Translations under genes and position numbers: made by a program | Origin: a virus | Taxonomy: Duplodnaviria; Caudoviricetes | Length of the DNA stretch: 64,000 nt | Reading direction: 5' to 3' (one strand) | Virus record (IMG/VR): IMGVR_UViG_3300013121_000025 | Span: 1-64,000 of that record | The notes under the pieces: model-generated | Database searches by the model: none | Seen by the model: only the letters and a program-made list of their open reading frames with translations | Told to the model about the DNA's origin: nothing | In this document: positions 1-64,000 of the stretch, one piece after another | Layout of the letters: each line of letters begins with the position of its first letter | How positions within the stretch are numbered: the stretch's first letter is position 1

Positions 1-39
1 ACTCACGACTCTTATTAGGTGCATGAGCATACCATACAC

Positions 40-860
40 CATCGGTCCTTTTCAATCTTGGTTTGAAAGGTCTGGTCTTCTTCATCAGGTCCTCACCCTA
101 CCGAATAGGTCATCCCACGTTGGTCACACCCAAGGTCCTTCTACATCCCTTGCACTACCCCACAATCAACAACTGCCTTACCGTTGATCATAGGTGCTTG
201 AACAAACCTCGACAAGGTCCTTCCCCTCACAGTCACACTCACTGCGGTCAACTTGTACTGATGATTGGTCTTGAACATCAGGTCCTCCTGATGTTTTCTT
301 TCCATTTGTCCATCCTCGCAAACCATACATGATAGGTCGGCAATGGATGAATGCCTATCCTGGTCCCCATCTCCCTCTTGAACTTCCAAGAGTGATTGTA
401 GGTCCTCAGAAACAATTCACACTTCCATAACGAATAAGGTTCATCAACAACCAATTTAAGGTCGTTGACACCTACCCTACTCATGTAGGTGTTCCTCCAT
501 CTCACGAAAGGTCTCTCATTCATATGATCATTATCCCTCACACATAGGTCCAGATCAACTGTCCCTTTGATGAAGAACCTCGAAGTTAGGTCTGATAGGT
601 TCTGCCCCTATGCCCTCCACCTCTTAACGAGGATGGTGCTCTCTCATGTCCGAGCTACAGATCTCGCAACAAGGTCCTTCATCAAACAAGTCCAGGTTCT
701 CCCTCTTCTCTTTTGGTCCTAGTATACATCATCTAAGGCCAAAAGAGAAGAGGGACCTTTCGGTCCCTCTTCAGGTCTTACTTCTGGTTCACTTTCAGGT
801 ACGGCTTGGCATTCTGATGGTAGGTCGAAGCACCTGCCAAGCTGGTCATGATTCCGGTCT
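40..860 (+). repeat. Dispersed, strand-biased GGTC / AGGTCCT motif array in a mostly non-coding region
   Basis: Manual count: about 22 GGTC on + in 1-780 versus 1 GACC. CAAGGTCCTTC at 131, 213 and 670; CATCAGGTCCTC at 83 and 276. Confidence 0.8.
747..772 (-). terminator. Intrinsic terminator after the 778..1191 gene
   Basis: GAAGAGGGACC-tttc-GGTCCCTCTTC 11-bp stem, followed on - by TCTTTT. Confidence 0.75.
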
Positions 861-1191
861 CGACAATCATGGCAATCAACTCCTTCCGACTCGCATTGGG
901 ATTGGCATCACACAACGCTACTACCTTCGCAAGCTTACCACCTTCCTTCAGAGGAGGCAACTTCTTCACAACAGTCACACCATCCTTCTTCACCTCAACC
1001 TTCTGCTTCGGAAGTTCAATTACCTCATCCTTCAAGTACTCAATCGGCTCTACCAAATCATCCTTCGGAATCGTCATCTGACCACCTTCCGGAAGTACCA
1101 GAACGATACTGTCCTGAAGAGTACTGTACAGATGACCGATGATGTCCACAACCTGACCATTCTCTTCGATCTTGGCTTTGATGAGTTGCAT
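778..1191 (-). CDS. Hypothetical early protein (Lys/Glu-rich; C-terminus possibly DNA-binding)
   Basis: AGAGGA RBS 9 nt before ATG at 1191 (ORF track starts at TTG 1200); tandem promoters upstream, terminator downstream. Confidence 0.75.
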   Translation of the reverse strand: MQLIKAKIEENGQVVDIIGHLYSTLQDSIVLVLPEGGQMTIPKDDLVEPIEYLKDEVIELPKQKVEVKKDGVTVVKKLPPLKEGGKLAKVVALCDANPNASRKELIAMIVETGIMTSLAGASTYHQNAKPYLKVNQK

Positions 1192-1233
1192 AAGGTTCAA
1201 TCCTCTTTGGTTGGTTTGTTTTAACTCAGGTAC

Positions 1234-1262
1234 ATCTTACAACAACTATCTTAGTCAGTCAA
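1234..1262 (-). promoter_or_regulatory. sigma70-type promoter
   Basis: TTGACT-N17-TAAGAT on -. Confidence 0.7.
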
Positions 1263-1298
1263 CATCTTTCTAACATTCTTGTCCTAACTAACAAGAAC

Positions 1299-1327
1299 AT
1301 TATACAACCAACTTGACTAACTATCAA
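1299..1327 (-). promoter_or_regulatory. sigma70-type promoter
   Basis: TTGATA-N17-TATAAT on -. Confidence 0.75.
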
Positions 1328-1423
1328 CAACTTTCTTTTCTTTACTTTCCTTCTCACCTCTTGATAGGAATCATTATACATGAAATAAAATTATTGACAA
1401 CTACTTTTTTCAATTATTTTCTG

Positions 1424-1453
1424 TTGACTTTCGACTCTAATATATCGTATAAT
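1424..1453 (+). promoter_or_regulatory. sigma70-type promoter
   Basis: TTGACT-N18-TATAAT. Confidence 0.65.
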
Positions 1454-1492
1454 GTAGTATTAATCTTAAGGGTAATTGTTATGAAATAATTG

Positions 1493-1521
1493 TTGACTTA
1501 CATAGTGATATGCTGTATACT
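1493..1521 (+). promoter_or_regulatory. sigma70-type promoter
   Basis: TTGACT-N17-TATACT. Confidence 0.7.
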
Positions 1522-1713
1522 ATAGGAATACGCAATCACTGTTGACAATAAGTGGAGCCCCTAAAAATATAATAATAAGGTCCCGTTGACCTAAGCTAAG
1601 CCCCTCAAGTGGCTTTCACTGTACACAATCACTGTCTTCAAAAATTTTTTCTATATTTTTTATATGTATAAACATTTTCCTGTAATAATACGTATTCACT
1701 GTTATGTTAATAG

Positions 1714-1742
1714 TTGAAATTGTTTTTGATTTCGATTATTAT
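1714..1742 (+). promoter_or_regulatory. sigma70-type promoter for the early + strand operon
   Basis: TTGAAA-N17-TATTAT upstream of the RBS (GGAGAG) of the 1810 gene. Confidence 0.55.
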
Positions 1743-1809
1743 AGTATATGATCTGAAAGAAATTTTCAGCAAAAATTATTGTGTATAAACTTTTAATGGA
1801 GAGTGTAAT

Positions 1810-2205
1810 ATGAAGGGTAGAAAAACGTGGGGTAGGGATGATATTCGATTAGCAATATTAGATCGTAATGTGACAATGTGGGGTAACAAATTATATCAAA
1901 TACAAACTGGAAGTATTGATTCTCGATTAGAGGAAAGCATTAGCAATCATTATCATATAAGAATGAATAGATTATTGAGTAGGCTTGGTCAAACATTTTC
2001 TGTAAGAGTATTAATATCTACTAACAGGAGAACATGGGGGTCTTCCTCAAAAATCGAGGGACCGTATACTAGAATCACGGTGAAAGAGCATTGTATGGGT
2101 ACTCGTTTTTGGATTAGGGATTGGAAAAGGGTAGCACCTGGAATGGTAAGAAAGGCGAATCAGATTAAGCGTATTAACAATAGAGGAATGAGGAGAGTTG
2201 TATGA
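1810..2205 (+). CDS. Hypothetical basic protein
   Basis: 131-aa ORF with GGAG RBS; first gene of a tightly overlapping operon. Confidence 0.65.
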   Translation: MKGRKTWGRDDIRLAILDRNVTMWGNKLYQIQTGSIDSRLEESISNHYHIRMNRLLSRLGQTFSVRVLISTNRRTWGSSSKIEGPYTRITVKEHCMGTRFWIRDWKRVAPGMVRKANQIKRINNRGMRRVV

Positions 2206-2504
2206 ACAAGGTAGATTATTTGTTAGTATGTTTAATGGAGGAGTTAGCAGAGGTGCAGCAAGCGTGTGCTAAGTCTCTTCGTTTTGGTTTAGAGGATCAT
2301 CGACCTGGAACGGAGGATCGTAACATAGATGAATTATGGACTGAAATAAATGATGTATATGCTATACTTGATATGTTAGTAGAGCATAATATTTTGTTAG
2401 TTAGAAACGAGTATAGAATAGACTTAAAGAAAGCAAAGGTTAATAAATTCATGCAATATTCTGAAGATGTAGGTAGGTTAGACAATGACGAAGACAGTAG
2501 ATGA
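2202..2504 (+). CDS. MazG-like NTP pyrophosphohydrolase
   Basis: LMEELAEVQQACAK..LRFG and EINDV acidic motifs typical of phage MazG-like proteins. Confidence 0.65.
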   Translation: MNKVDYLLVCLMEELAEVQQACAKSLRFGLEDHRPGTEDRNIDELWTEINDVYAILDMLVEHNILLVRNEYRIDLKKAKVNKFMQYSEDVGRLDNDEDSR

Positions 2505-2754
2505 ACTATCTGATTATGTAGATACTGTTTTTACTATATTAGCAAATGAAGGTCCTGATGGTATCAAACAATATATTGATGATATTGTATGGGATGATTT
2601 GCATATAGAGGAAGTATGTGCTTTTTTGAGGGTGGCGTATGGATGGCGGGCGTATATTGACAAATGGGTTGAGGTGAGGGATTATGCGTGTAAGCGTGCT
2701 ATAGAGGAAGGGTATGAAGTGAGTGATATATTATATGGATTATTAGGAGATTGA
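2485..2754 (+). CDS. Hypothetical protein
   Basis: ORF overlapping its neighbours in the operon. Confidence 0.7.
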   Translation: MTKTVDELSDYVDTVFTILANEGPDGIKQYIDDIVWDDLHIEEVCAFLRVAYGWRAYIDKWVEVRDYACKRAIEEGYEVSDILYGLLGD

Positions 2755-3002
2755 AGATGGTAATTGACTGGGATGATGTACGTAGGTATAGGCAAGTGAC
2801 AATATATCCTAATCCTGATTGGGGTGATGAGGCTTATGATGAGATGAGGTTAAAGGATGATGGGGAGTGGGTAAAGTATAATGATGTGAAGATATTGGAG
2901 GAAGTGGTTAGGGAACTGATGGTGAGGGAGAAAAAGTATAAAAAGTTGATAAAGGAGTTGGAATCAACTTGTGAATGGAGGAAGAATGATGAACACAAAT
3001 AA
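2751..3002 (+). CDS. Hypothetical protein
   Basis: AGGAG RBS; overlapping operon ORF. Confidence 0.7.
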   Translation: MKMVIDWDDVRRYRQVTIYPNPDWGDEAYDEMRLKDDGEWVKYNDVKILEEVVRELMVREKKYKKLIKELESTCEWRKNDEHK

Positions 3003-3189
3003 GATTGTTGATTATGATATATTGTGGAGTGAGAATACTCATAAACTTATAAGTGCAGTTAAGAATGCAATTACTGAAGGATGGAAACCATATGGACATC
3101 CGTATACAAGAGATGGTAATAAGGTATATCAAGCAGTAGTTAAAATCGAACGAAAATTTGGATCGATTACGTTGGGGAATGAAAAATGA
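2986..3189 (+). CDS. DUF1737-like small protein
   Basis: L..AV..AITEGWKPYG.P...YQAVVK pattern; GGAGG RBS before ATG 2986. Confidence 0.6.
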   Translation: MMNTNKIVDYDILWSENTHKLISAVKNAITEGWKPYGHPYTRDGNKVYQAVVKIERKFGSITLGNEK

Positions 3190-3512
3190 TTAATATGGAA
3201 CTGGCCTCTAACGATACACGACCTGATTGTAAAGGACGTTTCTTTAGAGTACAAGAGAATAATTTTCTTGCTTCTGACGGTTCGTGGGTAGTTAATAGAC
3301 GTTATAAACCATTAAAGAGAAGAAGTTGTCCTGGTTGTCAGTATTGTGGATGGATGCAGGATGATATCAAAGAAGGCATTCCAGTTATAGATGGAGGAAG
3401 GGATAAGGATGTTGTTCAATTAATCGTAACAGATCAATTTACGGATTGGGAAACAGGGTTAGTGGATGATTGGAAATTAAAATTTGTAGTAGTGGAGAAT
3501 AAAAATGTTTGA
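3186..3512 (+). CDS. Hypothetical protein with CPGCxxC motif
   Basis: SCPGCQYCGW. Confidence 0.7.
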   Translation: MINMELASNDTRPDCKGRFFRVQENNFLASDGSWVVNRRYKPLKRRSCPGCQYCGWMQDDIKEGIPVIDGGRDKDVVQLIVTDQFTDWETGLVDDWKLKFVVVENKNV

Positions 3513-3708
3513 ACCAGTGCGTGTTGGATCAGAAAAGATGTTTTATGAAAATGATGTTATGACAGAATTAGACAAGGTCGAGAAAAAGGCTTGGAATGAC
3601 GCATTACAATTAGCTGTTACCCTGCAAATAAATTGGAGTAGTGGGTTTTTTGATGATATGGGAAGTCAGCCGACTTTTGAAGAAATTTTAGAGAGGTTTA
3701 AAAAATGA
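3505..3708 (+). CDS. Hypothetical protein
   Basis: Operon ORF with GGAG RBS. Confidence 0.65.
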   Translation: MFEPVRVGSEKMFYENDVMTELDKVEKKAWNDALQLAVTLQINWSSGFFDDMGSQPTFEEILERFKK

Positions 3709-3956
3709 AAAAGTATAGTATAATAGTTCTATTAATGTTATTAGGAGCTTGTGATAATTCCTCACGAAATTATACTCCAACAGACGCTGCTCCTACAAAT
3801 GCATCTCAAAATGTAATTCAGCAAGCTAAATGGGATAGAGGTAGATTATGGGTGGTTACATTAGATGATGGAACAAATTGTGTTGTTACAAGAGTATTAG
3901 ATGGTGGTGGTGGTGTGGATTGTAATTGGAAACAGGAATCGTCACAAGATGAGTGA
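3705..3956 (+). CDS. Putative lipoprotein
   Basis: MKK + hydrophobic stretch + LLGAC lipobox. Confidence 0.7.
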   Translation: MKKYSIIVLLMLLGACDNSSRNYTPTDAAPTNASQNVIQQAKWDRGRLWVVTLDDGTNCVVTRVLDGGGGVDCNWKQESSQDE

Positions 3957-4206
3957 AATAAATTGGACTGTATTATGTGAGACAGAAATTTGTACTTTAA
4001 TGATGCAAAAAATGCCTTTTGCTGAAAAAGCGTTATTGCAAATGTATTGTACAAAACGTCTTAATAACGAAAATCCAGGAAAGTTACTGATTTTTATTGC
4101 TCCGTGGATGCCGACAGGAACATTATTAGCAGACGATATCGTAGGAGTACAACCAATGACTATTCCATCAGAATCAAAATTTAAGGTAAAATACAAATAT
4201 GAGTAA
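3949..4206 (+). CDS. Small protein carrying a T4 gp23 major-capsid-like peptide
   Basis: LLADDIVGVQPMTIPS resembles gp23 LIAFDICGVQPMNSPT; likely start ATG 3949 after CAGGA. Confidence 0.6.
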   Translation: MSEINWTVLCETEICTLMMQKMPFAEKALLQMYCTKRLNNENPGKLLIFIAPWMPTGTLLADDIVGVQPMTIPSESKFKVKYKYE

Positions 4207-4489
4207 TATTATATTAATTATTGTGGTATTATATGCTTTTTTTTCGCTTAGAGCTTTACATCTTATTACTTTGAATTTCACAGCATTAGATGTTTGTGAT
4301 AAACTAGCATCGAAGTATATTGAAGAAGAAAGATATACTGAATGGAAAAAATGGTTTAACATGTATGATAACGAAAAGATACAGCCAAATATGCGTTTTA
4401 TATTTGTATTATTAAATTTAACAATATGGAATGTTGATCAAATATTTAAACAATTATATACCACAGCGAGAGAAGAAGGGCATGAGTAA
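4199..4489 (+). CDS. Hypothetical membrane protein
   Basis: Two hydrophobic segments. Confidence 0.65.
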   Translation: MSNIILIIVVLYAFFSLRALHLITLNFTALDVCDKLASKYIEEERYTEWKKWFNMYDNEKIQPNMRFIFVLLNLTIWNVDQIFKQLYTTAREEGHE

Positions 4490-4901
4490 CGAATTTACAT
4501 TTATAGTATTTCGTAGTGATAATACAACAGAAACTCACAGTGCTAGTAGTTTTATAATAGTAGATGGAGTGGCTGTGTTTATCGATAATGATGGAAAAAA
4601 CTTATCTGCTGCATGCGGATTTGATACTATTCTTAGAAAGGATATGATGGATGATGAGACTTTATCGGAGTGGGGACTTATAGAACAACCATCTTCGCCA
4701 GAACCTATTACCGATGAGAAGGGGTATACAATAATAGATAATAAACCATTGACTAAAGGACCAGTTCCAGTATTCTTGAAATTTGAAGATGGAAGTATTA
4801 AGTGTGGATGGTGGAAACATGGAATGTTTATGGTAGATGGATGGTTTGTAGATTATCCGCCAAAGAAGAAAGTAGTACGTTGGAAAATGAGGTATGAATA
4901 A
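4482..4901 (+). CDS. Hypothetical protein
   Basis: Operon ORF; ATG 4482 preferred. Confidence 0.7.
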   Translation: MSNEFTFIVFRSDNTTETHSASSFIIVDGVAVFIDNDGKNLSAACGFDTILRKDMMDDETLSEWGLIEQPSSPEPITDEKGYTIIDNKPLTKGPVPVFLKFEDGSIKCGWWKHGMFMVDGWFVDYPPKKKVVRWKMRYE

Positions 4902-5290
4902 TGAGTTATTATTTAGATTTTAAGGTAAAGTATAAAGATGGAACAGTAAAGCCAAATCCTTTTGGCTTTAGATATGGTTGGGGTGCGCCTCCCACAAACA
5001 AGGAATTCTTAAAAAGGTTTTTTGGTAATTTGGATTTTCTTTGGACTAGTGGTTATAGAGATCGTTTATTAGCAGACCATCCTGATTTTATGGACATTAT
5101 CGAATTGGAATATGAAGGACAAGAATATGAAGTAAGAATTCCTGAATATGTTGCATACATGGATAATTATATTAAAGATGGAGTGTGTCCTACTGGTGGT
5201 ATTCATAAATGGACAGAAGTCGGATTAACGCAAGGAGACGTTACAACAGGACGTCGTTGTGATAAGTGTCAAAAACAAGAGTGGTATTAA
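4901..5290 (+). CDS. Hypothetical protein with C-terminal Cys/His (possible Zn) motif
   Basis: CPTGGIHKW...CDKC. Confidence 0.7.
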   Translation: MSYYLDFKVKYKDGTVKPNPFGFRYGWGAPPTNKEFLKRFFGNLDFLWTSGYRDRLLADHPDFMDIIELEYEGQEYEVRIPEYVAYMDNYIKDGVCPTGGIHKWTEVGLTQGDVTTGRRCDKCQKQEWY

Positions 5291-5291
5291 T

Positions 5292-5615
5292 ATGTATAGA
5301 ATTTTAGAAAAAGAGATGGATGGTGTTAAGAAGTATAGGGTACAACGTTCTTATTTATTTTTCTTCTGGTCAGATGTTGAACAATCATCATACGCAGTTG
5401 ATAATGATGAATTTTATGCTCCTCACGTTTGGCATGAGGATAAAATATACGATACATATGAAGAAGCAAGAGAAGTGATTATTAGAGTTCAATTACAATC
5501 TAGACAAAAATGGACTCCTGTAGCAGAGTTTTTATCGACTGGAGAAGAGATAACATATGGTATTAAACCTCCATCAATTAGAGCACCAACTAAACCCCCA
5601 CCTTCGAGGAAATAA
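5292..5615 (+). CDS. Hypothetical protein
   Basis: YRVQR..LFFFW phage-type motif; Pro-rich tail. Confidence 0.7.
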   Translation: MYRILEKEMDGVKKYRVQRSYLFFFWSDVEQSSYAVDNDEFYAPHVWHEDKIYDTYEEAREVIIRVQLQSRQKWTPVAEFLSTGEEITYGIKPPSIRAPTKPPPSRK

Positions 5616-5617
5616 TA

Positions 5618-6070
5618 ATGAATACAAATCCAGTAATATATCAAGCAAGTTTTAAAAATAGCAAGGAAGATTGGTTACAAATATCAAAAGAACAATATGA
5701 TAATTGGAAGGAAGATGATTCCATCCAAGCAGTAAGACGTTTAACTATTGATGGGTTTGATACACGACCTCGTTATGATGAAGTCGTTCGATATACACCA
5801 ATAGCACAAGAAAATCCTTATAAGGATGATTGGAACAAATACATCGGAGCTATGACACCAAAATCTACAGGTGATTATATTTTATATGATGCATTTATGT
5901 GGTATATGAAAATAGCTGTTGATCAACCTGTATGTGTAGATTCATCTAATAAATTGGGGGAAGGAAAGTTTTTTTGTGGTATATGTATAAGATGTAGAGC
6001 TCGGCAATTAGTAATTGCCGATAAAGAACAACGACAAGTTACAAATAAAGAAAATTTACATAAAAAGTAG
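5618..6070 (+). CDS. Hypothetical protein
   Basis: 150-aa ORF, AGGA RBS, CGICIRC motif. Confidence 0.7.
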   Translation: MNTNPVIYQASFKNSKEDWLQISKEQYDNWKEDDSIQAVRRLTIDGFDTRPRYDEVVRYTPIAQENPYKDDWNKYIGAMTPKSTGDYILYDAFMWYMKIAVDQPVCVDSSNKLGEGKFFCGICIRCRARQLVIADKEQRQVTNKENLHKK

Positions 6071-6124
6071 ATTCCAGATAAAAATTATAGTATAATATAA
6101 ACTCAACTTTAAAAAGAGGTTAAT

Positions 6125-7165
6125 ATGAGTAAGAAAACATATATTGGTATTAGTAGAGATCATAGTGGATCAATGAGACATATTGCACACTATGCAGCAA
6201 GAGATTATAATCAAACAATTGAAGCGATTAAAGAAGCATCAAAAGCAAATGATCAAGACACGATTATGAGTGTTGTTGAATGTGGAGCTGGTAATGCTTC
6301 TAATGTCGTTCGTAAGGTAGTAATGAATTCAAGTTTATCAGCAATTCAACCTTTATCAGAATCAGCATACATTGCCGATGGTAGTGGTACTCCATTGTGG
6401 GATTCTGTAGGTGATTTGATTACGATGATGGAAAATGTGCCAGATGCAAAAGATCCTGATGTATCGTTTTTAGTAATGGCGATTACCGATGGTGAAGAAA
6501 ATTCTTCTTATCGTTGGACAATTGGCACTTTGAAAGAGAAAATTAAAAAATTACAAAACACTGATCGTTGGACATTCGTGTTTAGAGTACCACGTGGTTA
6601 TTCACATGCTTTAACAAGATTTGGTATTCCAGCAGGTAACATTCTTGAGTGGGAGCAATCGAAGCAAGGGATGGAGAAGAGTACTATTCAGACAAGAGAA
6701 GCATTTACGCAATATTATGCATCACGTTCTTTAGGTGCAACAAGTTCTTCTACATTCTATGTTAATGCAGCGAATTTGAATATTGCAGACGTGAAAGCAA
6801 ATCTTGTCGACATTTCTTCAAAAGTAAAATTATTTGGAGTTAATGGTCCAGCTCAGATTCGTCCTTTCATTGAATCGATGGTTAATGGTCCAATGGAGAA
6901 AGGAGCAGCATTTTATCAATTAACTAAACCTGAAAAAGAAGTGCAAGATTATAAATTAATTGCAATTCGTGATAAAACAACAGGGGCAGTTTATGGTGGA
7001 GCTAATGCTCGTGATTTACTTGGATTGCCTCATTTTGGTACAGTAAGAGTAGCTCCAGACGATCATGGAAACTATGATATTTTCATTCAGAGTACTTCTG
7101 TTAATAGAAAATTAGTTCCAGGCAGTTTTGTATTATATTGGCCAGGGGCAGGTGTTCACAAGTAA
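6125..7165 (+). CDS. von Willebrand factor A (vWA) domain protein
   Basis: MIDAS DHSGS, TPLWD and ITDGEEN motifs; own promoter (TAGATT-N17-TATAAT) and GAGG RBS. Confidence 0.85.
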   Translation: MSKKTYIGISRDHSGSMRHIAHYAARDYNQTIEAIKEASKANDQDTIMSVVECGAGNASNVVRKVVMNSSLSAIQPLSESAYIADGSGTPLWDSVGDLITMMENVPDAKDPDVSFLVMAITDGEENSSYRWTIGTLKEKIKKLQNTDRWTFVFRVPRGYSHALTRFGIPAGNILEWEQSKQGMEKSTIQTREAFTQYYASRSLGATSSSTFYVNAANLNIADVKANLVDISSKVKLFGVNGPAQIRPFIESMVNGPMEKGAAFYQLTKPEKEVQDYKLIAIRDKTTGAVYGGANARDLLGLPHFGTVRVAPDDHGNYDIFIQSTSVNRKLVPGSFVLYWPGAGVHK

Positions 7166-7170
7166 TAACA

Positions 7171-7198
7171 AAGCCCCTCGTACGAGGGGCTTACTTTT
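7171..7198 (+). terminator. Intrinsic terminator
   Basis: Perfect palindrome AAGCCCCTCGTACGAGGGGCTT followed by ACTTTT. Confidence 0.75.
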
Positions 7199-7207
7199 GA
7201 GGTATAT

Positions 7208-7807
7208 ATGAAAGCAATTGCAAAACTACAAAATCGACGTATAGTAGATGTACATCGTTGGTATAAAAATGGGGATCATCCTTTAGATAATTCATTTGGT
7301 GAAGACGGACAAGAGTACGAAGGTAATGTTGTTCGTTATTATAGAGTTCCAGGCATGGATGGAATTTATTGTAAATCCTGCGGAAAAACAATGAAAGAAC
7401 ACGGATGGATCGATTCTGGTGCGTTAGGGAATGTTGTTTGTCCAGGAAGTTATATAGTATGTGAACGTGGAAAATTTGTTGCATATAATAATTATTTAAC
7501 ATTTACAAATTGTTATACTTTGTTGGAAAACGAGCAACCTGAAGATGAAGATACAGACATTGCTCATCTACCTGAAACAAAATCAGATGATTGTGTTCTT
7601 TGTCATCGTGATAAAGAATTAAATGATGAAAGAATGCATACAGGTCCTTGTCAAACAAGGGACGAGTTGTTGAAGCAGTTTGTAACTGTATTAGAACATG
7701 TTTGTAAAACACCTGATAGAACAGCTGATATTGAAATACTTAAAATCGTATGGAAGCGTGTTAAAGATTGTAAGGTATTATTAACAAAGGATAATAGCAA
7801 TGGATAA
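7208..7807 (+). CDS. Conserved phage hypothetical protein (HGWID...VCPG family)
   Basis: WYKNGDHP, EGNVVRYYR and HGWIDSG..VVCPGSYIV motifs. Confidence 0.7.
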   Translation: MKAIAKLQNRRIVDVHRWYKNGDHPLDNSFGEDGQEYEGNVVRYYRVPGMDGIYCKSCGKTMKEHGWIDSGALGNVVCPGSYIVCERGKFVAYNNYLTFTNCYTLLENEQPEDEDTDIAHLPETKSDDCVLCHRDKELNDERMHTGPCQTRDELLKQFVTVLEHVCKTPDRTADIEILKIVWKRVKDCKVLLTKDNSNG

Positions 7808-8102
7808 TATTGATAAAGCAATTGATACTTTGTTAGAAAATGATTGGTGGCCATCTAATATAAAACCAACAGAGGTATATGAGCGATATCAAGATGATAC
7901 TGATGGGGAAACTTCAAGTGATCATATTTTGTCGTTAATGTTCACAAGAGATGGTGATGCGTGGTTGATGCTACCTAGTGCTAGACATTCTTTACGGTTT
8001 AGAACATATGCTGGCGGAGGTGATTCTCTTCGTGTTAGGAATGCATTGTTACTATTAGCAGAAGCGATTCGACGTGACAATGAAGAACGACCCCAACGAT
8101 AA
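7800..8102 (+). CDS. Conserved phage hypothetical protein
   Basis: FRTYAGGG.S.RVRNAL..LAEAI..DN. Confidence 0.7.
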   Translation: MDNIDKAIDTLLENDWWPSNIKPTEVYERYQDDTDGETSSDHILSLMFTRDGDAWLMLPSARHSLRFRTYAGGGDSLRVRNALLLLAEAIRRDNEERPQR

Positions 8103-8114
8103 AGGATAACAATT

Positions 8115-8315
8115 ATGAGTGATTTATGGTTTAATTTAAGATTGTGGGACTATCACATTCAAGCTGGTAGGAGAGAGTGGTGGAGATTTCAATTTAGTAG
8201 AAATTCTTATCATCGTGAGAATAATTGGCCTGATGGATATATTAGTTTATATGATTTTTCAACGCCGAGATCATACATTGGTGGTTATCCTGCTGCCAGG
8301 AGTGAAGTAGAGTAA
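8115..8315 (+). CDS. Hypothetical protein
   Basis: AAGGA RBS; Trp-rich 66 aa. Confidence 0.6.
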   Translation: MSDLWFNLRLWDYHIQAGRREWWRFQFSRNSYHRENNWPDGYISLYDFSTPRSYIGGYPAARSEVE

Positions 8316-8511
8316 CAAAATTTTATCTTATTATAATCTTACATTGTATAAAGCATTTTGTATAAAGCATTTTGTATGGAGCAACAATTTATATCGACCT
8401 TTTCGTTGTTTCGTTACGTTCCTATTCGAAAGTTTGGTGGTCATACTGAATATTTCATGTGTGATGAGATATTAATCAAAAAGTATACAAATTTTATTGG
8501 AGATCTTGTTA

Positions 8512-8694
8512 ATGAACAAAACAGAACATGAACATGTAAATGAAGATGGGATTTTAATTAAATGCTATCATCAATGTAAGAGTGTATTGGATTGGAGATT
8601 TTTTCTTGGAGTTACGGTGTCTTTTCCTTTTGAACATTTTTTATATGAGAAAGTTTGGCCTTTTAATTTAATAACACATTGGATGGGATTATAA
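8512..8694 (+). CDS. Small membrane protein
   Basis: GGAG RBS before ATG 8512; hydrophobic C-terminal half. Confidence 0.55.
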   Translation: MNKTEHEHVNEDGILIKCYHQCKSVLDWRFFLGVTVSFPFEHFLYEKVWPFNLITHWMGL

Positions 8695-8948
8695 TGGAAT
8701 ATACGACTAATTATAGATTGAAGAAAACAACAGACGGTGGTGTTAAACTTCAACGTTCTCTTTCTCTCGGAGTAGTAGAATATTGGGTTGATATTAATAC
8801 TGTCGAGGCAGATGAACCTGATTCATATGATTTACAAATGATAAGAAAAGACTTCATTAAACAATATGAAGAAGAGTACGGACATAAAATTCACTGTAAT
8901 TTAATGCAATTAGCAAGTGATGGTACTTGTGATTGTAAAGAGAGTTAA
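8694..8948 (+). CDS. Hypothetical protein
   Basis: TAATG coupling to the previous ORF. Confidence 0.55.
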   Translation: MEYTTNYRLKKTTDGGVKLQRSLSLGVVEYWVDINTVEADEPDSYDLQMIRKDFIKQYEEEYGHKIHCNLMQLASDGTCDCKES

Positions 8949-9709
8949 TTTCTTAACTCTTTTCTAACTTCGAGCAAATCATTTAATCTTGTTTGACTAT
9001 TAGGCGAATCCATTAGAATTATAACAGCATCTTGTTGTTTAACTATAATGCATTTGCCTGCTTCATTTGTAAAACCTGTTTTTGAAATAAGGATATCGTT
9101 TCCATTTTCATTTCGAATAAGAGGATTCGTATTTTTAAAGGTCTGAGTCCGTTTTCCAATTTTTGCAGTATATTTTGAGGTAGTTGATAATTCAATAATA
9201 GTAGGATACATTGCTGCTGCATCAACTAATATTGCCAAATCTTTTGCTGTTGAAACATTCTTCGCAGATAGTCCTGTACCATCGACAAATTTCGTATTAT
9301 ACATTCCCAATTCAATTGCTTTTTTATTCATTGCCTTAATAGCAGCCTTTGATCCTTTAGGATAATTTCTAACAAGTGCGGCGGCTGCTCTGTTCTCTGA
9401 CGACATTAATGCAAGTAGTAAAAGTTGTTTTCTTGTTAATTTCGTACCATAATTCAAACGTGAATTAGTATTTTTAATGGTATCTTTGTCCATTTGTTTT
9501 ATCGTTATCTGATCTTCTAAAGACTGATTAGCATCGAGAATAACAATAGCAGTCATTAATTTAGTTATAGAAGCAATAGGAATTTGTTTATCAGCATTTA
9601 TGTCGTAGAGAGGACGTTTGTCTTTATCAACAACGTATACAACATTAGAATTAAATGCTGCATGACACACAGAGGAAAGAAGGAATAACAAAATGGCAAA
9701 GTATTTCAT
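8945..9709 (-). CDS. pbpG: D-alanyl-D-alanine endopeptidase/carboxypeptidase, peptidase S11 (PBP7/PbpG-like), secreted
   Basis: SITK (SxxK), SEN (SxN) and KTG motifs; signal peptide from ATG 9709 (AGGAG RBS). Confidence 0.88.
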   Translation of the reverse strand: MKYFAILLFLLSSVCHAAFNSNVVYVVDKDKRPLYDINADKQIPIASITKLMTAIVILDANQSLEDQITIKQMDKDTIKNTNSRLNYGTKLTRKQLLLLALMSSENRAAAALVRNYPKGSKAAIKAMNKKAIELGMYNTKFVDGTGLSAKNVSTAKDLAILVDAAAMYPTIIELSTTSKYTAKIGKRTQTFKNTNPLIRNENGNDILISKTGFTNEAGKCIIVKQQDAVIILMDSPNSQTRLNDLLEVRKELRN

Positions 9710-9756
9710 TGATTTTCTCCTATATCCTATTAGTATATAGTGAAAATCAATGAAAA

Positions 9757-10467
9757 TCAAATTTCTTGGACTTTTTTATCCAATAACCATTTATTATACA
9801 ATGGATATCTAATAGCATAATAATGATCACAATTAATCATTATTTCGTGTCCTGATGCTATTGCTTTTGACAAATCATCATTTTCACGATAACCAAGAGA
9901 TGGAAGTAATTCATTAGTAACAAACTTTTCGATATCAGCAGACGAAGCGTGACGAATTATATGATTTTTAGCCTGTTCTTTATCATACGTTGTTTCAGCA
10001 TATCGCACTTCATCAAATTGTTCAGCATATTCATTCCATATAATCATATCATCTTGAAGATTATACAAATCTTCAATCTTTGGTGACCAACAAAAATCAA
10101 AATTACCAGCTGGAAATATAATAGTTACATTGCTATAACGATTTACATAATCTGCTGTATTATCGGTATAACCATTAGCCATACGTAATGATCCTGTAGC
10201 AAACACAGCATTAGAGCGATATGGGTGATTAAATTCGTTATAGAAATATTGATCGTATGCTTTGTGCAGTTCAATAGTAGAGTTTCTAGGGTGTCTGTCT
10301 TTTGGAGTTGGTAGACGAACAGATCTTTCAATAGTACTAAACCCACGATACATAGGTCTATGTTCATTGAGAGGATTAACGGATAGGTAAGGTTTACAAT
10401 CACGTTTGATACGATTATACAATGAATTGAAGTTATAATCTGCTTCGAGAAGTTCTATTACTTTCAT
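9757..10467 (-). CDS. Putative virion-packaged protein with possible ADP-ribosyltransferase fold
   Basis: MKVIELLE N-terminus; YRG...FATGS...HEIMI; late-promoter-like GTAAATA upstream. Confidence 0.45.
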   Translation of the reverse strand: MKVIELLEADYNFNSLYNRIKRDCKPYLSVNPLNEHRPMYRGFSTIERSVRLPTPKDRHPRNSTIELHKAYDQYFYNEFNHPYRSNAVFATGSLRMANGYTDNTADYVNRYSNVTIIFPAGNFDFCWSPKIEDLYNLQDDMIIWNEYAEQFDEVRYAETTYDKEQAKNHIIRHASSADIEKFVTNELLPSLGYRENDDLSKAIASGHEIMINCDHYYAIRYPLYNKWLLDKKVQEI

Positions 10468-10539
10468 GTATGGTAAGGTTATTGATAGTTGTATTTACTG
10501 AATAAATTCATTATAATCTAATAAACTTTAGGAGGTTAT

Positions 10540-10749
10540 ATGATTTATTATGTAAGTGCTATTTTCTTGATTTGGATTGCGTTAGCCACGTTTTTTGTAT
10601 TGAGTAAATATAGCAATCTTGAAATTTTTTGTGCTCTCGGATGGCACAAATGTCCGAATATTTTGTATGGGGACGATGATGACATCAAAGGCAAATGTCC
10701 ACGTTGTGGTAAGACTGTAAACCAAGATGCAGGCGGACAGTGGAAATAA
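10540..10749 (+). CDS. Small membrane protein with Zn-ribbon-like Cys motifs
   Basis: TM helix; C..GWH, CPRCG; AGGAGG RBS. Confidence 0.7.
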   Translation: MIYYVSAIFLIWIALATFFVLSKYSNLEIFCALGWHKCPNILYGDDDDIKGKCPRCGKTVNQDAGGQWK

Positions 10750-10774
10750 ATAAAGTATACAGATTTATAATATT

Positions 10775-11179
10775 ATGAAATTATCAACATTAATCAATGA
10801 ATCGGAAAGTGAGAGCATTATTCCAGAAGCTCCTGATTCTGTGTGGCAAAGTAGTACTTCCAGACCTGGTGTTCCTACTCCGTTTCAGGTCGTTCTTAAT
10901 CTTCAAAGGTTGCCAGCAGAGCAATATGGTTACCGATACCAAGATGTTGAAGATTATATATTGGCAGATTCGTATGCGTGTTTAGAATATGCGTGTTTTT
11001 ATATTCAAAAACGATGGATAGAGGCTGAGCCTATTATTGCTACCAATGCGAAAATTTCCTATGATTATGCTGTCCAAGTTATGCGGGGAAGGTTTCCTCT
11101 CGGAGAACGGACTATGAAGAAGAATGATGATATATGGATTAAATATATAATGCATTTAAAAAAGACAGAACCGAAATGA
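10775..11179 (+). CDS. Hypothetical protein (RWxEAEP repeat family), paralog of the next gene
   Basis: YA..I.KRWIEAEPII; MKLSTLINES N-terminus. Confidence 0.7.
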   Translation: MKLSTLINESESESIIPEAPDSVWQSSTSRPGVPTPFQVVLNLQRLPAEQYGYRYQDVEDYILADSYACLEYACFYIQKRWIEAEPIIATNAKISYDYAVQVMRGRFPLGERTMKKNDDIWIKYIMHLKKTEPK

Positions 11180-11553
11180 AAATCAATGATGTTGTAAACG
11201 AAAGTATTAGTGAGCCTGAAACCCCGCAAGAATTTTGGTCTGCTGCTCTGTCCGTCTGTGTCACGGGATCTACTGCTAATATCACAACCAGGGAACGTGA
11301 AGAACTACGTAACCGTAATTATCCTGAGATTGAACGTTGGGCGTTAACACAAGGTCCTGTGTATGTTAGAAATTATGCTGTTGCTATATTTCCAAGAGTT
11401 CGATGGATAGAGGCTGAACCTATTCTCAGAACTGTTCCTTTATACTATTACCAGTATATTGATAGATTGCGTTTAACCACCCCTATAAATGATAGTATGC
11501 GGAAGTTTTATCGTAATTATAACAAAAGTATGGGATTTGATGTAGACGACTAA
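11176..11553 (+). CDS. Hypothetical protein (RWxEAEP family)
   Basis: RWIEAEPIL; 17-bp DNA identity (11012 vs 11401) with the previous gene. Confidence 0.7.
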   Translation: MKINDVVNESISEPETPQEFWSAALSVCVTGSTANITTREREELRNRNYPEIERWALTQGPVYVRNYAVAIFPRVRWIEAEPILRTVPLYYYQYIDRLRLTTPINDSMRKFYRNYNKSMGFDVDD

Positions 11554-11937
11554 TTACTTAGTTTCCTTTCCACCAATAATAACTTGAAACACTGGTCTTG
11601 AAGGTTTCTTTTCGATAATAGGATCTGGAGTATCTACAAACGTTGATACTTTTTGTGGAATCTTATTCATATCCACTTTCCCTACTTGGTGGGGCCATGA
11701 CATTAGAGTCAAAGATATATTTTCCTCTTTCAATTCAAACCCTTTAATTTTATTTTTAAGCACTTGTGCTTTTAATAATTGTTCGATTGAATAAATGTCG
11801 GATTCGTCTTTTGGTTTTCTGGTTAGGAAAATTGTGGTATTAAAACGACGCGACCGATCAGTATACGTGTTTCTAACTTCGAAGGAGATCCAATACTTAT
11901 ACGCATAGCTGATCGGTGTTGTCGAATCTGAACTCAT
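11554..11937 (-). CDS. Hypothetical protein
   Basis: 127-aa ORF, AAGGA RBS, C-terminal FQVIIGGK. Confidence 0.7.
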   Translation of the reverse strand: MSSDSTTPISYAYKYWISFEVRNTYTDRSRRFNTTIFLTRKPKDESDIYSIEQLLKAQVLKNKIKGFELKEENISLTLMSWPHQVGKVDMNKIPQKVSTFVDTPDPIIEKKPSRPVFQVIIGGKETK

Positions 11938-11999
11938 TAAAACTGCTTCCTTATAATAAGAGATTTATGATATATTATATCATAAATCGAATTAACCAG

Positions 12000-13424
12000 T
12001 CAACGATAATAATTCATGAAAGCCTGAATTTCTTCCAATGATTTTTTAGAGAATGACTGAAAATAACCAAGTTTTGTACGACCATATAAAATATCTTGTA
12101 CTCTGTGCGCGAACTCGTATTTCATTAAATATAAAATCTCTGTTTCAAATAAGATATTATTATAAAGTTTATGGGATGGATGATATAAATTTAGTAACAA
12201 TTGAATATTTGAACCGTATGTTGTCTTCCATCTTTCAAAAATGTGTTCTGGTATAAATGGGTAATCTTTTGCTTCTTGTAATGGTTTAAACACATTACAA
12301 GGTAATTTTGTTATATGGGACACACTTGGTGTTCTAGTTAATTTATCAACTACTTCTTTTGCCAATATTCTATAAGTAGTAATTTTTCCACCATATATTG
12401 TAATGGTATTTTTATCTCGATTTTCAACTATCTTATATCCTCTTGTATTTGTTCTAGCGTCGTTTCCATCCTCAATTAAGGGTCGAACACCTGCGTATGA
12501 TACTAATACAGAGTTATGGGTCAAATGATAATCAGGTAACAAAAATTGATTAATATTGTTTATAAGATAATCCAATTCTTTTTCTGATATCTTCCACGAC
12601 GATGATTGATCAAGTGCACATGGCTCTTCTGTTGTTCCGATTAGTGTTGTATTGTTGAGATAAGGAACTGCAAATAACACTCTATTATCTTCGGTTTGAA
12701 AAGTAAATGCTTGAGTCGGATGGATAGAAGGCACAATAATATGTGAACCTTTAACGTGTGATATATTAACAGCTGGAGGAGTATCATCGTAAGTAGCATG
12801 TACTTCATTAACCCATGGGCCTGCTGCATTGATTAAACATTTAGCGTACAAGGTGTGTATTTTCCCATGTTGTGAAGCTGTAATTTTCCATTCATCAGAT
12901 ACTTTATCTATATTATGAATTGTTGTATATGTTAAGATATTAGCGTTATATTGTTTTGCTTTCATTGCATTAACAATTACCAAACGTGAATCATCTGTAA
13001 CGCAGTCGGAATATTCAAAACCTTTTAAGTACTTTTGATTTAAAGAGGATTGATTCAGAGTTTTAAAAGTACTTCGTTCATCGGTTCGGATTTTTGTAAG
13101 ATGATCGTATAAAAACAAGCCTAAACGTACGAACCATGTAGGGCGTTTATCTGTTAGTGGTAAGAAAAAACGCTGTGATCTAACCATATTTTGAGCAATA
13201 TTTTGAAGTATTGTACGCTCTTGCAGAGATTCTCTTACTAAAGAGAATTCATTCTGTTCCAAATATCTTAATCCACCATGAATCATCTTTGAACTGGACG
13301 AGGAAGTATATGCTGCGAGATCTGAACGCTCAATCAAAGTAACAGACAAACCGCGCTCAGCAGCTTCTGCTGCTATGCCGCATCCATTTATACCACCACC
13401 GATTATAATTATGTCTGTTTTCAT
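12000..13424 (-). CDS. glpD: FAD-dependent glycerol-3-phosphate dehydrogenase
   Basis: IIGGGINGCGIA, TSSSSSKMIHGGLRYLE, DDSRLV, NAAGPW, YAGVRPL, GGKITTYR. Confidence 0.93.
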   Translation of the reverse strand: MKTDIIIIGGGINGCGIAAEAAERGLSVTLIERSDLAAYTSSSSSKMIHGGLRYLEQNEFSLVRESLQERTILQNIAQNMVRSQRFFLPLTDKRPTWFVRLGLFLYDHLTKIRTDERSTFKTLNQSSLNQKYLKGFEYSDCVTDDSRLVIVNAMKAKQYNANILTYTTIHNIDKVSDEWKITASQHGKIHTLYAKCLINAAGPWVNEVHATYDDTPPAVNISHVKGSHIIVPSIHPTQAFTFQTEDNRVLFAVPYLNNTTLIGTTEEPCALDQSSSWKISEKELDYLINNINQFLLPDYHLTHNSVLVSYAGVRPLIEDGNDARTNTRGYKIVENRDKNTITIYGGKITTYRILAKEVVDKLTRTPSVSHITKLPCNVFKPLQEAKDYPFIPEHIFERWKTTYGSNIQLLLNLYHPSHKLYNNILFETEILYLMKYEFAHRVQDILYGRTKLGYFQSFSKKSLEEIQAFMNYYR

Positions 13425-13771
13425 TTTGTGAATATATTTTTTATTTTGTTTATTATATTATATGGAAACTTTTGTTGTTCATGAATAGACTTGTTGATCC
13501 ATGCTTTCCATTCAGCGTCAGTTTTTCCAACGAGATTTGTTACTTCTTCACCAAGAATATCGACAATAAAATTTCTTGCTTCTTCATCAGAAGTAATGAT
13601 AGTAGATGGTAAATGATTGTTATATACTACAGAGAGGATAACACGTACGAGGGTTATATTGAGTTTAGCAATATATTGATCTATATCTTTATGATTATAG
13701 TCTTTTAATTTGTTTTGATATGCTTTTATTGCTACAATTAATGCTTTAATTTGATCTTCATCGTATTTCAT
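13421..13771 (-). CDS. Hypothetical protein
   Basis: ATGA-coupled to its neighbours. Confidence 0.65.
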   Translation of the reverse strand: MKYDEDQIKALIVAIKAYQNKLKDYNHKDIDQYIAKLNITLVRVILSVVYNNHLPSTIITSDEEARNFIVDILGEEVTNLVGKTDAEWKAWINKSIHEQQKFPYNIINKIKNIFTK

Positions 13772-14013
13772 TTTTTCTCAATATCAATAATCATCGCTTC
13801 CCATGATTCTGGTTTTACTTTTGTCCAATATTCTTCTCCTGTGTCAAATGCACACACATAGTACCAAGTTGTATTGAAAAGTTGTCTATACCAGCGTTTC
13901 GATTCAAGATATTCTTTCATAGTTAATCCAATGAAAATAACTAACAGTTTAACAATTCTTGAGTATCGTTGTATGTTTTCTTTCATATTGTATTTAGGTT
14001 AAAAAATAAGGGA

Positions 14014-14199
14014 TTACGCGTGACGACGAAGTTTAATGTTGTAGAGTTTGAGAGTAGTGGAAGGTAATAAACAGATTTTCTCTTTAAGTTCAAGTTCGTA
14101 TAATTGCTTATCAAATTCCTGATCTAAGAGTGGAAGAAAGGCTACTCCTTTTGCAAGAAGTAATTGAAGCTGATCAATGTTACATGAATTTTTCTTCAT
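14014..14199 (-). CDS. Hypothetical protein
   Basis: 61-aa ORF with AAGGA RBS. Confidence 0.5.
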   Translation of the reverse strand: MKKNSCNIDQLQLLLAKGVAFLPLLDQEFDKQLYELELKEKICLLPSTTLKLYNIKLRRHA

Positions 14200-14265
14200 T
14201 GTAACAATCCTTAATTCACATTACTATTTATTACCTTTTGGTACTAAATTACTATCTCCACAATT

Positions 14266-14688
14266 TTATTGCAAAATTCGTTCTGTAATAAAATAATATG
14301 CTTGCTCTACTATAGGCTTGTGTAAATCGCGTCCAATGTTCATGAATTGATCTTTTGTTAACCATCCTACTTGACCTGTTTCATAATGAGGAGCATTAAA
14401 ATCAGTTACACTTTTAACTTGAACAATATGAATATACATACGTCCAAGATATCGTCCCATAAAATATACATCATTAATAGTATTGGTCATTAGCAACCCT
14501 AGCTCTTCTTCTGCTTCTCTGACAGCTGCAGTTTCATAATTTTCACCAGGATCCACTTTCCCTTTTGCTATTTGAAATTCTGCTCCACCATAAGTTGGAT
14601 CTGATGGAATCATAAACATCATAAGAATCTCACCTTCGTCCGTTACATAAAACGGAATCATACCTGCTCTATCTACTTTTGTTGTCAT
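14266..14688 (-). CDS. Nudix hydrolase
   Basis: Nudix box GKVDPGENYETAAVREAEEELG. Confidence 0.9.
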   Translation of the reverse strand: MTTKVDRAGMIPFYVTDEGEILMMFMIPSDPTYGGAEFQIAKGKVDPGENYETAAVREAEEELGLLMTNTINDVYFMGRYLGRMYIHIVQVKSVTDFNAPHYETGQVGWLTKDQFMNIGRDLHKPIVEQAYYFITERILQ

Positions 14689-14698
14689 TTTTGTTTCC

Positions 14699-15568
14699 TT
14701 ATGCTAAACTCGCATATAAATGGATTTGAAGATTTAGAATAAATCCATACTTCAATGCATATTTTGCTGTATATTCATGGTTAATTTGATTGGCTTTCAT
14801 ATCCAATAACCCTTCATCCCAAAAGGAAATAACCTCATCCACATTTGATCTTTCTTCAATAGTAATGTTATCTTTTTTAGCTCTAAGTTGTTTAGATTTC
14901 TCAGGTTCTGTTTTGTAAATGTTCATAGGACTTACAAATATAGGCTTTCCTGTATTCTTTGCCCACTCATGAGCCCAGTCCGGTACTTCACTATATGGAC
15001 TAAATCTTTCATTTGGAGCAGCCATCACGAATTTCAAACAATCAGCTCTTTCTAAGGTTGCGGGATTCGGTTTAAGATATTTTGTTGCTACTTTATCTTT
15101 TTCATTACATTTTGGACTTACAACATATGTAGTTGACGAATCTAAATCAACATGTATAATACCATTTGATTCTATTTGTGAAATTGGATACCATTTTTTA
15201 GCATACTCAAGAAATGATTTAAGATTAGGTTGTATAGTTGGTTCTCCACCAGTCATTACAAGAATAATTTTACGATTTTCCCCTATTGCCCACGAAGGTA
15301 TTTCCATGTTGTTACTTTTATAAAAATTACTAATCTCATTGTCACACTGTGTTAGTAATTCATCAAATGACAAATTTTCACCTGAATCAAAATAAGTATC
15401 ACAAAAGGAACAATCAAGATTACACATGGCTAATCTAACAAACATTGCTGGATGTCCACGATACGGACCTTCCCCTTGAAGAGTATAGAAGCGAGAGGTT
15501 ACCATTAATTTATTTGTTTCTTGCCCTTTAAAGAATTTTTTACCTACGATTGTATTATTACCGAACAT
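14699..15568 (-). CDS. queE: 7-carboxy-7-deazaguanine synthase (radical SAM)
   Basis: FYTLQGEG, FVRLAMCNLDCSFCDT (CxxxCxxC), TGGEP, ESNG, VSPK, LQIH. Confidence 0.92.
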   Translation of the reverse strand: MFGNNTIVGKKFFKGQETNKLMVTSRFYTLQGEGPYRGHPAMFVRLAMCNLDCSFCDTYFDSGENLSFDELLTQCDNEISNFYKSNNMEIPSWAIGENRKIILVMTGGEPTIQPNLKSFLEYAKKWYPISQIESNGIIHVDLDSSTTYVVSPKCNEKDKVATKYLKPNPATLERADCLKFVMAAPNERFSPYSEVPDWAHEWAKNTGKPIFVSPMNIYKTEPEKSKQLRAKKDNITIEERSNVDEVISFWDEGLLDMKANQINHEYTAKYALKYGFILNLQIHLYASLA

Positions 15569-15574
15569 ATTTAT

Positions 15575-16063
15575 TTACTCCGTTAATTTACGATCTTCTG
15601 GACGATGACCTTCGACCGAAGAAGAATTTTCAGGTGTTTCAAATACTGTCACTTTACGACACCAAACACTATGTGCTTCACTTCTATAACCATTTTCTGG
15701 CAACCAAATATCATTCATATAATTATAGAGGAATTCAGACAATCCTTCGCATCCAGTCTTTTCAACTTCAACCATTTTACATAATCCTTTTTCATGAAGC
15801 ATTTTAAAAGTTGCATATTCTGGATCGTCTGATGCAACAAGAAGAGTGTGATCGAAGTGATCATTTAAAAATTCACGCAACGACTTAAAACCACCATAAT
15901 CAGCTACCCAGTTGCGCACATCCACGGTGTCAGATTCGAATTCGAAATGAAAAGCAATCGCATACCCATGAATTAATTTGCATGCACTATCTGCTTTCCA
16001 TTGTCTGTATGCGATAGAATATCCACGCTCGTGACTATATCTTTTAGTTGTTACATATTTCAT
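15575..16063 (-). CDS. queD: 6-carboxy-5,6,7,8-tetrahydropterin synthase
   Basis: C.LIHGY, WVADYG, FDHT, GCE, VFETPEN; adjacent to queE. Confidence 0.9.
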   Translation of the reverse strand: MKYVTTKRYSHERGYSIAYRQWKADSACKLIHGYAIAFHFEFESDTVDVRNWVADYGGFKSLREFLNDHFDHTLLVASDDPEYATFKMLHEKGLCKMVEVEKTGCEGLSEFLYNYMNDIWLPENGYRSEAHSVWCRKVTVFETPENSSSVEGHRPEDRKLTE

Positions 16064-17078
16064 TATATTTCTCCTGTATAGTTTGTTTTATAAACTGAAG
16101 TTTATTATTAAGATCTATTATACTTAAATCAGATCTGATAATCAATATATTCCATCCGCGATCTTCCGCGTGTTTGATTTTTGCTTTATCCCATTCATAT
16201 TTTTCTTTTAAAGAAGTAAATCGTCCTTTTGGTAATTTACCAGTCGGATTCTCAATTATTTGCTGTTCAGTAGGATGCCATGCAGCTCCATCATATTCAA
16301 CTATTATTTTTAATTGTCTGATTGTAAAATCATATGAATGTTTAATGCTTTGATCTTCATTCCAAATAATCCACTCATTTTTGTTATCTCCACCATAATA
16401 AACCTCGTGGGATGATATTCCTTTCGAGGTACAATAATCATGTAACAATTTAAACACTTCCAATGCTTTCTTTGTGCTCTTATTTCGAGGAATTTGAGTT
16501 CCTTCGTACCATTTTTTATATCGAATATTACCCTCTTCTTCCCCATATTTCTCTATGAAATATTGAAGTCGTGGTTTACCAGCCCAAGGCTTCGTTATGT
16601 TACTCAATGCTTGTTTTCGATTGTTGCAAGCTGTATTATATCTACGTGTTCCTTCTTCTTCTCCGTACTTTTCACACAAATACTCTTTACTTGCTTTTGC
16701 TTTCAACCACACCTCATACTTTTTGATTCCTTCTTCCTGTCCGTATAACTCTATGAATCTTTCTTTTGATTGTGATTTTTTAGATATAACTTCATCATAT
16801 CTACGTTGTCCTTCTTCCTGTCCATACTTACGTTGATAATTAGAAAGTGTTTGAATAGATCGTGTACGAAAATCTTCAAATTTTGCATTCCCTTCTATTT
16901 CACCATATCTTTCAATATACCATTCTCTTGATAAGCGTTTAAAATTAGATTTATTCTTTCTCGCTGCCGCTATATTATTCACCCAATTTTGTTTTAGTTG
17001 TAGGGCCAATTGTGTATCGTTATTTGCTTTATATAAAAACCATTCCCACGAATGAGGTTTTTTTGTTTCAATTTTCAT
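16044..17078 (-). CDS. Putative free-standing homing endonuclease (repeated YGEEEG DNA-binding units + Vsr/DUF559-like PD-(D/E)XK domain)
   Basis: Five YG(E/Q)(I/E)EG repeats; YDF...IIVEYDG..WH; TATAAATA upstream; overlaps the queD start. Confidence 0.72.
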   Translation of the reverse strand: MKIETKKPHSWEWFLYKANNDTQLALQLKQNWVNNIAAARKNKSNFKRLSREWYIERYGEIEGNAKFEDFRTRSIQTLSNYQRKYGQEEGQRRYDEVISKKSQSKERFIELYGQEEGIKKYEVWLKAKASKEYLCEKYGEEEGTRRYNTACNNRKQALSNITKPWAGKPRLQYFIEKYGEEEGNIRYKKWYEGTQIPRNKSTKKALEVFKLLHDYCTSKGISSHEVYYGGDNKNEWIIWNEDQSIKHSYDFTIRQLKIIVEYDGAAWHPTEQQIIENPTGKLPKGRFTSLKEKYEWDKAKIKHAEDRGWNILIIRSDLSIIDLNNKLQFIKQTIQEKYNEICNN

Positions 17079-17102
17079 TGCATATCCATGTATTGTATTA
17101 AA

Positions 17103-17110
17103 TATTTATA
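17103..17110 (-). promoter_or_regulatory. T4-like late promoter
   Basis: TATAAATA on -, about 25 nt before the nuclease ATG. Confidence 0.65.
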
Positions 17111-17133
17111 ATATAAAATTACATGTTTACTAA

Positions 17134-17589
17134 TCAATGACGATTCATTCTAATATTTTGTTCCCACGGAAAATGAATAAAAGGAGAAACAGCAGGTAAC
17201 GTCCACCAATGAATATCAGGTTTAAAGATACTTGTTTCTTTGCAATATATAGTTGCTGTTTTAACTTCGTGTTTAGAATTATAATATGAAGATACTTCAA
17301 GCAAAGTATGTCCACCGTCCGCAATTTCATCAACAATTAGCATACGTTCGCAATCAAAATCTATAAATTTGTTATTATGATTTTTATCATTTCCTTTTCC
17401 TTTTTTAGACGAATAATATAGTAATTGAAAAGGAACATTCATGGTTTGTGATAAAATTAATGCAGGGTATGTACCTCCCCTAGCTAGACCTAAAATTAAA
17501 TCAGGTTGAAAATTTACCTTATCTAAATAATCCATAATATGGTTAAGAGCAAAATGTATGTTGTCGTAAGAAGGATGTGTTAAAATCAT
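17134..17589 (-). CDS. Type I purine phosphoribosyltransferase (Gpt/XGPRT-like)
   Basis: LGLARGG, PRPP loop LIVDEIADGGHTL, C-terminal IHFPWE. Confidence 0.87.
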   Translation of the reverse strand: MILTHPSYDNIHFALNHIMDYLDKVNFQPDLILGLARGGTYPALILSQTMNVPFQLLYYSSKKGKGNDKNHNNKFIDFDCERMLIVDEIADGGHTLLEVSSYYNSKHEVKTATIYCKETSIFKPDIHWWTLPAVSPFIHFPWEQNIRMNRH

Positions 17590-17702
17590 TGTACCTTAAT
17601 GTCCTCTAATTGTTTAAGTTGTTTCCGAATATGTTTCTTGCTTATTTTGCCTTGTTTTAATTGTAATAAGTATCTATTTAAGTATGTTTGTAGATCAAAC
17701 AT
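17586..17702 (-). CDS. Small basic protein, 38 aa (not in ORF track)
   Basis: MFDLQTYLNRYLLQLKQGKISKKHIRKQLKQLEDIKVQ; fills the gap and is ATGA-coupled to the PRTase. Confidence 0.5.
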   Translation of the reverse strand: MFDLQTYLNRYLLQLKQGKISKKHIRKQLKQLEDIKVQ

Positions 17703-17703
17703 G

Positions 17704-18339
17704 TTATTCACCAAGTACTGCTAATTTAAACATTTTTTGGATTCTACGCACTGCTTTAACAGTAAGTTTAATATCTTCCAAAGCATTGTGCTCTTGACGT
17801 TCTTTAAATCCGAGCAAATTAAATAAATCGTCAGAATTGTAAGTTCCGAACAATGTCCATCCAAGTGGATAAGTATCAATTAATCTATTGCTGAAACTTA
17901 ATTCAATACCTTGTCTGCGCATTAATCTTAAAAGGAATGCTTTGTCAAACATTACATTATGTCCTAATAAACTAATATAGCTATCCGGACCCCAATATTT
18001 CAAAATAAGATTAGCAATTTGCATTACTGCTTGTTCTTCTGTAACTCCATTTTTCTTTAAGTATTCACGTGTCAGTCCGTGTACTTTTTCAGTGCCAGCG
18101 TCCCATGTATAATCACCTGCTACTTGGATTTCAACATATAAAGATTCTACTTCTTTTAATGTATCAGCATCTAATACTACAAATCCCCACGATACAGAAG
18201 GAAAGATTTCTCCCGTTTTTGGGTTGTAAGAAGGATCATCACATCCCAATGCTACACCACCTGTTTCACAATCTAAAGCAAGGACATATTTAAAATAGCC
18301 TTTTGGTTTATCATTCTTCTTCATCGTTCCATTCTCCAT
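17704..18339 (-). CDS. DEDDh 3'-5' exonuclease (DnaQ/RNase T-like)
   Basis: LDCETGG, GHNVMFD, IDT, HNALED. Confidence 0.9.
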   Translation of the reverse strand: MENGTMKKNDKPKGYFKYVLALDCETGGVALGCDDPSYNPKTGEIFPSVSWGFVVLDADTLKEVESLYVEIQVAGDYTWDAGTEKVHGLTREYLKKNGVTEEQAVMQIANLILKYWGPDSYISLLGHNVMFDKAFLLRLMRRQGIELSFSNRLIDTYPLGWTLFGTYNSDDLFNLLGFKERQEHNALEDIKLTVKAVRRIQKMFKLAVLGE

Positions 18340-18484
18340 CTTCTAAGTAAACTTCGTCGTGTATTTTTGTCATTGTTTTAGGTGTAACTTCTACCAATAT
18401 AGAATGCTCTTCTACATCGGGGGTATGGTTTTCTTTCGGGTCAGCTTTTATTGCTTCTTTCTGCTCAGTGTGTGCCTTGCTCAT
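18311..18484 (-). CDS. Small acidic protein, 57 aa (not in ORF track)
   Basis: MSKAHTEQ...EDGEWNDEEE; AAGGA RBS and promoter directly upstream. Confidence 0.6.
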   Translation of the reverse strand: MSKAHTEQKEAIKADPKENHTPDVEEHSILVEVTPKTMTKIHDEVYLEDGEWNDEEE

Positions 18485-18510
18485 GATTATAATATCCTTA
18501 TGTAAAAAAT

Positions 18511-18539
18511 ATTATATATGATTTTTAAAAGGATATCAA
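18511..18539 (-). promoter_or_regulatory. sigma70-type promoter
   Basis: TTGATA-N17-TATAAT. Confidence 0.7.
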
Positions 18540-18593
18540 CTTTTACCATAAATACCTTAGAACAGGTATACGGGCCTTCGTGGATACTTAACT

Positions 18594-19520
18594 ATGAAAA
18601 AACAACTATGGACTATAGATAATAAAGCAAACCATAATTTTAAAAGTAATAATTTTTATGTATATGAATTAGTTAATCCTATTACGAATCTTCCTTTTTA
18701 TGTTGGAAAAGGAAGAGATAATAGAGCATGGAAACAAATACAATTACGAAATAATATTAAAGAAAGCAAATACAATCCACACAAATATAATACCATTAAA
18801 AAATTAATTAATGACCAACAAGTCATAATAATTAGAATTGTTCTATCAACATTAAATGAACAAGAAGCGTTTGAAGTTGAACAGGATTTAATTGCGACTT
18901 ATAAACGAGTAAACGAAGGAGGAATTTTAACAAATATTTGCAGAGGTGGAGAAGGATCGACTGTAAATGGAAAACCTGTCTCAAAATTCACAAAATGGGG
19001 TGATTTTGTATGTACTTATCCCAACGCAAAAGAAGCTGCAAGAATTAATGGATGGAAACATTATAGTGTAATTTGTAGCTGTTGCAAAGGCAGAGAAAAA
19101 TCGTATCAAGGTTGGTTATGGGCGTATGAAGGAAATGTGCCGTCTCTTTTAACTAAGAACAAACCTGTATATAAATGGGATATGTTCGGAAATTTAATTC
19201 AAATTTACGATAATGCATCTGTAGCAGCACGTGCACATTCGTGTGATCCTTCCACGATATTAGATTGTGTTGCAGGAAATATTAAAACAGCAATGGGGCA
19301 TATTTGGACGAATAAAAAGGAATTTAAAGCTCCTAATATAATAGTACGAACAAAACGAGTGCGGCATAACGAAACAGGAATTATATATAATAGTGTTACT
19401 GCTGCAGCAAAAGCTACAAATCATACAATACAATCTGTTAGTTTTTGCTGCAATGGAAAACGTACAAAGGTTGGTAGTGATACTTTTAGTTATGCTGAAG
19501 ACGCTTCAGATGTCCAATGA
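18594..19520 (+). CDS. GIY-YIG homing endonuclease with NUMOD1-like HTH repeats
   Basis: FYVYEL..P...PFYVGKG..NRA, EQDLI, LTN...GGEG; repeated Y.(N/S)..AA..(I/V)..CC.G; opposite strand to neighbours; CATAAATA at 18547. Confidence 0.85.
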   Translation: MKKQLWTIDNKANHNFKSNNFYVYELVNPITNLPFYVGKGRDNRAWKQIQLRNNIKESKYNPHKYNTIKKLINDQQVIIIRIVLSTLNEQEAFEVEQDLIATYKRVNEGGILTNICRGGEGSTVNGKPVSKFTKWGDFVCTYPNAKEAARINGWKHYSVICSCCKGREKSYQGWLWAYEGNVPSLLTKNKPVYKWDMFGNLIQIYDNASVAARAHSCDPSTILDCVAGNIKTAMGHIWTNKKEFKAPNIIVRTKRVRHNETGIIYNSVTAAAKATNHTIQSVSFCCNGKRTKVGSDTFSYAEDASDVQ

Positions 19521-20050
19521 ATTCCAACATCCCTATTATATTGACCTTGATATTGTTTTGCACTTTCAGCACTTATGAATGCGATCTGTGCAATTCTCAT
19601 ATTTCGTTCAATAAATGTTGGTCCCAGGTGATTGTGTAAGGTTGCACCAATATTACCTTTAAAAGAAGAATCGAAAATTCCCGAACTTAATACACATCCG
19701 TTTCTAGACAAGGAACTACGTATTACTAATATAGCTGCTGCCTTTTCTGGAACATTTACATAAAAATCTGACATTATATCATACGCAGTATGAGCAGATA
19801 ACCACCATCCTTCGATACTAGGAAATTGGTTATGATATAATATTTCAGGATAACACTCTGTCATCTGTCTGTTTCGTTTACCATTATTTTCTGTAATGAT
19901 AAAATCATCAGATGTTGTTATTTTGAATATTTTACTTACTACCCAATCTATTGCATCGGGTTGCACACATTTTTCACGTTGTTCTTCAGTCATCCAAGAT
20001 GGAAAGATGATCCATCCTTTTTCGATTGCTACTTTTGGATTTATAAACAT
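19490..20050 (-). CDS. Trimeric dUTPase / dCTP deaminase family protein
   Basis: QPDAID, RSSLSRNG, GIFDSSFKG, RIAQI, YQGQY. Confidence 0.85.
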   Translation of the reverse strand: MFINPKVAIEKGWIIFPSWMTEEQREKCVQPDAIDWVVSKIFKITTSDDFIITENNGKRNRQMTECYPEILYHNQFPSIEGWWLSAHTAYDIMSDFYVNVPEKAAAILVIRSSLSRNGCVLSSGIFDSSFKGNIGATLHNHLGPTFIERNMRIAQIAFISAESAKQYQGQYNRDVGIHWTSEASSA

Positions 20051-20883
20051 TAATTACCACCTCTACATTTTTCGTTAATAATATCTTTGTTATAGTGAGC
20101 TAATTTAATTAAATGCTCATCAGTTGTATGAAAATCAAATTCCACTTCTGCTTCATATTTTCCATTTAAAAGACCAGTTGGAGAGTTGTCATATGCAATA
20201 CTGTTTAACCCGTGCCAAATTGCTGTACTGGAATCCCACGAAAAAATATATTCATGATACTCTCTTACTAAGTCAATTTCGTTTGGACCATCGACCATGC
20301 CGAGAAAATGAATTTTCTTACCATTTTGTTTAATACGATCAAGAATCCCATGCTTTTTAAGAAGATCCATTATCTTCCAACGAGACATGAAACGTTGGAG
20401 TTTATTTCCTTTTTCGATACTACCGAAAGCATTCGGAGCACCAAGAATAGAATTACCAATAAAATCAACGTTAGATGAACGAGAAGCATAATCCCAAGCT
20501 TCTAAATAATCTTGTAAATCTCCAATTGTGCTTTGTGGTACGAAAAATGTTTGAAATCCAGCATTGTGAAAAATTGGACCTAATTCTTCAGCAGCTTCGA
20601 TTGTTTTACTTGCACGTTCGTTAGGATAATCTGACATTACAATAACATCCGCTTTAACTTTGTTACCCATTTCGAGTAATTTATCAGAGGGATACATGGG
20701 ACGTCCTTGTTTATACATTTCGAAACAAGAATTATCGAGGATTTTTAACTCTTTACGTTGTTTATACCAGTAAGCATAATGCGAATCTGATTCTACTAAA
20801 TGTGCCAAGATCAAATGTGCTTGATTGTGATGACAGAAATCATCTAAATGTGGGGTAGGACTAATGTGACAAAATTTAATCAT
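20050..20883 (-). CDS. dpdA: TGT-fold DNA 7-deazaguanine transglycosylase candidate (divergent DpdA-like)
   Basis: ILDNSCFE, IVMSDY, FVPQ, IHFLGM and SWDSS match TGT/DpdA motif order; clustered with queD/queE. Confidence 0.7.
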   Translation of the reverse strand: MIKFCHISPTPHLDDFCHHNQAHLILAHLVESDSHYAYWYKQRKELKILDNSCFEMYKQGRPMYPSDKLLEMGNKVKADVIVMSDYPNERASKTIEAAEELGPIFHNAGFQTFFVPQSTIGDLQDYLEAWDYASRSSNVDFIGNSILGAPNAFGSIEKGNKLQRFMSRWKIMDLLKKHGILDRIKQNGKKIHFLGMVDGPNEIDLVREYHEYIFSWDSSTAIWHGLNSIAYDNSPTGLLNGKYEAEVEFDFHTTDEHLIKLAHYNKDIINEKCRGGN

Positions 20884-21248
20884 TTAATATCGCTCCTTAA
20901 ATATGGAATTGTAATATCTGTTACTATATTACCATCGAGAATATTACCAACAGTAACTAATTTAAATACAAAGTCTGTCACACCTGATTCTTTTAATGCT
21001 TTAAGAATTGGAACATTGAGCTCTTTACAATCAGCTACTAACCAACCATCTTCAATTCTTAAATTATGAACTGAATGTGTAATTTCGTCGAGGTGTATGC
21101 AAGAAACAGAGGTGTCTTTTTGTATTGATGCGAACATAGTGTGTTCCGGATTAATTTTTTGTAATGCTTTTTCAATTTCTTTTGTTGGATATACATAACC
21201 TGTACGTGAAGAAGGTAAATCCAGTTCTACGATTTTATATGTTTGCAT
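20880..21248 (-). CDS. Degenerate prohead-protease (gp21-like) fold protein
   Basis: GYVYP..EIEKA, IHLDEITH.V..L.IE...L.A......P..K.L...G; catalytic motifs absent. Confidence 0.45.
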   Translation of the reverse strand: MQTYKIVELDLPSSRTGYVYPTKEIEKALQKINPEHTMFASIQKDTSVSCIHLDEITHSVHNLRIEDGWLVADCKELNVPILKALKESGVTDFVFKLVTVGNILDGNIVTDITIPYLRSDIK

Positions 21249-21591
21249 AAAGGATTGATCCATTTTCTCCATCTTCATTTACATCACATTTACTTAATCC
21301 AAAACAATCAATTAATTCTTGTGCAATCATCTCGCAAGATTTTGCTCCAAATACATGTAAGTATTGATCCTCGTTCCAATAACATCTTTTAAAATATTTG
21401 ATAATTTGATGCTTAAGAACAATAAATTCGGTATCTCTATCATGATGACCTACTTGTTTATATGCTTTAATATGAAATACATGTCGGTGTGGATCTCTAA
21501 GATAGGCTACTTCGTCAAATGGACATCCAGGCCAATTATGGGTTCCTTCGATTTGAAGTGTGCAATAAACTTCTGCTACAGTATTAGTCAT
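21235..21591 (-). CDS. QueD-paralogous T-fold protein (DpdL-like, candidate CDG decarboxylase)
   Basis: EGTHNWP, LRDPHRHVF (LxxxHRHxF), DRDTEF, SCEMIA, EDGENG. Confidence 0.7.
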   Translation of the reverse strand: MTNTVAEVYCTLQIEGTHNWPGCPFDEVAYLRDPHRHVFHIKAYKQVGHHDRDTEFIVLKHQIIKYFKRCYWNEDQYLHVFGAKSCEMIAQELIDCFGLSKCDVNEDGENGSILYANI

Positions 21592-21922
21592 TATTGTCTC
21601 CTAAAAACTTATTGAATGTTTCTTGGAATTGTGATTTTGTTTTTGCACCAATAATAGTTGTTCTTGGTTGCTGTTCAAAATCATCTAAAATTAGAATAGT
21701 GGGAATATTTCTAACCCCATATTTTACTGCAACGTAATCACAAGTTTCGACGTTTATTTTAATAAAAGTAGCATCATATTTTTCGGACAATTCTTCGAAA
21801 ATTGGTGCAATCATTTTACAAGGACCGCACCAATCAGCATAGAAATCGACCACAAAGGGAGGGGCGAAATTTAATTTAATATTAGCAAATTCTTCTTCAG
21901 AGTTTACATGAATTACAGACAT
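21584..21922 (-). CDS. trxA: Thioredoxin
   Basis: DFYADWCGPCKMIAP, IPT. Confidence 0.93.
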   Translation of the reverse strand: MSVIHVNSEEEFANIKLNFAPPFVVDFYADWCGPCKMIAPIFEELSEKYDATFIKINVETCDYVAVKYGVRNIPTILILDDFEQQPRTTIIGAKTKSQFQETFNKFLGDNND

Positions 21923-21946
21923 ATACTATACCTCTTTTAAAGATAT

Positions 21947-21975
21947 AGTATACGTCATTTCTATTAAGGAATCAA
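21947..21975 (-). promoter_or_regulatory. sigma70-type promoter driving the trx-dpdL-dpdA-dut operon
   Basis: TTGATT-N17-TATACT. Confidence 0.7.
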
Positions 21976-22650
21976 CTATTTTTCAAGAATATATTCAATC
22001 ATTATTTCAAACACATTAGGATCAAATCCCATCCCCATATGACTGCTTGAAACTTGTTTACGTTTCGATAATGGATCGGATTCCATAAAGCAGCTCATCC
22101 AATGTACTACACCATCTTTCTTAGAAAAAATATTGAGGCTTGGTTTGTTGATGGGTTGTCTAATCATAACATCAATCATTTTTAACTCTTTGAGATCTTG
22201 GTTTGACACGAGTTGATAAATGTCTGTGATGTAATTTGAAAATATATTACCAAAAGGACTTCCAATTGTTATTACTTTTTCGACGTTTGGAGACAAACGG
22301 GCTAATTCACGTGCATAAATTCCACCAAGACTCCATCCGATTAAAATAACTTTTTGGTTATGTTTTTTGGAGATTTCTTCGATCATTTTATACATTGATT
22401 GAAGTTTTTTAATGGAAAATTTAGTATTAGATTCTTGATTCCAACCATATACAGAAAACCCGTTATTTTGCAAGTAATGTCTCATTGGTTTAGTTGACCA
22501 ATCCCCTGTTAAGAAACCAGGAATAATGATAATTGGAATTTTCTTTCCTCTGTGGGAAGATATATTTTTATGTTTTATAAAAGAAGCAAAATCTTTTATT
22601 GTACGTGGAACTTCGAGTAAAACATTTTTGAATAAAGGACGTGTTGGCAT
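21976..22650 (-). CDS. Alpha/beta hydrolase (esterase/lipase-like)
   Basis: IPGF, GWSLGG nucleophile elbow, GSPF, DGVV, SHMGM (Ser-Asp-His). Confidence 0.88.
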   Translation of the reverse strand: MPTRPLFKNVLLEVPRTIKDFASFIKHKNISSHRGKKIPIIIIPGFLTGDWSTKPMRHYLQNNGFSVYGWNQESNTKFSIKKLQSMYKMIEEISKKHNQKVILIGWSLGGIYARELARLSPNVEKVITIGSPFGNIFSNYITDIYQLVSNQDLKELKMIDVMIRQPINKPSLNIFSKKDGVVHWMSCFMESDPLSKRKQVSSSHMGMGFDPNVFEIMIEYILEK

Positions 22651-22661
22651 ATAGAAACCTC

Positions 22662-22973
22662 TCAATCATAATCATGCGCCATTAAAATCTTTGATCTGAT
22701 ATCACGCACCGTGAGACCTTTATACCACTCCCCTCTAACATGAAAAGATTGGAATTGTTGGTGCAAGTATGTTTCTATTTTATATGCTTCGTTACGTTGT
22801 TCAATATGTTCTAATATGATTTGTTGCGGATTGCCTGTTTGTAATGTTTTGATACGTTCTTCTATATTATTAGTGACACCTATTTTCAATAAATCTCCGC
22901 AAGAAAGTATATACAAATACTCTTGTTTTTTTGGTCGTTTCTTTTTTGATAAGATTTCATCAAGATGTCTCAT
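22662..22973 (-). CDS. T5orf172/MUG113-type GIY-YIG domain protein
   Basis: YLYIL..LKIGVT..IEERIKTLQTGNP, IE..LH, RGEWY. Confidence 0.85.
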   Translation of the reverse strand: MRHLDEILSKKKRPKKQEYLYILSCGDLLKIGVTNNIEERIKTLQTGNPQQIILEHIEQRNEAYKIETYLHQQFQSFHVRGEWYKGLTVRDIRSKILMAHDYD

Positions 22974-22997
22974 ATTTGTATTTATGAGACAAAGAAA

Positions 22998-23023
22998 AAG
23001 CCGAAAACTTTCGTAATCGGCTT
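22998..23023 (-). terminator. Intrinsic terminator after 23077..23265
   Basis: AAGCCGA/TCGGCTT stem followed on - by TTTCTTT. Confidence 0.55.
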
Positions 23024-23076
23024 AAGAGGTGTTGTTATTATTGTTTATTGTTATTATAACAGCAGTGATTTTTTAA

Positions 23077-23265
23077 TTAAACACGCTCAACGTACCAGCT
23101 TTCTGTACGTGTTTCAACAAGGCCACCACCAGCAGCTACACGACGGGTCGCTGTGCTACGAGATTGTGACTGTGCACTCACGAAGCGAGCGAACTGTCGG
23201 ATAGACTTGAAGAATACTGTTTGTTCAGTGTCAGTATTAACACCAATTACTGGAATACTACGCAT
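23077..23265 (-). CDS. Small basic, possibly DNA-binding (NUMOD1-like) protein
   Basis: Strong AAAGGAG RBS; FKSIRQFARF. Confidence 0.65.
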   Translation of the reverse strand: MRSIPVIGVNTDTEQTVFFKSIRQFARFVSAQSQSRSTATRRVAAGGGLVETRTESWYVERV

Positions 23266-23292
23266 TTTGGTTCTCCTTTGAGGTTAGTTAAG

Positions 23293-23898
23293 TTAGTTTT
23301 TCAGTTGTACATTGGCATTTAGTGCCAATTCGTTTAGATTTTGTATAACAAAATCAATTCTTTCATCAATATTACTCATTGTAATATATTTTAATTTGTT
23401 AGTCAACGAGTCCTGGAACATCTTTTTCATGAAATGTTCCATAGTAACATCTATCATTGCGGCATAATGATGATTACTGCCTCGTACACCATCATATTCG
23501 ATTTGGAATTGTCCACCAGGAATGAAGAAAACACCAGCATAATATTGGTTATTAGTTTTACAAGTTTCGTAATATTCATTGACCCAAGAACTATTTTCGT
23601 TAAATTTGCCTAAGTTCATAAGAGCATATACAAATAGATCTGTATGTGTGCGCTCGGTGAACCAAATATCTTTTGATTGAATTGCTTCCATTTCGTCTTC
23701 TAATTTACGAGCAGTAATTTTATCTTGGAAACGCTTACATAAGTTGTTGTTAGCGTTCACTTCATCAAGAGTTATATTCCATTCCTCTAAAATTGAACGA
23801 GAAGTTTTGCGATATACCACTTGGTATCCTCTTTCTTCGAGGCCAGCTAGTAACCTACTTTTTCCACTTCCTTGTGATCCCATTATCGAAATTAACAT
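23293..23898 (-). CDS. P-loop nucleotide kinase (AAA_28/dNMP-kinase-like)
   Basis: GSQGSGKS, FTERTHTD, DGVR. Confidence 0.75.
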   Translation of the reverse strand: MLISIMGSQGSGKSRLLAGLEERGYQVVYRKTSRSILEEWNITLDEVNANNNLCKRFQDKITARKLEDEMEAIQSKDIWFTERTHTDLFVYALMNLGKFNENSSWVNEYYETCKTNNQYYAGVFFIPGGQFQIEYDGVRGSNHHYAAMIDVTMEHFMKKMFQDSLTNKLKYITMSNIDERIDFVIQNLNELALNANVQLKN

Positions 23899-24629
23899 TT
23901 AGATGATTCTCCCACTAAAGAGACTATTTTATGATGAGTAAATTGAGGGAACTTACGCTTGTAATACTCCATAGACTGATCAATCTTTTTAACATCATCT
24001 GTTGATTTAAACTTAATAATGTTATAACCAGACATAAAAGCGTTGATAAAATCAGGCATCATTGTGACTTTAATACCATTATAATAAATCTTGTTTATAT
24101 CACAATTAAAGTAATCATTGATATAATTAACTGGTTTTTGATTTGTAAAAATGAATACAAAACGAAGACCGATTTGTAAGTCTGTTGTTTGTCCTGGACA
24201 AATATACATGTGTTTAGTTATAATTTCAGAACCATTTACAATAGTATGTGTAGGAGGTTCATTTCCTTGAAATACTGCATTCATTAGAGCAGAAAAATTA
24301 ATAGTAATCATCCCCGTTGTATGATCCACTTGAGTTACTATTCCGTCTCCTTCAAACTTATAATCAGGACTTGGTAATTTAAAAAAGTCATCCACTAATT
24401 CTTTATACGATTTCTTTGTAGTAATTAGTGAAGAATCAATAATAAATGTCATTTTGTCTTCATGAGTTTCCAACATGTGACTTCTAACATAATCACCTGC
24501 AATAACTACTCCTGAATCCATTCCGATTTTGTATGGATAAGGAAAAAGAGTAATACCACAAGCATTTTTTATATTATCAATTAAAGCACTTAATGGTAAA
24601 TTAAACGGTTGGTGATTCAGTTTGATCAT
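23892..24629 (-). CDS. Degenerate nucleotidyltransferase (CCA/poly(A) polymerase head-like)
   Basis: VIAGDYVR resembles xxAGGxVRD; FNCDINKIYY resembles FDF.I....Y; catalytic DxD not evident. Confidence 0.4.
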   Translation of the reverse strand: MIKLNHQPFNLPLSALIDNIKNACGITLFPYPYKIGMDSGVVIAGDYVRSHMLETHEDKMTFIIDSSLITTKKSYKELVDDFFKLPSPDYKFEGDGIVTQVDHTTGMITINFSALMNAVFQGNEPPTHTIVNGSEIITKHMYICPGQTTDLQIGLRFVFIFTNQKPVNYINDYFNCDINKIYYNGIKVTMMPDFINAFMSGYNIIKFKSTDDVKKIDQSMEYYKRKFPQFTHHKIVSLVGESSKC

Positions 24630-24972
24630 TTTCTAACGCCTTCAGTTGATCGTTCAGTTTTTGTAATTCAGTTGTTAATAAATTTTTCGAGTTTTCAAAT
24701 TGCACTAACATATCAAATATTTTTTCATTGTTTTTTGTTAGTTTAGAAGTGTAATAAGAATCCTTGGTTTTAGTAGAACTCTTATCAATTGCTTCTTTGT
24801 ATTTTTGTGACACTGCTATCAATTTATTGATTTCAATATTATACTCATATTCATGATTCTCAATCAACGCTTGCAGTCTATTAATTTTAAGAAGTAATTT
24901 GTTACTTTCAGAAAATTGAAGTGGTATTTCTATTTCTTGTTCTTGTTGTGGTTCTTGATCATCTGATTTCAT
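24601..24972 (-). CDS. Coiled-coil hypothetical protein
   Basis: Heptad-rich K/E/N/L sequence. Confidence 0.7.
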   Translation of the reverse strand: MKSDDQEPQQEQEIEIPLQFSESNKLLLKINRLQALIENHEYEYNIEINKLIAVSQKYKEAIDKSSTKTKDSYYTSKLTKNNEKIFDMLVQFENSKNLLTTELQKLNDQLKALENDQTESPTV

Positions 24973-25225
24973 ATTGTCCCTTATTATATGCGTCTTCTTG
25001 TTTAACTTGAATTATAGCTTGTATTTGCATTATGCCCCTTTCGATCTGTAAGGCCATTTCAGTCTTTCCTAAATCTAATGCAATATAGTATCTATTCTGT
25101 AAAATTCTTAGTTGATCATACAAATCTGAAATGGAGGATTCAAGCCATACTTGTCCTCCATTGACTTCTTCAATAGGTTGTTGAGTGATAGGGGTTTTAT
25201 TAGAGTTTACGTCTATTCCTGACAT
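24959..25225 (-). CDS. Hypothetical protein
   Basis: First ORF after the promoter at 25250-25278. Confidence 0.7.
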   Translation of the reverse strand: MSGIDVNSNKTPITQQPIEEVNGGQVWLESSISDLYDQLRILQNRYYIALDLGKTEMALQIERGIMQIQAIIQVKQEDAYNKGQYEIR

Positions 25226-25249
25226 ACTATTTCACTTTTATAAAACAGT

Positions 25250-25278
25250 ATTATACTATGAAACGAAAACGAAATCAA
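25250..25278 (-). promoter_or_regulatory. sigma70-type promoter
   Basis: TTGATT-N17-TATAAT. Confidence 0.72.
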
Positions 25279-25280
25279 CG

Positions 25281-26207
25281 TTAATTAGGTAATCCTTCGA
25301 TTTTAACCATCTGTGCATTACCAACAGTCCACATCTCACATGATTGTTTACCGTCTTCGCTTTGTTCAGTATCTAAGTCAATATCTGTTCCAGCTAATAT
25401 TGCTTTTTTAATTTTTGATCCTGAATTATGTCGATCGATTTGATATATCCATAACTCTTCATATGTTCCATCTTCAGCTTGACGCTTAAACACTAAATGA
25501 GCACCCTTAACAAAACGTATAAGGCCCATTTTGTCAGGATCTTCTGGTTCGCCAGTAGCATCAGTGGCAAGTTCATCGACGATTTTTTCTACTTCTGCTT
25601 CTTTTTGCTCAGGTGATAACTTCTTGTCTTTGAGAGATATGATTTTATCAACAAGTTCATCTGTCAGTTCATCATTTATTGGTGATTTATCTTTGTTACT
25701 TACTTCTTCATCTTCGGCAAACTTGTTCATTGGATCATATCCCAAAATTTCCTTAATGAAAGGCATATCCCAAAATGCTGTTTCAACGCTCTCGTTCTTT
25801 GCAGAATAGTCATAGGACCATATTGCACGATATTGTTCTTTATGGATGACTTTTAAAGGTAATTTGTCAAATAAACGATTACGAGTTTCAATATCTACTC
25901 TACCAAGTACAGATTTACCATCGCTTGAAATAATCTTAGTTGTGGATTTACTACGATCAGGAGCAAGATATACTTCTAACTTGTATCCTTGCGTAAGCAT
26001 TTGTACTGCTTTTTCATAATGATATAAAGGCACATCTGCAGCAGATTCTGATACTCCAAAATCTCCTGTTGTGGCAACAAACGCCATAGATGGTAATCCA
26101 CCTTGACCAGGTTTGGTGCCAAAATCTTTTGTTCTTTTCTTTGGTTTTACTACCTTATAAAAATTTGAAGAGGATTTAACCACATTCTTCCAATCTTTTC
26201 TTTTCAT
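25281..26207 (-). CDS. Hypothetical late (possibly head-associated) protein
   Basis: CATAAATA upstream; acidic linker; xxES motifs. Confidence 0.65.
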   Translation of the reverse strand: MKRKDWKNVVKSSSNFYKVVKPKKRTKDFGTKPGQGGLPSMAFVATTGDFGVSESAADVPLYHYEKAVQMLTQGYKLEVYLAPDRSKSTTKIISSDGKSVLGRVDIETRNRLFDKLPLKVIHKEQYRAIWSYDYSAKNESVETAFWDMPFIKEILGYDPMNKFAEDEEVSNKDKSPINDELTDELVDKIISLKDKKLSPEQKEAEVEKIVDELATDATGEPEDPDKMGLIRFVKGAHLVFKRQAEDGTYEELWIYQIDRHNSGSKIKKAILAGTDIDLDTEQSEDGKQSCEMWTVGNAQMVKIEGLPN

Positions 26208-26228
26208 GCAAAAATACCTCGTATACTA

Positions 26229-26263
26229 TATTTATGATCCTCTGATATTTGCAAACATAAATA
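26229..26263. promoter_or_regulatory. Back-to-back T4-like late promoters
   Basis: CATAAATA on - (26229-26236) and on + (26256-26263) between divergent genes. Confidence 0.65.
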
Positions 26264-26288
26264 ATACAAAAGGATAGTATATCATATC

Positions 26289-26735
26289 ATGGCATCAAAG
26301 AACTCACAACCCCCTCTTATAATTGAAAAACATCCACCTGATTACAAAGGGTATCCTTTTATTACTTTGTTACAATTTAAAAACGAACATATCCTGTGCG
26401 TTATAGATAATGCTGATAAAAATCAAATCGATGCCTATGTGTTAGATAAATGTGGCGCATGTAATGTGGACGAGGAATTTTTCATTAATATCGTCGCTTC
26501 GTGGTATGAGAAACACTCTTTGGCACATCCTTTATCTGTTGAGTTGTCGAAATTAGGATTAGCAAAAGACACAGAAATGCTATTTAAAACCTTTCCTTTG
26601 GAATTCGTAGCAAGAGTAATTGGGCCAATGCCTTCATACCCAATGTTAGAAATTAAAAAGATTAAACGACGTAGAAAAAAACCTATTTCGTCAAATATAC
26701 CAGTAAACAAATCAAATGTAATTAAGATTTTTTAA
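26289..26735 (+). CDS. Conserved phage hypothetical protein
   Basis: 148 aa, AAGGA RBS, basic KKIKRRRKK tail. Confidence 0.7.
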   Translation: MASKNSQPPLIIEKHPPDYKGYPFITLLQFKNEHILCVIDNADKNQIDAYVLDKCGACNVDEEFFINIVASWYEKHSLAHPLSVELSKLGLAKDTEMLFKTFPLEFVARVIGPMPSYPMLEIKKIKRRRKKPISSNIPVNKSNVIKIF

Positions 26736-27258
26736 ATTGTCTACGGCGTGCACTTTGTTGTTTCTTAATGCTTTTCTTCTTTTTCATTTTCGAACAACTT
26801 TCATTTAAAGAATTATGAACTGATACAAATAATGATTCTGTTTTTGGTAATTCGTCAAGACTTGCTAAATCAGAATCAATATCATCTGGTTGTTCTTCGT
26901 CAGGCAATTCAGGATCAAACTCGTCCAATCCCATGTCGTCTCCAAACATATCATCACCCATATCAGGCTGTGTGTTGATATTATCACTTGTCTTGTATTG
27001 CTCAGCTTCTTGTGTTAAATTATCACTATCATCAAGTAAACCTTGTTGACGCATTAATTCAATACCAGCTTGTGTTACTTGAATTCCTGTTTCGTCTTCG
27101 CTTATAGCATCAAGATCCATAAGGATTTCAGCAGCAACGATGTTTTTCTCGTCGAATTCTGTTTCAGCACGAGCTAATTCTGGAGTAGCAGAAGTGTAAA
27201 TCTTAACTAAAACTTCTTTTTGGTGATCTGTTAAACGAACAGTGTGTAGAGTGGTCAT
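26722..27258 (-). CDS. Acidic hypothetical protein
   Basis: Highly acidic linker; LNES motif; basic tail. Confidence 0.7.
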   Translation of the reverse strand: MTTLHTVRLTDHQKEVLVKIYTSATPELARAETEFDEKNIVAAEILMDLDAISEDETGIQVTQAGIELMRQQGLLDDSDNLTQEAEQYKTSDNINTQPDMGDDMFGDDMGLDEFDPELPDEEQPDDIDSDLASLDELPKTESLFVSVHNSLNESCSKMKKKKSIKKQQSARRRQFKKS

Positions 27259-27830
27259 TATAAATTTCTCTCGATAAGATGTAATTGTAAGACGATAACC
27301 ATTGCATAAGCAGTTGCATGAGATTTCTTAAAAGATGTTTTGTCACCTTTGTCTATCTTATATAACTTTGTTCTGGCTCGTTCTTTATTAGTAATATATT
27401 CGTGTAATAAGTGTTGTTTATTAGGACGTATTAATGCTAAACAATCAGCTATATCAGGAATACTTTTAGGTTCAAGTGTATTTAATACATCATACCAGTT
27501 TTTAAGATGAAAAAGAGTGTCCACTACTTCCTTTTTCTTAAGGAGAGTCCAATTGGGTTCTTTGTTGAGGTATTCTTTTATTTGTTTCTTACTTGTAAAT
27601 TTGTCAAGAACAGATAAATGTAAGAAATCGATTTTGAAAAACCCGAACTCTTCTGCTTCCTTATAAGGAATTGCAGCAACCCCTGTTACTGGATCCGTGG
27701 CCATATTTTGAAAGTAGATACCACATGGGTGTTTTTTAAGTTCACCGTTGAGAATCATAGACGCGTTTACAGAGGACGGAAAAGTGGACCTCGGATCGAA
27801 CGAAGTCTTAACGTCAATATCTATGTCCAT
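27258..27830 (-). CDS. dnaE: DNA polymerase III alpha-like, catalytic (DxD) fragment
   Basis: MDIDID, KHPCGIY, FFKIDFL, LALIRP, FKKSHATAYA. Confidence 0.85.
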   Translation of the reverse strand: MDIDIDVKTSFDPRSTFPSSVNASMILNGELKKHPCGIYFQNMATDPVTGVAAIPYKEAEEFGFFKIDFLHLSVLDKFTSKKQIKEYLNKEPNWTLLKKKEVVDTLFHLKNWYDVLNTLEPKSIPDIADCLALIRPNKQHLLHEYITNKERARTKLYKIDKGDKTSFKKSHATAYAMVIVLQLHLIERNL

Positions 27831-27831
27831 A

Positions 27832-28500
27832 TTAAATTCCTAATTCTTTTACATACACTTTCATATATTGAACAGCTTCAGGATTTTTTTCGAATTTTTG
27901 TTTCCAATATACAGGACGTATTAATTGTTCGAACAATTGTCGTTCTTCAGGACTCGTTTGTTCCATTAGATATTTCTTGAATTTTCCACTAGCTAATAAT
28001 ATCCACGGTGATAATCTTCTTTCTCTAATGTGTTGAAGAATTTCATTTATTTTAAGTACTGAGAATACATTACTAACATCTATGTTATTATCATCAGCAA
28101 TATTAATTAATGTAGTAATAGTGATATTAGCTTGTTTATATGGTGTTGTTCGTCTATCTAAATGTTCAATATACAATACATATACTTTATCATTTGTCCA
28201 TAAATGTGGTGAGAAATCTTTCTCTACCATTAATTTAATAAACAAATCAACATCTACTAACTGCATATCTTTAATATATTGAGCAAATTTTATAAATGCA
28301 TTGTAGTATTTGGAAATTAAAAATGCTTCGTGTCTAGGAGTATTGCGTTTATATAATTTCATCCAAGTGGAGTAATATGTAAACGCCATTTGTCCTATCA
28401 ATGTTTTACTTTCGTTGACTCTACTCATAGTTTTACACTCGTGTCGTAAAAACGTATCTTCACGTGAGAACGTCTTATGGCAATATGAACATTCAAACAT
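27832..28500 (-). CDS. Zn-finger (C2H2-like) replication-associated hypothetical protein
   Basis: FECSYCHKTF......RHEC; between the clamp-loader subunit and the DnaE fragment. Confidence 0.7.
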   Translation of the reverse strand: MFECSYCHKTFSREDTFLRHECKTMSRVNESKTLIGQMAFTYYSTWMKLYKRNTPRHEAFLISKYYNAFIKFAQYIKDMQLVDVDLFIKLMVEKDFSPHLWTNDKVYVLYIEHLDRRTTPYKQANITITTLINIADDNNIDVSNVFSVLKINEILQHIRERRLSPWILLASGKFKKYLMEQTSPEERQLFEQLIRPVYWKQKFEKNPEAVQYMKVYVKELGI

Positions 28501-28949
28501 TATTTAAACTCTTTTTTTAACTTGTTAATTTCGTCTTTATCTTTACCCATTTGTTCTGCAATAGTAACTATATCTTGTTCACTATAAGTATCAACATGTT
28601 CACGTGCTTCTCGCTTACTGCAATTAAGATATACAGCAAGAAGTTCTACTGTTTGAGATTTTTTCGATTCTGAAACGTTCTTAATCCACGTATAACGTTG
28701 AGACTTACCGTTAGTTACCCCACACATTAATTTCCACAATAAAGGCTTGTGTTTATATAGTGAAAACAAGTATGGATTTACATTTTCATTAATAGCATAG
28801 ATTTGCACAGGATTAGTCGTAAATGCTAACCACTTTGCAGTAATAAAAGGAACGAAGATTTTATTAAACTCTTCATCCTCTATCTTTGTTAATTGTTTCT
28901 TATCAATATATGATAAGATTTCAAATATCGTTGGTTTGTTTGAGCTCAT
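28500..28949 (-). CDS. Clamp loader small subunit (T4 gp62-like)
   Basis: IFEIL..I..K, FVPFI..KWL, NE.VN, RYTWIK, LAVY..CS.REA.E. Confidence 0.65.
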   Translation of the reverse strand: MSSNKPTIFEILSYIDKKQLTKIEDEEFNKIFVPFITAKWLAFTTNPVQIYAINENVNPYLFSLYKHKPLLWKLMCGVTNGKSQRYTWIKNVSESKKSQTVELLAVYLNCSKREAREHVDTYSEQDIVTIAEQMGKDKDEINKLKKEFK

Positions 28950-29274
28950 TTGGTATACTAATTTTCCCGTTGCAGAATTTACATTCGACGTGATCTTCTT
29001 TGAGAACTAACATGTCATAAGGATGAAGACAGTTTTCTACCATTTCCGATCTAAGTATCGTAATCTTATCTATAATATCCGTCTTCCTTTTATTGAAATC
29101 AATAAGGATATCTTCGATGGGTTGTAATTCTGCTACTAATGTTTCGAGGTTATTTAATTTGCGTTGCCACGATGTTTTATCACTACGATCGGGATAATTC
29201 GAAATAGACTCGAAAATTCTACGTTCGCGTGTCTGATCTGGTGTTTCGTTTTCTGCTTTTTTACGTCTTGACAT
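28921..29274 (-). CDS. Hypothetical protein (coiled coil + C-terminal Zn motif)
   Basis: CLHP...CKFC. Confidence 0.7.
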   Translation of the reverse strand: MSRRKKAENETPDQTRERRIFESISNYPDRSDKTSWQRKLNNLETLVAELQPIEDILIDFNKRKTDIIDKITILRSEMVENCLHPYDMLVLKEDHVECKFCNGKISIPNELKQTNDI

Positions 29275-29283
29275 ATTAACTCC

Positions 29284-29592
29284 TTATAAAATTTGCATTG
29301 CTTGAATATATGCTTGATCAGGATCAATTGATTGTTTCTCAATTGTATCTAATTTAACAATACAATCTGTAACATCCAATTGCTCAATAGATCCGTCCGC
29401 ACGCTGTATAACAAGTGTGTTTAAAGTCGTTCCTGTAGTATCAAATTCATATTTAATTTGATCTATAATATCACTCAAAGTATAGTCATTCGTTGCCCAC
29501 CCGTGTGGATGAGAACTTATTGTTGTATAACTAGTAGCATAACTAGCGGTTGTCACTATTCCTGATGGTGTTATCGTTAATGTATTACTCAT
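29284..29592 (-). CDS. Hypothetical protein
   Basis: 102 aa, GAGGA RBS. Confidence 0.65.
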   Translation of the reverse strand: MSNTLTITPSGIVTTASYATSYTTISSHPHGWATNDYTLSDIIDQIKYEFDTTGTTLNTLVIQRADGSIEQLDVTDCIVKLDTIEKQSIDPDQAYIQAMQIL

Positions 29593-29599
29593 ATTTTCC

Positions 29600-30523
29600 T
29601 CATACTATTGATAATCGTACAAATAATGCTGCAGCATTAATCTCAGGATCTGCACTTCCTGTGTGTTTAAATAAATGCTCAGCAATTAACACGTACGCTT
29701 GCTCAGCTTTTTCAATTTGTTTGAATTTTCCAAAAGTGTGAATATTATCATACAAATAACGGTATACTTCTTCCCATTCACTTGGTAATACTTGTGAACA
29801 TACTAATTCACGAGCCCCTCTCCAATTATCTTTCGCTAATAAATTAGCAAGTTCTCCTTTATAATCTCCTTTATCTTTACTTACAGTTGGTAAAATTAAT
29901 GTTCCTGTAGTACAATGTTGTTGTAATGTATTAAGTAGTTTTCTAATATCAGGAAAGGTAAGATCAATAAATTGTTTAACAGTATCAAGATTAAATTTAA
30001 TTTTTTCTTTTGCTAACACTTCAACTGCACATAACAGAATATTATCATACGATTGTGTTTTAAAATGAAAGTGTGTCAATCGAGATTTCAAAGGTGTAAT
30101 TATTTTATGTTCATGATTGCAAGTTAAAATAAAACGTGCTGTATTATCAGGATCTTCGAGAGGAACACGAAGTAATGCTTGAGCATTTAGACTGAGATAA
30201 TCAGCCTCTTCGAGAAGGACGATTTTAAAGTCGCCCATAGGATATGAGTTAATGAAATCAGTAATTTCTGTTCGCATATCATCAACACTATTCTGGTCCG
30301 ATGCGTTGATTTGTTTAACATCTAAAGTAGGATCAACTGGCATGCTATTAATAAGAATTTTTGCAATTGTAGTTTTACCAGATCCTTGTACACCAGAAAG
30401 TAAGAGGTGAGGGAAGGATTGTTGCTTAACCATATTTGTGAACGCTTCTTTATATTGATCGTTCGGAAAAACATACCCATCAAGAGTAGATGGTCGGTGC
30501 TTAATGCCCCAAGATATAATCAT
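29600..30523 (-). CDS. Clamp loader AAA+ subunit (T4 gp44/RFC-like)
   Basis: KHRP, GVQGSGKTT, INASD, LLEEAD, FILTCN, SRL, FPDIRK. Confidence 0.92.
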   Translation of the reverse strand: MIISWGIKHRPSTLDGYVFPNDQYKEAFTNMVKQQSFPHLLLSGVQGSGKTTIAKILINSMPVDPTLDVKQINASDQNSVDDMRTEITDFINSYPMGDFKIVLLEEADYLSLNAQALLRVPLEDPDNTARFILTCNHEHKIITPLKSRLTHFHFKTQSYDNILLCAVEVLAKEKIKFNLDTVKQFIDLTFPDIRKLLNTLQQHCTTGTLILPTVSKDKGDYKGELANLLAKDNWRGARELVCSQVLPSEWEEVYRYLYDNIHTFGKFKQIEKAEQAYVLIAEHLFKHTGSADPEINAAALFVRLSIV

Positions 30524-30552
30524 AGATAACAGTCTCCGTATAGTAATAATAT

Positions 30553-30581
30553 AGTATACTAGAAAGAGAATTGAAAATCAA
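30553..30581 (-). promoter_or_regulatory. sigma70-type promoter
   Basis: TTGATT-N17-TATACT. Confidence 0.72.
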
Positions 30582-30590
30582 CTAATACTT

Positions 30591-31580
30591 TTACTTATTA
30601 CGATTGACAGCAATAAGTCGTTTTAAGAAATCAGGTTGCCCTTGATAAAATGCATTAACCGGAGGTGGTGGAGCAATAGGAGGATGTTCAACAAGCGCTT
30701 TATCTATTTGTGCTTCACTGTTTACTGTTGGTGTGGGTTCCTCATCAATAAACACATCTGTCAGCGTTGGTGATTCTTCCACCTGCGAAGAGTCGTTTTC
30801 TTTCTCCACAATAGGGTCAGGGTCTTCCTGCTTGCGTGAAGGAGTAGGAGGTGGTGGAGAAAGTGGAGTCGGAGGGGAAGGAGGGGGTGGCACACGATTA
30901 CCTTCTCTAATCATAAGTGCATGGTTACCTGCGAGAGTGAGAGCAATGGCTAATGGATCAAATACAATAATAATTAACAATGTCATCCATTTAATGGCAG
31001 TATCAACGTCTTTGTCGAAAGCTTTTGCAATGTAAATAATTGGACCTGTGTGTGCTTCAACTTCGATTTGTTTTGAGGCTAATTGTTGCTTTTCGACACG
31101 AATGGCAATTCTGCGTTCAGAAATTATTTTCTTTTCATCTTTATAAGAATCCATTAACTTGATTCTTGCTCTCACATAGTTTTCACCAACACGAGCGATA
31201 TCAGCATCAATTTGTGCCTCTCTTTCTGTCAATTCCTTTTCTTCAGTAAGTAATAATTCCATTTTTGCTTGGACATCTTTTAGCCCTACTGAATCTTGTT
31301 GATAAGCGTTACTTAAATAACCATAAATTCCTGCCGATGTAATAATCATTAAACCTGCAACAGCAACCATCAAATAACTCTTTAACCATAAACTCGCCGT
31401 TGTCCAATATCGTTGTAAGAATGAAGCCGCAACGAGTTTACCTACTTCTAATACTGTTCCCATGATCACAACGGACCAGAAGGTAGCAACGTAAATATTT
31501 GCTAAACCATAGATACTGAAAAATCCAGCAACAGCAGCAATAGATAGTGCACTAATGAATAGTATTAGAATAAACCACAT
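30591..31580 (-). CDS. Multi-pass membrane protein with coiled coil and Pro-rich tail
   Basis: Three N-terminal TM segments, LEVGKLV, ITSAGIYGYLS, GPIIYI, VFDPLA. Confidence 0.78.
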   Translation of the reverse strand: MWFILILFISALSIAAVAGFFSIYGLANIYVATFWSVVIMGTVLEVGKLVAASFLQRYWTTASLWLKSYLMVAVAGLMIITSAGIYGYLSNAYQQDSVGLKDVQAKMELLLTEEKELTEREAQIDADIARVGENYVRARIKLMDSYKDEKKIISERRIAIRVEKQQLASKQIEVEAHTGPIIYIAKAFDKDVDTAIKWMTLLIIIVFDPLAIALTLAGNHALMIREGNRVPPPPSPPTPLSPPPPTPSRKQEDPDPIVEKENDSSQVEESPTLTDVFIDEEPTPTVNSEAQIDKALVEHPPIAPPPPVNAFYQGQPDFLKRLIAVNRNK

Positions 31581-31582
31581 GA

Positions 31583-31885
31583 TTAATCGACTACTCCAAT
31601 TATAAATTCTTCATCAGTTTTCCATAAAGTTTTTCCATTTACCTCAAATTGAGGAGTCCACTTCAAAGGTTCAATCATGACCCTCATTCCTTCTTTAACA
31701 ACAGTACATTCGGGACCAACCGCCACAACAGTAGCAATTCTTACGTCTCCAGAAGATTGTAATGCTGTTAATTGACTTTGTGCAATTAAAATTCCACCAC
31801 GAGACTGTTCTCTGAAGTATCCATTTGTTGATACAAAGTCTTGGAATTCAAATAAAATATCACTATTAACAGGACGAATGTTCAT
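31583..31885 (-). CDS. groES: GroES-like co-chaperonin
   Basis: IRP...I, SRGGILI, VVAVGP, VKEG..V, EEFIIGVV. Confidence 0.8.
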   Translation of the reverse strand: MNIRPVNSDILFEFQDFVSTNGYFREQSRGGILIAQSQLTALQSSGDVRIATVVAVGPECTVVKEGMRVMIEPLKWTPQFEVNGKTLWKTDEEFIIGVVD

Positions 31886-32169
31886 TAAGCACCTCGTCTT
31901 TTTCGTGGGGCTTTTGGTGCTGGTGTGTCAACAACTTCTTCTGCAACAACAGGTGTTTCGTCGGCCATTATTTCCTCAACTTCTGGATCGATATCAAGTT
32001 CTGAAGTTTGTGTTTTTTGCTTCTTAACACGACGACGAATTTTCTTATCAACAAATTTCTCACGTTCCTGCGTAGTTGCAGGTTTTGGTGTGTTTGCAAT
32101 TTGTTGTTTCATTTGAAGCAAGTCGAGGTCGACTAATTCTCCTCTCATGCTTCGTACTTTTTGACCCAT
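31885..32169 (-). CDS. Hypothetical protein
   Basis: RSMRGELVD; TAATG coupling. Confidence 0.7.
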   Translation of the reverse strand: MGQKVRSMRGELVDLDLLQMKQQIANTPKPATTQEREKFVDKKIRRRVKKQKTQTSELDIDPEVEEIMADETPVVAEEVVDTPAPKAPRKRRGA

Positions 32170-32179
32170 ATAATCTCTC

Positions 32180-32728
32180 CTATGAAATAAAATCTTCTAT
32201 ATTTAATTGGTATTTGATACTATCAACATCATGCACTTCTAATAGATATAGTATATAAGAGGACACACTGCTTCCTCTTCCAACACCCCAAACGATATTT
32301 TGTTGTTTAAATGTATTTATGACGTATAAAATTACTTTTAGAACGTCAAACATGTTATTTTTACGGTATAATGATAATTCCAACTTCGTACGTTCGATGC
32401 GTTGTTTCATTTCTTCGTCAGTATAGTTCCCACGTTTGAGTTCCTCCTCAAGTGCTTTATATACTACTGCTTGTACATGCATATTAGTATACTCTGAAGG
32501 AAGCGTCCACATAGGATTGATGGGGTCACACTCGTGTTTAGTACCAATTTGCTGTGTAACTGGAACCATTTTATTATATTGTTGTATATCTTTGTCCACG
32601 TTATCAACGCAAATATTCTTTACATCAATATCATATTGAAGTAAAAAATCTGTAAGTTGGTTCGACTTGATACTTATCTTTCCGTCGTACCACAAAGTGT
32701 AGGTGTTTAGTTGTGTGTTGTTGGTCAT
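32180..32728 (-). CDS. dnaE: DNA polymerase III alpha-like, N-terminal (GRGS) fragment
   Basis: R..LEL, WGVGRGSSVSSYILYLLEVHDVDSIKYQL..EDF. Confidence 0.85.
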   Translation of the reverse strand: MTNNTQLNTYTLWYDGKISIKSNQLTDFLLQYDIDVKNICVDNVDKDIQQYNKMVPVTQQIGTKHECDPINPMWTLPSEYTNMHVQAVVYKALEEELKRGNYTDEEMKQRIERTKLELSLYRKNNMFDVLKVILYVINTFKQQNIVWGVGRGSSVSSYILYLLEVHDVDSIKYQLNIEDFIS

Positions 32729-33063
32729 TTGAAGGGAGTTTTATACACTGGACCTACGTCTTTAGGAATTGCTACTTTTGCAAACGCTTCACTATCTAAA
32801 ACAGGCTGATTCTCATTTATAGGAGGTGCAGCTCTGGACACTTGTGGTATTGGGCGTTGTTCTTCATGGTAGTATGCTGGACGATATTCTTGTTCAGGAG
32901 GTATTGATTGTTTTTGGACTTTCTCTGTCACCAACATCAACTTTTCCTTGATCCGTTTCCACTGTACAGGTGAGGGAGTCCATCCTTCATCTTGCATTTC
33001 TTCAACGCCTTGTAGCCACATTTTAAATTCTGAAAATGTTAATTTTGTTTCATTATTGCTCAT
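32725..33063 (-). CDS. Hypothetical protein
   Basis: EFKMWLQGVEE...P...QWKRI. Confidence 0.7.
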   Translation of the reverse strand: MSNNETKLTFSEFKMWLQGVEEMQDEGWTPSPVQWKRIKEKLMLVTEKVQKQSIPPEQEYRPAYYHEEQRPIPQVSRAAPPINENQPVLDSEAFAKVAIPKDVGPVYKTPFK

Positions 33064-33078
33064 ATAATATACCTTGTA

Positions 33079-33570
33079 TTAAAATAAATCCCCAATTAAA
33101 CGGTCTTTTAGATATTTATGACTGTCTGAAGGGGCGATATTAATCCATTCATTGGGCCCAATAGGGTGACACAACATGTGATGTTTTTTAAGTAGAGGTC
33201 CCACATTAATATGATCAGGACTATAATCTTGTACAGTAACAACGCAAGGACGAGATTTATTGCCCGACGGTCCTGATACTACTGCTGTAAATTCTCTTCC
33301 TGCTAATTTCTTGACTTGTATTGCATCTAATTCTGTTGTTTCTTCGTCCATTACAAGTATGTTCCAACTCGATGGTACGAAAAACGAAAACCCTTCAATT
33401 GAAATTTTAAGAGATGGACAGTGTATTTCTTCGAAAAATTGTAATTCTGTTAGCGTAAAATCCATCTCTCCTTCAAAATCTAAATCAAGCACCCAAAAAT
33501 AATTACTTAATACTGGCCCATTGATATTATCGATAATAATTGGATCATTATTCTCATCAAATATTAACAT
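33079..33570 (-). CDS. Conserved hypothetical protein downstream of uvsW
   Basis: 163-aa beta-rich ORF overlapping the uvsW stop. Confidence 0.7.
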   Translation of the reverse strand: MLIFDENNDPIIIDNINGPVLSNYFWVLDLDFEGEMDFTLTELQFFEEIHCPSLKISIEGFSFFVPSSWNILVMDEETTELDAIQVKKLAGREFTAVVSGPSGNKSRPCVVTVQDYSPDHINVGPLLKKHHMLCHPIGPNEWINIAPSDSHKYLKDRLIGDLF

Positions 33571-35077
33571 AATTGTTTACATCCTTCTTATTATATTGTT
33601 TAACTGTTTTTGTATAAGGATATTGTGCATCCTTATAATATTTTATTCTTTCTGCGACGTGCTTCTTACTGTATTTCAAATCAGAACAAATATCATATAT
33701 GTCGACGTGATCTTTGTCAGGTGCTACGCGCAATCCTCTTCCGATTGACTGAATGACACGAGTAAAAGATTTGCCTATATCTACTAAGAATAGATTGTAG
33801 ATACGTTTGATGTTGATACCAGTACTGGCGATATTGACTGTAGCAATAACAACTAAATTGTTTTCTGTTTTAAATAAACTATATATTTTCTTTCGTACTT
33901 TAACTTTATCGTTCCCATACACGAACATAGCGTTTGGAATTAATTCTGCTAGTTTTTTTCCATATGTTACACCATCAACGAGAACAAACGTATTACCTTG
34001 CTGTCGTACTGTTTCGATACGGTTAGCCACCCATTCCATACGATCTTTATTTTTGGATAAGAAATCTTTTTCAGCAGAATATTCTGGAAAGTATGTGTCT
34101 TTAAATTGAATATAAGTAGGTTTTTTAAGAAAAATGTTATTTGCAATAAACTCATTATACTTATCAACCATATCTTCTTCAAGTTGTTCAATATGAATAT
34201 CAAGCTTCGCAAGAATACCTTTATCAATTAATTCTTTTGCAGTAACAGTTTCTTTAACGTTACCCACAGCTAATGTCACAGCGAATGCGTCAGATTTGCC
34301 TTTTGGTAAAGTTCCTGTTACACCAAATCGATGAGCAATGTTGCCACCATGATCGAGCAACATTTCACGTAATATTTCACCAGTGAGACCGTGCGCTTCA
34401 TCGACAATTACACCTCTGAAACCATTGAGAATCGATTTGTTATTTTTTAATGCTTGCCACGTAGACACGACTGTTGCGTGGTCGACATCTTTTCTTGTAC
34501 CGCTATATTCACCAACGTCCACTCCTAACCAAGCAAATTCATCATACGTTTGTTGAATTAAGTCTTGGCTTGGAACAATTACCATCATTCGAACGTCTAG
34601 TTTATTATATAATAAACACATTGCACCACAAATTAAAGTTTTTCCAGCACCAGTAGCTGCGATTGCTAATCCGTGCCCTTCTTTTACAAGAGCATTAACA
34701 ACTCTCACTTGGTGGTCATACAAATCAACACGTTCGCCTGAATCGGGCCACGTTAAATGTTGGAAAAAGGTCTCGTCGATGAGGGGAGGGGAAACAACTT
34801 GACTAGTGCGTAAGTCATTTAATGTAATATTATAATCAAGAGCAACAAGTTTTTTCATTATACCATCTAAAAGATGGTAATATGTTTTTCCGTCTGCTTG
34901 AAAATATCGAATCTTACCGTCCCAAGCACCGAACTTGTACTTTGGATTAAAGAAATAATTTTCTGCAAATATAGCGTATGCGTCCTGAAACATTTTACTA
35001 TGTTCAGTTGACAACCCTGTTATTTTTACATTTACTTCATCAAGAAGGTGAATAATTACTTGTTTCTTTTGACTCAT
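33557..35077 (-). CDS. uvsW: SF2 DNA helicase (UvsW-like)
   Basis: WDGKIR, ATGAGKT, DEAH, TGT, STGINI, QSIGRGLR. Confidence 0.93.
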   Translation of the reverse strand: MSQKKQVIIHLLDEVNVKITGLSTEHSKMFQDAYAIFAENYFFNPKYKFGAWDGKIRYFQADGKTYYHLLDGIMKKLVALDYNITLNDLRTSQVVSPPLIDETFFQHLTWPDSGERVDLYDHQVRVVNALVKEGHGLAIAATGAGKTLICGAMCLLYNKLDVRMMVIVPSQDLIQQTYDEFAWLGVDVGEYSGTRKDVDHATVVSTWQALKNNKSILNGFRGVIVDEAHGLTGEILREMLLDHGGNIAHRFGVTGTLPKGKSDAFAVTLAVGNVKETVTAKELIDKGILAKLDIHIEQLEEDMVDKYNEFIANNIFLKKPTYIQFKDTYFPEYSAEKDFLSKNKDRMEWVANRIETVRQQGNTFVLVDGVTYGKKLAELIPNAMFVYGNDKVKVRKKIYSLFKTENNLVVIATVNIASTGINIKRIYNLFLVDIGKSFTRVIQSIGRGLRVAPDKDHVDIYDICSDLKYSKKHVAERIKYYKDAQYPYTKTVKQYNKKDVNNYVNI

Positions 35078-35532
35078 AATACTATATTTTCAAGAGAAGC
35101 CACACGTAAATTAGTAATATTGCGCAGAACGTAACCCCTAGAAGTAAATGCATCAACCACAGCAGAATACTTTTTATACAGTTCTTCGACTTGGAGATAA
35201 AGTTGATTTTCGACGAGGTATTTTGGGTCATTGTTAATATATTGATCTTTATCTTTTTGGGACAAATCACGACTGTAGTTTTCTGTATACTTGCGCCAAA
35301 GTTCCCCACGGACACGTTCTACTTCACGTTCCATATATTTAAGCAAAATATATAGTTCTGATTTGCGTTCATCGTAAAAAATTTGTAAGGAAGCATGCTC
35401 TCTATTTGCACGTTCTAACGTTTTGCCTTCTAAATTAATTTCTTCTGCAACTTTGCCAAGATCATCTGTGTACTTAGAAATTAGTTTCGGAAGATTTTCT
35501 CTCTTCTCACCTAAATCAATTAAAATACTCAA
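35074..35532 (-). CDS. uvsY: Recombination mediator (UvsY-like)
   Basis: Helical 152 aa between uvsX and uvsW; KY.E.Y.R.L...D...YI..D, RGY.L.NI..LR. Confidence 0.72.
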   Translation of the reverse strand: MSILIDLGEKRENLPKLISKYTDDLGKVAEEINLEGKTLERANREHASLQIFYDERKSELYILLKYMEREVERVRGELWRKYTENYSRDLSQKDKDQYINNDPKYLVENQLYLQVEELYKKYSAVVDAFTSRGYVLRNITNLRVASLENIVL

Positions 35533-35906
35533 TGTAGTACCCTCTTTTTTTCTTGTTCTTCAGGTTCATTAAATGATACCTCAGATTCTTCTAAAAGAAA
35601 ACGCTGGACCTCAGATTTAGTTTTTTCGACATCATTTGCCACTACAATATCTTTGGAAATATTAATAAACATTTCTCCTTGTTCTGGTTGAGATTTAATG
35701 CTAAATCTAATAACATAACTATCATCTTCTTCAACTTTAATTATGTCATATAGTGCTATGTCAAGGGCATCTACTTGAAAAGCGGCACAAATGCCCAATA
35801 CGACATTATACATTTTTGAAAAGATAAAGATATTGTAATGTTTTATGATTGATGATTTCTCGTCCAACAATTCATCAATTGTCTTCGTGCTTATTTGTTG
35901 TTCCAT
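35529..35906 (-). CDS. Hypothetical protein
   Basis: 125-aa operon ORF ending RVLH. Confidence 0.65.
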   Translation of the reverse strand: MEQQISTKTIDELLDEKSSIIKHYNIFIFSKMYNVVLGICAAFQVDALDIALYDIIKVEEDDSYVIRFSIKSQPEQGEMFINISKDIVVANDVEKTKSEVQRFLLEESEVSFNEPEEQEKKRVLH

Positions 35907-38161
35907 ATTAAATCTTGCACCTCCATCGTTACTTTAGCTGCTAAATGAAAATCAGGACTATGACGCAATATTGTGCAATTATCATATGCTTCTCTTGCAC
36001 TCTTTTCTAATTCATCAGCATATTTAATAATTTCATCATATGTAAATTTACCATTTCTTATGTCTAATAATTCTTGAGCATCAGGACGTTTAACAAAAAC
36101 TTCTCCTGTCGTCAATGTTTCATTAGCCATCTTCATAAGTCTAATCAAATGACTTGCGTGTTTTGTATTTCCATGCAATCCTATATGCCCATTTCGTCTT
36201 GTAACTAATGTGTAATTAGGAACCATGAAACAAACAATTCGTTTATTTATAACCGGAATCTTTTTAACAGAAGAACTTCTAACGTGTCGACGTGTCTGAA
36301 TTGGTCTCATATTAATATGAATTTGATACATGTTATTATCTGAACTAAATTTTGTCATCAAAGGATAAGGACCATATAACGATGTTTCAAATCCACATAA
36401 AAATGCTAATCTTTGTACATCGTCGGCCAGCATTTTATTAATAGTATAGTACACATATGTATGTGTTTGATGGTCTTTTTTAGTACCATCACCTTGAATT
36501 AATGCAATTAATAAAGTAGTCATTTCGCGTTTGGTTAAAAAGAAGCACCATTCTGGCAATCGTTTATTCTTACTCAAATGTCCACAATCATTATATATAA
36601 ATTGTGACAATGTTCTTTTAAATACCCATCTTGTTTCGGGATGTTTTGCTATTCCGTTTGGATCATAAGTATATTCATTACATTGTATTTCTTTATTTAA
36701 AATTTGTTTATTAAGTGAACGAGATAGTTTTGATTGAGGTTTTGACTGACTAATCATCATGTGTTTAACCTTTCCATCAGGGTAAAAGTTCATTGTTCCA
36801 TCACTAACATACCAACCTATTAATTTAAGATAACTAAGTAAATCGATTTCTTCTAAAAGTTGTATATTAAATCCTTTCGGTAAAAGCTGTCTGTTTTTCT
36901 TAGGTTGAATTACATTTAGAGTATCAAACGTTTCTGATAACTCCGCAGCTCTCTCAAAACCCCATTTTCCTTCCTGTTTAGTAGCACGTGAATATGGTTT
37001 AACATACATATTATGATTCGATGTGACGAATGTGTCTACATGATAACCTGTTAAATGGTACATGTTTCCTGTGAATGTACTATCTATTCGTTCTGTGGGG
37101 AATTGATAAATTATATGATGGTTTTCATTAAATGTTGCTAATGTATCAGTGACTAACACATCGTCAAATTTTTTCCAACCATTATTTGTTAAAAATTCTG
37201 TATCATCAGAATAACAGTCATACCCATATTTTGCTTCTAAATCATGTCTTTTTTCGTTTCTGTTATTTCTCCACTTCCAATAATTATTATACTTCTCCAA
37301 GGCAGTTTTATATTCTGCTGAATTAAATTTAATCAAATATAAAGGTGACCCCAACCCTTCACCTTCGTTCTTTTCATACTTGGTATTTAAATTGTACATA
37401 TAATCAAAGGTTTGGTATCCTTCCACTCTATAAACACCATAGATGTCTCCACTATACGGAATCAATCGATAACCATCTTTGTAATCTTCTAAATCAAATG
37501 TAAACATCTTTTCAGTTGTAAAATTAAACAATAAAGATACAAAGTCGATCTGACGAGGACGTTTGTTCGATATTAAGGATAAGTTAATATCTTTAAAGAA
37601 TGCATCTTGATTTTTGGTCGTTATTCCTGTTTTCGGACGTTCTTTCCTGAGAATACCAGATGTGAATTCTTCATCGAAATTAGTTAACATCCATTCAGCT
37701 GTACATTTATTGGTTAAGTACAACTCACGTAAACGATCGATACCGTGTTGTTGCTGGGTTAACCATTTGTTATGGCCCATTATTCTTTTTAATTGAGAAT
37801 GAGCATAGCCTGTAGTAGTGAAGAAAATCTTTTTGGACAAAAAAGAATCTCTATGGCTACGTAGTAACTCATAGGCTGGTGTAGTAGACAAAATATCATC
37901 GGGATGAGTCCAAAGTAATTCAATAACGTTCGGATTGCAACCAAGAGTTAATTTCATATAATGGTTTAATTCGAAATATTTGGTATCTTCTGCGGATTCA
38001 TCTGACACTTCTCTCACAGGAAAAAATGGTGTTCGAATTTGCTCGGGACGAGCAACGAATATACCTCTAACATCTTCGTCAGATGTAGGAGTATTCGTTC
38101 CGTATGCATGGCTACCTGCTTTAGCTACCACTATGATATTTTCTAAATCTTGATTGTTCAT
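35891..38161 (-). CDS. Pol-beta superfamily nucleotidyltransferase (Nuc-transf/RlaP-like) containing an intein
   Basis: GSHAYGTNTPTSDEDVRGIF, NPNVIELL, GYD|TKHASHLIRL split by the intein. Confidence 0.88.
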   Translation of the reverse strand: MNNQDLENIIVVAKAGSHAYGTNTPTSDEDVRGIFVARPEQIRTPFFPVREVSDESAEDTKYFELNHYMKLTLGCNPNVIELLWTHPDDILSTTPAYELLRSHRDSFLSKKIFFTTTGYAHSQLKRIMGHNKWLTQQQHGIDRLRELYLTNKCTAEWMLTNFDEEFTSGILRKERPKTGITTKNQDAFFKDINLSLISNKRPRQIDFVSLLFNFTTEKMFTFDLEDYKDGYRLIPYSGDIYGVYRVEGYQTFDYMYNLNTKYEKNEGEGLGSPLYLIKFNSAEYKTALEKYNNYWKWRNNRNEKRHDLEAKYGYDCYSDDTEFLTNNGWKKFDDVLVTDTLATFNENHHIIYQFPTERIDSTFTGNMYHLTGYHVDTFVTSNHNMYVKPYSRATKQEGKWGFERAAELSETFDTLNVIQPKKNRQLLPKGFNIQLLEEIDLLSYLKLIGWYVSDGTMNFYPDGKVKHMMISQSKPQSKLSRSLNKQILNKEIQCNEYTYDPNGIAKHPETRWVFKRTLSQFIYNDCGHLSKNKRLPEWCFFLTKREMTTLLIALIQGDGTKKDHQTHTYVYYTINKMLADDVQRLAFLCGFETSLYGPYPLMTKFSSDNNMYQIHINMRPIQTRRHVRSSSVKKIPVINKRIVCFMVPNYTLVTRRNGHIGLHGNTKHASHLIRLMKMANETLTTGEVFVKRPDAQELLDIRNGKFTYDEIIKYADELEKSAREAYDNCTILRHSPDFHLAAKVTMEVQDLIWNNK
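36167..37216 (-). mobile_element. 350-aa intein with LAGLIDADG homing endonuclease
   Basis: N-terminal CYSDDTEFLTNNGWK, block B VTSNHNMY, LIGWYVSDG and LIALIQGDG, C-terminal VCFMVPNYTLVTRRNG...HGN followed by Thr. Confidence 0.9.
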
Positions 38162-38180
38162 ATTAACTCCAGATATAAGG

Positions 38181-38200
38181 AAGGGGTCTTTCGACCCCTT
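38181..38200 (-). terminator. Hairpin/terminator after groES
   Basis: AAGGGGTC-GAAA-GACCCCTT. Confidence 0.6.
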
Positions 38201-38208
38201 TTGATTTA

Positions 38209-38502
38209 TTACTGTACAATTCCCAGTATATGCTGAACCTTAAGTAGAATTCGTTTAGGATTATTACTATCATACGCGAAACCTGACTTGGAAGGGAACA
38301 GTACAACATCATTTACCTTTACCGGTAGTTCAGTCATATGTTCATCGTTGTCTCTGCGATAATAACCATCGCTTACTGCAATTACTTTTCCTTTTTGCAC
38401 AGGATGAGTTTTTTGTAATAGTTGGATCTTTCGATCAGATGTATCATCGACATCCATTTCTTCGACAATAAATTGATCATGTAGTGGCTTCAATTGTATC
38501 AT
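38209..38502 (-). CDS. groES: GroES co-chaperonin (second copy)
   Basis: LKPLHDQFIV, GKVIAVSDG, LPVKVNDVVLF, ILGIV. Confidence 0.85.
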   Translation of the reverse strand: MIQLKPLHDQFIVEEMDVDDTSDRKIQLLQKTHPVQKGKVIAVSDGYYRRDNDEHMTELPVKVNDVVLFPSKSGFAYDSNNPKRILLKVQHILGIVQ

Positions 38503-39586
38503 TTTTGCTCTCCGTTAATAATTCTGCAGCTTTCTCTGCACGTTGTTGTTTCATAGATGGTTTATTTTCCATTACTTCATCTGCATCTGAAATAACATTA
38601 ATGTAAGAATCTTCTTTGGAATCAATTGATTTCATAATTTTCTCTGCATGTTCTGCTATATCTTTTGAATACCAAGTATCATCTTCACCTGCAAGAGCAT
38701 ATCTTGATCCGCGTTTTTCGACAACCCCAAGAGCCACTGCTGTTTCGATCAAACCTGAATAAGGATCAATTCCTGTTTCATAAGGTACTTGAATTTCTAC
38801 TGTTTGGAAAGGTTTAGAGAAACGAGACTTGTAAGAATTACAACGCATTTCAATTCCTTCAAACTCTCCTGCCTTATCGCCTTTTAATCTTAATTTTGTT
38901 ACCAATAAGATTTGTGATAAGCTAAATTTCATACCATCGTTTACAATCCACACACCTTCACCGTTTTTGATATCTTGGTTACGATATACGTGTCCTGTAA
39001 CAGCCATTGTAACATTAAGTGTTTTAATGTCTTGTACAAACGACTTTAACATTGCTTTTAATTGTTTTGCTTGTTGCCCTTGGTCTCCTTTAATATCTCC
39101 GCTTTCATAATTTCCTAATTCTGTCTCAGTCATTAACATGTTGAGGGAATCGATTATGATTAATACTTTTGGAGCATTAACATCGGTACCATATTCAGCT
39201 TTATAGCCTTTCAAGAATGAGCTAACAATTTGTGAAACTTGTGGAATTGTTGTAACAGATTTGTACAAGTAATTTTGTTCTGTATTAACACCAATTTTTT
39301 GCATATATTCATCGTCAAGAGCATTTTCAGAATCGATTACAAGTACGAAACCACCGTCTTTTTGTGTTTCTCTTGCTAAATTTCCACAAATAAAACTTTT
39401 TCCTGAGCCCGATGGACCAACAATTCCAGTGATACGTCCTTGAGGGACACCACGAAATAATCCACCACCCATGATTTTATTAAGGACATAATTTCCGAAT
39501 GAATGCCAATAACGAGGTGGTAATGAGGATCCACCAACTCCTTCGATTTTTGCGACTTGTTTTTCAAAGTCCTTTAAGAATTTCAT
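38477..39586 (-). CDS. uvsX: RecA-like recombinase (UvsX)
   Basis: GPSGSGKS, IDSENA, IIIDSL, KGDQG; AAGGAG RBS before ATG 39586. Confidence 0.92.
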   Translation of the reverse strand: MKFLKDFEKQVAKIEGVGGSSLPPRYWHSFGNYVLNKIMGGGLFRGVPQGRITGIVGPSGSGKSFICGNLARETQKDGGFVLVIDSENALDDEYMQKIGVNTEQNYLYKSVTTIPQVSQIVSSFLKGYKAEYGTDVNAPKVLIIIDSLNMLMTETELGNYESGDIKGDQGQQAKQLKAMLKSFVQDIKTLNVTMAVTGHVYRNQDIKNGEGVWIVNDGMKFSLSQILLVTKLRLKGDKAGEFEGIEMRCNSYKSRFSKPFQTVEIQVPYETGIDPYSGLIETAVALGVVEKRGSRYALAGEDDTWYSKDIAEHAEKIMKSIDSKEDSYINVISDADEVMENKPSMKQQRAEKAAELLTESKNDTIEATT

Positions 39587-39605
39587 AACACACTCCTTCA
39601 AAAGG

Positions 39606-39628
39606 GAGGGCTAGCATTGCTAGCCCTC
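39606..39628 (-). terminator. Intrinsic terminator after the SSB gene
   Basis: GAGGGCTAGCA-t-TGCTAGCCCTC then CCTTTT on -. Confidence 0.7.
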
Positions 39629-39639
39629 TAACTTTCGAG

Positions 39640-40500
39640 TTAAACGCTACGTCTTGCGGCCATATCAGCCTTAACACGTGCGAGGATTGCTTCGCCGTCT
39701 TCGTCATCATCAGAAGCGGTGACATTTGAGGTTACGGATGCTTTTGCCATTACTGGTTCATCGCCATCGTCAGCAGCAGAGTTCGTATTACCTTCGCCAT
39801 CTTCATATGCTTCGCCGTTCATCTCAGCTTCTAACATTGCTGTGACTTTTACGAGGCCAGGATTCTTTGGAAGAATGGTTGTTAAATCAAACAACTCAAG
39901 ATTTGCAATAGTGTCATCATCTAACGCACGTTCACGTCTTGCAAATTTGCTCAACGAGTAGTTTGCATGCTCACCTTGCTTATCTTTGATGATTAAGAAA
40001 TCTGTACCATGCTTATAGTCGTATGGTACTTCATCTAATTCACCAGCTTTGAAAGATGCTTTAATGATTTTGTAAATTTGAGGTCCGAAAGCAAACAAGC
40101 GGATTTTTCCGACTGGGCTTTCTTCACCTTCTGCCACAGGCAATGGGCTCTCTACTACAATTCCTTGTGCAATATATTGCACAGAACGGTAATATTTTTT
40201 ACCATTAACTTCATCATTTACTTTGTAATAGTCACGAGATACTTTACAAATTGGGCACTTTTCACCATACATATCAAGGCATGGAATTTTGCGTTCTTGA
40301 CCATTGATTGTTAACTTATGAGTTTTCTTCTCGATAAGGAAACCATGTGGATTTGCTTCGTTCTTATCTGGCACGAAACGTACGACTGTTTGTTCATCGT
40401 TTTTCATATTCCAGAATGGGAAGTAGTTGTTTGGAAGTTTGACGAACTTCTCCGTTTTGTCGAATGCATTACGAAGTTGTTCCATTGTAAGATTAGTCAT
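39640..40500 (-). CDS. Single-stranded DNA-binding protein (T4 gp32-like)
   Basis: VRFVP, C..MYGEKCPIC, FGPQIYKII, GTDF.I.K...G..ANY..SKF, acidic tail. Confidence 0.88.
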   Translation of the reverse strand: MTNLTMEQLRNAFDKTEKFVKLPNNYFPFWNMKNDEQTVVRFVPDKNEANPHGFLIEKKTHKLTINGQERKIPCLDMYGEKCPICKVSRDYYKVNDEVNGKKYYRSVQYIAQGIVVESPLPVAEGEESPVGKIRLFAFGPQIYKIIKASFKAGELDEVPYDYKHGTDFLIIKDKQGEHANYSLSKFARRERALDDDTIANLELFDLTTILPKNPGLVKVTAMLEAEMNGEAYEDGEGNTNSAADDGDEPVMAKASVTSNVTASDDDEDGEAILARVKADMAARRSV

Positions 40501-40605
40501 ATTCAGTTCTCCTTTCAGTTTATCAGTTCAGTTAATATACTCAGTTCTTACTCTAAGTGATTAGTGTCTTTCGACTTCTTGTGATGGATTCTAATCAAAC
40601 CCATA

Positions 40606-41328
40606 TTAGTATTTAGTCTTCTTCCTCTTAAAGTTACCTTTCGGCATTTCACTGCCTATAAGTACTTGATTATATTGATCTTTATCAATTTGTGTATATT
40701 TAATCATATCATTTGATGGATCAAGATAACTGTGGTCGACTAATATATTCAATTCTTTGTCTGTAAGTTTTTCAAAAACATCGACGTACTTTATATCAAT
40801 AATCGTTCCTTTAAAACTACTGGTGTCGGAAAATTTTAATATTTTTTCTCTTTCTTCTTTTAACATAGTTTTAATCTTCTCAACCCCACTGGATTCCTTA
40901 ATATAAAAGACCACTTCAGGTAAATGCTTATTTGCGAAGATAGAAAATATATAAGCATTGTAATCCATTACTCTTGCAAAACGCTCATCACTATGCATCT
41001 TGTCAAATTTACCAACTAGATTACTATGATCAAGTCTATGGCCAGCACCTAATGCTCCTTTGAATCTAATGCTCTTAGAGTTCATGTAAACAGGAACAGA
41101 TAAATTAGTACTTTTTATTTCAATTGATTTACGATCAATACATTCAGCATCAACACCATGCAACCCAGGAACAGAAACGATTGTAGGTTCTATTGTTTGT
41201 TGTAGTACGAACACAGCTGAAGTTTCACGATATGCTAGGTTGTGAAATAAAGACCCATATTGATTATTATATCGTCTTTCGAGTTCGACGATGTGCCCCA
41301 TCAATTGTATTTGTTCGTATGAAATCAA
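40606..41328 (-). CDS. PD-(D/E)XK endonuclease, PvuII-like
   Basis: VPGLHGVDAECIDRKSIEIKSTN, YIFSIF and IDIKYV align by eye with PvuII motifs. Confidence 0.6.
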   Translation of the reverse strand: MISYEQIQLMGHIVELERRYNNQYGSLFHNLAYRETSAVFVLQQTIEPTIVSVPGLHGVDAECIDRKSIEIKSTNLSVPVYMNSKSIRFKGALGAGHRLDHSNLVGKFDKMHSDERFARVMDYNAYIFSIFANKHLPEVVFYIKESSGVEKIKTMLKEEREKILKFSDTSSFKGTIIDIKYVDVFEKLTDKELNILVDHSYLDPSNDMIKYTQIDKDQYNQVLIGSEMPKGNFKRKKTKY

Positions 41329-41333
41329 ATTAA

Positions 41334-41380
41334 AAACCGCTCTATTTTTATTATTTATTAAATCAAAAATAGAGCGGTTT
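41334..41380 (-). promoter_or_regulatory. 16-bp hairpin/terminator with a late promoter (AATAAATA) in its loop
   Basis: AAACCGCTCTATTTTT / AAAAATAGAGCGGTTT inverted repeat directly before the nuclease start. Confidence 0.65.
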
Positions 41381-41393
41381 AGGACTTTTAGAA

Positions 41394-41531
41394 TTATGGC
41401 AACCGAGATGCTGCTTCTTCTGGTGTTATATTAGTATTAAATAATAATTGTGTAAAAAACTCTGACGGAATTATTTTATTCTGCATAATGCATGCTTGTT
41501 CAAATTGTTCTTTCCATTGTTCAAATGTCAT
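41394..41531 (-). CDS. Small protein, 45 aa (not in ORF track)
   Basis: MTFEQWKEQFEQAC...TPEEAASRLP; GAGGA RBS. Confidence 0.55.
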   Translation of the reverse strand: MTFEQWKEQFEQACIMQNKIIPSEFFTQLLFNTNITPEEAASRLP

Positions 41532-41544
41532 ATAATTTCCTCAA

Positions 41545-44500
41545 TTAACTGTAGAAGTTAGGTGCTTTATTTTTGGTGGCAACGTTAGTGCTTTGATAAT
41601 GAATATCAACGAAATGTAAGAACGGATCAGCTGCTGTTACTGTTGCTGTCATGTCATTTGATACTAAGTGTGCACGACATAATATAATACCATCTACTTC
41701 TATATCAGTAGTGTTTAATTGTGTACCTGACCCTCCTACCACACTTAATTGAGTCTCGGCCATCATGTGTTGATATTGCGTGGTTGAAGCATTTTGTGTT
41801 ACTGTGCGTGTAACTGTTGCAGGGAATGCTGCTTGATCAAATCCTTTTGCATAAGTTGCTTCGAACCCCCACGTTACACTTCCTCCTGTAATGTCTGTAT
41901 CATTATGTGACCAATGAGCATGAATATAAACATCAGTCCCAGGAACATAATCGTGGGGAAGATGGAATGACACGTACACTTCGTCAGCAGCACCAAATTG
42001 ATATTGTTTAATTGCCCCTCGGTAAGTAGCAAGAGTAGGAGCATTACTTCCCCCCTCTTCACGTATAATCATTCCTGTTATATCTGCCCATCCAAATGTC
42101 GGAGCAGCAGGGTCTACTTTAATACCCGTGTTAACAGCCTTAGACACAACAAAGTTATCTTCAGCAGTAATTGTTCCAGCATCGAAATCACCATTAGAAT
42201 CTCTAAACACTAATGTGTTTGCAGTGTTTGCAGTATCGTTAGGATAAGTTATATCAACAGCCCATCCCGTAGTATTGTTAATAAATGTTGCTTCTATCAC
42301 AGCATAATCACTATTAACAACAATGTCTGCATTTGTTCCATTTAATGGCACTCCACCATGTCCTAGAGTGAATGCATTTGTCGAGAAAGTACCAGCTTTA
42401 TCAACAAATTTCAATTTCATAGGAGCATTATAAATTGAATATTGGGAATATGGTGTTGGAGAGTTGCCAGGATATGGTATGTTGCTCCCTAAAGAATAAG
42501 AATACACTGCTGAAGTAGTATCTATATCAAAAAGCAAATTACCAAACAAATCACGATTTAGTAAAATTGGACTTGCCGCAGAGCGAGTTCCCGCATGTAC
42601 AAGTTGCGTATATTTTAATACACCACTACTATTTTGACCATTTACATAACTATCGGTTTGTGTTTCGAATCCTTGGAAAGAAGTAGACTGTTCAATAATA
42701 TTAAGTGTTAATTTATTAAACAAATAATATTCACCGACACCAAGCTCTGAAGTTAACCCATTACCGATGATTGTTATTTCAGAAGAACCAGCTGCTAATC
42801 CTCCAATTGGAGCATAAATTCTATTTGTTTGTGTATTGTTAGATATTAATAAATTTTTATCAAAAGTTAAAATTAATTCTGGTTCAACATAAACAATACG
42901 ATTTTCAACACCTGTTCCTGACGTAGAAGCTTTTAATGTTACATTACTACCGATTTTCCAATGTACTGCAGTAACATCCGTGAAATCAAACACTCTACCA
43001 GAATATGATCCATGAACTGTACCACTACTTGTAATAATAACGTTTTCTAAGAAACACGGACCATCAAATACTACTGCATTGGATGATTGACCACTCGTTG
43101 CGTATTGAAAATCAAGAGTTGATTGAGTAGCACGATTACCTATAATTGATATGTTTTTCTCATTGACTAGATAAAGACCTGTCGTAGATGCTGTGGTAAT
43201 AGGAACAGTTACTGATGCCGATTGAACACGAATTGTGCCTGGAACTTTTGTTGTACCAAGATAATTGCTTAAAGCTGTATATGCTGCATGGAACGTAGTA
43301 AATGTTACAATATTATCAGCTGAACTGTCTACAATCATTACTTCTGTAATCATTGTTTTATCATTAACTTCGTCAATCGCTGCTTGAACATCTGTGGCTG
43401 TTAACCCTGATGAACCATTACTGTACGAAATTGCTGAAGCGTCATGCGCATCTGTAGTATCAGACAAGTGATTATCAAGATTTGCATCGATTTCATCAAT
43501 AGCCGCTTGTGCGTCTGTAGCAGTTAACCCTGATGTGCCGTTGCTATATACAACTTCACTAGCATTGATAGTGTCATTTTCTAAAGTCGACATGCGGGAG
43601 TCAAGTTCGTCGATTGCTCCTTGAACAGTTGTGGAAACGATAGAGGAATCAGGTGAAGCATAAGTAGGGTCATAGGAAATACTTGTTGCTGTTGAGAATC
43701 CAAGTTTTCTAAACGATTCTAATCCTGGTGTTATATTGTCAATTACTATGATATCATCAGTAGTTACATTAATACCATATGCTAATCCACTACCTACAAT
43801 ACGATATAAATCGTTTACTTGTGCATCAACCGGGAATGTTGAAGTAGGAGCAGTAACGTTTGTAGCAGGTAATGTATAATATCCATCAAAAGTAGCCTGT
43901 GCATTAGGGGAATATGTGGTATCATAAGAACTTCCGCCTGGCACTGTTACAGCATTTAAAGTTGCTGTCGAATCGAAAATGCCTGTCATATTTCCAGCAA
44001 CGTGTATGTTACCAGGATTTAATGCTGATATTGAGATAAGAGCGTAAAAGGGTTTTACTGATCTGCCGTTAAGAAAACCCGTGCCAATATTGTTTGTGTT
44101 ACTTTCGGTGATGCTTGTGTTTTCGGCTGACATTTGTACAAATGTACTGTTATTATCTGTACTACGAAAACCAACCGTTCCTGTTTGTTTACTTCCTGAC
44201 ACATCGATAAGATTAAACAATCCTGTTACTAATGAACTTGTTGTCCCTCCTAACGCTGTTCCTGTATCTGTCACGATTGCAGGAGTACTAGCAGCACTAT
44301 TATATATAGCATCATATGTTACAAATTGTTGTGCCCACAATATAGCTGTAATGAATTTAAAAGAGGTTGGTAAGGTTCCTGGAGAATTTAAAAATATTGA
44401 TTGGAATGCTGGAATCACTTCATTTGCTGCCACTTCAGAGTTAATAAAACCCGCAAGAGCCACTACATATGGATTGTGACCAGCCCCGAGGTTTAATGAC

Positions 44501-45048
44501 ATCATTCTATTAAATGTAGTGTCATATGTATCCGTTTCGTTAAAGATTACAACAGCACCAGCAAAAGGATCAGAGGAAGCAGAAATGTCTTCAGCAGTCA
44601 ACGTTCCAGTGTCAGCATCAAAACTTAGTACATTATACGAATCGGCAAATCCTTGTAGAGTCCAATCTCCTTTGATGCGACCCACGTTGTGTAGAGCCAA
44701 TTCGTCGATTGCGTCTTGTACGTTTGTTGCAGAAAGACCAGAATCAGGCGAAGGTAATGTTGGATCATACGAAACGTCGGAAGCACTATTAATAACAGGA
44801 CGTAATGCTAATTCATCGATCGCATCTTGTACGTTTGTAGCTACAACACCTGTGTCTGGTAAAGTATTTGGATCGAATGATACATCGGTAGCAGCATTAA
44901 CAACAGGACGTAATGCTAATTCATCAATTGCATCTTGTACGTTTGTAGATTCGATTCCGGAATCAGGACTTGTAGTTGGATCGAATGGAACTGAGCTTGC
45001 AGGAGCAGTTGATCCACGTAAGATTACATCTTCAATATTAATAGTCAC
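41545..45048 (-). CDS. Long tail fibre / virion adhesin-like protein
   Basis: 1167 aa, Thr/Ser/Asn-rich, six (N/D/T)VQxAIDE-type trimer-stalk repeats. Confidence 0.75.
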   Translation of the reverse strand: MTINIEDVILRGSTAPASSVPFDPTTSPDSGIESTNVQDAIDELALRPVVNAATDVSFDPNTLPDTGVVATNVQDAIDELALRPVINSASDVSYDPTLPSPDSGLSATNVQDAIDELALHNVGRIKGDWTLQGFADSYNVLSFDADTGTLTAEDISASSDPFAGAVVIFNETDTYDTTFNRMMSLNLGAGHNPYVVALAGFINSEVAANEVIPAFQSIFLNSPGTLPTSFKFITAILWAQQFVTYDAIYNSAASTPAIVTDTGTALGGTTSSLVTGLFNLIDVSGSKQTGTVGFRSTDNNSTFVQMSAENTSITESNTNNIGTGFLNGRSVKPFYALISISALNPGNIHVAGNMTGIFDSTATLNAVTVPGGSSYDTTYSPNAQATFDGYYTLPATNVTAPTSTFPVDAQVNDLYRIVGSGLAYGINVTTDDIIVIDNITPGLESFRKLGFSTATSISYDPTYASPDSSIVSTTVQGAIDELDSRMSTLENDTINASEVVYSNGTSGLTATDAQAAIDEIDANLDNHLSDTTDAHDASAISYSNGSSGLTATDVQAAIDEVNDKTMITEVMIVDSSADNIVTFTTFHAAYTALSNYLGTTKVPGTIRVQSASVTVPITTASTTGLYLVNEKNISIIGNRATQSTLDFQYATSGQSSNAVVFDGPCFLENVIITSSGTVHGSYSGRVFDFTDVTAVHWKIGSNVTLKASTSGTGVENRIVYVEPELILTFDKNLLISNNTQTNRIYAPIGGLAAGSSEITIIGNGLTSELGVGEYYLFNKLTLNIIEQSTSFQGFETQTDSYVNGQNSSGVLKYTQLVHAGTRSAASPILLNRDLFGNLLFDIDTTSAVYSYSLGSNIPYPGNSPTPYSQYSIYNAPMKLKFVDKAGTFSTNAFTLGHGGVPLNGTNADIVVNSDYAVIEATFINNTTGWAVDITYPNDTANTANTLVFRDSNGDFDAGTITAEDNFVVSKAVNTGIKVDPAAPTFGWADITGMIIREEGGSNAPTLATYRGAIKQYQFGAADEVYVSFHLPHDYVPGTDVYIHAHWSHNDTDITGGSVTWGFEATYAKGFDQAAFPATVTRTVTQNASTTQYQHMMAETQLSVVGGSGTQLNTTDIEVDGIILCRAHLVSNDMTATVTAADPFLHFVDIHYQSTNVATKNKAPNFYS

Positions 45049-45073
45049 AATATATTACTCCTTTTGTTTATAG

Positions 45074-45361
45074 TTAAGCATCTACTGCTGTACTAAATTC
45101 TGGTAATAGTTTAAGTGCATTATATACAAATGTATGAATATTAACATCTGTATTAGTATCATAATCTATTACATACGATTTATTACTAACTGGTGATTTA
45201 CCATCCAAAAAAGCTTGTTGAGATGCATACACATATAATGTAACATTTACTTTAAATGCATTAGATTTGACTACGCTTGCTACGTGACCAATTCTAATGT
45301 AAGTATCGTATGGTGTGTTAATACCTACGCTGTCTAACGTATTTGATTGAATAAATGCCAT
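45074..45361 (-). CDS. Small tail-module protein (possible fibre chaperone)
   Basis: YIRI..V, Y.ALK.LPEF..AVD; located between fibre genes. Confidence 0.6.
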   Translation of the reverse strand: MAFIQSNTLDSVGINTPYDTYIRIGHVASVVKSNAFKVNVTLYVYASQQAFLDGKSPVSNKSYVIDYDTNTDVNIHTFVYNALKLLPEFSTAVDA

Positions 45362-45392
45362 AATTGAACTCCTTTGTGTTGTATTTTAAAAA

Positions 45393-48296
45393 TTAATTTG
45401 TTGTTGTAAAGTATATAGTTGCTTGCCAATCAATCGTCTCACCAGATTCACCTGTTGCACGTACACGCATTGTTGATCCTGAAATATCAAGATCAAGAGC
45501 CCATACTCCTGCACCAGTATCATAGTAGGTAGGTGAACCTGCAGGACTTGCTACACCTACAGTATAACCAACTAATGTATATGTTCCGCCAACATTTTTA
45601 ACCAACCCTTCGATAGGCCACATTGCTGTATCTCCAACAGTATTTGATCCTGCAGTACGATAAGCACTTACAACGCCTTTGAACCCACAAGCTGAATCTG
45701 ATGGTATTGTAATGCTGCCTATTGTAGTTATTGTTGCATCAGTTGTTGTTCCCCCCACCATAACATCCATTGAGCGACCATTCGATGTATCGTGGACATG
45801 TTGTCGTTCATTACTATTGAATGTATTTGCGTTTAAACCTAAAGCAAAAGAATTTGACTGATCAGCAGTAGCGCTAGGTCCAAGTGCAATGCTGTTTGTT
45901 CCTGTAGCGCTGGAAGAGGTGCCTATCGATATGGCCGACGAACCGGTAGCACTAGCAGAAACTCCTATCGATACCGCTGAAGGACCATCTGTTATTGCTC
46001 CATAACCAATAGCAATATCGGAATCATTCGAAGTTTGTGCTATTCTACCAATGGCTATACTATTAGAGGAAACAGTACTAGCATCATATCCAATGGCTAA
46101 CGAAATCGACCCTTCAGTATACACACTATATCCAATTGCAATGTTATAACCGTTGCTTGCATTTGCTTGATATCCTAGACCTATTGCATATGCAGATGCA
46201 CTAGTGTTTGTTCCGATGGCGATTGCTTCTGTTAATGCTGTAGGTGAGTTACCTATAGATATACCGTTTGTATAATTTGATGTAGCATCATATCCAATTG
46301 CTACTATTCCACCATTGTCAGCTAGTGAGGAATAACCGATGGCAACACCACTTGTTGTTCCAGCATTTGCTAGTTTACCGACAGCGACCCCGTTTGCTCC
46401 ACCAGCGGCTGCATAACTACCAATCGAAACGGAGTTTCCGCCTGATGAGGAGGTAATAAATCCTATCGAGATTGATTCTCCGGCAGCACTGCATCCGGCT
46501 CCTATTGCTATTCCATTTACTTGTGAAACAGCACTTGCTCTACCAATGACAATAGCATCTGAAGCTGACGCTGTACTATTATATCCAAGGACAGTACTAT
46601 AAATACCTGAACTTGTAGTATCTTTTCCAATTGCAATTGCTTGTACAGCTGTTGCAGCAGCAGAATATCCTATAGCAATTGCGCTGTCAGCAGTTGCAGT
46701 TGTGCTTCTTCCGAACGAAATTGTATTTGTAGAAGACGCGATTGAAGCATAGCCGATTGCAATACCACAGTTGGAACTTGCAGAGGTTGTTGCAGCTTGT
46801 CCTATTGAAATTGCATAAGAAGAACTACTTACTGCGTTTCTACCTATTGTTACAGATTCTTCAGCGTAGTTATTTGCAGCAGCTCCATGTCCTATTACTA
46901 CAGCTCTGTTACAATTATCTCCATACGAACTTGATCCGCCAATAGCAATTGCTCCATTAGCTCCGTAGCCCGAAGCACTAGTACCTATTACGATTGCACC
47001 CCCGTATCCAACATTACCATCAATTGTTGCTCCATCGCCTATTGCCATACAGAAACCGATGCCAGGAGTATTTGTGACAGAAGCTCCATTGCCGATTGCT
47101 AAATTTCGTGTTTGAGTAGCAATTGCTGAAGGACCAATGGCAACACTATTAGAAGAATCTGTCGATGCTCCATGTCCAATGGAAAGACTCGATGCTCCTG
47201 CTGCTGTAGAATTTATTCCTATTGCAGTAGCATTAACAGCAGAAGCAGTACTATTATTACCAATAGCAACTGCTGAAATTGCAGATGCATCACTTGAAGA
47301 ACCCACTGCTATTGCATAATTGGCTGAAGAAGTTGAAGAATTGCCCATTGCGAGAGCTTCTGTTCCTGTAGCACTTGCTGCCGTAGATGGTGGTGTATCT
47401 GCTGGCGTGGGGGCGTACCATAAACTTCCGTCTAGTGCAGGAGCTAATTCATCAATTGCTGCTTTCACATCAGTTGCTGTTAATCCCGATACACCATTAT
47501 CATAAGATATTGCAGATGAGTCATGAGCATCAGAAGTGTCAGTTAAGTGATTAAGTAAATCAATTCCCACTTCATCAATTGCTGCTTGAACTGTTACAGC
47601 TGCAATTCCTGAATCAGGGGAAGTGTTCGGATCAAAAGATATATCAGCAGCTGTAAACGACATTGCATCAATAGTAGCATCAATTTCATCAATAGCGTCT
47701 TGAACTGTTGTCGCAGTTAATCCTGATGTTGTATTGTCGTATGAAATAGTTGATGAATCTAAATTAGCAATTGTTGTTTCTACATCATCGATTCTTCCGT
47801 CTAATTCATCGATGGCGTCTTGTGCGTTTGTAGCTGATAGTCCTGATGGTGGTGAAGCATAATTAGGATCATAAACTACATCAACAGCATCCATAGTTAA
47901 CGGCATTTGAACATCAGGAAACACGTTTACGTTTGATCCAATATCAACAGGAGCCCATCCTACAACAGAATCTACCCACACCATATCGAAATTTAAATCA
48001 TCAGTAGTGATTTCAAGGTCATCTAATTGACTCGAAATAAAGTTACCATCCCCTTGTACAATTAACGAATTTGTTGAGTATGTAGATGCTTTAGCGATAA
48101 ATCTACAAAGAGTATCCGCATCAGGATTAGAAGGTAATTTAATATAAACAGGACCATCTGTTGTGTCAACTAATGCTCCCATGTTTCCACCTAATTCGTA
48201 AGGGGCGTCTATTGGACCATCATTAGCAGTTACTACTACATAATCGATAATCTCGCTTCCACCACCACCGCGTCTTATTTCTGATAGTTTTGCCAT
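45393..48296 (-). CDS. Tail fibre with long YadA/Hep_Hag-like head repeats
   Basis: More than 30 ~14-aa A/S-I-A-I-G..A.A repeats; four xxxAIDE stalk repeats. Confidence 0.82.
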   Translation of the reverse strand: MAKLSEIRRGGGGSEIIDYVVVTANDGPIDAPYELGGNMGALVDTTDGPVYIKLPSNPDADTLCRFIAKASTYSTNSLIVQGDGNFISSQLDDLEITTDDLNFDMVWVDSVVGWAPVDIGSNVNVFPDVQMPLTMDAVDVVYDPNYASPPSGLSATNAQDAIDELDGRIDDVETTIANLDSSTISYDNTTSGLTATTVQDAIDEIDATIDAMSFTAADISFDPNTSPDSGIAAVTVQAAIDEVGIDLLNHLTDTSDAHDSSAISYDNGVSGLTATDVKAAIDELAPALDGSLWYAPTPADTPPSTAASATGTEALAMGNSSTSSANYAIAVGSSSDASAISAVAIGNNSTASAVNATAIGINSTAAGASSLSIGHGASTDSSNSVAIGPSAIATQTRNLAIGNGASVTNTPGIGFCMAIGDGATIDGNVGYGGAIVIGTSASGYGANGAIAIGGSSSYGDNCNRAVVIGHGAAANNYAEESVTIGRNAVSSSSYAISIGQAATTSASSNCGIAIGYASIASSTNTISFGRSTTATADSAIAIGYSAAATAVQAIAIGKDTTSSGIYSTVLGYNSTASASDAIVIGRASAVSQVNGIAIGAGCSAAGESISIGFITSSSGGNSVSIGSYAAAGGANGVAVGKLANAGTTSGVAIGYSSLADNGGIVAIGYDATSNYTNGISIGNSPTALTEAIAIGTNTSASAYAIGLGYQANASNGYNIAIGYSVYTEGSISLAIGYDASTVSSNSIAIGRIAQTSNDSDIAIGYGAITDGPSAVSIGVSASATGSSAISIGTSSSATGTNSIALGPSATADQSNSFALGLNANTFNSNERQHVHDTSNGRSMDVMVGGTTTDATITTIGSITIPSDSACGFKGVVSAYRTAGSNTVGDTAMWPIEGLVKNVGGTYTLVGYTVGVASPAGSPTYYDTGAGVWALDLDISGSTMRVRATGESGETIDWQATIYFTTTN

Positions 48297-48306
48297 GTTT
48301 ACTCTC

Positions 48307-50163
48307 TTATATCACTACGTTATTATTTACTGAATCGTATGCAAAGGTTAATTCAGGCGACGGTTGATCGACCTCGAATTGTATAGGATATGCATCGTTC
48401 ATGATCGTATAAGTTGCTGACGGATGTGGAGTTAATAAGAATCTTGTTGTAGGACTAAATCCATATCCAGGTTTTGCAGCATCCTTCACTCGAAGTATAA
48501 AATTTGATTCTAACGTCTCAGGCATTATTCCTTCTACATCGCCACCCGAAGTATCGATAATGTAGTTAACACCAACTTCAATATTAAAAGGAGAATCAGC
48601 AATAGTTTTGACCTGCCATTCTGCGTCTAAGATAGCATTTTCAACATAATCAATTACATCTTGTGCAACATTATCAACATAACTTTTTGGAACTGCTTGG
48701 TTATCATACGTAACTGTTTCTGTGACGAATACTAAACTTGTGAATGTATTGTCACCATTAAATGTATTATCCCCTTCGATGATGTTATTATCAGCGAGCG
48801 TAACGAACAAAGAGGATGCATTTGTGATAGAATCTTCAACAAATTGTTTTGTTGCTGCTCCTAAAGGATCGGTTGGATCAGCATTCAAGATTAAATCACC
48901 TGTTAACGTTCCACCACTTAAGTCTAATTTATTATCACGTAGATAATCCAAATCATCCTGAACGTTACCGTTACTAGTTGAAGTAACAGTTGTTGCAGCT
49001 TGTGTATGTGATAAAGGAGTACGTGCGTCTGTTAAACGTGGATCAGTGTCTGAAATAACAATTGGAGACGTAGGAGTTGTTGGGACTGCTGATAAACGCA
49101 CTGTTCCTAATGTTAAGGTTGTAGCAGGATCTGCACCTGGACCCGGAGGACCTTGTTCCCCTGTTAATCCAGCCGCTTCGAATGATTGTTGAAATAATAC
49201 GCTCGTTGTACTTAATACTTTTGCAACTGCTGGTTTACGTTCTGTCGCCAATAATGGTTGTGTAACGAAGGGATCTTCGTAAACTAATGTACCAGCTTCT
49301 GCACCAATACCTACGAATAATCTCGCACCAGCATCTACTACACTTTGCCAATCCCAATCAGTATTCGTAATTAAGCCTCGTGTAACAATTGATGCAACTT
49401 CTCCTGTTGATAATGCGACAGGACAAATAGCAATTACTGTATCATTAACATCATTATAATCAGCAAGAGAAATTACAGGATAGTTACTTGTACCATATCC
49501 ATCGATTTTTACAACACTAAATGCAGGAATGTTTTCATTTGCTTTAACTAAAGTTAAATCTGATTCCATACGAACTGTATTTGCAAGTCCGCCATATGTT
49601 TGAAAATCTGATTCAGTTGTTAAAAATTCACCTGTGGATGTTCGAATTGCAGTACCTGTACCATCATATAAAATACGACCGGCAGGATTGGATCCTGTTA
49701 CATTTATATGCGAAACAAGTGGATTTTTATAAGGATATGTTACAGTTGATGAACCACCAACATATGTTCCTACAAATACTCTTACAACTGTAATCCATTT
49801 TCTGGTTAAAGATATATAACGTTTGAATAAATTATTTGTTGTATCAAACCAATGTTGATCGTTCGAAGGATTAGTAGGAGCCGTTGGACCATATACCATG
49901 TCATACATAGTATATCCAAATGTTCGTTCACCTGTAATGATATCTAAATCAATGTACAAATATGCAGTTTCACTTGCAGGAACGGCAGAAACGTTCCATG
50001 CTTGTAAAACGTTAGTATTTTCTGTGTGATAATAATTAGAGTTTTTGTATGCCAATGATAATTCGATTGGAAGAGTGGAAACAATCACATTGACATAGTT
50101 TGTGCTATATGTCAATGATCCCACTGGCATTCTAATTATTCCTTGACGGAAGTTAAATTGCAT
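48307..50163 (-). CDS. Tail/fibre structural protein
   Basis: APTNP...WFDT, collagen-like GEQGPPGPG, GGTLTGDL.L.ADPT..LGAATKQFV; CATAAATA at 50189-50196. Confidence 0.75.
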   Translation of the reverse strand: MQFNFRQGIIRMPVGSLTYSTNYVNVIVSTLPIELSLAYKNSNYYHTENTNVLQAWNVSAVPASETAYLYIDLDIITGERTFGYTMYDMVYGPTAPTNPSNDQHWFDTTNNLFKRYISLTRKWITVVRVFVGTYVGGSSTVTYPYKNPLVSHINVTGSNPAGRILYDGTGTAIRTSTGEFLTTESDFQTYGGLANTVRMESDLTLVKANENIPAFSVVKIDGYGTSNYPVISLADYNDVNDTVIAICPVALSTGEVASIVTRGLITNTDWDWQSVVDAGARLFVGIGAEAGTLVYEDPFVTQPLLATERKPAVAKVLSTTSVLFQQSFEAAGLTGEQGPPGPGADPATTLTLGTVRLSAVPTTPTSPIVISDTDPRLTDARTPLSHTQAATTVTSTSNGNVQDDLDYLRDNKLDLSGGTLTGDLILNADPTDPLGAATKQFVEDSITNASSLFVTLADNNIIEGDNTFNGDNTFTSLVFVTETVTYDNQAVPKSYVDNVAQDVIDYVENAILDAEWQVKTIADSPFNIEVGVNYIIDTSGGDVEGIMPETLESNFILRVKDAAKPGYGFSPTTRFLLTPHPSATYTIMNDAYPIQFEVDQPSPELTFAYDSVNNNVVI

Positions 50164-50219
50164 ATTTAATACCTACACTTCTTTCCATTATTTATGAAAA
50201 AGGGCAGTGTAATATGGTA

Positions 50220-50558
50220 TTATGGATTGTCCCTTTGATTCACTGCTTGCATGTATAAAGAGTGTAATAAAATATACACTTCGATATGAGAAGCATATTG
50301 ACGATTGCCGTCAGCATCGAATAATGGATCACCGGTAAAAGGGTTAACTAAAGGAATTTGAGTCGAAGGATTAAAAACAATCTCTGCAAAAGCAGGATCG
50401 GCAGGAATGGTGATTACTTGACCGTCCGCAAGAGCAATTGCGCGTTGTTCATGAAATACAATTGTTGGTGTTCCTCCGTACGGATTATCGATTTGTACTC
50501 GATGAGATCTTGTCCATTCTGTTCCTGCAATATTCGACTGTTTATAATTAGCTGCCAT
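50220..50558 (-). CDS. Small tail-module protein
   Basis: W.R..RV.I.NP.GG.P.I.F.E; GAGGA RBS. Confidence 0.65.
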   Translation of the reverse strand: MAANYKQSNIAGTEWTRSHRVQIDNPYGGTPTIVFHEQRAIALADGQVITIPADPAFAEIVFNPSTQIPLVNPFTGDPLFDADGNRQYASHIEVYILLHSLYMQAVNQRDNP

Positions 50559-50570
50559 AAAATCCTCTTA

Positions 50571-52028
50571 TTAATATCTATTACCAAATTCTGTTGTTAT
50601 AAGTTCAAATGAATCTATTTGAACGGAGTGTTGTTTGTTCGCGTTTGTTGTATTACTTACATGTAATCCAATGTTACATGCAGCAGTCGGAACACTATTA
50701 ATGGCAGTATACGACACGCCGTTGACAACAGGAGTCCACGATGTTCCGTTATTAAACGCTTCGAGAAAGTACCAAGTGTCTATAGCTGTTGCAATGGTCG
50801 TTGTAGCAGTTGAATCTACCCCACCCGTTCTTGTGTAAAAACGTAATGTAGTATCAACAGACAAATCTATAACAAAACGAACGCCATCTGTTCCAAGTGT
50901 GGTTGATGATATATCTGTTCCGATTCCAGCTATCACCCTCATGTTCGAAAATGTGGCGGTTGAAGGTACTCGAATCAACCAAGCCATATAATGAACCTGA
51001 CTTGCTAAGGTTATTAGAGTCGTAGCAGTCGCACCCATATGTAAACGAGCGGTCGCTCCGTTTGTTCCTTGAGGCGGTTGTAATTGAAAAATGCCAGGAT
51101 GATCTGATATGCCAGTAATAATAGCGTTAACGTTTGTGCCTGATCCTGTTACTGACCATCCTAACTCACCATATAATGCGGTACCAGAAGCAGCACTCGA
51201 TCCTACCATGAAATCATCATACCAACATCTACGTTTACGATTTACAGCCGTGCGGGCAAATAACGTCGGTTGAGCAGTTGTGCCGTACGGACTTGCATAA
51301 CCTTCTAATACTTCGTCAGATGTGTTAAATCTTAGTTGGCCATCTGTAGGCGAACCAGGACGTTGAGCTGTGGTTCCAGAAACAATTACTACACCCTCAG
51401 TTCCTGGCAATACTGCGTTTGATGCTATTTCGATTGTTGGATTTCCTCCTGTACCATCTCCATTTGTTAAAGTGATTTGGTTGGAAGTACCTGTAATTGT
51501 TACCGCGGACGTTGTATTAAGAGCTGTACGAACAAGTATGCCATTTGATCCAGGATCGTTGATTCCACCACCAGTTGCATTAATGGTTACATCTCCTGTT
51601 CCACCTGAGATGGAGATGTTAGTACCTGCTACAATCGAGGTAACACCAGTATTGGCAATTGAAATAGAATTTGCACCATGAGTTACAGAGATAGCTGTGC
51701 CCGCACTTACAGTTTTATATTCGAGAGCAGAAGCACCATTGTTCACGCCCAAAATTTGATTAGATGTACCAATAGATGTCAATCCTGTACCACCTTGACT
51801 TGTTGATGCAGCACCTCCAGGGGTTGCAATTACTAAATTTCCCCACGAAGCAGATTGAAACCCTTCGATAACTCCTGTTTCTGTGTTAAATCTAATTAGT
51901 CCGTTTGTACCTGATGGGCGTTCTGAAGTTGTTCCAGAAGATACAATTAAACCACCAGTGCCACCTATTCTAATAACACTATCGTTACCATCCGGTGAAA
52001 TTGTGTCTGTATCATGATCAATAATCAT
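50571..52028 (-). CDS. Tail fibre / receptor-binding-like protein
   Basis: GTT.ERP..G.IRFN (twice), GGTG, GVTSIVAGTNI. Confidence 0.75.
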   Translation of the reverse strand: MIIDHDTDTISPDGNDSVIRIGGTGGLIVSSGTTSERPSGTNGLIRFNTETGVIEGFQSASWGNLVIATPGGAASTSQGGTGLTSIGTSNQILGVNNGASALEYKTVSAGTAISVTHGANSISIANTGVTSIVAGTNISISGGTGDVTINATGGGINDPGSNGILVRTALNTTSAVTITGTSNQITLTNGDGTGGNPTIEIASNAVLPGTEGVVIVSGTTAQRPGSPTDGQLRFNTSDEVLEGYASPYGTTAQPTLFARTAVNRKRRCWYDDFMVGSSAASGTALYGELGWSVTGSGTNVNAIITGISDHPGIFQLQPPQGTNGATARLHMGATATTLITLASQVHYMAWLIRVPSTATFSNMRVIAGIGTDISSTTLGTDGVRFVIDLSVDTTLRFYTRTGGVDSTATTTIATAIDTWYFLEAFNNGTSWTPVVNGVSYTAINSVPTAACNIGLHVSNTTNANKQHSVQIDSFELITTEFGNRY

Positions 52029-55000
52029 TAATTAGTAACCTCTGTTGTTGTCACTGTTGCAACCCATCTGATCGTTTTTGCATTTTGACCTGTTACTGCT
52101 ATTCTTATAGATCCGTTTGTAGTATCAGCTGTAACAGCTACGTCCCAGGCAGCGTCCGTTTCACCAAGAATTGTCTTAGCAGGTGTTCCTACAAGAACAG
52201 TAGATGCTGCTGTTCCATCACGTTTGATTACACCCTCGAGTTTATATCCTGCGCCGCCGCCTGTTGCGTCAGTACGTCTTGCGGTAATAAGAGCTGAGAA
52301 CGTAAAGCATGAATTATTTGGTAATACTAATCTTTGCGAAGATCCAGCACCATCTAGGAATAATTCTGTTGAAGTATTATTAGTTGTTGTAGCTCGTAGT
52401 ATATACACACCACGTTGAGCATCACCAGCTGTCGCAAAACTTCCATTTGCGTAAGCTTTTTGACCCCAAATTCTTGCAGAAGATCCGTCACCAACACCAA
52501 CCCCATTTATCGATGACGCAGCAGATCCGCTACCGATAGCAACTGCATTTGTGCCTGTCGCAGAAGGAGTGGTTGGTGAAGATGCGTTTTCTTTATAAAG
52601 ATTGATTGGTAAATCACTAAAAGTTGCAATGGACAGTGTGCCTGTACCAGTAGTTGATTTTACAATACCAGTTGATAGTGCAGAGGTGCCAGCAGAATAA
52701 TCTGTTCCAGCAGTTGCAGCACTAATTGTTGAACCATTGCCTTTCAATATACCAGTTACGGACGTTGAGTCGTTTCCTGTATTTGTTCCAGTAATAGCAT
52801 CTAGTTTTGTTTTATCTGCAGCAGACATAAACCCTGCTACAGACACAGTAGCAGCGGAATGTAATGATCCACCTCCTCTATTTCCATGCGCGTGAACGTG
52901 ATCAGCTCGTGGAATTTTAGTGTTATTAATACCAGCACTTGAAGTGGTATCTGCTAACTCCGTAATATCTGCAGCGTCCGCAGGTGTTAATGGATCACTA
53001 CCATTAAAAGCGTGTCGACTAACGTGTGCTGATACATCAACACCATCAACAGTTCCTACGTTTGTTATATTATATCCACCAGCATTCAAATTGCCGGTCA
53101 TAGCACGCGCTCCGCTTGCTAATAGATATTGTGTATGATCGTCGTTGAGAAGTCCTTGCAAATCACCATGATTAGAAGAGCCAGCTGTTCCTGATGCTTT
53201 AAAACCAATTCTCGGACGTGCATCTTCAATATCGACAATATTGTTATTTCCTTCTTGAACATAAATTACAGCAATTAAGGTAATTCCTTCGTCGAAATAC
53301 GATGGAGGAGAAGGCAAATTAGAAGTTATACAGTCTTGTAAAGATGCATGTTCTGATTGACCTAATACAAGTAAATATTTTTCATTGACCCCATCCCCCA
53401 CAGTATATAAAGTATGTTTTGTAAAATAGCCCGTTGATAACGCAGTTAATATATTTCCGTTATTCCATTGTGTATTATTAACAAAAGTGGTAACAGTAGT
53501 TTCCCAACTTGCTGAACCATTATGATTATATTGCATAAAGGATATGGCAGTGCCACCAGTAGGGGTAAACGGAATTTCAGAGAAATAATATGAACCAGTA
53601 GTTATATCAAGCTGAAGTGTTGGTGAACCTATGTTCTCTGTTACAATGGATCCTGATACATATACTGGGCCTAAAGCTTCTCTATTAAATAAAGATAATT
53701 TATTTGGGGTATGTAAGGCATCGACGCCCGTGGCATCAATAATTTCAACATCGCTATTAGTTATAATACGACCAAGATATACAGTTGTTGTTGTATTTGG
53801 TAATGCTCCCGCATATTGAGCAGTGTTGGACGTTTCGTCGATGTATATATAACTTACAGAATCAGTTGGTAATAGTAAAGATTGAGCGTCCCAATTAACA
53901 CGTTTGATAGACAACCCATCAACAGTTTCGATATAACCAAATCCAGCTGTAATGTCAATACTTAATGGAGCCCCAGCGGTTATAACACCACCTGAATAGA
54001 TACCAGCAGTTAATGATTTTTGGATAGCTGTTGAAACATTTGTCACTTCACCATTTGAATAGTGTAGTTGTAAATTATTTGAAAGATGAAGTTCTCCATC
54101 ATTTGAATCTAAAAAGTTCCATCCGAAGAAGGCACTATCACTTAAAATCTTAGTATAATCCGACATTGTACCAACAAAAGAACCTGTACCTGATGGATGT
54201 TCAATCCATATATTATAGAGTTCATTATTATTAGTCACAGATAATAAATTTATTTGAGCTGGTAATCCTACATTTCCGATATGAACACCATAAGAGAAAT
54301 TTATTATATGTCCACTATTTAAATTTACTATTGCTTGATCTTCAGCATATACTCCAACCCCAAACATTGAACCTTCAAGACCGAAAGTATTGATATCAAT
54401 TTTTGTGTTTAATCCTGAAGCATATATTCCTGACGAGGGCAATGCTGGTGAACTAATTGATACAGGATAAACATAAAAATTCTCTAAACTAGCATAAGCA
54501 TCATATCCATTTGTTGCATTTGCATATACAGCATAAGAAAAATCACCATCAAAATCTAAATATTCACCATCAAAATATGTATTTTGAGTAGCACTTGTTA
54601 GTAATATTCCTATATCACAATTTGAAAAAGAAACTTTATGAGCTTGTGAAAAATCTCCTGAATCTAATATTGCTATACCAGCATATCCAGGACCCGCATC
54701 TTCGATAGTAAAGAAAGATAGTTCGTTCCATGGACCAAGTTTAAATACATGATGACTCGAAGAATCAGGTCTAATAACAGCACCTTGAATATTTAATCCT
54801 GCTACTGACACATAAGGTTTTGCTGATAGATCTAACTCAGGTTCAATATATAACCCTGGACCAAGATAAATTAAATAACGATTCATTTCACTACTGCTTA
54901 CGATTGCACTTATAGCATCAGCAATGCTTGTAAAATCTCCACCACGTTTTGCTACTGTAATAACTTTTAAATCTTGTCCTGATACGAAGAAAGGGGAAGA

Positions 55001-56221
55001 ATCATTAATTGATATCTTATTATATACCAGATTTGCGACAATATATCCTTGTGTTCCGGGATCATCAATATCAATGTCTTTTGCAAAAGAATCTTCGATA
55101 ATGGTACCAGTTGCGTAAACTTTTGTTGGTAAGTTATTACCGCTTTGATGGGTGTAGATAGCTTTATTCCATCCTGTTATATAAGAAGAATTAATAACAA
55201 TTTGAGCACCATCAGTAACGTCAACAGCACTACCAAAAACTAAAGAAGGATTTTCAGCAATGTTTAAAGATTGATTCGTATAAATTACAGAACCTGATAC
55301 GAACAATTGTGTACCAATGCCTGATGCACGTATAAAATTCGTTGGTAAATTACCTGTTAAATTTTGTTGTGCCATGCCTTGAACAGCAATATAAGATGCT
55401 GTAAACCCCAATGGTGTGTAAGCATTTGTTACTTGATCAGGAAAATTTGGCCACGGAGAATCGACTACAAATGCTTCTGTGAATTCTCCGTTTACAGTTC
55501 CCCCCATCGTACAATCACGACAAATCATGATTGCTAATCCGTAAGAAGTTACTTTAACTTGAGTTTCATTATTTCCAAAAGCTACTCGTTGAATGTGAAA
55601 CACTTGGCCAAAAGCATTACTATCAAGAGTAAAACCAGTGTAATAAATTGCACTACCTCCAACTCCTGTAGCTCCTTTCAATGTAACATTGTTGATACCT
55701 GCAGCAGGTGATCCTGTTACTAATGGCGATGTTGTCGTTGATGCTACAATTTCTGTTGAAGCGTTGCCACAACCTTCGACTGAAACGAATGATGGAATGG
55801 TGAATGGATCTTCAACGAAAGTGCCAGGACCTACACGTACGATGTATAAATTATTATGCGCAGCATCGACAATACTATCAAGAGCTGCTTTAATAGAAGT
55901 AAAATCATGTCCATCAGCTTGTTTACTTACAGTAATTACGTTTGCATCTTTGAAAGTTAATAAATTTGATTCATCGATAGATTTTAACCAACTAATTCCA
56001 TTATGTACTTCAATATTGCCCGTGTCAGTATTATAACGCATACGAGCGACATCAGGAGGTGAATTATCTAACGGACGTTCGGCAGTTGTACCAAACGGAA
56101 TATATAAAGCACCTGTTCCTTGAATTTTAAACGATTGTGTTTCACCACCCAAAGGAGGAGCTTCACTTGTATCGATTGTTAATAGGCCTTTAATCGACCC
56201 TTCGTCATGATCAAATAACAT
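52028..56221 (-). CDS. Large tailspike-like protein with two pectin-lyase-like beta-helix units
   Basis: 1397 aa; two V.K..G.DFTSI..A.....GPG...E caps; GTTAERP; C-terminal domain paralogous to the next gene. Confidence 0.75.
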   Translation of the reverse strand: MLFDHDEGSIKGLLTIDTSEAPPLGGETQSFKIQGTGALYIPFGTTAERPLDNSPPDVARMRYNTDTGNIEVHNGISWLKSIDESNLLTFKDANVITVSKQADGHDFTSIKAALDSIVDAAHNNLYIVRVGPGTFVEDPFTIPSFVSVEGCGNASTEIVASTTTSPLVTGSPAAGINNVTLKGATGVGGSAIYYTGFTLDSNAFGQVFHIQRVAFGNNETQVKVTSYGLAIMICRDCTMGGTVNGEFTEAFVVDSPWPNFPDQVTNAYTPLGFTASYIAVQGMAQQNLTGNLPTNFIRASGIGTQLFVSGSVIYTNQSLNIAENPSLVFGSAVDVTDGAQIVINSSYITGWNKAIYTHQSGNNLPTKVYATGTIIEDSFAKDIDIDDPGTQGYIVANLVYNKISINDSSPFFVSGQDLKVITVAKRGGDFTSIADAISAIVSSSEMNRYLIYLGPGLYIEPELDLSAKPYVSVAGLNIQGAVIRPDSSSHHVFKLGPWNELSFFTIEDAGPGYAGIAILDSGDFSQAHKVSFSNCDIGILLTSATQNTYFDGEYLDFDGDFSYAVYANATNGYDAYASLENFYVYPVSISSPALPSSGIYASGLNTKIDINTFGLEGSMFGVGVYAEDQAIVNLNSGHIINFSYGVHIGNVGLPAQINLLSVTNNNELYNIWIEHPSGTGSFVGTMSDYTKILSDSAFFGWNFLDSNDGELHLSNNLQLHYSNGEVTNVSTAIQKSLTAGIYSGGVITAGAPLSIDITAGFGYIETVDGLSIKRVNWDAQSLLLPTDSVSYIYIDETSNTAQYAGALPNTTTTVYLGRIITNSDVEIIDATGVDALHTPNKLSLFNREALGPVYVSGSIVTENIGSPTLQLDITTGSYYFSEIPFTPTGGTAISFMQYNHNGSASWETTVTTFVNNTQWNNGNILTALSTGYFTKHTLYTVGDGVNEKYLLVLGQSEHASLQDCITSNLPSPPSYFDEGITLIAVIYVQEGNNNIVDIEDARPRIGFKASGTAGSSNHGDLQGLLNDDHTQYLLASGARAMTGNLNAGGYNITNVGTVDGVDVSAHVSRHAFNGSDPLTPADAADITELADTTSSAGINNTKIPRADHVHAHGNRGGGSLHSAATVSVAGFMSAADKTKLDAITGTNTGNDSTSVTGILKGNGSTISAATAGTDYSAGTSALSTGIVKSTTGTGTLSIATFSDLPINLYKENASSPTTPSATGTNAVAIGSGSAASSINGVGVGDGSSARIWGQKAYANGSFATAGDAQRGVYILRATTTNNTSTELFLDGAGSSQRLVLPNNSCFTFSALITARRTDATGGGAGYKLEGVIKRDGTAASTVLVGTPAKTILGETDAAWDVAVTADTTNGSIRIAVTGQNAKTIRWVATVTTTEVTN

Positions 56222-57012
56222 TAATTAGTTACCTCTATTGTTTCTATATGAGCAGCCCATCTGATCGTTTTTCCGTTTTGCCCTTTTGTTTGTACTACTA
56301 ACGCACCATGTGTCGTGTCAGCTACGATATTTATGTCCCAAGGTCCGTTGCTTTCAGCAATAATATTTTTAACAATATTACCTTGGAGAGATGTTGTTGC
56401 TGCTCCTGCTGCTCTGTAAATAACTCCTTCAGCAGTATAACCAGCATGACCATCAGAAGCGTCGGTTCTATGACCTACTACGTATACTTTAAACATCCAT
56501 GTACTATCGTCAGGTAAAATAATTCGTTGTGTTTCATTTTCCCCATCAGCAAATAATTCGGTAAACGAATTATTTGTTGTTATATTACGAACAACATAAT
56601 TTCCACGCTGACAATCACCATTGTTGCCAAACATTCCTGACGAATGTGCCATACCGCCGTAAGCCCTGGTAATAGATTGAAACCCAAGTGCGATAGAATA
56701 ATCTTTTGGTGCTGATGTTGAATCACCAATTGCAATGCTATTAACACCAGTGGCTGACGGTGCACCAAATGTTAAGGCATTTTGAGCATATAAAGAAGGC
56801 GTGTCAATAGTATCAGCTTTTGCAGACCATTTATTAGTCCCTGATCCTGCAGACGTTTTAGTGTATAGTTCGCCCGTCGTTTTATCAGTATATACAGAAC
56901 CAACACCTGCTGTGTTAGTATCTGATGACAATCCTGGAGCCCCAGTACCACAAATCAAACGAATTTCGTCGTTGATTTCTAGTCCTCTGACAATTCTAAA
57001 AAAATCACTCAT
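56221..57012 (-). CDS. Tail structural protein
   Basis: G.GAP...GSVY.D...LY.K; C-terminal domain shared with 52028..56221. Confidence 0.72.
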   Translation of the reverse strand: MSDFFRIVRGLEINDEIRLICGTGAPGLSSDTNTAGVGSVYTDKTTGELYTKTSAGSGTNKWSAKADTIDTPSLYAQNALTFGAPSATGVNSIAIGDSTSAPKDYSIALGFQSITRAYGGMAHSSGMFGNNGDCQRGNYVVRNITTNNSFTELFADGENETQRIILPDDSTWMFKVYVVGHRTDASDGHAGYTAEGVIYRAAGAATTSLQGNIVKNIIAESNGPWDINIVADTTHGALVVQTKGQNGKTIRWAAHIETIEVTN

Positions 57013-57043
57013 TTATCTTTAGATGCTCCAATTCATTTAGTAT

Positions 57044-58129
57044 TTATAGCAATATCGGCATTCTAATCAAGTTAAAATGCACTTCGTCAGATGTGTTATT
57101 TGTTACAACACACACATATTTTCCATCAAATATGCTAACAGTAGTTGAGAGATTAAAAAATGATCCAACTATCGAAAATACTGTACCAGAGGCAGTAGTT
57201 GTGTTTTCTAATACAGCATTTACTTCATATGCCATAGAAGCGTTAGTTGTTGTATTAATAGCATTAACGATCCATTTCATACTTCTAACATCAAGTGTGC
57301 TTAATTTACCATCGATTATTTTTGTTTTTCCTGGTAATATAGTATTGTCGGAAGGGGTCCAAATAAAATCTTCGAGTGGACAATTATCATATACATCAGA
57401 GTTTTGAACAGGTACGCGTGATACATCGACTCGAACAGTATTTCCTGAATTATTAACTAGATTTAAAATTACATAATCACTATCAGTTGTAACAGTAACA
57501 TCAAAATTGGATATAAAAGTTTGTGAATATCCAAATACACTATATGTTACTGTTCCGGCATTATTTAAACAACATACTTGAACACCATCTCCATTACTAT
57601 TAGTATCGTATACAGCCACATTCCATCGTACAGCATTTACATTATTAATATCTACAACATCAATTGCTTCTGTAATTGAATCTGGTACCAAAGTACTAAC
57701 ACTTGACACTTTTACTTTCGCTAATGTTGGAATAGTGATGCAATCAGTTGGAACAGTTAAACGAGTAGCATATACAAACAAAGAAGACGATTCATTATTA
57801 GTGATGTCCACATATACTGTACCTGAAATAAGATCAACAGTAAGGTCGTAATTAATAGCATCACCCATAATATTATATTGATTATTGTATGGAGTAACAG
57901 AATTATGAGTGACTAACATTTCGAATACTTGCATTTTTGAATCATCTGGCAAATTAAGCAATACTAGGTACTTTGCAGCACTTACTTCAGCGCATAAGAA
58001 ATCATCAAGATGTTCAGTATTTGTACTAAACACTAGTTCTTTAAGTGATACAGCAGGAATGTGGCGTGTTAGAGTAGTAGCATTTGCTGATGAAGGAGCA
58101 GAAGCAGGTTTTGCTATGATTATACTCAT
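57044..58129 (-). CDS. Structural protein with three internal beta-rich repeats
   Basis: Three units with (A/V/M)K(Y/W)...NN.S...V...R; AGTAAATA upstream. Confidence 0.65.
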   Translation of the reverse strand: MSIIIAKPASAPSSANATTLTRHIPAVSLKELVFSTNTEHLDDFLCAEVSAAKYLVLLNLPDDSKMQVFEMLVTHNSVTPYNNQYNIMGDAINYDLTVDLISGTVYVDITNNESSSLFVYATRLTVPTDCITIPTLAKVKVSSVSTLVPDSITEAIDVVDINNVNAVRWNVAVYDTNSNGDGVQVCCLNNAGTVTYSVFGYSQTFISNFDVTVTTDSDYVILNLVNNSGNTVRVDVSRVPVQNSDVYDNCPLEDFIWTPSDNTILPGKTKIIDGKLSTLDVRSMKWIVNAINTTTNASMAYEVNAVLENTTTASGTVFSIVGSFFNLSTTVSIFDGKYVCVVTNNTSDEVHFNLIRMPILL

Positions 58130-58150
58130 ATGATATTCTCTAACTATGTT

Positions 58151-58166
58151 TATTTACTAATAAATA
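58151..58166. promoter_or_regulatory. Back-to-back late promoter motifs
   Basis: AGTAAATA on - and AATAAATA on + between divergent genes. Confidence 0.55.
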
Positions 58167-58192
58167 TTTGGCAGGATGATGATATTATATTT

Positions 58193-58771
58193 ATGAAAAT
58201 TGTTACAGTACCTTTTTTTCAGAACGGAATACCAGCAATTGGCTTAACCCCTACCATAAGCATTTATGAATTGAGTGGTACTTTTCCCTATGCAAATACC
58301 TTGATAGTGTCAAATGATTCTTGTGATGAAATAGGATTAGGATGGTATAGATATAATTTTTCCACATACGATCCTACTAAGAATTATGTGTTTACAATTG
58401 ATGGAGGTAATACATTATCAACAGGGGATCGTTATAAGTGTGGTGGAAATGAGAGTTATGTTGAAGATATATCGTCTGAAGTTTGGAACGAAACGTTGAT
58501 TGATCATATCGATTCAGGATCGACAGGTGAGGTATTGGCACAAACAAAAGCAAACACAGCAACGTTAGTAGTCAATGAAGTAACAATTTTCACATTACTA
58601 GATACATTATTAAAATATCAACGAAATCGTACAAAAATTGATCTTCCAAACAATCAATTAATCATTTATGATGATGATTGTGTTACTCCTTTGACCACCT
58701 TTAACCTCAAAGACTTTAATGGTATGCCGAGTGTGGCCGAGGTTTGTGAAAGAATTCCAACGACTTGTTAA
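58193..58771 (+). CDS. Putative structural protein
   Basis: ATG 58193 after the late motif; GLTPTI.I, EIG.GWY.Y, NRTKID...IYDDD. Confidence 0.65.
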   Translation: MKIVTVPFFQNGIPAIGLTPTISIYELSGTFPYANTLIVSNDSCDEIGLGWYRYNFSTYDPTKNYVFTIDGGNTLSTGDRYKCGGNESYVEDISSEVWNETLIDHIDSGSTGEVLAQTKANTATLVVNEVTIFTLLDTLLKYQRNRTKIDLPNNQLIIYDDDCVTPLTTFNLKDFNGMPSVAEVCERIPTTC

Positions 58772-58773
58772 TT

Positions 58774-59247
58774 ATGTCAATTTTTAAGCATACATATAGT
58801 GGTTTAATAACAGGAGGTTTAGGGAATTCTGCTTGCTGTGGTTTAATAACTATGCAGTTTCATGTGTTTAAGTGTAAGATTGAAGTTATTGTTCCGTCAG
58901 GTGGTGGAGGAGGATCTTATCCATTAGCACCAGGACAAATACAAAATTTCTTTAAACCTGTAAATCCTGGCAAATTTCATATACCACGTGATACTTTGCA
59001 ACAAACAATTATTGTTAAAATAACAATGAACGGAAAAGTAACCACAAAAGAATATAAAACATACCCTGTAGTTGCGAAAATAATTGCAAAAATCATAAAT
59101 ATTAAAGACGTCACACGTGATGCTGTTAAAATTCGTGTGGATTACATAAAGAACAAATTCGATAATGTTATTGCTATTATTAAACGCATTAACAATAAAA
59201 AAGAATACATTACTCCTGATATCACCAATGTGAAGAATAAAGAATGA
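58774..59247 (+). CDS. Hypothetical protein
   Basis: LITGGLG, GGGGS; operon continuation. Confidence 0.65.
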   Translation: MSIFKHTYSGLITGGLGNSACCGLITMQFHVFKCKIEVIVPSGGGGGSYPLAPGQIQNFFKPVNPGKFHIPRDTLQQTIIVKITMNGKVTTKEYKTYPVVAKIIAKIINIKDVTRDAVKIRVDYIKNKFDNVIAIIKRINNKKEYITPDITNVKNKE

Positions 59248-60011
59248 CAATAACCGTAAATTCAAATGCTCCAACAGAAATATTGTTTGACCTCGAATTG
59301 GACGGGGTGTCAACTCTCACTCTATTAGAATGTAGATTTTGTATCCTAAGTGATGTGTCTATGTTTTTTTCATGTACTCGTGTAGGTGAAAAACAATATA
59401 GTGTTACTTTACCGATATTAACTATGCTCGAGAAAAATAAAACATACAAGTATGCAATTGAAGTAATTGCTGATAATTATTATTTTAAAGCATTAGAAGA
59501 TTCATTTACTGTTAAAGAAATTGTTACTAAGGCGACTGCTACTGTAACGAGTCCTGTGCCGTCTGCACCACCGTCTCCGAAAGAACCAGAGCCTACTTCT
59601 GCCACTACTCAGGAGCCAGAAAAGAAGGTCACAGAGCCTATCCCAATGGTGTTTAAACCAGGAAAACGCTCTTTTGAAATGGAACCAGTATCTGTTGACC
59701 AGCCATTAATTAAATCTGTATTATCAGATAAAAAAGATGAACAACCTTCATCTGAACCTGTAAAGCCACAGCTGCCTAAGAAGATTGAAAAGAAAGAACC
59801 AGAGAAAAAAGACACAGAAAAGAAAGAACATACAGAAACTGATAAGAAAGTGTTAGATGTTATCGATCAGCATAAGAAAGAAGAACGTAAAAAGGTTCAA
59901 GAATCAGTTTCCAAAGAAGTATTAGGCTTTTTAGAAAAGCATGAAAAATCTAAAAAGATAGAACAATTATTGCAAGAACATACCAAGAGTAAAAAACATG
60001 AATCTACTTGA
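59244..60011 (+). CDS. Hypothetical protein with Pro/Lys/Glu-rich C-terminal half
   Basis: ATGA coupling; IEVIADNYYF. Confidence 0.7.
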   Translation: MTITVNSNAPTEILFDLELDGVSTLTLLECRFCILSDVSMFFSCTRVGEKQYSVTLPILTMLEKNKTYKYAIEVIADNYYFKALEDSFTVKEIVTKATATVTSPVPSAPPSPKEPEPTSATTQEPEKKVTEPIPMVFKPGKRSFEMEPVSVDQPLIKSVLSDKKDEQPSSEPVKPQLPKKIEKKEPEKKDTEKKEHTETDKKVLDVIDQHKKEERKKVQESVSKEVLGFLEKHEKSKKIEQLLQEHTKSKKHEST

Positions 60012-60513
60012 AATGACCATTCCAGAATTAATTAATTCGACAGAAAATACATTCCCTGATACTGACAAACGTCAGAATGCGACTGCTGAAGTCAGAGTCG
60101 AAAACGTATCATTTGTTCCCACTTCTGGTGGTTTGATGATTAAATCTGAAGTTGTAAACACAAATAAAGGAAGTAGATATCACACAAGTGTGATGATCGA
60201 AAATGTTGAATTTCAGGAAACGTCGTCAAACGAAACTGTAACAATAAAAGGATCAGATGGAGCAGATCATTTTATTGTTCCGATTGATATTAACACCACA
60301 GACGTAAAAGTAAACTGTACGTGTTTAGATTTTGGATTTAGATTTGCTATTTGGAATTATAATAAAGATTCATTACTTGGACAAAAACCTGAACCTTATA
60401 AGAAAAAGCCTGACAGTAATCGTCCACCAGCTAATCCAAAACAAAGTCCAGGGGTTTGCAAACATCTTTTCAAAACATTCGACGAATTAAAAACACATAG
60501 TATTTTTAAGTAA
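59998..60513 (+). CDS. SWIM Zn-finger protein
   Basis: VKVNCTCLDF...GVCKH. Confidence 0.75.
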   Translation: MNLLEMTIPELINSTENTFPDTDKRQNATAEVRVENVSFVPTSGGLMIKSEVVNTNKGSRYHTSVMIENVEFQETSSNETVTIKGSDGADHFIVPIDINTTDVKVNCTCLDFGFRFAIWNYNKDSLLGQKPEPYKKKPDSNRPPANPKQSPGVCKHLFKTFDELKTHSIFK

Positions 60514-61612
60514 CAACTGTTATTTCGTGACCTTCACCATAACCCGGTAAAGACATATTGTAATATTGCTGTTCAATAATTCCAGGATGTAAATATTTGT
60601 CTCGACGTGTTAACTGACGGGAATTTATTTCATCCTTACTTACCACAAAAATAACATACTCAATTATCCATCCATGTTGTTTCGCAGTCATAACAAATTG
60701 CTGTCTTGATTTTTTAGACATATTAGTATTATCTAAAAAGATTGTATCAATACTATTATTATGTATCATTTCCATAAATCTAGCAAATGCTCTATTTTGA
60801 AATTTAGAATCTTTAGTTGACAATTGAAAACAGTATTCATATTGCTCTTTAGGATTCATAATAATATGTGGATCAGTATAGTACTCCAACCGTAAATCGT
60901 CCCAAGAAAAAGTAGCTGACGTTGCCGTTTTGTGGTTTTCAACATATGTTGATTTACCACTTCCTGATGGGCCAATTAAAACTACTAAACTTTTATTTTC
61001 AAGCATCTCATCGTTGTCAATAGCTTGAGGGAATGCAGTAATCCAATCTTCCACTTTCTGTAATTTTTGAAAATGATCGTCAGATATTCTTCCACGAGCA
61101 TCTGCTCTTAACATATCAAAGAAATTCTCTCTCAAATACAATTCTTTGAGAGTCAATGCAATATTATTGACTTTGTTTTTATCCTTCAATGAATATGGTA
61201 AATGATTTTCGATTAACCATGCAACAGGATAGAATAAGTGTTGAATAGGGTTTGGACACAATGAATCAAATTCATTGGTAAACTTTGTTAAGTAATCACG
61301 CCACATATTAGCACTGATTTTTTCATGTCCACCAAAACGATAGTATACTGATCCGTCTGGACGAGTAACTTCTTCTTTCGATTTTGGCTTACCTACATCA
61401 TGAAATGCCAAAGCAAGACCAACAATGACATCGTTTAATGACCATTCATTATAATTTTTGATTTTAAAGTATTCATCCACTACCATGTCTGTATGTATTG
61501 CTACATTAGCTTCTCTATGATAGGGTGAGTTTTCTTTAACATCCCTCATATTATTATACAATTCAGAAGGTTTAAAGTTATTTAAATACCAATTAGTAAA
61601 AATTTGTTTCAT
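60506..61612 (-). CDS. HD phosphohydrolase fused to a PNK-like P-loop kinase (AAA_33)
   Basis: PYHREANV..HT, FHDVGK, GHE..SA, AD..GR; GPSGSGKST, DNTN; promoter TTGACT-N17-TAAAAT at 61641-61669. Confidence 0.88.
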   Translation of the reverse strand: MKQIFTNWYLNNFKPSELYNNMRDVKENSPYHREANVAIHTDMVVDEYFKIKNYNEWSLNDVIVGLALAFHDVGKPKSKEEVTRPDGSVYYRFGGHEKISANMWRDYLTKFTNEFDSLCPNPIQHLFYPVAWLIENHLPYSLKDKNKVNNIALTLKELYLRENFFDMLRADARGRISDDHFQKLQKVEDWITAFPQAIDNDEMLENKSLVVLIGPSGSGKSTYVENHKTATSATFSWDDLRLEYYTDPHIIMNPKEQYEYCFQLSTKDSKFQNRAFARFMEMIHNNSIDTIFLDNTNMSKKSRQQFVMTAKQHGWIIEYVIFVVSKDEINSRQLTRRDKYLHPGIIEQQYYNMSLPGYGEGHEITVVT

Positions 61613-61669
61613 AATTCCACCTAATAATTTTATATAAATAATTTTATATCATATAATATAAAAAGTCAA

Positions 61670-62206
61670 ATGGAACAAATAATAACCAAACGAGACGCTA
61701 AAGAACGAGGATTAAAATTATTTTTTACTGGTGTTCCATGTAAAAAATATGGTCACATAAGTACTAGACGAGTTAGAGATGGTGTTTGCACAGATTGTGA
61801 TAAATTATACCAATCATCTCCATCTCGTCGTGATTATCACAGAAAAATATCATCGACGCCAAAATATATAGAACAGAGAAAACGATACAGGAATTCAATT
61901 AATCACACTATAGATTTTAAGAAACGAACAAGAGCAGTTCACCTTAAAAATAAATATAATTTATTAATCGAAGATGTAGTTGCGTTAGAAGAACAACAAA
62001 ATAATAAGTGTCTAATTTGTGATACTCCTTTTCCGTTTGACGAAAAATTACAAAAATTTACACATCATGTTGATCATTCACACACAACCGGAAAAGTTAG
62101 AGGATTATTATGTTCATGTTGTAATACATTATTAGGAATGGCTAAAGACAATATTACAATACTTCAAAATGCAATTAAATATTTGCAACACCACGATGTG
62201 GAATAA
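61670..62206 (+). CDS. Endonuclease VII-type (His-Me) homing endonuclease
   Basis: FFTGVPC..GH...R...C..C, QNNKCLIC, HVDHSH.TGKVRGLLC..CN..LG; TATAAATA at 61633; convergent with terL. Confidence 0.87.
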   Translation: MEQIITKRDAKERGLKLFFTGVPCKKYGHISTRRVRDGVCTDCDKLYQSSPSRRDYHRKISSTPKYIEQRKRYRNSINHTIDFKKRTRAVHLKNKYNLLIEDVVALEEQQNNKCLICDTPFPFDEKLQKFTHHVDHSHTTGKVRGLLCSCCNTLLGMAKDNITILQNAIKYLQHHDVE

Positions 62207-62207
62207 T

Positions 62208-63791
62208 TTATCCCATCATCATCGGTAATGGTTCATCATATCCACCATCGTCATCATCAGATTCTTCACCTGGAATTCTATATGTTTGTTTATCTACATC
62301 ATATGTGTATAACTTTTCAAATGCTCCTGTTTCATATGATGAGATTTCTTCTAAAATTCTAACCACAATTAAACATGCGCTGATACAATCATCTGTTGAT
62401 CCTAATTGTGCTTGATATGATCCGCGTTTTTTAACGAAGTTTTTAACTTCTGTGAATAGTATTTTTGAAAATAATGTGATTCTTCCACGCTCTAACATTT
62501 CTTTAAAGTTAATACAAGAACGAATCTTGGTACGAACGTTTGTATTCATTCCCATTTTGTTTCCGTTACTTTCTGATACAAGTTCAGCATAACTTGGTGG
62601 ATTCTCATCGTTCATATACAATGAAATTAATCCTTCACCTACACCATTATTTTCAATACTGAAATATGTAGTACATCCACGTTGTTCAAATACATTTATT
62701 AACCATTTTAGTTTTGTATATAACGTACTTGATGACATTGTGTTTGTTCGAATTTCGGCTACTTGTTCCATCGAAGGAAAGTGGAAACATTCAATTACAC
62801 TATAATCACTACCTGATCCAGTCGAAGGATCGACACCGACTAGATAAGTCTCGCCTGCTTTTGGATCTCTCCAAAACGTGAATCCGTTAATTACCTTTGA
62901 TGGAGTTCCTTTTACTTTATTTTCAATTGCTTGTGTAATTGTAGTATCAATTAATAAAGCATCAGAAGATAAGAATTCACAAAGAAATTCTTGCCTCCAA
63001 CGTAATTCCCCTATAATAGCAATTTGTTGTTGCTTGAATTTATCATCTCGGCCTGGTGGTTCGTTCCATTCTACTTTTTGAGATGCGAACGCAATTTGTT
63101 GTTCTGCTTCACCTACAATGTTTCCTGCTTCTGCGGATCTCCAAATTTGGGCAAATAAATTACTATCACCGTTAGGGGTTGAAGTTACGATGCAACTACC
63201 ACCTGTCGATAATGTAGGAGAAATAGAAGTCCAAAACGCGTCTTGCACATTTGGCGGAACAAAGGCAAACTCGTCTAAGAACAATAGAGAAATTGCCATA
63301 CCGCGACCAGAATCTTCTGATGTAGCTGTCGAGATGATACGTGATCCATTATCAAAACCAATAGCATGTTTATTCCATCCATCTTCTGTCACCCCTGGTT
63401 TTAGCCACGATGGTAATTCTTCATAAGCATATTGAATACGATAAATCATCTCCATCGCACCAGCGTTTTTGTTAGATGCGATTAGAATAGTTTTATCATC
63501 ATGAAACATTGCATACCATAACAAATATATTGCTGATGTTGCACTTTTTCCTGTTTGTCTCGCTGATAATACTACACTAAATCTATTCTCTTGGTATAGT
63601 TTTATCATTTTTTCTTGATATGGATATAATACAAATGGAATTGAACCCTTTACAGGATGACGTACTTTAATATATTTTTTACAAAAATATACAACGTCTT
63701 CTGCACAACGTTTTAGTTCTTCAATTTGTTCTAATGTATACGACGTGCGTTGATTAGCAGCTTTTATACGTTCATTCTTTTTTCTTGCCAT
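62208..63791 (-). CDS. terL: Terminase large subunit (T4 gp17-like)
   Basis: LYPYQ, ARQTGKS, LDEFAF, TSTPNG, QEFLCEF, GVDPSTG, DDC. Confidence 0.95.
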   Translation of the reverse strand: MARKKNERIKAANQRTSYTLEQIEELKRCAEDVVYFCKKYIKVRHPVKGSIPFVLYPYQEKMIKLYQENRFSVVLSARQTGKSATSAIYLLWYAMFHDDKTILIASNKNAGAMEMIYRIQYAYEELPSWLKPGVTEDGWNKHAIGFDNGSRIISTATSEDSGRGMAISLLFLDEFAFVPPNVQDAFWTSISPTLSTGGSCIVTSTPNGDSNLFAQIWRSAEAGNIVGEAEQQIAFASQKVEWNEPPGRDDKFKQQQIAIIGELRWRQEFLCEFLSSDALLIDTTITQAIENKVKGTPSKVINGFTFWRDPKAGETYLVGVDPSTGSGSDYSVIECFHFPSMEQVAEIRTNTMSSSTLYTKLKWLINVFEQRGCTTYFSIENNGVGEGLISLYMNDENPPSYAELVSESNGNKMGMNTNVRTKIRSCINFKEMLERGRITLFSKILFTEVKNFVKKRGSYQAQLGSTDDCISACLIVVRILEEISSYETGAFEKLYTYDVDKQTYRIPGEESDDDDGGYDEPLPMMMG

Positions 63792-63794
63792 TGT

Positions 63795-64000
63795 TTAATC
63801 CCATCTCGCCTCGAACTCACGTTCATATGTTCTATATGATAGCATAGTTTGAAAACGTTTATAATCATGTGTTACGAAATTGTTAATAGAGGATGGTAAA
63901 TAAAATTTAACTACATTTGGTTGTTGATACCATACTTCTTTTAGAAAATCACGTATTAAGATTTCTTTAGGTTCGTGTGTTGTAAAAAAATTAACCCCTG
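63795..64000 (-). CDS. 3' end of a gene running off the window edge
   Basis: Open frame ending ...SYRTYEREFEARWD*, just upstream of terL. Confidence 0.55.
   Translation of the reverse strand, partial: GVNFFTTHEPKEILIRDFLKEVWYQQPNVVKFYLPSSINNFVTHDYKRFQTMLSYRTYEREFEARWD

Follow-up and report, generated by a model that had tools for sequence, protein, structure and literature searches.

The left end of the window, by which we mean the whole 64,000-nucleotide stretch of DNA analysed here, forms the tail of a conserved early mini-operon read on the minus strand, a tail made up of variable small genes. Within it (positions 1-780) the sense strand is densely covered with copies of a short motif, RRGACCW, whose number, and not whose position, is maintained across diverged relatives. 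The motif may act as a cis signal on early messages, allowing their coordinated post-transcriptional shut-off or repression according to the logic of RegB and RegA in phage T4. This is the explanation of our computational results that we favour, and we hold it tentatively.

The window covers bases 1-64000 of an IMG/VR contig of 153,652 bp that is classed as linear and ~44% complete and has a GC content of ~34%. Its large terminase is ~54% identical to TerL of the Xanthomonas jumbo phage XacN1, and TerL is flanked by genes for a head-closure protein, TerS and the tail tube, which is a T4-like arrangement. Judging from this terminase neighbourhood and from the XacN1-like TerL, the window comes from a jumbo myovirus of the T4 superfamily that has not been cultivated. 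A blastn search against phage records gave no match. We located relatives through homologues of the 140-amino-acid protein encoded next to the motif field; they comprise five independent close relatives and a further locus, L008, which is a near-duplicate of L003 (90% identical DNA).

Our recount gave 22 GGTC and a single GACC on the plus strand of 1-780, with three more GGTC by 860, in full agreement with the original prediction. Eleven of the 22 sites are GGTCC (GGACC on the minus strand), and the lone plus-strand GACC, at 754, lies within a hairpin arm. The 11-mer found at 131, 213 and 670 and the 12-mer found at 83 and 276 occur nowhere else in the 153-kb contig. The tract is indeed GC-richer than its surroundings (46.7% vs 34.2% in the rest of the contig) and poor in GpC (observed/expected 0.38, against about 0.9-1.0 elsewhere), as had been noted from the letters alone; CpG is also scarce (0.43, against about 0.9-1.0), and both dinucleotides are depleted in all fields, including those of the relatives. 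In 5000 simulations with the composition of the tract, an order-0 Markov model expects 1.9 sites (maximum 8) and an order-1 model 5.2 (maximum 15), so that the proposed enrichment holds against a Markov background. An order-2 model trained on the tract itself expects 17.6, a circular figure because such a model contains the motif's own trinucleotides. The enrichment is also local, since the other 780-bp stretches of the contig have at most 6 sites in either orientation, and GACC occurs at 0.92/kb on coding strands elsewhere in the genome vs 28/kb in the field.

The features of this end of the window are the following, in order of position.

1-780, minus strand (the sense strand): RRGACCW field with 22 GACC, equal to GGTC on the plus strand; its left side is cut by the contig end, the contig stopping inside the field.
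2-85, minus strand: ORF C, first 28 codons, running off the contig; GAGGA Shine-Dalgarno (SD) sequence with a GACC in the spacer; homologue at L005:2977-3129 (50 aa).
141-278, minus strand: ORF B, 45 aa; AGGAGG SD with a GACC in the SD-AUG spacer; homologue at L006:1033-1212.
273-296, no strand assigned: predicted 10-bp hairpin at the junction of ORFs A and B, pairing the SD region of ORF B with its AUG; terminator-like on the plus strand.
278-523, minus strand: ORF A, 81 aa, with 6 GACC; weak homologue at L004:5487-5693 (BLASTP E 6e-4).
530-558, minus strand: sigma70-like promoter, TTGATC-17 nt-GATAAT, upstream of ORF A; the 17-nt spacer contains a GACC.
700-755, no strand assigned: second long inverted repeat, with arms of ~16 bp, directly after the terminator.
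747-772, minus strand: putative intrinsic terminator of the 140-aa gene, with the stem GGGACC / GGTCCC.
778-1200, minus strand: conserved early gene for a 140-aa protein, GC 48%, with homologues P0002-P0007 and ~197 representative relatives.
1234-1400, minus strand, leftward: three strong sigma70-type promoters (11/12, 11/12 and 9/12 matches), from which the 140-aa gene and, through read-through, also the field would be transcribed.

The tract is coding. It had been described as holding no convincing CDS left of 778, and this was wrong: judging by GC skew, the minus strand is the coding strand of 1-1200, and the small ORFs A, B and C on it each have a homologue in a different related locus. 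The start of ORF B overlaps the stop of ORF A through TGATG. The match of ORF B to its homologue in L006 (tblastn E 2e-11) spans the in-frame TAG at which ORF B ends, and the homologous tail runs on in frame to 93. We considered an alternative code (TGA=W and TAG=Q) for the minus frame and rejected it, because the frame that it opens is not protein-like and the standard genetic code serves elsewhere in the phage, where ORFs reach 1397 aa. A 40-aa ORF shared by L003 and L008 differs at 13 codons, and all 13 differences are synonymous. At the sequence level, the small ORFs are thus real genes under purifying selection. Searches of viral contigs with two of the small ORFs matched only an already known relative. 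The objection that a conserved coding frame might account for the motifs was therefore half right, as such frames exist but do not account for them.

That codons do not explain the motif, as originally proposed, can be seen from the field ORFs themselves. They contain 56 GACC, whereas a mean of 32.7 is obtained when each ORF has its synonymous codons permuted (maximum 45 in 2000 runs; 16 ORF entries from six loci, of which one L005 entry was mis-framed), and resampling from the field ORFs' own codon usage gives 27.5. The in-ORF sites occur in all three codon phases, mostly as GAC|C and G|ACC. Homologous ORFs differ in their sites, with three in ORF B of the window (and three more in its tail) vs one in the L006 homologue, and L008 gained a site by a synonymous double change from CGT to AGA. 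The retention of 10/12 sites between L003 and L008 is not significant alone at 90% identity, and we did not use it as evidence. Selection for the motif has been strong enough to override codon usage, ACC making up 61% of the Thr codons in the field ORFs vs 8% genome-wide.

The field might nevertheless have no function of its own and be a by-product of a host-adapted choice of codons in very early genes, of common ancestry among initiation regions and of a recent transfer from a GC-richer phage, or else be a decoy or a target of a host defence or of a phage 7-deazaguanine system. Such an origin would fit the GC content of the island, which exceeds that of the genome, the codons CTG, GGT and CCG in the 140-aa gene, and the strong preference of the field ORFs for ACC and for GAC (42% of Asp codons vs 20%). 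Yet the excess persists at fixed codon counts, the non-coding parts are the densest, the most codon-adapted gene, that of the 140-aa protein, contains 0-4 sites, and the other small early genes in these loci are at background level. As for defence, AGACC is the site of the type III enzyme EcoP1I, and this coincidence would speak for a decoy, but only about a third of the sites are AGACC. We rejected EcoP1I decoy or avoidance on these grounds (32/80 AGACC in the pooled sites; 11/22 GGACC in the window). The GGWCC proposed at first describes only half of the window's sites, and the sites of the relatives are mostly AGACC; pooling five loci gives 32 AGACC and 39 GGACC among 80 GACC. No N6/N4 or Dam methylase was found in the 153-kb fragment (~44% of the genome). 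We regard a by-product or a decoy, the two taken together, as quite unlikely.

The comparison with relatives gave what had been anticipated, a motif kept in diverged sequence. The same field lies beside the homologue of the 140-aa gene in the five independent relatives and in the sixth, 90%-identical locus, where it begins at the stop codon of the homologue. The gene strands of L003, L004, L005, L006 and L008 carry 12, 15, 12, 19 and 13 GACC, respectively, within 0.42-1.05 kb, against an order-1 expectation of 2-6, and in the longer flanks of L003-L005 GACC occurs at 1-2/kb. GACC(T) stands alone as the top k-mer outlier, with 44 GACCT vs 5.6 expected. The field consensus on the gene strand is RRGACCW. 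In the pooled logo the position -1 is R in 93/102 sites, -2 is not C, +4 is T or A in 85/102, and nothing further is conserved. Spacing between sites ranges from 5 to 204 nt, with no regular or helical phasing in Rayleigh tests at periods of 10, 10.5 and 11 (p > 0.6).

The placement of the sites follows the organization of the operon. In the window their density is 25.7/kb within ORFs vs 32.4/kb outside; among seven loci the non-coding parts have 26-42 sites/kb in each, whereas the coding parts range from 1.6 to 33/kb. The non-coding sites lie just after stop codons, in terminator stems, and before or inside SD-AUG spacers. Across loci, GACC ends 0-3 nt ahead of the AUG at 9/17 small-ORF starts, and ATG begins 0-4 nt after the motif at 24/89 sites; genome-wide, only 5/172 SD-ATG candidates have a GACC in their last 12 nt, and ORF B is among the five. 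Copies in the inverse orientation are few and mostly form the opposite arms of hairpins. In L017, a GC-rich distant relative (protein ~40% identical), 11/12 sites are intercistronic, being right after stops, in hairpins, or just before or after the SD. Sites that follow stops, sit in terminator stems and separate SD from AUG, on the sense strand, point to the control of gene expression rather than to the loading of a protein on DNA. The strict sense-strand bias, the constant non-coding density, the restriction to one operon and the overlay on coding sequence argue, together with this placement, for a signal linked to expression. A middle promoter of the MotA-box type was rejected, as no -10 element lies at a fixed offset from GACC.

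The relatives show the complete plan of the island: a gene, a terminator, a good sigma70 promoter, 2-4 ORFs that are each 40-74 aa long and, last, a bidirectional terminator that faces convergent genes. The island is a short block in opposite orientation inside runs of small early genes, and its ORF content is mosaic: ORF A is similar to the first ORF in L004, ORF B to the second one in L006 and ORF C to the second one in L005, and L003 and L008 have two unrelated ORFs. Hairpins with GGACC/GGTCC stems likewise follow the gene in L003, L005, L006 and L008, and the same four loci have, at the equivalent place, terminator-then-promoter pairs stronger than that of the window. This recalls the PeSLs of the hyperplastic regions of T4-type phages, in which a stem-loop and then a sigma70 early promoter head a block of ORFans (PMC2839356, PMC4122927). 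The likeness lies in the terminator and promoter preceding differing ORFans in these four loci, with a weaker promoter in the window (558..530). Unlike the field, which has a 5-7-nt core in 12-22 copies, many of them in ORFs, PeSLs are tens of nucleotides long and occur once per cassette.

One could imagine that the motif marks the ends at which small-ORF cassettes are shuffled between phages, from stop-GACC to SD-GACC-ATG plus the terminator-promoter module, in the way that PeSLs mediate shuffling among T4-type phages, and that the in-ORF copies are scars of past exchanges. The mosaic ORF content, the PeSL-like composite at the head of the field (PMC2839356, PMC4122927) and the concentration of sites at ORF boundaries would all be expected under such shuffling. 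However, a core of 4-7 nt is far shorter than a PeSL and too short for homologous exchange, most site flanks share only R at -1 and W at +4, and scars would produce neither the excess over synonymous permutation nor the synonymous gain in L008. We find an account by cassette junctions decidedly unlikely.

The 140-aa protein encoded next to the field has no family in Pfam or PHROG. In its AlphaFold model a five-strand SH3/Sm-like barrel at the N-terminus is joined by a disordered, Lys-rich linker to an HTH-like domain of three helices at the C-terminus; the pLDDT is 72 for the whole protein and 91 for the C-domain alone. The barrel has weak fold matches to Hfq/LSm and to the SH3-like C-terminal domains of integrases (E 0.006-0.16). 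Fold matches of the C-domain are at noise level (Foldseek E > 1; Z 5.0-5.6), and nearly all of them are (winged) HTH DNA-binding domains. Searches of the full-length model against the PDB, BFVD and the ESM Atlas returned only weak SH3/Sm-like matches and unnamed viral proteins, and a search of metagenome contigs with a profile of the family gave no matches. The last helix, AGASTYHQNAK, is invariant in close homologues and nearly so across the ~197 representative relatives. By tblastn, the only match is to the C-domain, in Aeromonas phage Ahp1, where it ends an HExxH protein that we read as SprT-like and where there is no GACC cluster. On the strength of these models, nucleic-acid binding by the 140-aa protein is plausible.

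The field could be an array of binding sites on DNA for this protein, whose monomeric HTHs, tethered by linkers and joined through the SH3/Sm-like domain, would coat the array and form an operator or roadblock that silences the small genes as the protein builds up, or a landing pad for some other transaction on DNA. In five independent lineages and in L008 the field lies next to the gene, starting at its stop codon; the C-domain is confidently modelled as three helices resembling DNA-binding folds, is found fused to the HExxH protein of Ahp1, and its third helix, the putative recognition helix, shows no variation where the GACC core shows none. Some sites are also placed as a DNA-binding protein might need them, as in L003, L005, L006 and L008 there are sites upstream of promoters, 2-4 bp before the -35 element, and ~10 sites between the T-tract of the terminator and the next promoter, which enter RNA only by read-through; the latter favour the DNA level and count against action on RNA. 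On the other hand, the fold matches do not rise above noise, the protein's own promoter has almost no sites, helical phasing is absent, and DNA binding requires neither placement between SD and AUG nor a strict sense bias. Furthermore, the members in L009, L015 and L020 share the C-terminal helix but are not followed by a field, and the field in L019 is only a weak one (contigs of 1-13 kb). The link between protein and field, which these members show not to be obligatory, is suggestive. A DNA-level array for the 140-aa protein is in our view the main rival explanation, though a doubtful one.

Another possibility is that the field is a polar signal on DNA, such as an origin or primase-loading zone, a pac site or the first-entering end of the genome. 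T7-type primases read 5'-GGTC on the template, the contig of the window ends inside the field, and at a distance of 0.4 kb from the field there are a battery of divergent promoters and a switch in strand skew. In T4, oriE, oriF and oriG likewise lie at strand-skew switches, and oriE has direct repeats of 12 nt (PMC3016281). As in arrays of iterons, centromeres and pac sites (T4 oriE, plasmid iterons, F sopC, the P1 pac hexamers), there are same-orientation repeats within less than 1 kb beside the gene of a small putative DNA-binding protein, and the field can overlap coding sequence as the oriE repeats do (PMC3016281). Unlike these arrays, the field has no unit length, even spacing or helical phase, and the protein encoded beside it matches no Rep, ParB or TerS family in Pfam or PHROG.

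The particular forms of a protein-loading array suggested at the outset did not withstand this comparison. Origin iterons need a fixed unit of ~12-22 bp and phased spacing, whereas here only R-GACC-W is conserved, a core of 5-7 nt; we rejected them. A packaging signal is contradicted by a TerS-family ORF (phrog_445, E 5e-9) upstream of TerL at ~64.6-65.1 kb of the contig, with a 249-aa TerL-like ORF between the two: the field, being ~64 kb away, is neither in nor beside terS, and its neighbour is therefore not TerS. As to a terminus or injection signal, the field is internal in relatives of 35 kb and 197 kb, and contig breaks differ between loci. ParA, tubulin, a Toprim primase and the zinc ribbon of T7-type primases were all absent from the 153-kb fragment (~44% of the genome). 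A polar signal would also leave the placement in SD-AUG spacers unexplained, and we consider it highly improbable. What stands of the loading-array reading is an oriented, selected motif field that is conserved beside the 140-aa homologues and read by some factor, perhaps the 140-aa protein next to it; what falls is its non-coding premise, given the conserved small ORFs.

Like the sponge RNAs CsrB and RsmZ, the tract repeats a short motif ~20 times on a single RNA strand over a few hundred nucleotides. Unlike them, it encodes conserved proteins, and in the relatives its motif is not GGA. Folding of the whole tract (z = -2.6 sense, -1.8 antisense; 20 shuffles) gave local hairpins only and thus no sign of a large structured RNA; in an Rfam search only chance, miRNA-like matches to the hairpin at 700-755 appeared, with no family. 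In the predicted folds of the sense RNA, GACC is mostly paired, with a mean unpaired probability of 0.26-0.41 that is at or below the tract average, an observation that counts against recognition of the motif in RNA. A sponge was rejected for the conserved ORFs, for the lack of an Rfam match and because GACC is predicted to be paired instead of displayed in loops.

The closest parallel to the field is the post-transcriptional control of early genes in T4, where the targets of RegB are GGAG/U sites between early genes and in their translation-initiation regions, and where RegA has its operators at initiation regions (PMC3014915, PMC1702504). The field resembles these systems in being made of a short sense-strand motif placed in the intercistronic and initiation regions of early genes, with some copies in coding sequences; its density in the non-coding parts of the seven loci and the spacer sites at about half of the small-ORF starts correspond to a placement of the RegB type. 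In T4, such sites give a coordinated post-transcriptional shut-off (PMC3014915, PMC1702504). The field differs from RegB targets in its motif, GACC and not GGAG/U, which comes after the SD instead of being the SD, and in its far higher density (~1 per 30 nt), confined to one mini-operon. No member of the RegB (PF10715) or RegA family was found when the 153-kb fragment (~44% of the genome) was searched, and RegB control genomes were also silent. On the other coding strands GACC is only slightly under-represented (129 vs 155 expected), which also counts against the RegB-like reading: a nuclease that stayed active during the whole infection would be tolerated at other places.

In the shut-off reading that we favour, the operon begins with promoters and the 140-aa gene with its terminator, continues with an internal promoter and several ORFs of 40-80 aa, and ends, in the relatives, with the bidirectional terminator. 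RRGACCW would be the cis element of this operon; it recurs once in about 30 nt throughout the non-coding parts and, in the closer relatives, is also found inside the ORFs in each of the three codon phases. We infer both the action at the RNA level and the shut-off function of the motif, which would be the recognition element for a sequence-specific factor acting on the early messages jointly. Such a factor might be an endoribonuclease or a translational repressor, and it would inactivate small host-takeover genes once their job is done. A more specific version, in which RRGACCW fields are an undescribed phage device, a dense one-strand label over an entire early mini-operon, coding sequences included, that is read by the adjacent protein with its SH3-like domain and AGASTY helix, seems to us unlikely.

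These results have a practical consequence for annotation, in that a repeat-laden and seemingly ORF-free tract can be densely coding and carry an overlaid nucleic-acid signal. They also concern blocks of early ORFans, which are the least understood part of the genomes of large phages. To our knowledge, RegB and RegA of T4 are the only well-worked example of a coordinated shut-off of such blocks. The field offers a testable handle on early-gene control in a lineage of uncultivated jumbo phages, and a first functional lead for a widespread, uncharacterised family of phage proteins. If the protein does read the field, the 140-aa family would be a new group of sequence-specific nucleic-acid binders that time the expression of host-takeover genes in jumbo and T4-like phages.

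Scarcity of GpC and CpG is common to all the GACC-rich fields, both the one at window 1-780 and its counterparts at the related-phage loci L003-L008, with observed/expected ratios of 0.2-0.76. The depletion exceeds that of the flanks and persists when GACC is masked, and the cytosines of the sense strand are mostly restricted to ACC.

Each of the three small minus-strand ORFs in the window's field has a homologue in a relative. ORF B (278..141) ends at an in-frame TAG where the L006 homologue has a leucine (window 93-143, minus strand), and the 15 codons past this stop are still in frame and homologous to L006, until a TGA at 95..93, with the shared ending ...TYSVG. The TAG could be a recent nonsense change, could be read through, or could mean that a nucleotide signal is conserved here instead of a protein. 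ORF C (window 2-85, minus), which runs off the contig, has in common with a 50-aa homologue (L005:2977-3129) the basic N-terminus RPFKPRLK.T.G.WYAHAP, which may resemble the opening residues of DNA-binding domains of the AP2 or integrase type.

Just beyond the window lies another ORF matching TerL profiles:
contig 63,795-64,544 (L012:796-1545), minus strand, 249-aa ORF.
The complete TerL (62208-63791) follows immediately downstream of it, and both match the same portion of the profiles, the ATPase part. Lying between TerS and TerL, the 249-aa ORF looks like an additional TerL-like ATPase paralogue or a fragment.

The promoter scan found 13 sigma70-type sites in window 1-1900, against 4.9 expected; seven strong ones, on both strands, lie within about 500 bp (window 1225-1750). 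The field of L006 has a promoter of its own:
within L006:745-800, internal promoter, TTGTCA, 17 nt, TATAAT.
Its -10 region is flanked on both sides by a perfect 18-bp inverted repeat that resembles either an operator-like palindrome or a PeSL stem (PeSL: promoter-early stem-loop cassette of T4-type phages).

The conserved gene next to the field (window 778-1200) encodes a 140-aa protein of a mostly viral, uncharacterised family (about 197 representatives at 50% clustering), in which an SH3-like barrel is connected through a linker to an 'AGASTY' helix. L009 is a relative without a field; there, the family member is preceded by a gene (L009:35-427) for a 130-aa product with a similar N-terminal helix (...AASYYQMLK), which may be a paralogous HTH module. 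The GC content of the 140-aa gene (48-54%) is far above that of the AT-rich phages carrying it and, with its use of CTG, GGT and CCG codons, hints that the gene is either expressed very strongly early in infection or was acquired recently.

Follow-up and report, generated by a model that had tools for sequence, protein, structure and literature searches.

The window analysed here is a stretch of 64,000 nucleotides from the IMG/VR record IMGVR_UViG_3300013121_000025, a fragment of a giant phage that carries a known gene set for replacing guanine with 7-deazaguanine in DNA. The region in question (Table 1) is a phiST-like 7-deazaguanine cluster without QueC, in which a DpdA3-type transglycosylase and DpdL are present. 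The GTP cyclohydrolase missing from the cluster is of the FolE2 type and lies beyond the window, at 150586-151602 of the same record, which also encodes both RNR subunits. All genes named in an earlier sequence-only reading are found in their places on the minus strand. Its description of the gene order is also correct: the PRTase is upstream of queD with a single insert between them, the Nudix gene directly follows queE with a gap of 10 nt, and the ATG of the dUTPase-family gene overlaps the stop codon of dpdA as TAATG.

Table 1. Genes of the 7-deazaguanine cluster and its surroundings (positions in the window)
Feature	Position	Strand	Basis or remark
Nudix hydrolase, 140 aa, generic MutT-like	14266-14688	-	PF00293 E 2.7e-12
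QueE, CDG (7-carboxy-7-deazaguanine) synthase, radical SAM	14699-15568	-	phrog_2076 E 8e-45
QueD, 6-carboxytetrahydropterin synthase	15575-16063	-	PTPS PF01242 E 3.4e-15; phrog_2389 E 4.6e-36
344-aa insert between PRTase and queD	16044-17078	-	phrog_22677 E 3e-17
Small Gpt/XGPRT-like purine PRTase, 151 aa	17134-17589	-	PF00156 E 8.4e-16
DEDD (DnaQ-like) 3'-5' exonuclease	17704-18339	-	PF00929 E 3e-7; phrog_192 'DNA polymerase exonuclease subunit' E 3e-22
GIY-YIG/NUMOD homing endonuclease	18594-19520	+	PF22945, PF07453, PF22083
Divergent trimeric dUTPase/dCTP-deaminase superfamily member, 186 aa	19490-20050	-	PF22769 E 5e-11, PF00692 E 8e-9
DpdA3-type guanine transglycosylase, 277 aa	20050-20883	-	similarity to immuto DpdA; TGT fold in predicted structure
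Gene between dpdL and dpdA3, 132 aa	20880-21278	-	overlaps both neighbours
DpdL, QueD-like T-fold protein	21235-21591	-	signature LRDPHRHVF (LxxxHRHxF), residues 31-39
AAA_28 P-loop kinase, 201 aa	23293-23898	-	PF13521 E 6e-13; 1.7 kb upstream of dpdL

QueE has the cluster motif CNLDCSFC and is 50-56% identical to QueE of Rhizobium and Sinorhizobium phages, while QueD carries a variant motif, CxxxHGY, that is found clade-wide. DpdL, the proposed CDG decarboxylase, is upstream of DpdA3 in 68 of 80 loci, and its family HMM matches phiST CGPG_00067 with E 1e-23. The gene that had been called dpdA stands, refined to the DpdA3 type. Its product has zero sequence matches in Pfam, PHROG and PDB; it is 27% identical to the annotated DpdA of phage immuto_2-6A (E 7e-14), and a Foldseek search of its AF2 model (pLDDT 91.6) against the PDB gave ArcTGT and TGT as the best matches (E 3e-9). 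The protein is a minimal TGT-like barrel from which the Zn subdomain is absent. There are 1496 metagenomic homologues of the window protein. Residues D50, D85 and D217 are invariant in DpdA3 and are placed in TGT-like motifs.

When about 170 related viral loci and 13 cultured phages are compared, the embedded genes fall into two groups: the PRTase and the dUTPase/DCD-like gene are conserved partners of the cluster, and the Nudix hydrolase, the DEDD exonuclease and the AAA_28 kinase are not conserved. The sequence-only reading had taken them as a possible nucleotide-level arm of the deazaguanine cluster. This general idea has strong comparative support, but its roles were pinned on the wrong genes. 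The Nudix box is intact (GKVDPGENYETAAVREAEEELGL, residues 43-65) and the closest solved structures are of the MutT type, yet zero homologues occur in the related loci, and the gene is specific to this phage and does not belong to the conserved module. Pool editing, which had been ascribed to it, has its conserved candidate in the dUTPase/DCD-like gene coupled to dpdA3. The exonuclease, whose matches to DnaQ and oligoribonuclease models are under cut-off, has no homologue in these loci either; it is probably a replication proofreader that is not tied to the cluster. The window kinase belongs to the same Pfam family, AAA_28, as the kinases adjoining DpdA3 in CP220 and immuto. Pairwise similarity is weak (E 1e-3 to immuto gp203, E 1e-2 to CP220 gp057), whereas the latter two are 32% identical (E 9e-20). 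The related IMG/VR loci have no homologue of this kinase: its presence is confirmed, but linkage to the cluster is absent, as it is for the Nudix gene and the exonuclease.

Two endonuclease inserts interrupt the region and, like the Nudix hydrolase and the exonuclease, they are outside the conserved module. The 344-aa insert (pI 9.3) has a weak Vsr-like match at its C-terminus, under cut-off (TIGR00632, E 7e-4), and no counterpart across related loci; it is probably a mobile endonuclease, and it does not belong to the pathway. The GIY-YIG gene overlaps the 3' end of the dUTPase-like gene on the opposite strand, and its homologues occupy the same position in two related loci (L008 and L009). 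The 132-aa gene has no Pfam or NCBIfam match and no homologue across related loci.

Linkage of the PRTase to que/dpd genes in other phages, on which the earlier proposal had been staked, is very tight: que genes are present in 73 of 78 PRTase-centred loci, and 21 of 28 complete clusters contain the PRTase. It lies within the QueD/QueE/FolE sub-operon and is a conserved member of this base-synthesis unit. It is present in phiST, CP220 and immuto, the three phages whose replacement was measured at 100%, and missing from five DpdA1/2 phages with partial replacement. It is also absent from the cultured phages Ahp1, RHph_I1_18 and MA9V-3, as from about a quarter of the complete clusters. The protein resembles E. 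coli Gpt (PDB 1A95-1A98, 1NUL) and archaeal purine PRTases (1VDM, Sulfolobus GpT-1/2) in its length of about 150 aa, in the PRPP motif (VDDxxDxGxT; VDEIADGGHT in the window, residues 86-95) and in the C-terminal W..FPWE segment. Searches with the family profile hit the P. horikoshii purine PRTase 1vdm with E 3e-27 and E. coli XGPRT with about 1e-14. In contrast to E. coli Gpt, the phage protein reaches 33 bits against an NCBIfam equivalog cut-off of 138, and the phage PRTases form a viral clade found only in 7-deazaguanine clusters. The window protein differs from its relatives in one loop, with YYSSKKGKG in place of WQTRD. We propose that the PRTase serves guanine salvage. Recycling of guanine, as in the first of the two models in the sequence-only reading, explains this gene better than the second model.

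The dUTPase/DCD-like gene, translationally coupled to dpdA3 in the window, follows it in 75 of 80 IMG/VR loci, the remaining five being cut off, and its linkage to the cluster is, like that of the PRTase, far beyond chance. The family profile finds the archaeal-type dUTPase 9w59 first (1.8e-19) and DCDs after it; this nearest structural relative is labelled 'probable dUTPase'. In the profile alignment no Glu is aligned with the catalytic Glu of DCD, and the gene scores under the NCBIfam equivalog cut-offs. All characterised members of the trimeric dUTPase/DCD superfamily that we know of use pyrimidine dNTPs. Phages Ahp1 and D479 have a canonical dUTPase in addition to this gene, which speaks against a housekeeping dUTPase role for it. 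RHph_I1_18 and Bakedbeans have it as the sole member of the dUTPase family, and there it could therefore be a housekeeping enzyme.

A dNTP hydrolase adjoins DpdA3 in five lineages, with three unrelated folds in total: besides the DCD-like protein of the IMG/VR loci, it is MazG-like in phiST, PRA-PH/MazG-like in immuto, an HD domain in CP220 and once more DCD-like in Chryseobacterium phage MA9V-3. A nucleotide kinase is paired with DpdA3 in all lineages examined. DUF3310, the domain of the T7 gp1.7 dGMP/dTMP kinase (PMC11897194), is adjacent in 80 of 80 loci and is fused to DpdA3 in RHph_I1_18; the kinase near DpdA3 is of the T4 type (dNMP kinase) in Ahp1 and D479 and AAA_18 in phiST and MA9V-3. 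In the 153 kb of the present record DUF3310 and a T4-type dNMP kinase were not found. The five partial-replacement DpdA1/2 phages, our controls, have neither hydrolase nor kinase as neighbours. DpdA3 systems are tightly linked, whatever the lineage, with the PRTase, a dNTP hydrolase and kinases. Note that in T4-like relatives the module adjoins clamp and clamp-loader genes, and the synteny of these loci may be due to shared descent and amount to few independent observations.

The closest described system is the dDG system of phiST (FolE, QueD, QueE, DpdL, DpdA3; PMC10516641). The window shares with it QueD, QueE, DpdL with LxxxHRHxF, DpdA3 and the lack of QueC. phiST likewise encodes a small PRTase and, in the interval from FolE to DpdA3, a dNTP pyrophosphatase and a P-loop kinase. 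The hydrolase has the trimeric dUTPase/DCD fold in the window and is MazG-like in phiST; here the GTP cyclohydrolase, of the FolE2 type, lies at a distance of 130 kb, the cluster itself includes the PRTase, and DpdA3 shows only remote similarity to its phiST counterpart (HMM E 2e-9). Cui, Hutinet et al. (NAR 2023, PMC10516641) treated the phiST MazG gene as incidental and did not mention the kinase and the PRTase. Their conclusion was post-replicative insertion of 7-deazaguanine. They also reported three observations that we take as hints of an exchange at the nucleotide level: replacement is complete with DpdA3, unlike with other DpdAs; in E. coli, in the absence of partners, DpdA3 and DpdL failed; and the modified-base nucleoside was detected in CP220-infected cells.

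If the published conclusion applies here, DpdA3 acts on finished DNA, the PRTase only recycles the abundant released guanine, and the dUTPase-like enzyme, the kinases and the Nudix hydrolase are ordinary nucleotide metabolism of a replication region. The TGT fold and the conserved Asp motifs of DpdA3 agree with this, since polynucleotides are the substrates of TGT and DpdA relatives (PMC10516641), as do the resemblance of the DCD-like family to archaeal dUTPases, its sole occurrence in RHph_I1_18 and Bakedbeans, and the neighbouring clamp genes of T4-like relatives. In large phages nucleotide genes cluster near replication genes anyway, and we know of no TGT-family enzyme that uses a mononucleotide. 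However, exchange on finished DNA leaves unexplained why hydrolases of unrelated folds and kinases accompany DpdA3 and not DpdA1/2, why DpdA3 is fused to DUF3310, why a canonical dUTPase is retained as a second one in Ahp1 and D479, and why 100% replacement is confined to DpdA3 systems. We regard it as rather unlikely, though a serious competitor.

The second model of the sequence-only reading has the PRTase build the modified nucleotide. In the form considered here, PRPP and either CDG or 7-deazaguanine would be its substrates; kinases together with the phage RNR would then yield the deoxy-triphosphate for the polymerase, and the Nudix or dUTPase-like enzyme would remove dGTP. The earlier reading did not know this route to be described, but the same chemistry is known from tubercidin, where TubE joins CDG to PRPP to form the CDG ribonucleotide in a cluster that also has a Nudix enzyme and no QueC (PMC6112128). 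The tubercidin and toyocamycin pathways of Streptomyces (TubE/ToyH PRTase, TubG Nudix) share with the window the FolE/QueD/QueE route to CDG and a purine-type PRTase, and they show that a PRTase can accept a 7-deazapurine base. The position of the phage PRTase in the base-synthesis sub-operon, its restriction to complete-replacement systems, the RNR genes of the record and CDG as an intermediate common to CP220, phiST and immuto are all in line with this model. Against it, the universal DpdA3 has no role, and PRPP chemistry gives a ribonucleotide, yet the kinases that are fused to DpdA3 or lie next to it (gp1.7-like, T4 gp1-like) act on deoxynucleotides. The clusters and cultured phages without a PRTase also speak against it, as does the non-conserved Nudix gene. 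Moreover, the window differs from the Streptomyces clusters in having a transglycosylase and no transporter, and the ORFs scanned at 12000-26207 include neither a UbiD-type decarboxylase nor a GMP-reductase-like gene. The PRTase retains the D-x-G motif's Asp, a residue for which a role at N7 is assumed in 6-oxopurine PRTases. Finally, immuto has canonical base-level QueC and QueF (PMC10516641), QueF being seen in our analysis too. Taken together, we find this model improbable.

The reading that we prefer, tentatively and from gene context, is that the stretch holds a DpdA3/DpdL-type genome-replacement module with a nucleotide-pool arm. GTP would be converted to CDG by FolE2, QueD and QueE, and CDG decarboxylated to 7-deazaguanine by DpdL. 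The dUTPase/DCD-like enzyme, our proposed dNTP diphosphatase of the module, would cleave the canonical competitor dGTP to dGMP and PPi. DpdA3 would exchange guanine for 7-deazaguanine at the level of the deoxynucleotide, a nucleotide kinase would rephosphorylate the product and the phage polymerase would incorporate it. The Gpt-like PRTase would return the released guanine to GMP and further to GTP, the precursor of the pathway itself. We infer all of these substrates, above all dGTP for the hydrolase and a nucleotide rather than DNA for DpdA3.

The logic is that of T4, where hydroxymethyl-dC is made by the gp56 dCTPase, the gp42 dCMP hydroxymethylase and the gp1 dNMP kinase, and of the Z-genome phages with MazZ, DatZ and PurZ: a hydrolase takes away the canonical triphosphate and yields the monophosphate, on which a modifying enzyme works; a dNMP kinase then brings it back into the pool, and the base is replaced completely. 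Unlike those systems, the proposal is built on genes, and as its modifier it would have a base-exchanging TGT-fold transglycosylase, a kind of enzyme that to our knowledge occurs in no nucleotide-level pathway. Phages with dU-DNA remove the canonical nucleotide by unrelated hydrolases, Dtm and Dtt acting on dT (PMC12697855). The same pattern, unrelated hydrolase families with complete replacement, is found beside DpdA3, although the base is different and, in contrast to the assayed Dtm and Dtt, the substrate suggested here comes from gene context. That a PRTase and a dUTPase-like gene travel with such systems in many other phages hints that the swap of guanine for 7-deazaguanine may take place in the nucleotide pool, contrary to the published model of exchange on finished DNA.

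The window comprises the first 64 kb of a record of 153,652 bases with a G+C content of about 33%. Completeness of the record was estimated by CheckV at 44%, so the window comes from a fragment of a giant phage. The deazaguanine cluster occupies 14266-21591 on the minus strand, and the genes listed for it in an earlier sequence-only reading are present and were accurately described. No match to the cluster region was found among cultured phages by megablast.

Genes of the deazaguanine cluster and its immediate surroundings in the window
Gene	Position	Strand	Remarks
DpdL (QueD-like T-fold protein)	21235-21591	minus	first in transcription order; signature LRDPHRHVF
132-aa gene, no assigned function	between dpdL and dpdA3	minus	
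'dpdA' (DpdA3), 277 aa	20050-20883	minus	
dUTPase/dCTP-deaminase-family (DCD-like) gene	19490-20050	minus	ATG overlaps dpdA stop as TAATG
DEDD exonuclease	between DCD-like gene and PRTase	minus	phrog_192 'DNA polymerase exonuclease subunit', E 3e-22
Purine phosphoribosyltransferase (PRTase), 151 aa	after DEDD exonuclease in transcription order	minus	
344-aa insert	16044-17078	minus	weak Vsr-like domain
QueD	15575-16063	minus	after 344-aa insert
QueE, then Nudix hydrolase	cluster end, from 14266	minus	last in transcription order
GIY-YIG homing endonuclease	18594-19520	plus	opposite strand
T5orf172/GIY-YIG-type gene	22662-22973		endonuclease-like insert
AAA_28 P-loop kinase	23293-23898		1.7 kb upstream of dpdL

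The cluster region is broken by endonuclease-like inserts, namely the T5orf172/GIY-YIG-type gene and the Vsr-like 344-aa gene, and counting the GIY-YIG gene too there are three mobile-looking nucleases inside 7 kb. In three different phages (the window and two related loci, L008:3541-4146 and L009:7002-7718), relatives of the GIY-YIG gene lie on the opposite strand just 3' of the DCD-like gene, which suggests that the 3' end of the DCD-like gene is a recurrent homing site. Judging from its PHROG match, the DEDD exonuclease is probably a proofreader. Residues 43-65 of the Nudix protein fit the Nudix box GX5EX7REUXEEXGU exactly (PF00293, E 2.7e-12), and no equivalog-level match to it was found in NCBIfam.

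Regarding synthesis of the modified base, QueD, QueE and DpdL are encoded in the window and a FolE2-type GTP cyclohydrolase in the same record, outside the window at 150586-151602, near the genes of both ribonucleotide reductase subunits. QueC and FolE were not found in the record. Residues 31-39 of DpdL conform to the LxxxHRHxF motif that replaces CxxxHGH of QueD; the DpdL family HMM matches DpdL of Cellulophaga phage phiST (1e-23), and Pfam PTPS does not match the window protein. As predicted from these genes, the deazaguanine pathway of the record is complete, consisting of FolE2, QueD, QueE, DpdL and DpdA3. In phiST the same gene set is tied to replacement of all dG by 7-deazaguanine (PMC10516641); the window comes from an uncultured phage. 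QueD of the window and of 36 related loci has CxxxHGY instead of the canonical zinc/catalytic CxxxHGH, and this is kept throughout the family. At 149825-151602 of the record (L186:11825-13602), the FolE2 start is the last base of a Thg1-like gene (tRNA-His guanylyltransferase, PF04446, E 7e-28), which is unusual for a phage. Just upstream of this pair lie the genes of both ribonucleotide reductase subunits and of a further AAA_28 kinase, the second of the record; this kinase was rejected as a DpdA3-linked one, being unrelated to those kinases.

The 'dpdA' gene product is assigned by profile and structure model to the DpdA3 subfamily, with a predicted TGT-like TIM barrel. BLASTP aligns it with the annotated DpdA of Flavobacterium phage immuto_2-6A at 27% identity over 240 aa (E 7e-14), and its clade HMM matches the proteins of immuto (2e-17), CP220 (1e-7) and phiST (2e-9). 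Sequence searches with 'dpdA' against Pfam, PHROG and PDB gave no match, the Pfam TGT domain has no match anywhere in the record, and a DpdA3 profile did not find TGT among PDB sequences; the TGT likeness emerged solely from the fold search. The AlphaFold (AF2) model has a pLDDT of 91.6, and each of its top 50 Foldseek matches in PDB is either an archaeosine TGT or a bacterial one (best E 3e-9, TM 0.5-0.58). Three aspartates, D50 (ILDNSCFE), D85 (VMSD) and D217 (SWDSS), are invariant among 27 relatives. Their motifs resemble TDSGGFQ, MIFD and MFDCV of E. coli TGT, which hold the catalytic/base-binding aspartates D89, D143 and D264. Aligned by hhalign with single TGT and DpdA sequences, D85 corresponds to D143 and D50 to LDSGAF of the 9g DpdA, in alignments that are not significant. 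The TGT zinc motif CxCxxC..H is absent from the short window protein, and no DpdA3 fusion longer than 485 aa was found. Isoelectric point was dropped as a proxy for DNA binding: DpdA3 proteins are acidic (4.3-6.1), yet the DNA-active DpdA of 9g is acidic as well (5.64).

The PRTase (PF00156, E 8e-16) is by sequence a Gpt/XGPRT-like enzyme of the type I fold, about 150 aa long, and is not a certified equivalog of xanthine/HG PRTase: with NCBIfam PRK09177 it scores 33 bits against a cut-off of 138. Its PRPP motif is VDEIADGGHT in the window and VDDInDxGxT in the family, and the C-terminus has W..FPWE. The family profile matches the Pyrococcus horikoshii purine PRTase 1vdm (3e-27), Sulfolobus GpT-1/2 (~1e-18) and E. 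coli XGPRT (~1e-14). The D-x-G motif retains its aspartate, a residue held to act on N7 in 6-oxopurine PRTases; a 7-deaza base has no N7, which weakly favours guanine as the substrate. Moreover, guanine is the sole released product common to the systems inserting ADG (CP220), formyl-preQ1 (immuto) and 7-deazaguanine (phiST). The intermediate 7-carboxy-7-deazaguanine (CDG) is likewise common to the three, and TubE of the tubercidin pathway is a PRTase able to take CDG (PMC6112128). UbiD decarboxylase and GMP-reductase-like Pfam domains, as in a TubE/ToyH-type pathway, were not found in the ORFs scanned at 12000-26207. Across all models considered, the PRTase probably serves guanine salvage.

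Single-protein scans of IMG/VR with DpdA3 or PRTase gave nothing and alignment-based queries were required. The closest DpdA3 relatives, 79% identical, come from Logan assemblies, and metagenomes hold at least 1496 relatives of DpdA3 and at least 378 of the PRTase. A set of 80 IMG/VR loci, with DpdA3 homologues 55-63% identical to the window protein, was searched with the window proteins and family models. The DCD-like gene lies downstream of DpdA3 in 75 of these loci, the other five contigs ending within ~700 nt 3' of dpdA3, and DpdL lies upstream in 68. A small DUF3310 gene stands between DpdA3 and the DCD-like gene in all 80; it is missing from the window, and neither DUF3310 nor DNMK was found in the 153-kb record. 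Of the 28 loci of this set that hold both QueD and QueE, 21 have the PRTase, without exception placed among QueD, QueE and FolE, in varying order. A PRTase-centred scan added 78 further IMG/VR loci, and at least one of QueE, QueD, FolE and DpdL lies within 8 kb of the gene in 73 of them (two or more in 64). The absence of PRTase linkage with que/dpd genes in other phages, named in the sequence-only reading as refuting it, is therefore decisively contradicted. All three phages with measured complete replacement have this PRTase family: in immuto_2-6A it lies between QueE and FolE, in phiST it is CGPG_00045 (E 1.6e-30), and in CP220 (E 5.5e-17) it is two genes away from a radical SAM gene. No PRTase was detected in the whole genomes of five DpdA1/2 phages taken as partial-replacement controls (9g, Seurat, phiSM, NP1 and CRB2). 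The nearest neighbour of the PRTase fails to discriminate GTP supply from use of the end product, as QueE, QueD and FolE adjoin it in turn.

The sequence-only reading had seen in the embedded salvage and sanitising enzymes a possible nucleotide-level arm. Comparison partly supports this interpretation: the PRTase and the DCD-like gene are conserved with the cluster, and the Nudix, DEDD exonuclease and AAA_28 kinase genes of the window, like the 344-aa insert and the 132-aa gene, have zero homologues among ~170 related loci.

Most PRTase-bearing loci of the PRTase-centred set (L098-L173) have DpdL, FolE and QueE, and DpdA3 was not detected within 8 kb. The DpdA3 profile also had no match in five PRTase-bearing contigs of 87-161 kb, whose completeness of 24-44% is too low for absence to be claimed. 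Conserved families of 145, 363 and 158 aa without assigned function are common to the PRTase-bearing loci, as are a HIT-domain gene and a cytidylyltransferase-like gene; by hhalign, none of the conserved unassigned families is related to DpdA3, DCD-like, DUF3310 or DpdL. A family of ~300 aa that is not in the window is encoded between the DCD-like gene and the sliding clamp, immediately 3' of the former (L003:12295-13206 and 53 other loci). Neither Pfam nor PDB gave a match to this family, whose DxD-like FIDSDIGF and EDYMFC motifs recall GT-A glycosyltransferases.

The DCD-like protein scores above the cut-off with both PF22769 (43 bits) and PF00692 (36 bits), and the motifs NAvDLR, RStLNRNG, GLYDsGYxG and GTRxgQ are conserved in 77 sequences. 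The nearest solved relative of the family is the 'probable dUTPase' 9w59 (profile 1.8e-19). Its NCBIfam scores are below every equivalog cut-off (64 vs 130 bits for dUTPase, 52 vs 93 for dCTP deaminase). dUTPase motifs I-IV are retained, including the Asp of motif III, and the catalytic Glu of dCTP deaminase (TLE motif) is not at the aligned position, which has V/H in the family and reads ATLHNH in the window. A diphosphatase type is therefore expected, and the protein should be a putative dNTP diphosphatase of the trimeric dUTPase/dCTP deaminase superfamily. In Aeromonas phage Ahp1 and Vibrio phage D479 the DCD-like gene is not simply a housekeeping dUTPase: both own a further, canonical dUTPase (85 and 63 bits vs 22 and 21 for the DpdA3-linked copy). 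The argument is not universal, since a canonical second dUTPase is absent in RHph_I1_18 and Bakedbeans.

In each lineage examined a nucleotide kinase stands next to DpdA3, and in five so does a dNTP hydrolase, the protein families being different.

Gene order around DpdA3 in related phages
Phage or clade	Gene order
T4-like clade (IMG/VR)	DpdA3 - DUF3310 - DCD-like
Rhizobium phage RHph_I1_18	DpdA3::DUF3310 fusion, then DCD-like
Aeromonas phage Ahp1, Vibrio phage D479	DpdA3 - T4-type dNMP kinase - DCD-like
CP220	HD + AAA_33 fusion - DpdA3 - AAA_28 kinase
immuto_2-6A	PRA-PH/MazG-like hydrolase - x - DpdA3 - x - DpdN - AAA_28 kinase
phiST	FolE - MazG-like - DpdL - AAA_18 kinase - DpdA3
Chryseobacterium phage MA9V-3	DCD-like - DpdL fusion - AAA_18 kinase - DpdA3

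The nucleotide kinase gp1.7 of T7, which phosphorylates dGMP and dTMP (PMC11897194), contains the DUF3310 domain (E 4.5e-23). In the window the hydrolase is coupled to DpdA3, and the sole kinase nearby is the AAA_28 protein. Neither hydrolase nor kinase was found in the clusters of the five DpdA1/2 controls by annotation and a Pfam scan of unnamed neighbours; hydrolase presence in 5/5 DpdA3 lineages vs 0/5 controls gives a one-sided exact p of 1/252, the lineages not being strictly independent. In Weizmannia phage Youna2 (L091:6387-7705) and Bacillus phage BSTP12 (L092:6336-7684) a DpdA3-like gene with a weak DUF6610 match overlaps the start of DNA polymerase A. A weak P-loop protein of ~185 aa is encoded directly upstream of it, with QueC, QueD, QueE and FolE further upstream, and no dNTP hydrolase was found at these two loci. 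The cluster is a variant of the known DpdA3/DpdL system, with the PRTase, the DCD-like hydrolase and kinases as conserved accessories.

A dNTP hydrolase, the transglycosylase and a deoxynucleotide kinase form a recurrent trio, of which the hydrolase and the kinase come from families that differ by lineage. Fusion within the trio occurs in some cases, and the partially modifying DpdA systems do not have it. In T4, gp56, gp42 and gp1 are the hydrolase, the modifying enzyme and the kinase, and Z-genome phages use MazZ, DatZ and PurZ. By gene content, DpdA3 relatives show the same pattern as the T4 hmC and Z-genome layouts, where hydrolase, modifying enzyme and dNMP kinase stand together. Unrelated hydrolases are likewise used by different lineages of dU-DNA phages (PMC12697855). 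Complete, 100% replacement is reached by DpdA3 systems only, DpdA3 and DpdL expressed without partners failed in E. coli, and CP220-infected cells contained the modified base as its nucleoside (Cui 2023, PMC10516641). For Campylobacter phages, a route through modified dGTP was suggested in the past (PMC6884629). The phiST MazG gene receives only passing mention in Cui 2023 (PMC10516641), and our literature search found no paper on the PRTase, on the kinases or on DpdA3 acting at the nucleotide level.

Since the layout of the trio is that of known pre-replicative pathways, and four published observations fit, the reading we prefer, tentatively and by analogy, is a four-step relay. The hydrolase would convert dGTP to dGMP, DpdA3 would exchange the base at the nucleotide level, the kinase would send the exchanged product back to the pool, and the PRTase would salvage the released guanine. 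The wider proposal is that DpdA3 exchanges the base of deoxynucleotides (dGMP or dG) and does not modify DNA, and that the complete 7-deazaguanine genomes of phiST, CP220, immuto and the large uncultured clade are made pre-replicatively through this relay, its cycle closed by a dedicated guanine-salvage PRTase; it is possible, and open to considerable doubt. Exchange on DNA with guanine salvage, the remaining genes being incidental, is the conservative explanation. To our knowledge, every TGT relative acts on polynucleotides and every trimeric dUTPase-fold enzyme on pyrimidines, and both points speak for it; we rate it somewhat below the relay. The suggestion of the sequence-only reading that the PRTase itself builds the deaza-nucleotide appears improbable. 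DpdA3 would be left idle, the product would be a ribonucleotide whereas the linked kinases are deoxy-specific, and the step cannot be essential because the PRTase is missing from a quarter of the complete clusters.

Among complete base replacements, 7-deazaguanine genomes are the only ones now attributed to an enzyme acting after replication. Were the exchange to take place in the nucleotide pool, as in the relay we prefer, the mechanism of DpdA3 systems would need revision and the published post-replicative view would be overturned. There would then be a new reaction type for the TGT superfamily and a purine-directed member of the dUTPase fold. This would account for the failed reconstitution of DpdA3 and DpdL in E. 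coli and define a minimal gene set for dDG DNA in vivo. 7-Deaza-dGTP, in wide use as a PCR and sequencing reagent, could then also be made enzymatically. The conserved PRTase, DCD-like hydrolase and kinases make pre- versus post-replicative insertion directly testable. Even conservatively read, the Gpt-like PRTase serves well to mark complete-replacement deazaguanine phages in genomic data, and such phages are abundant in metagenomes.
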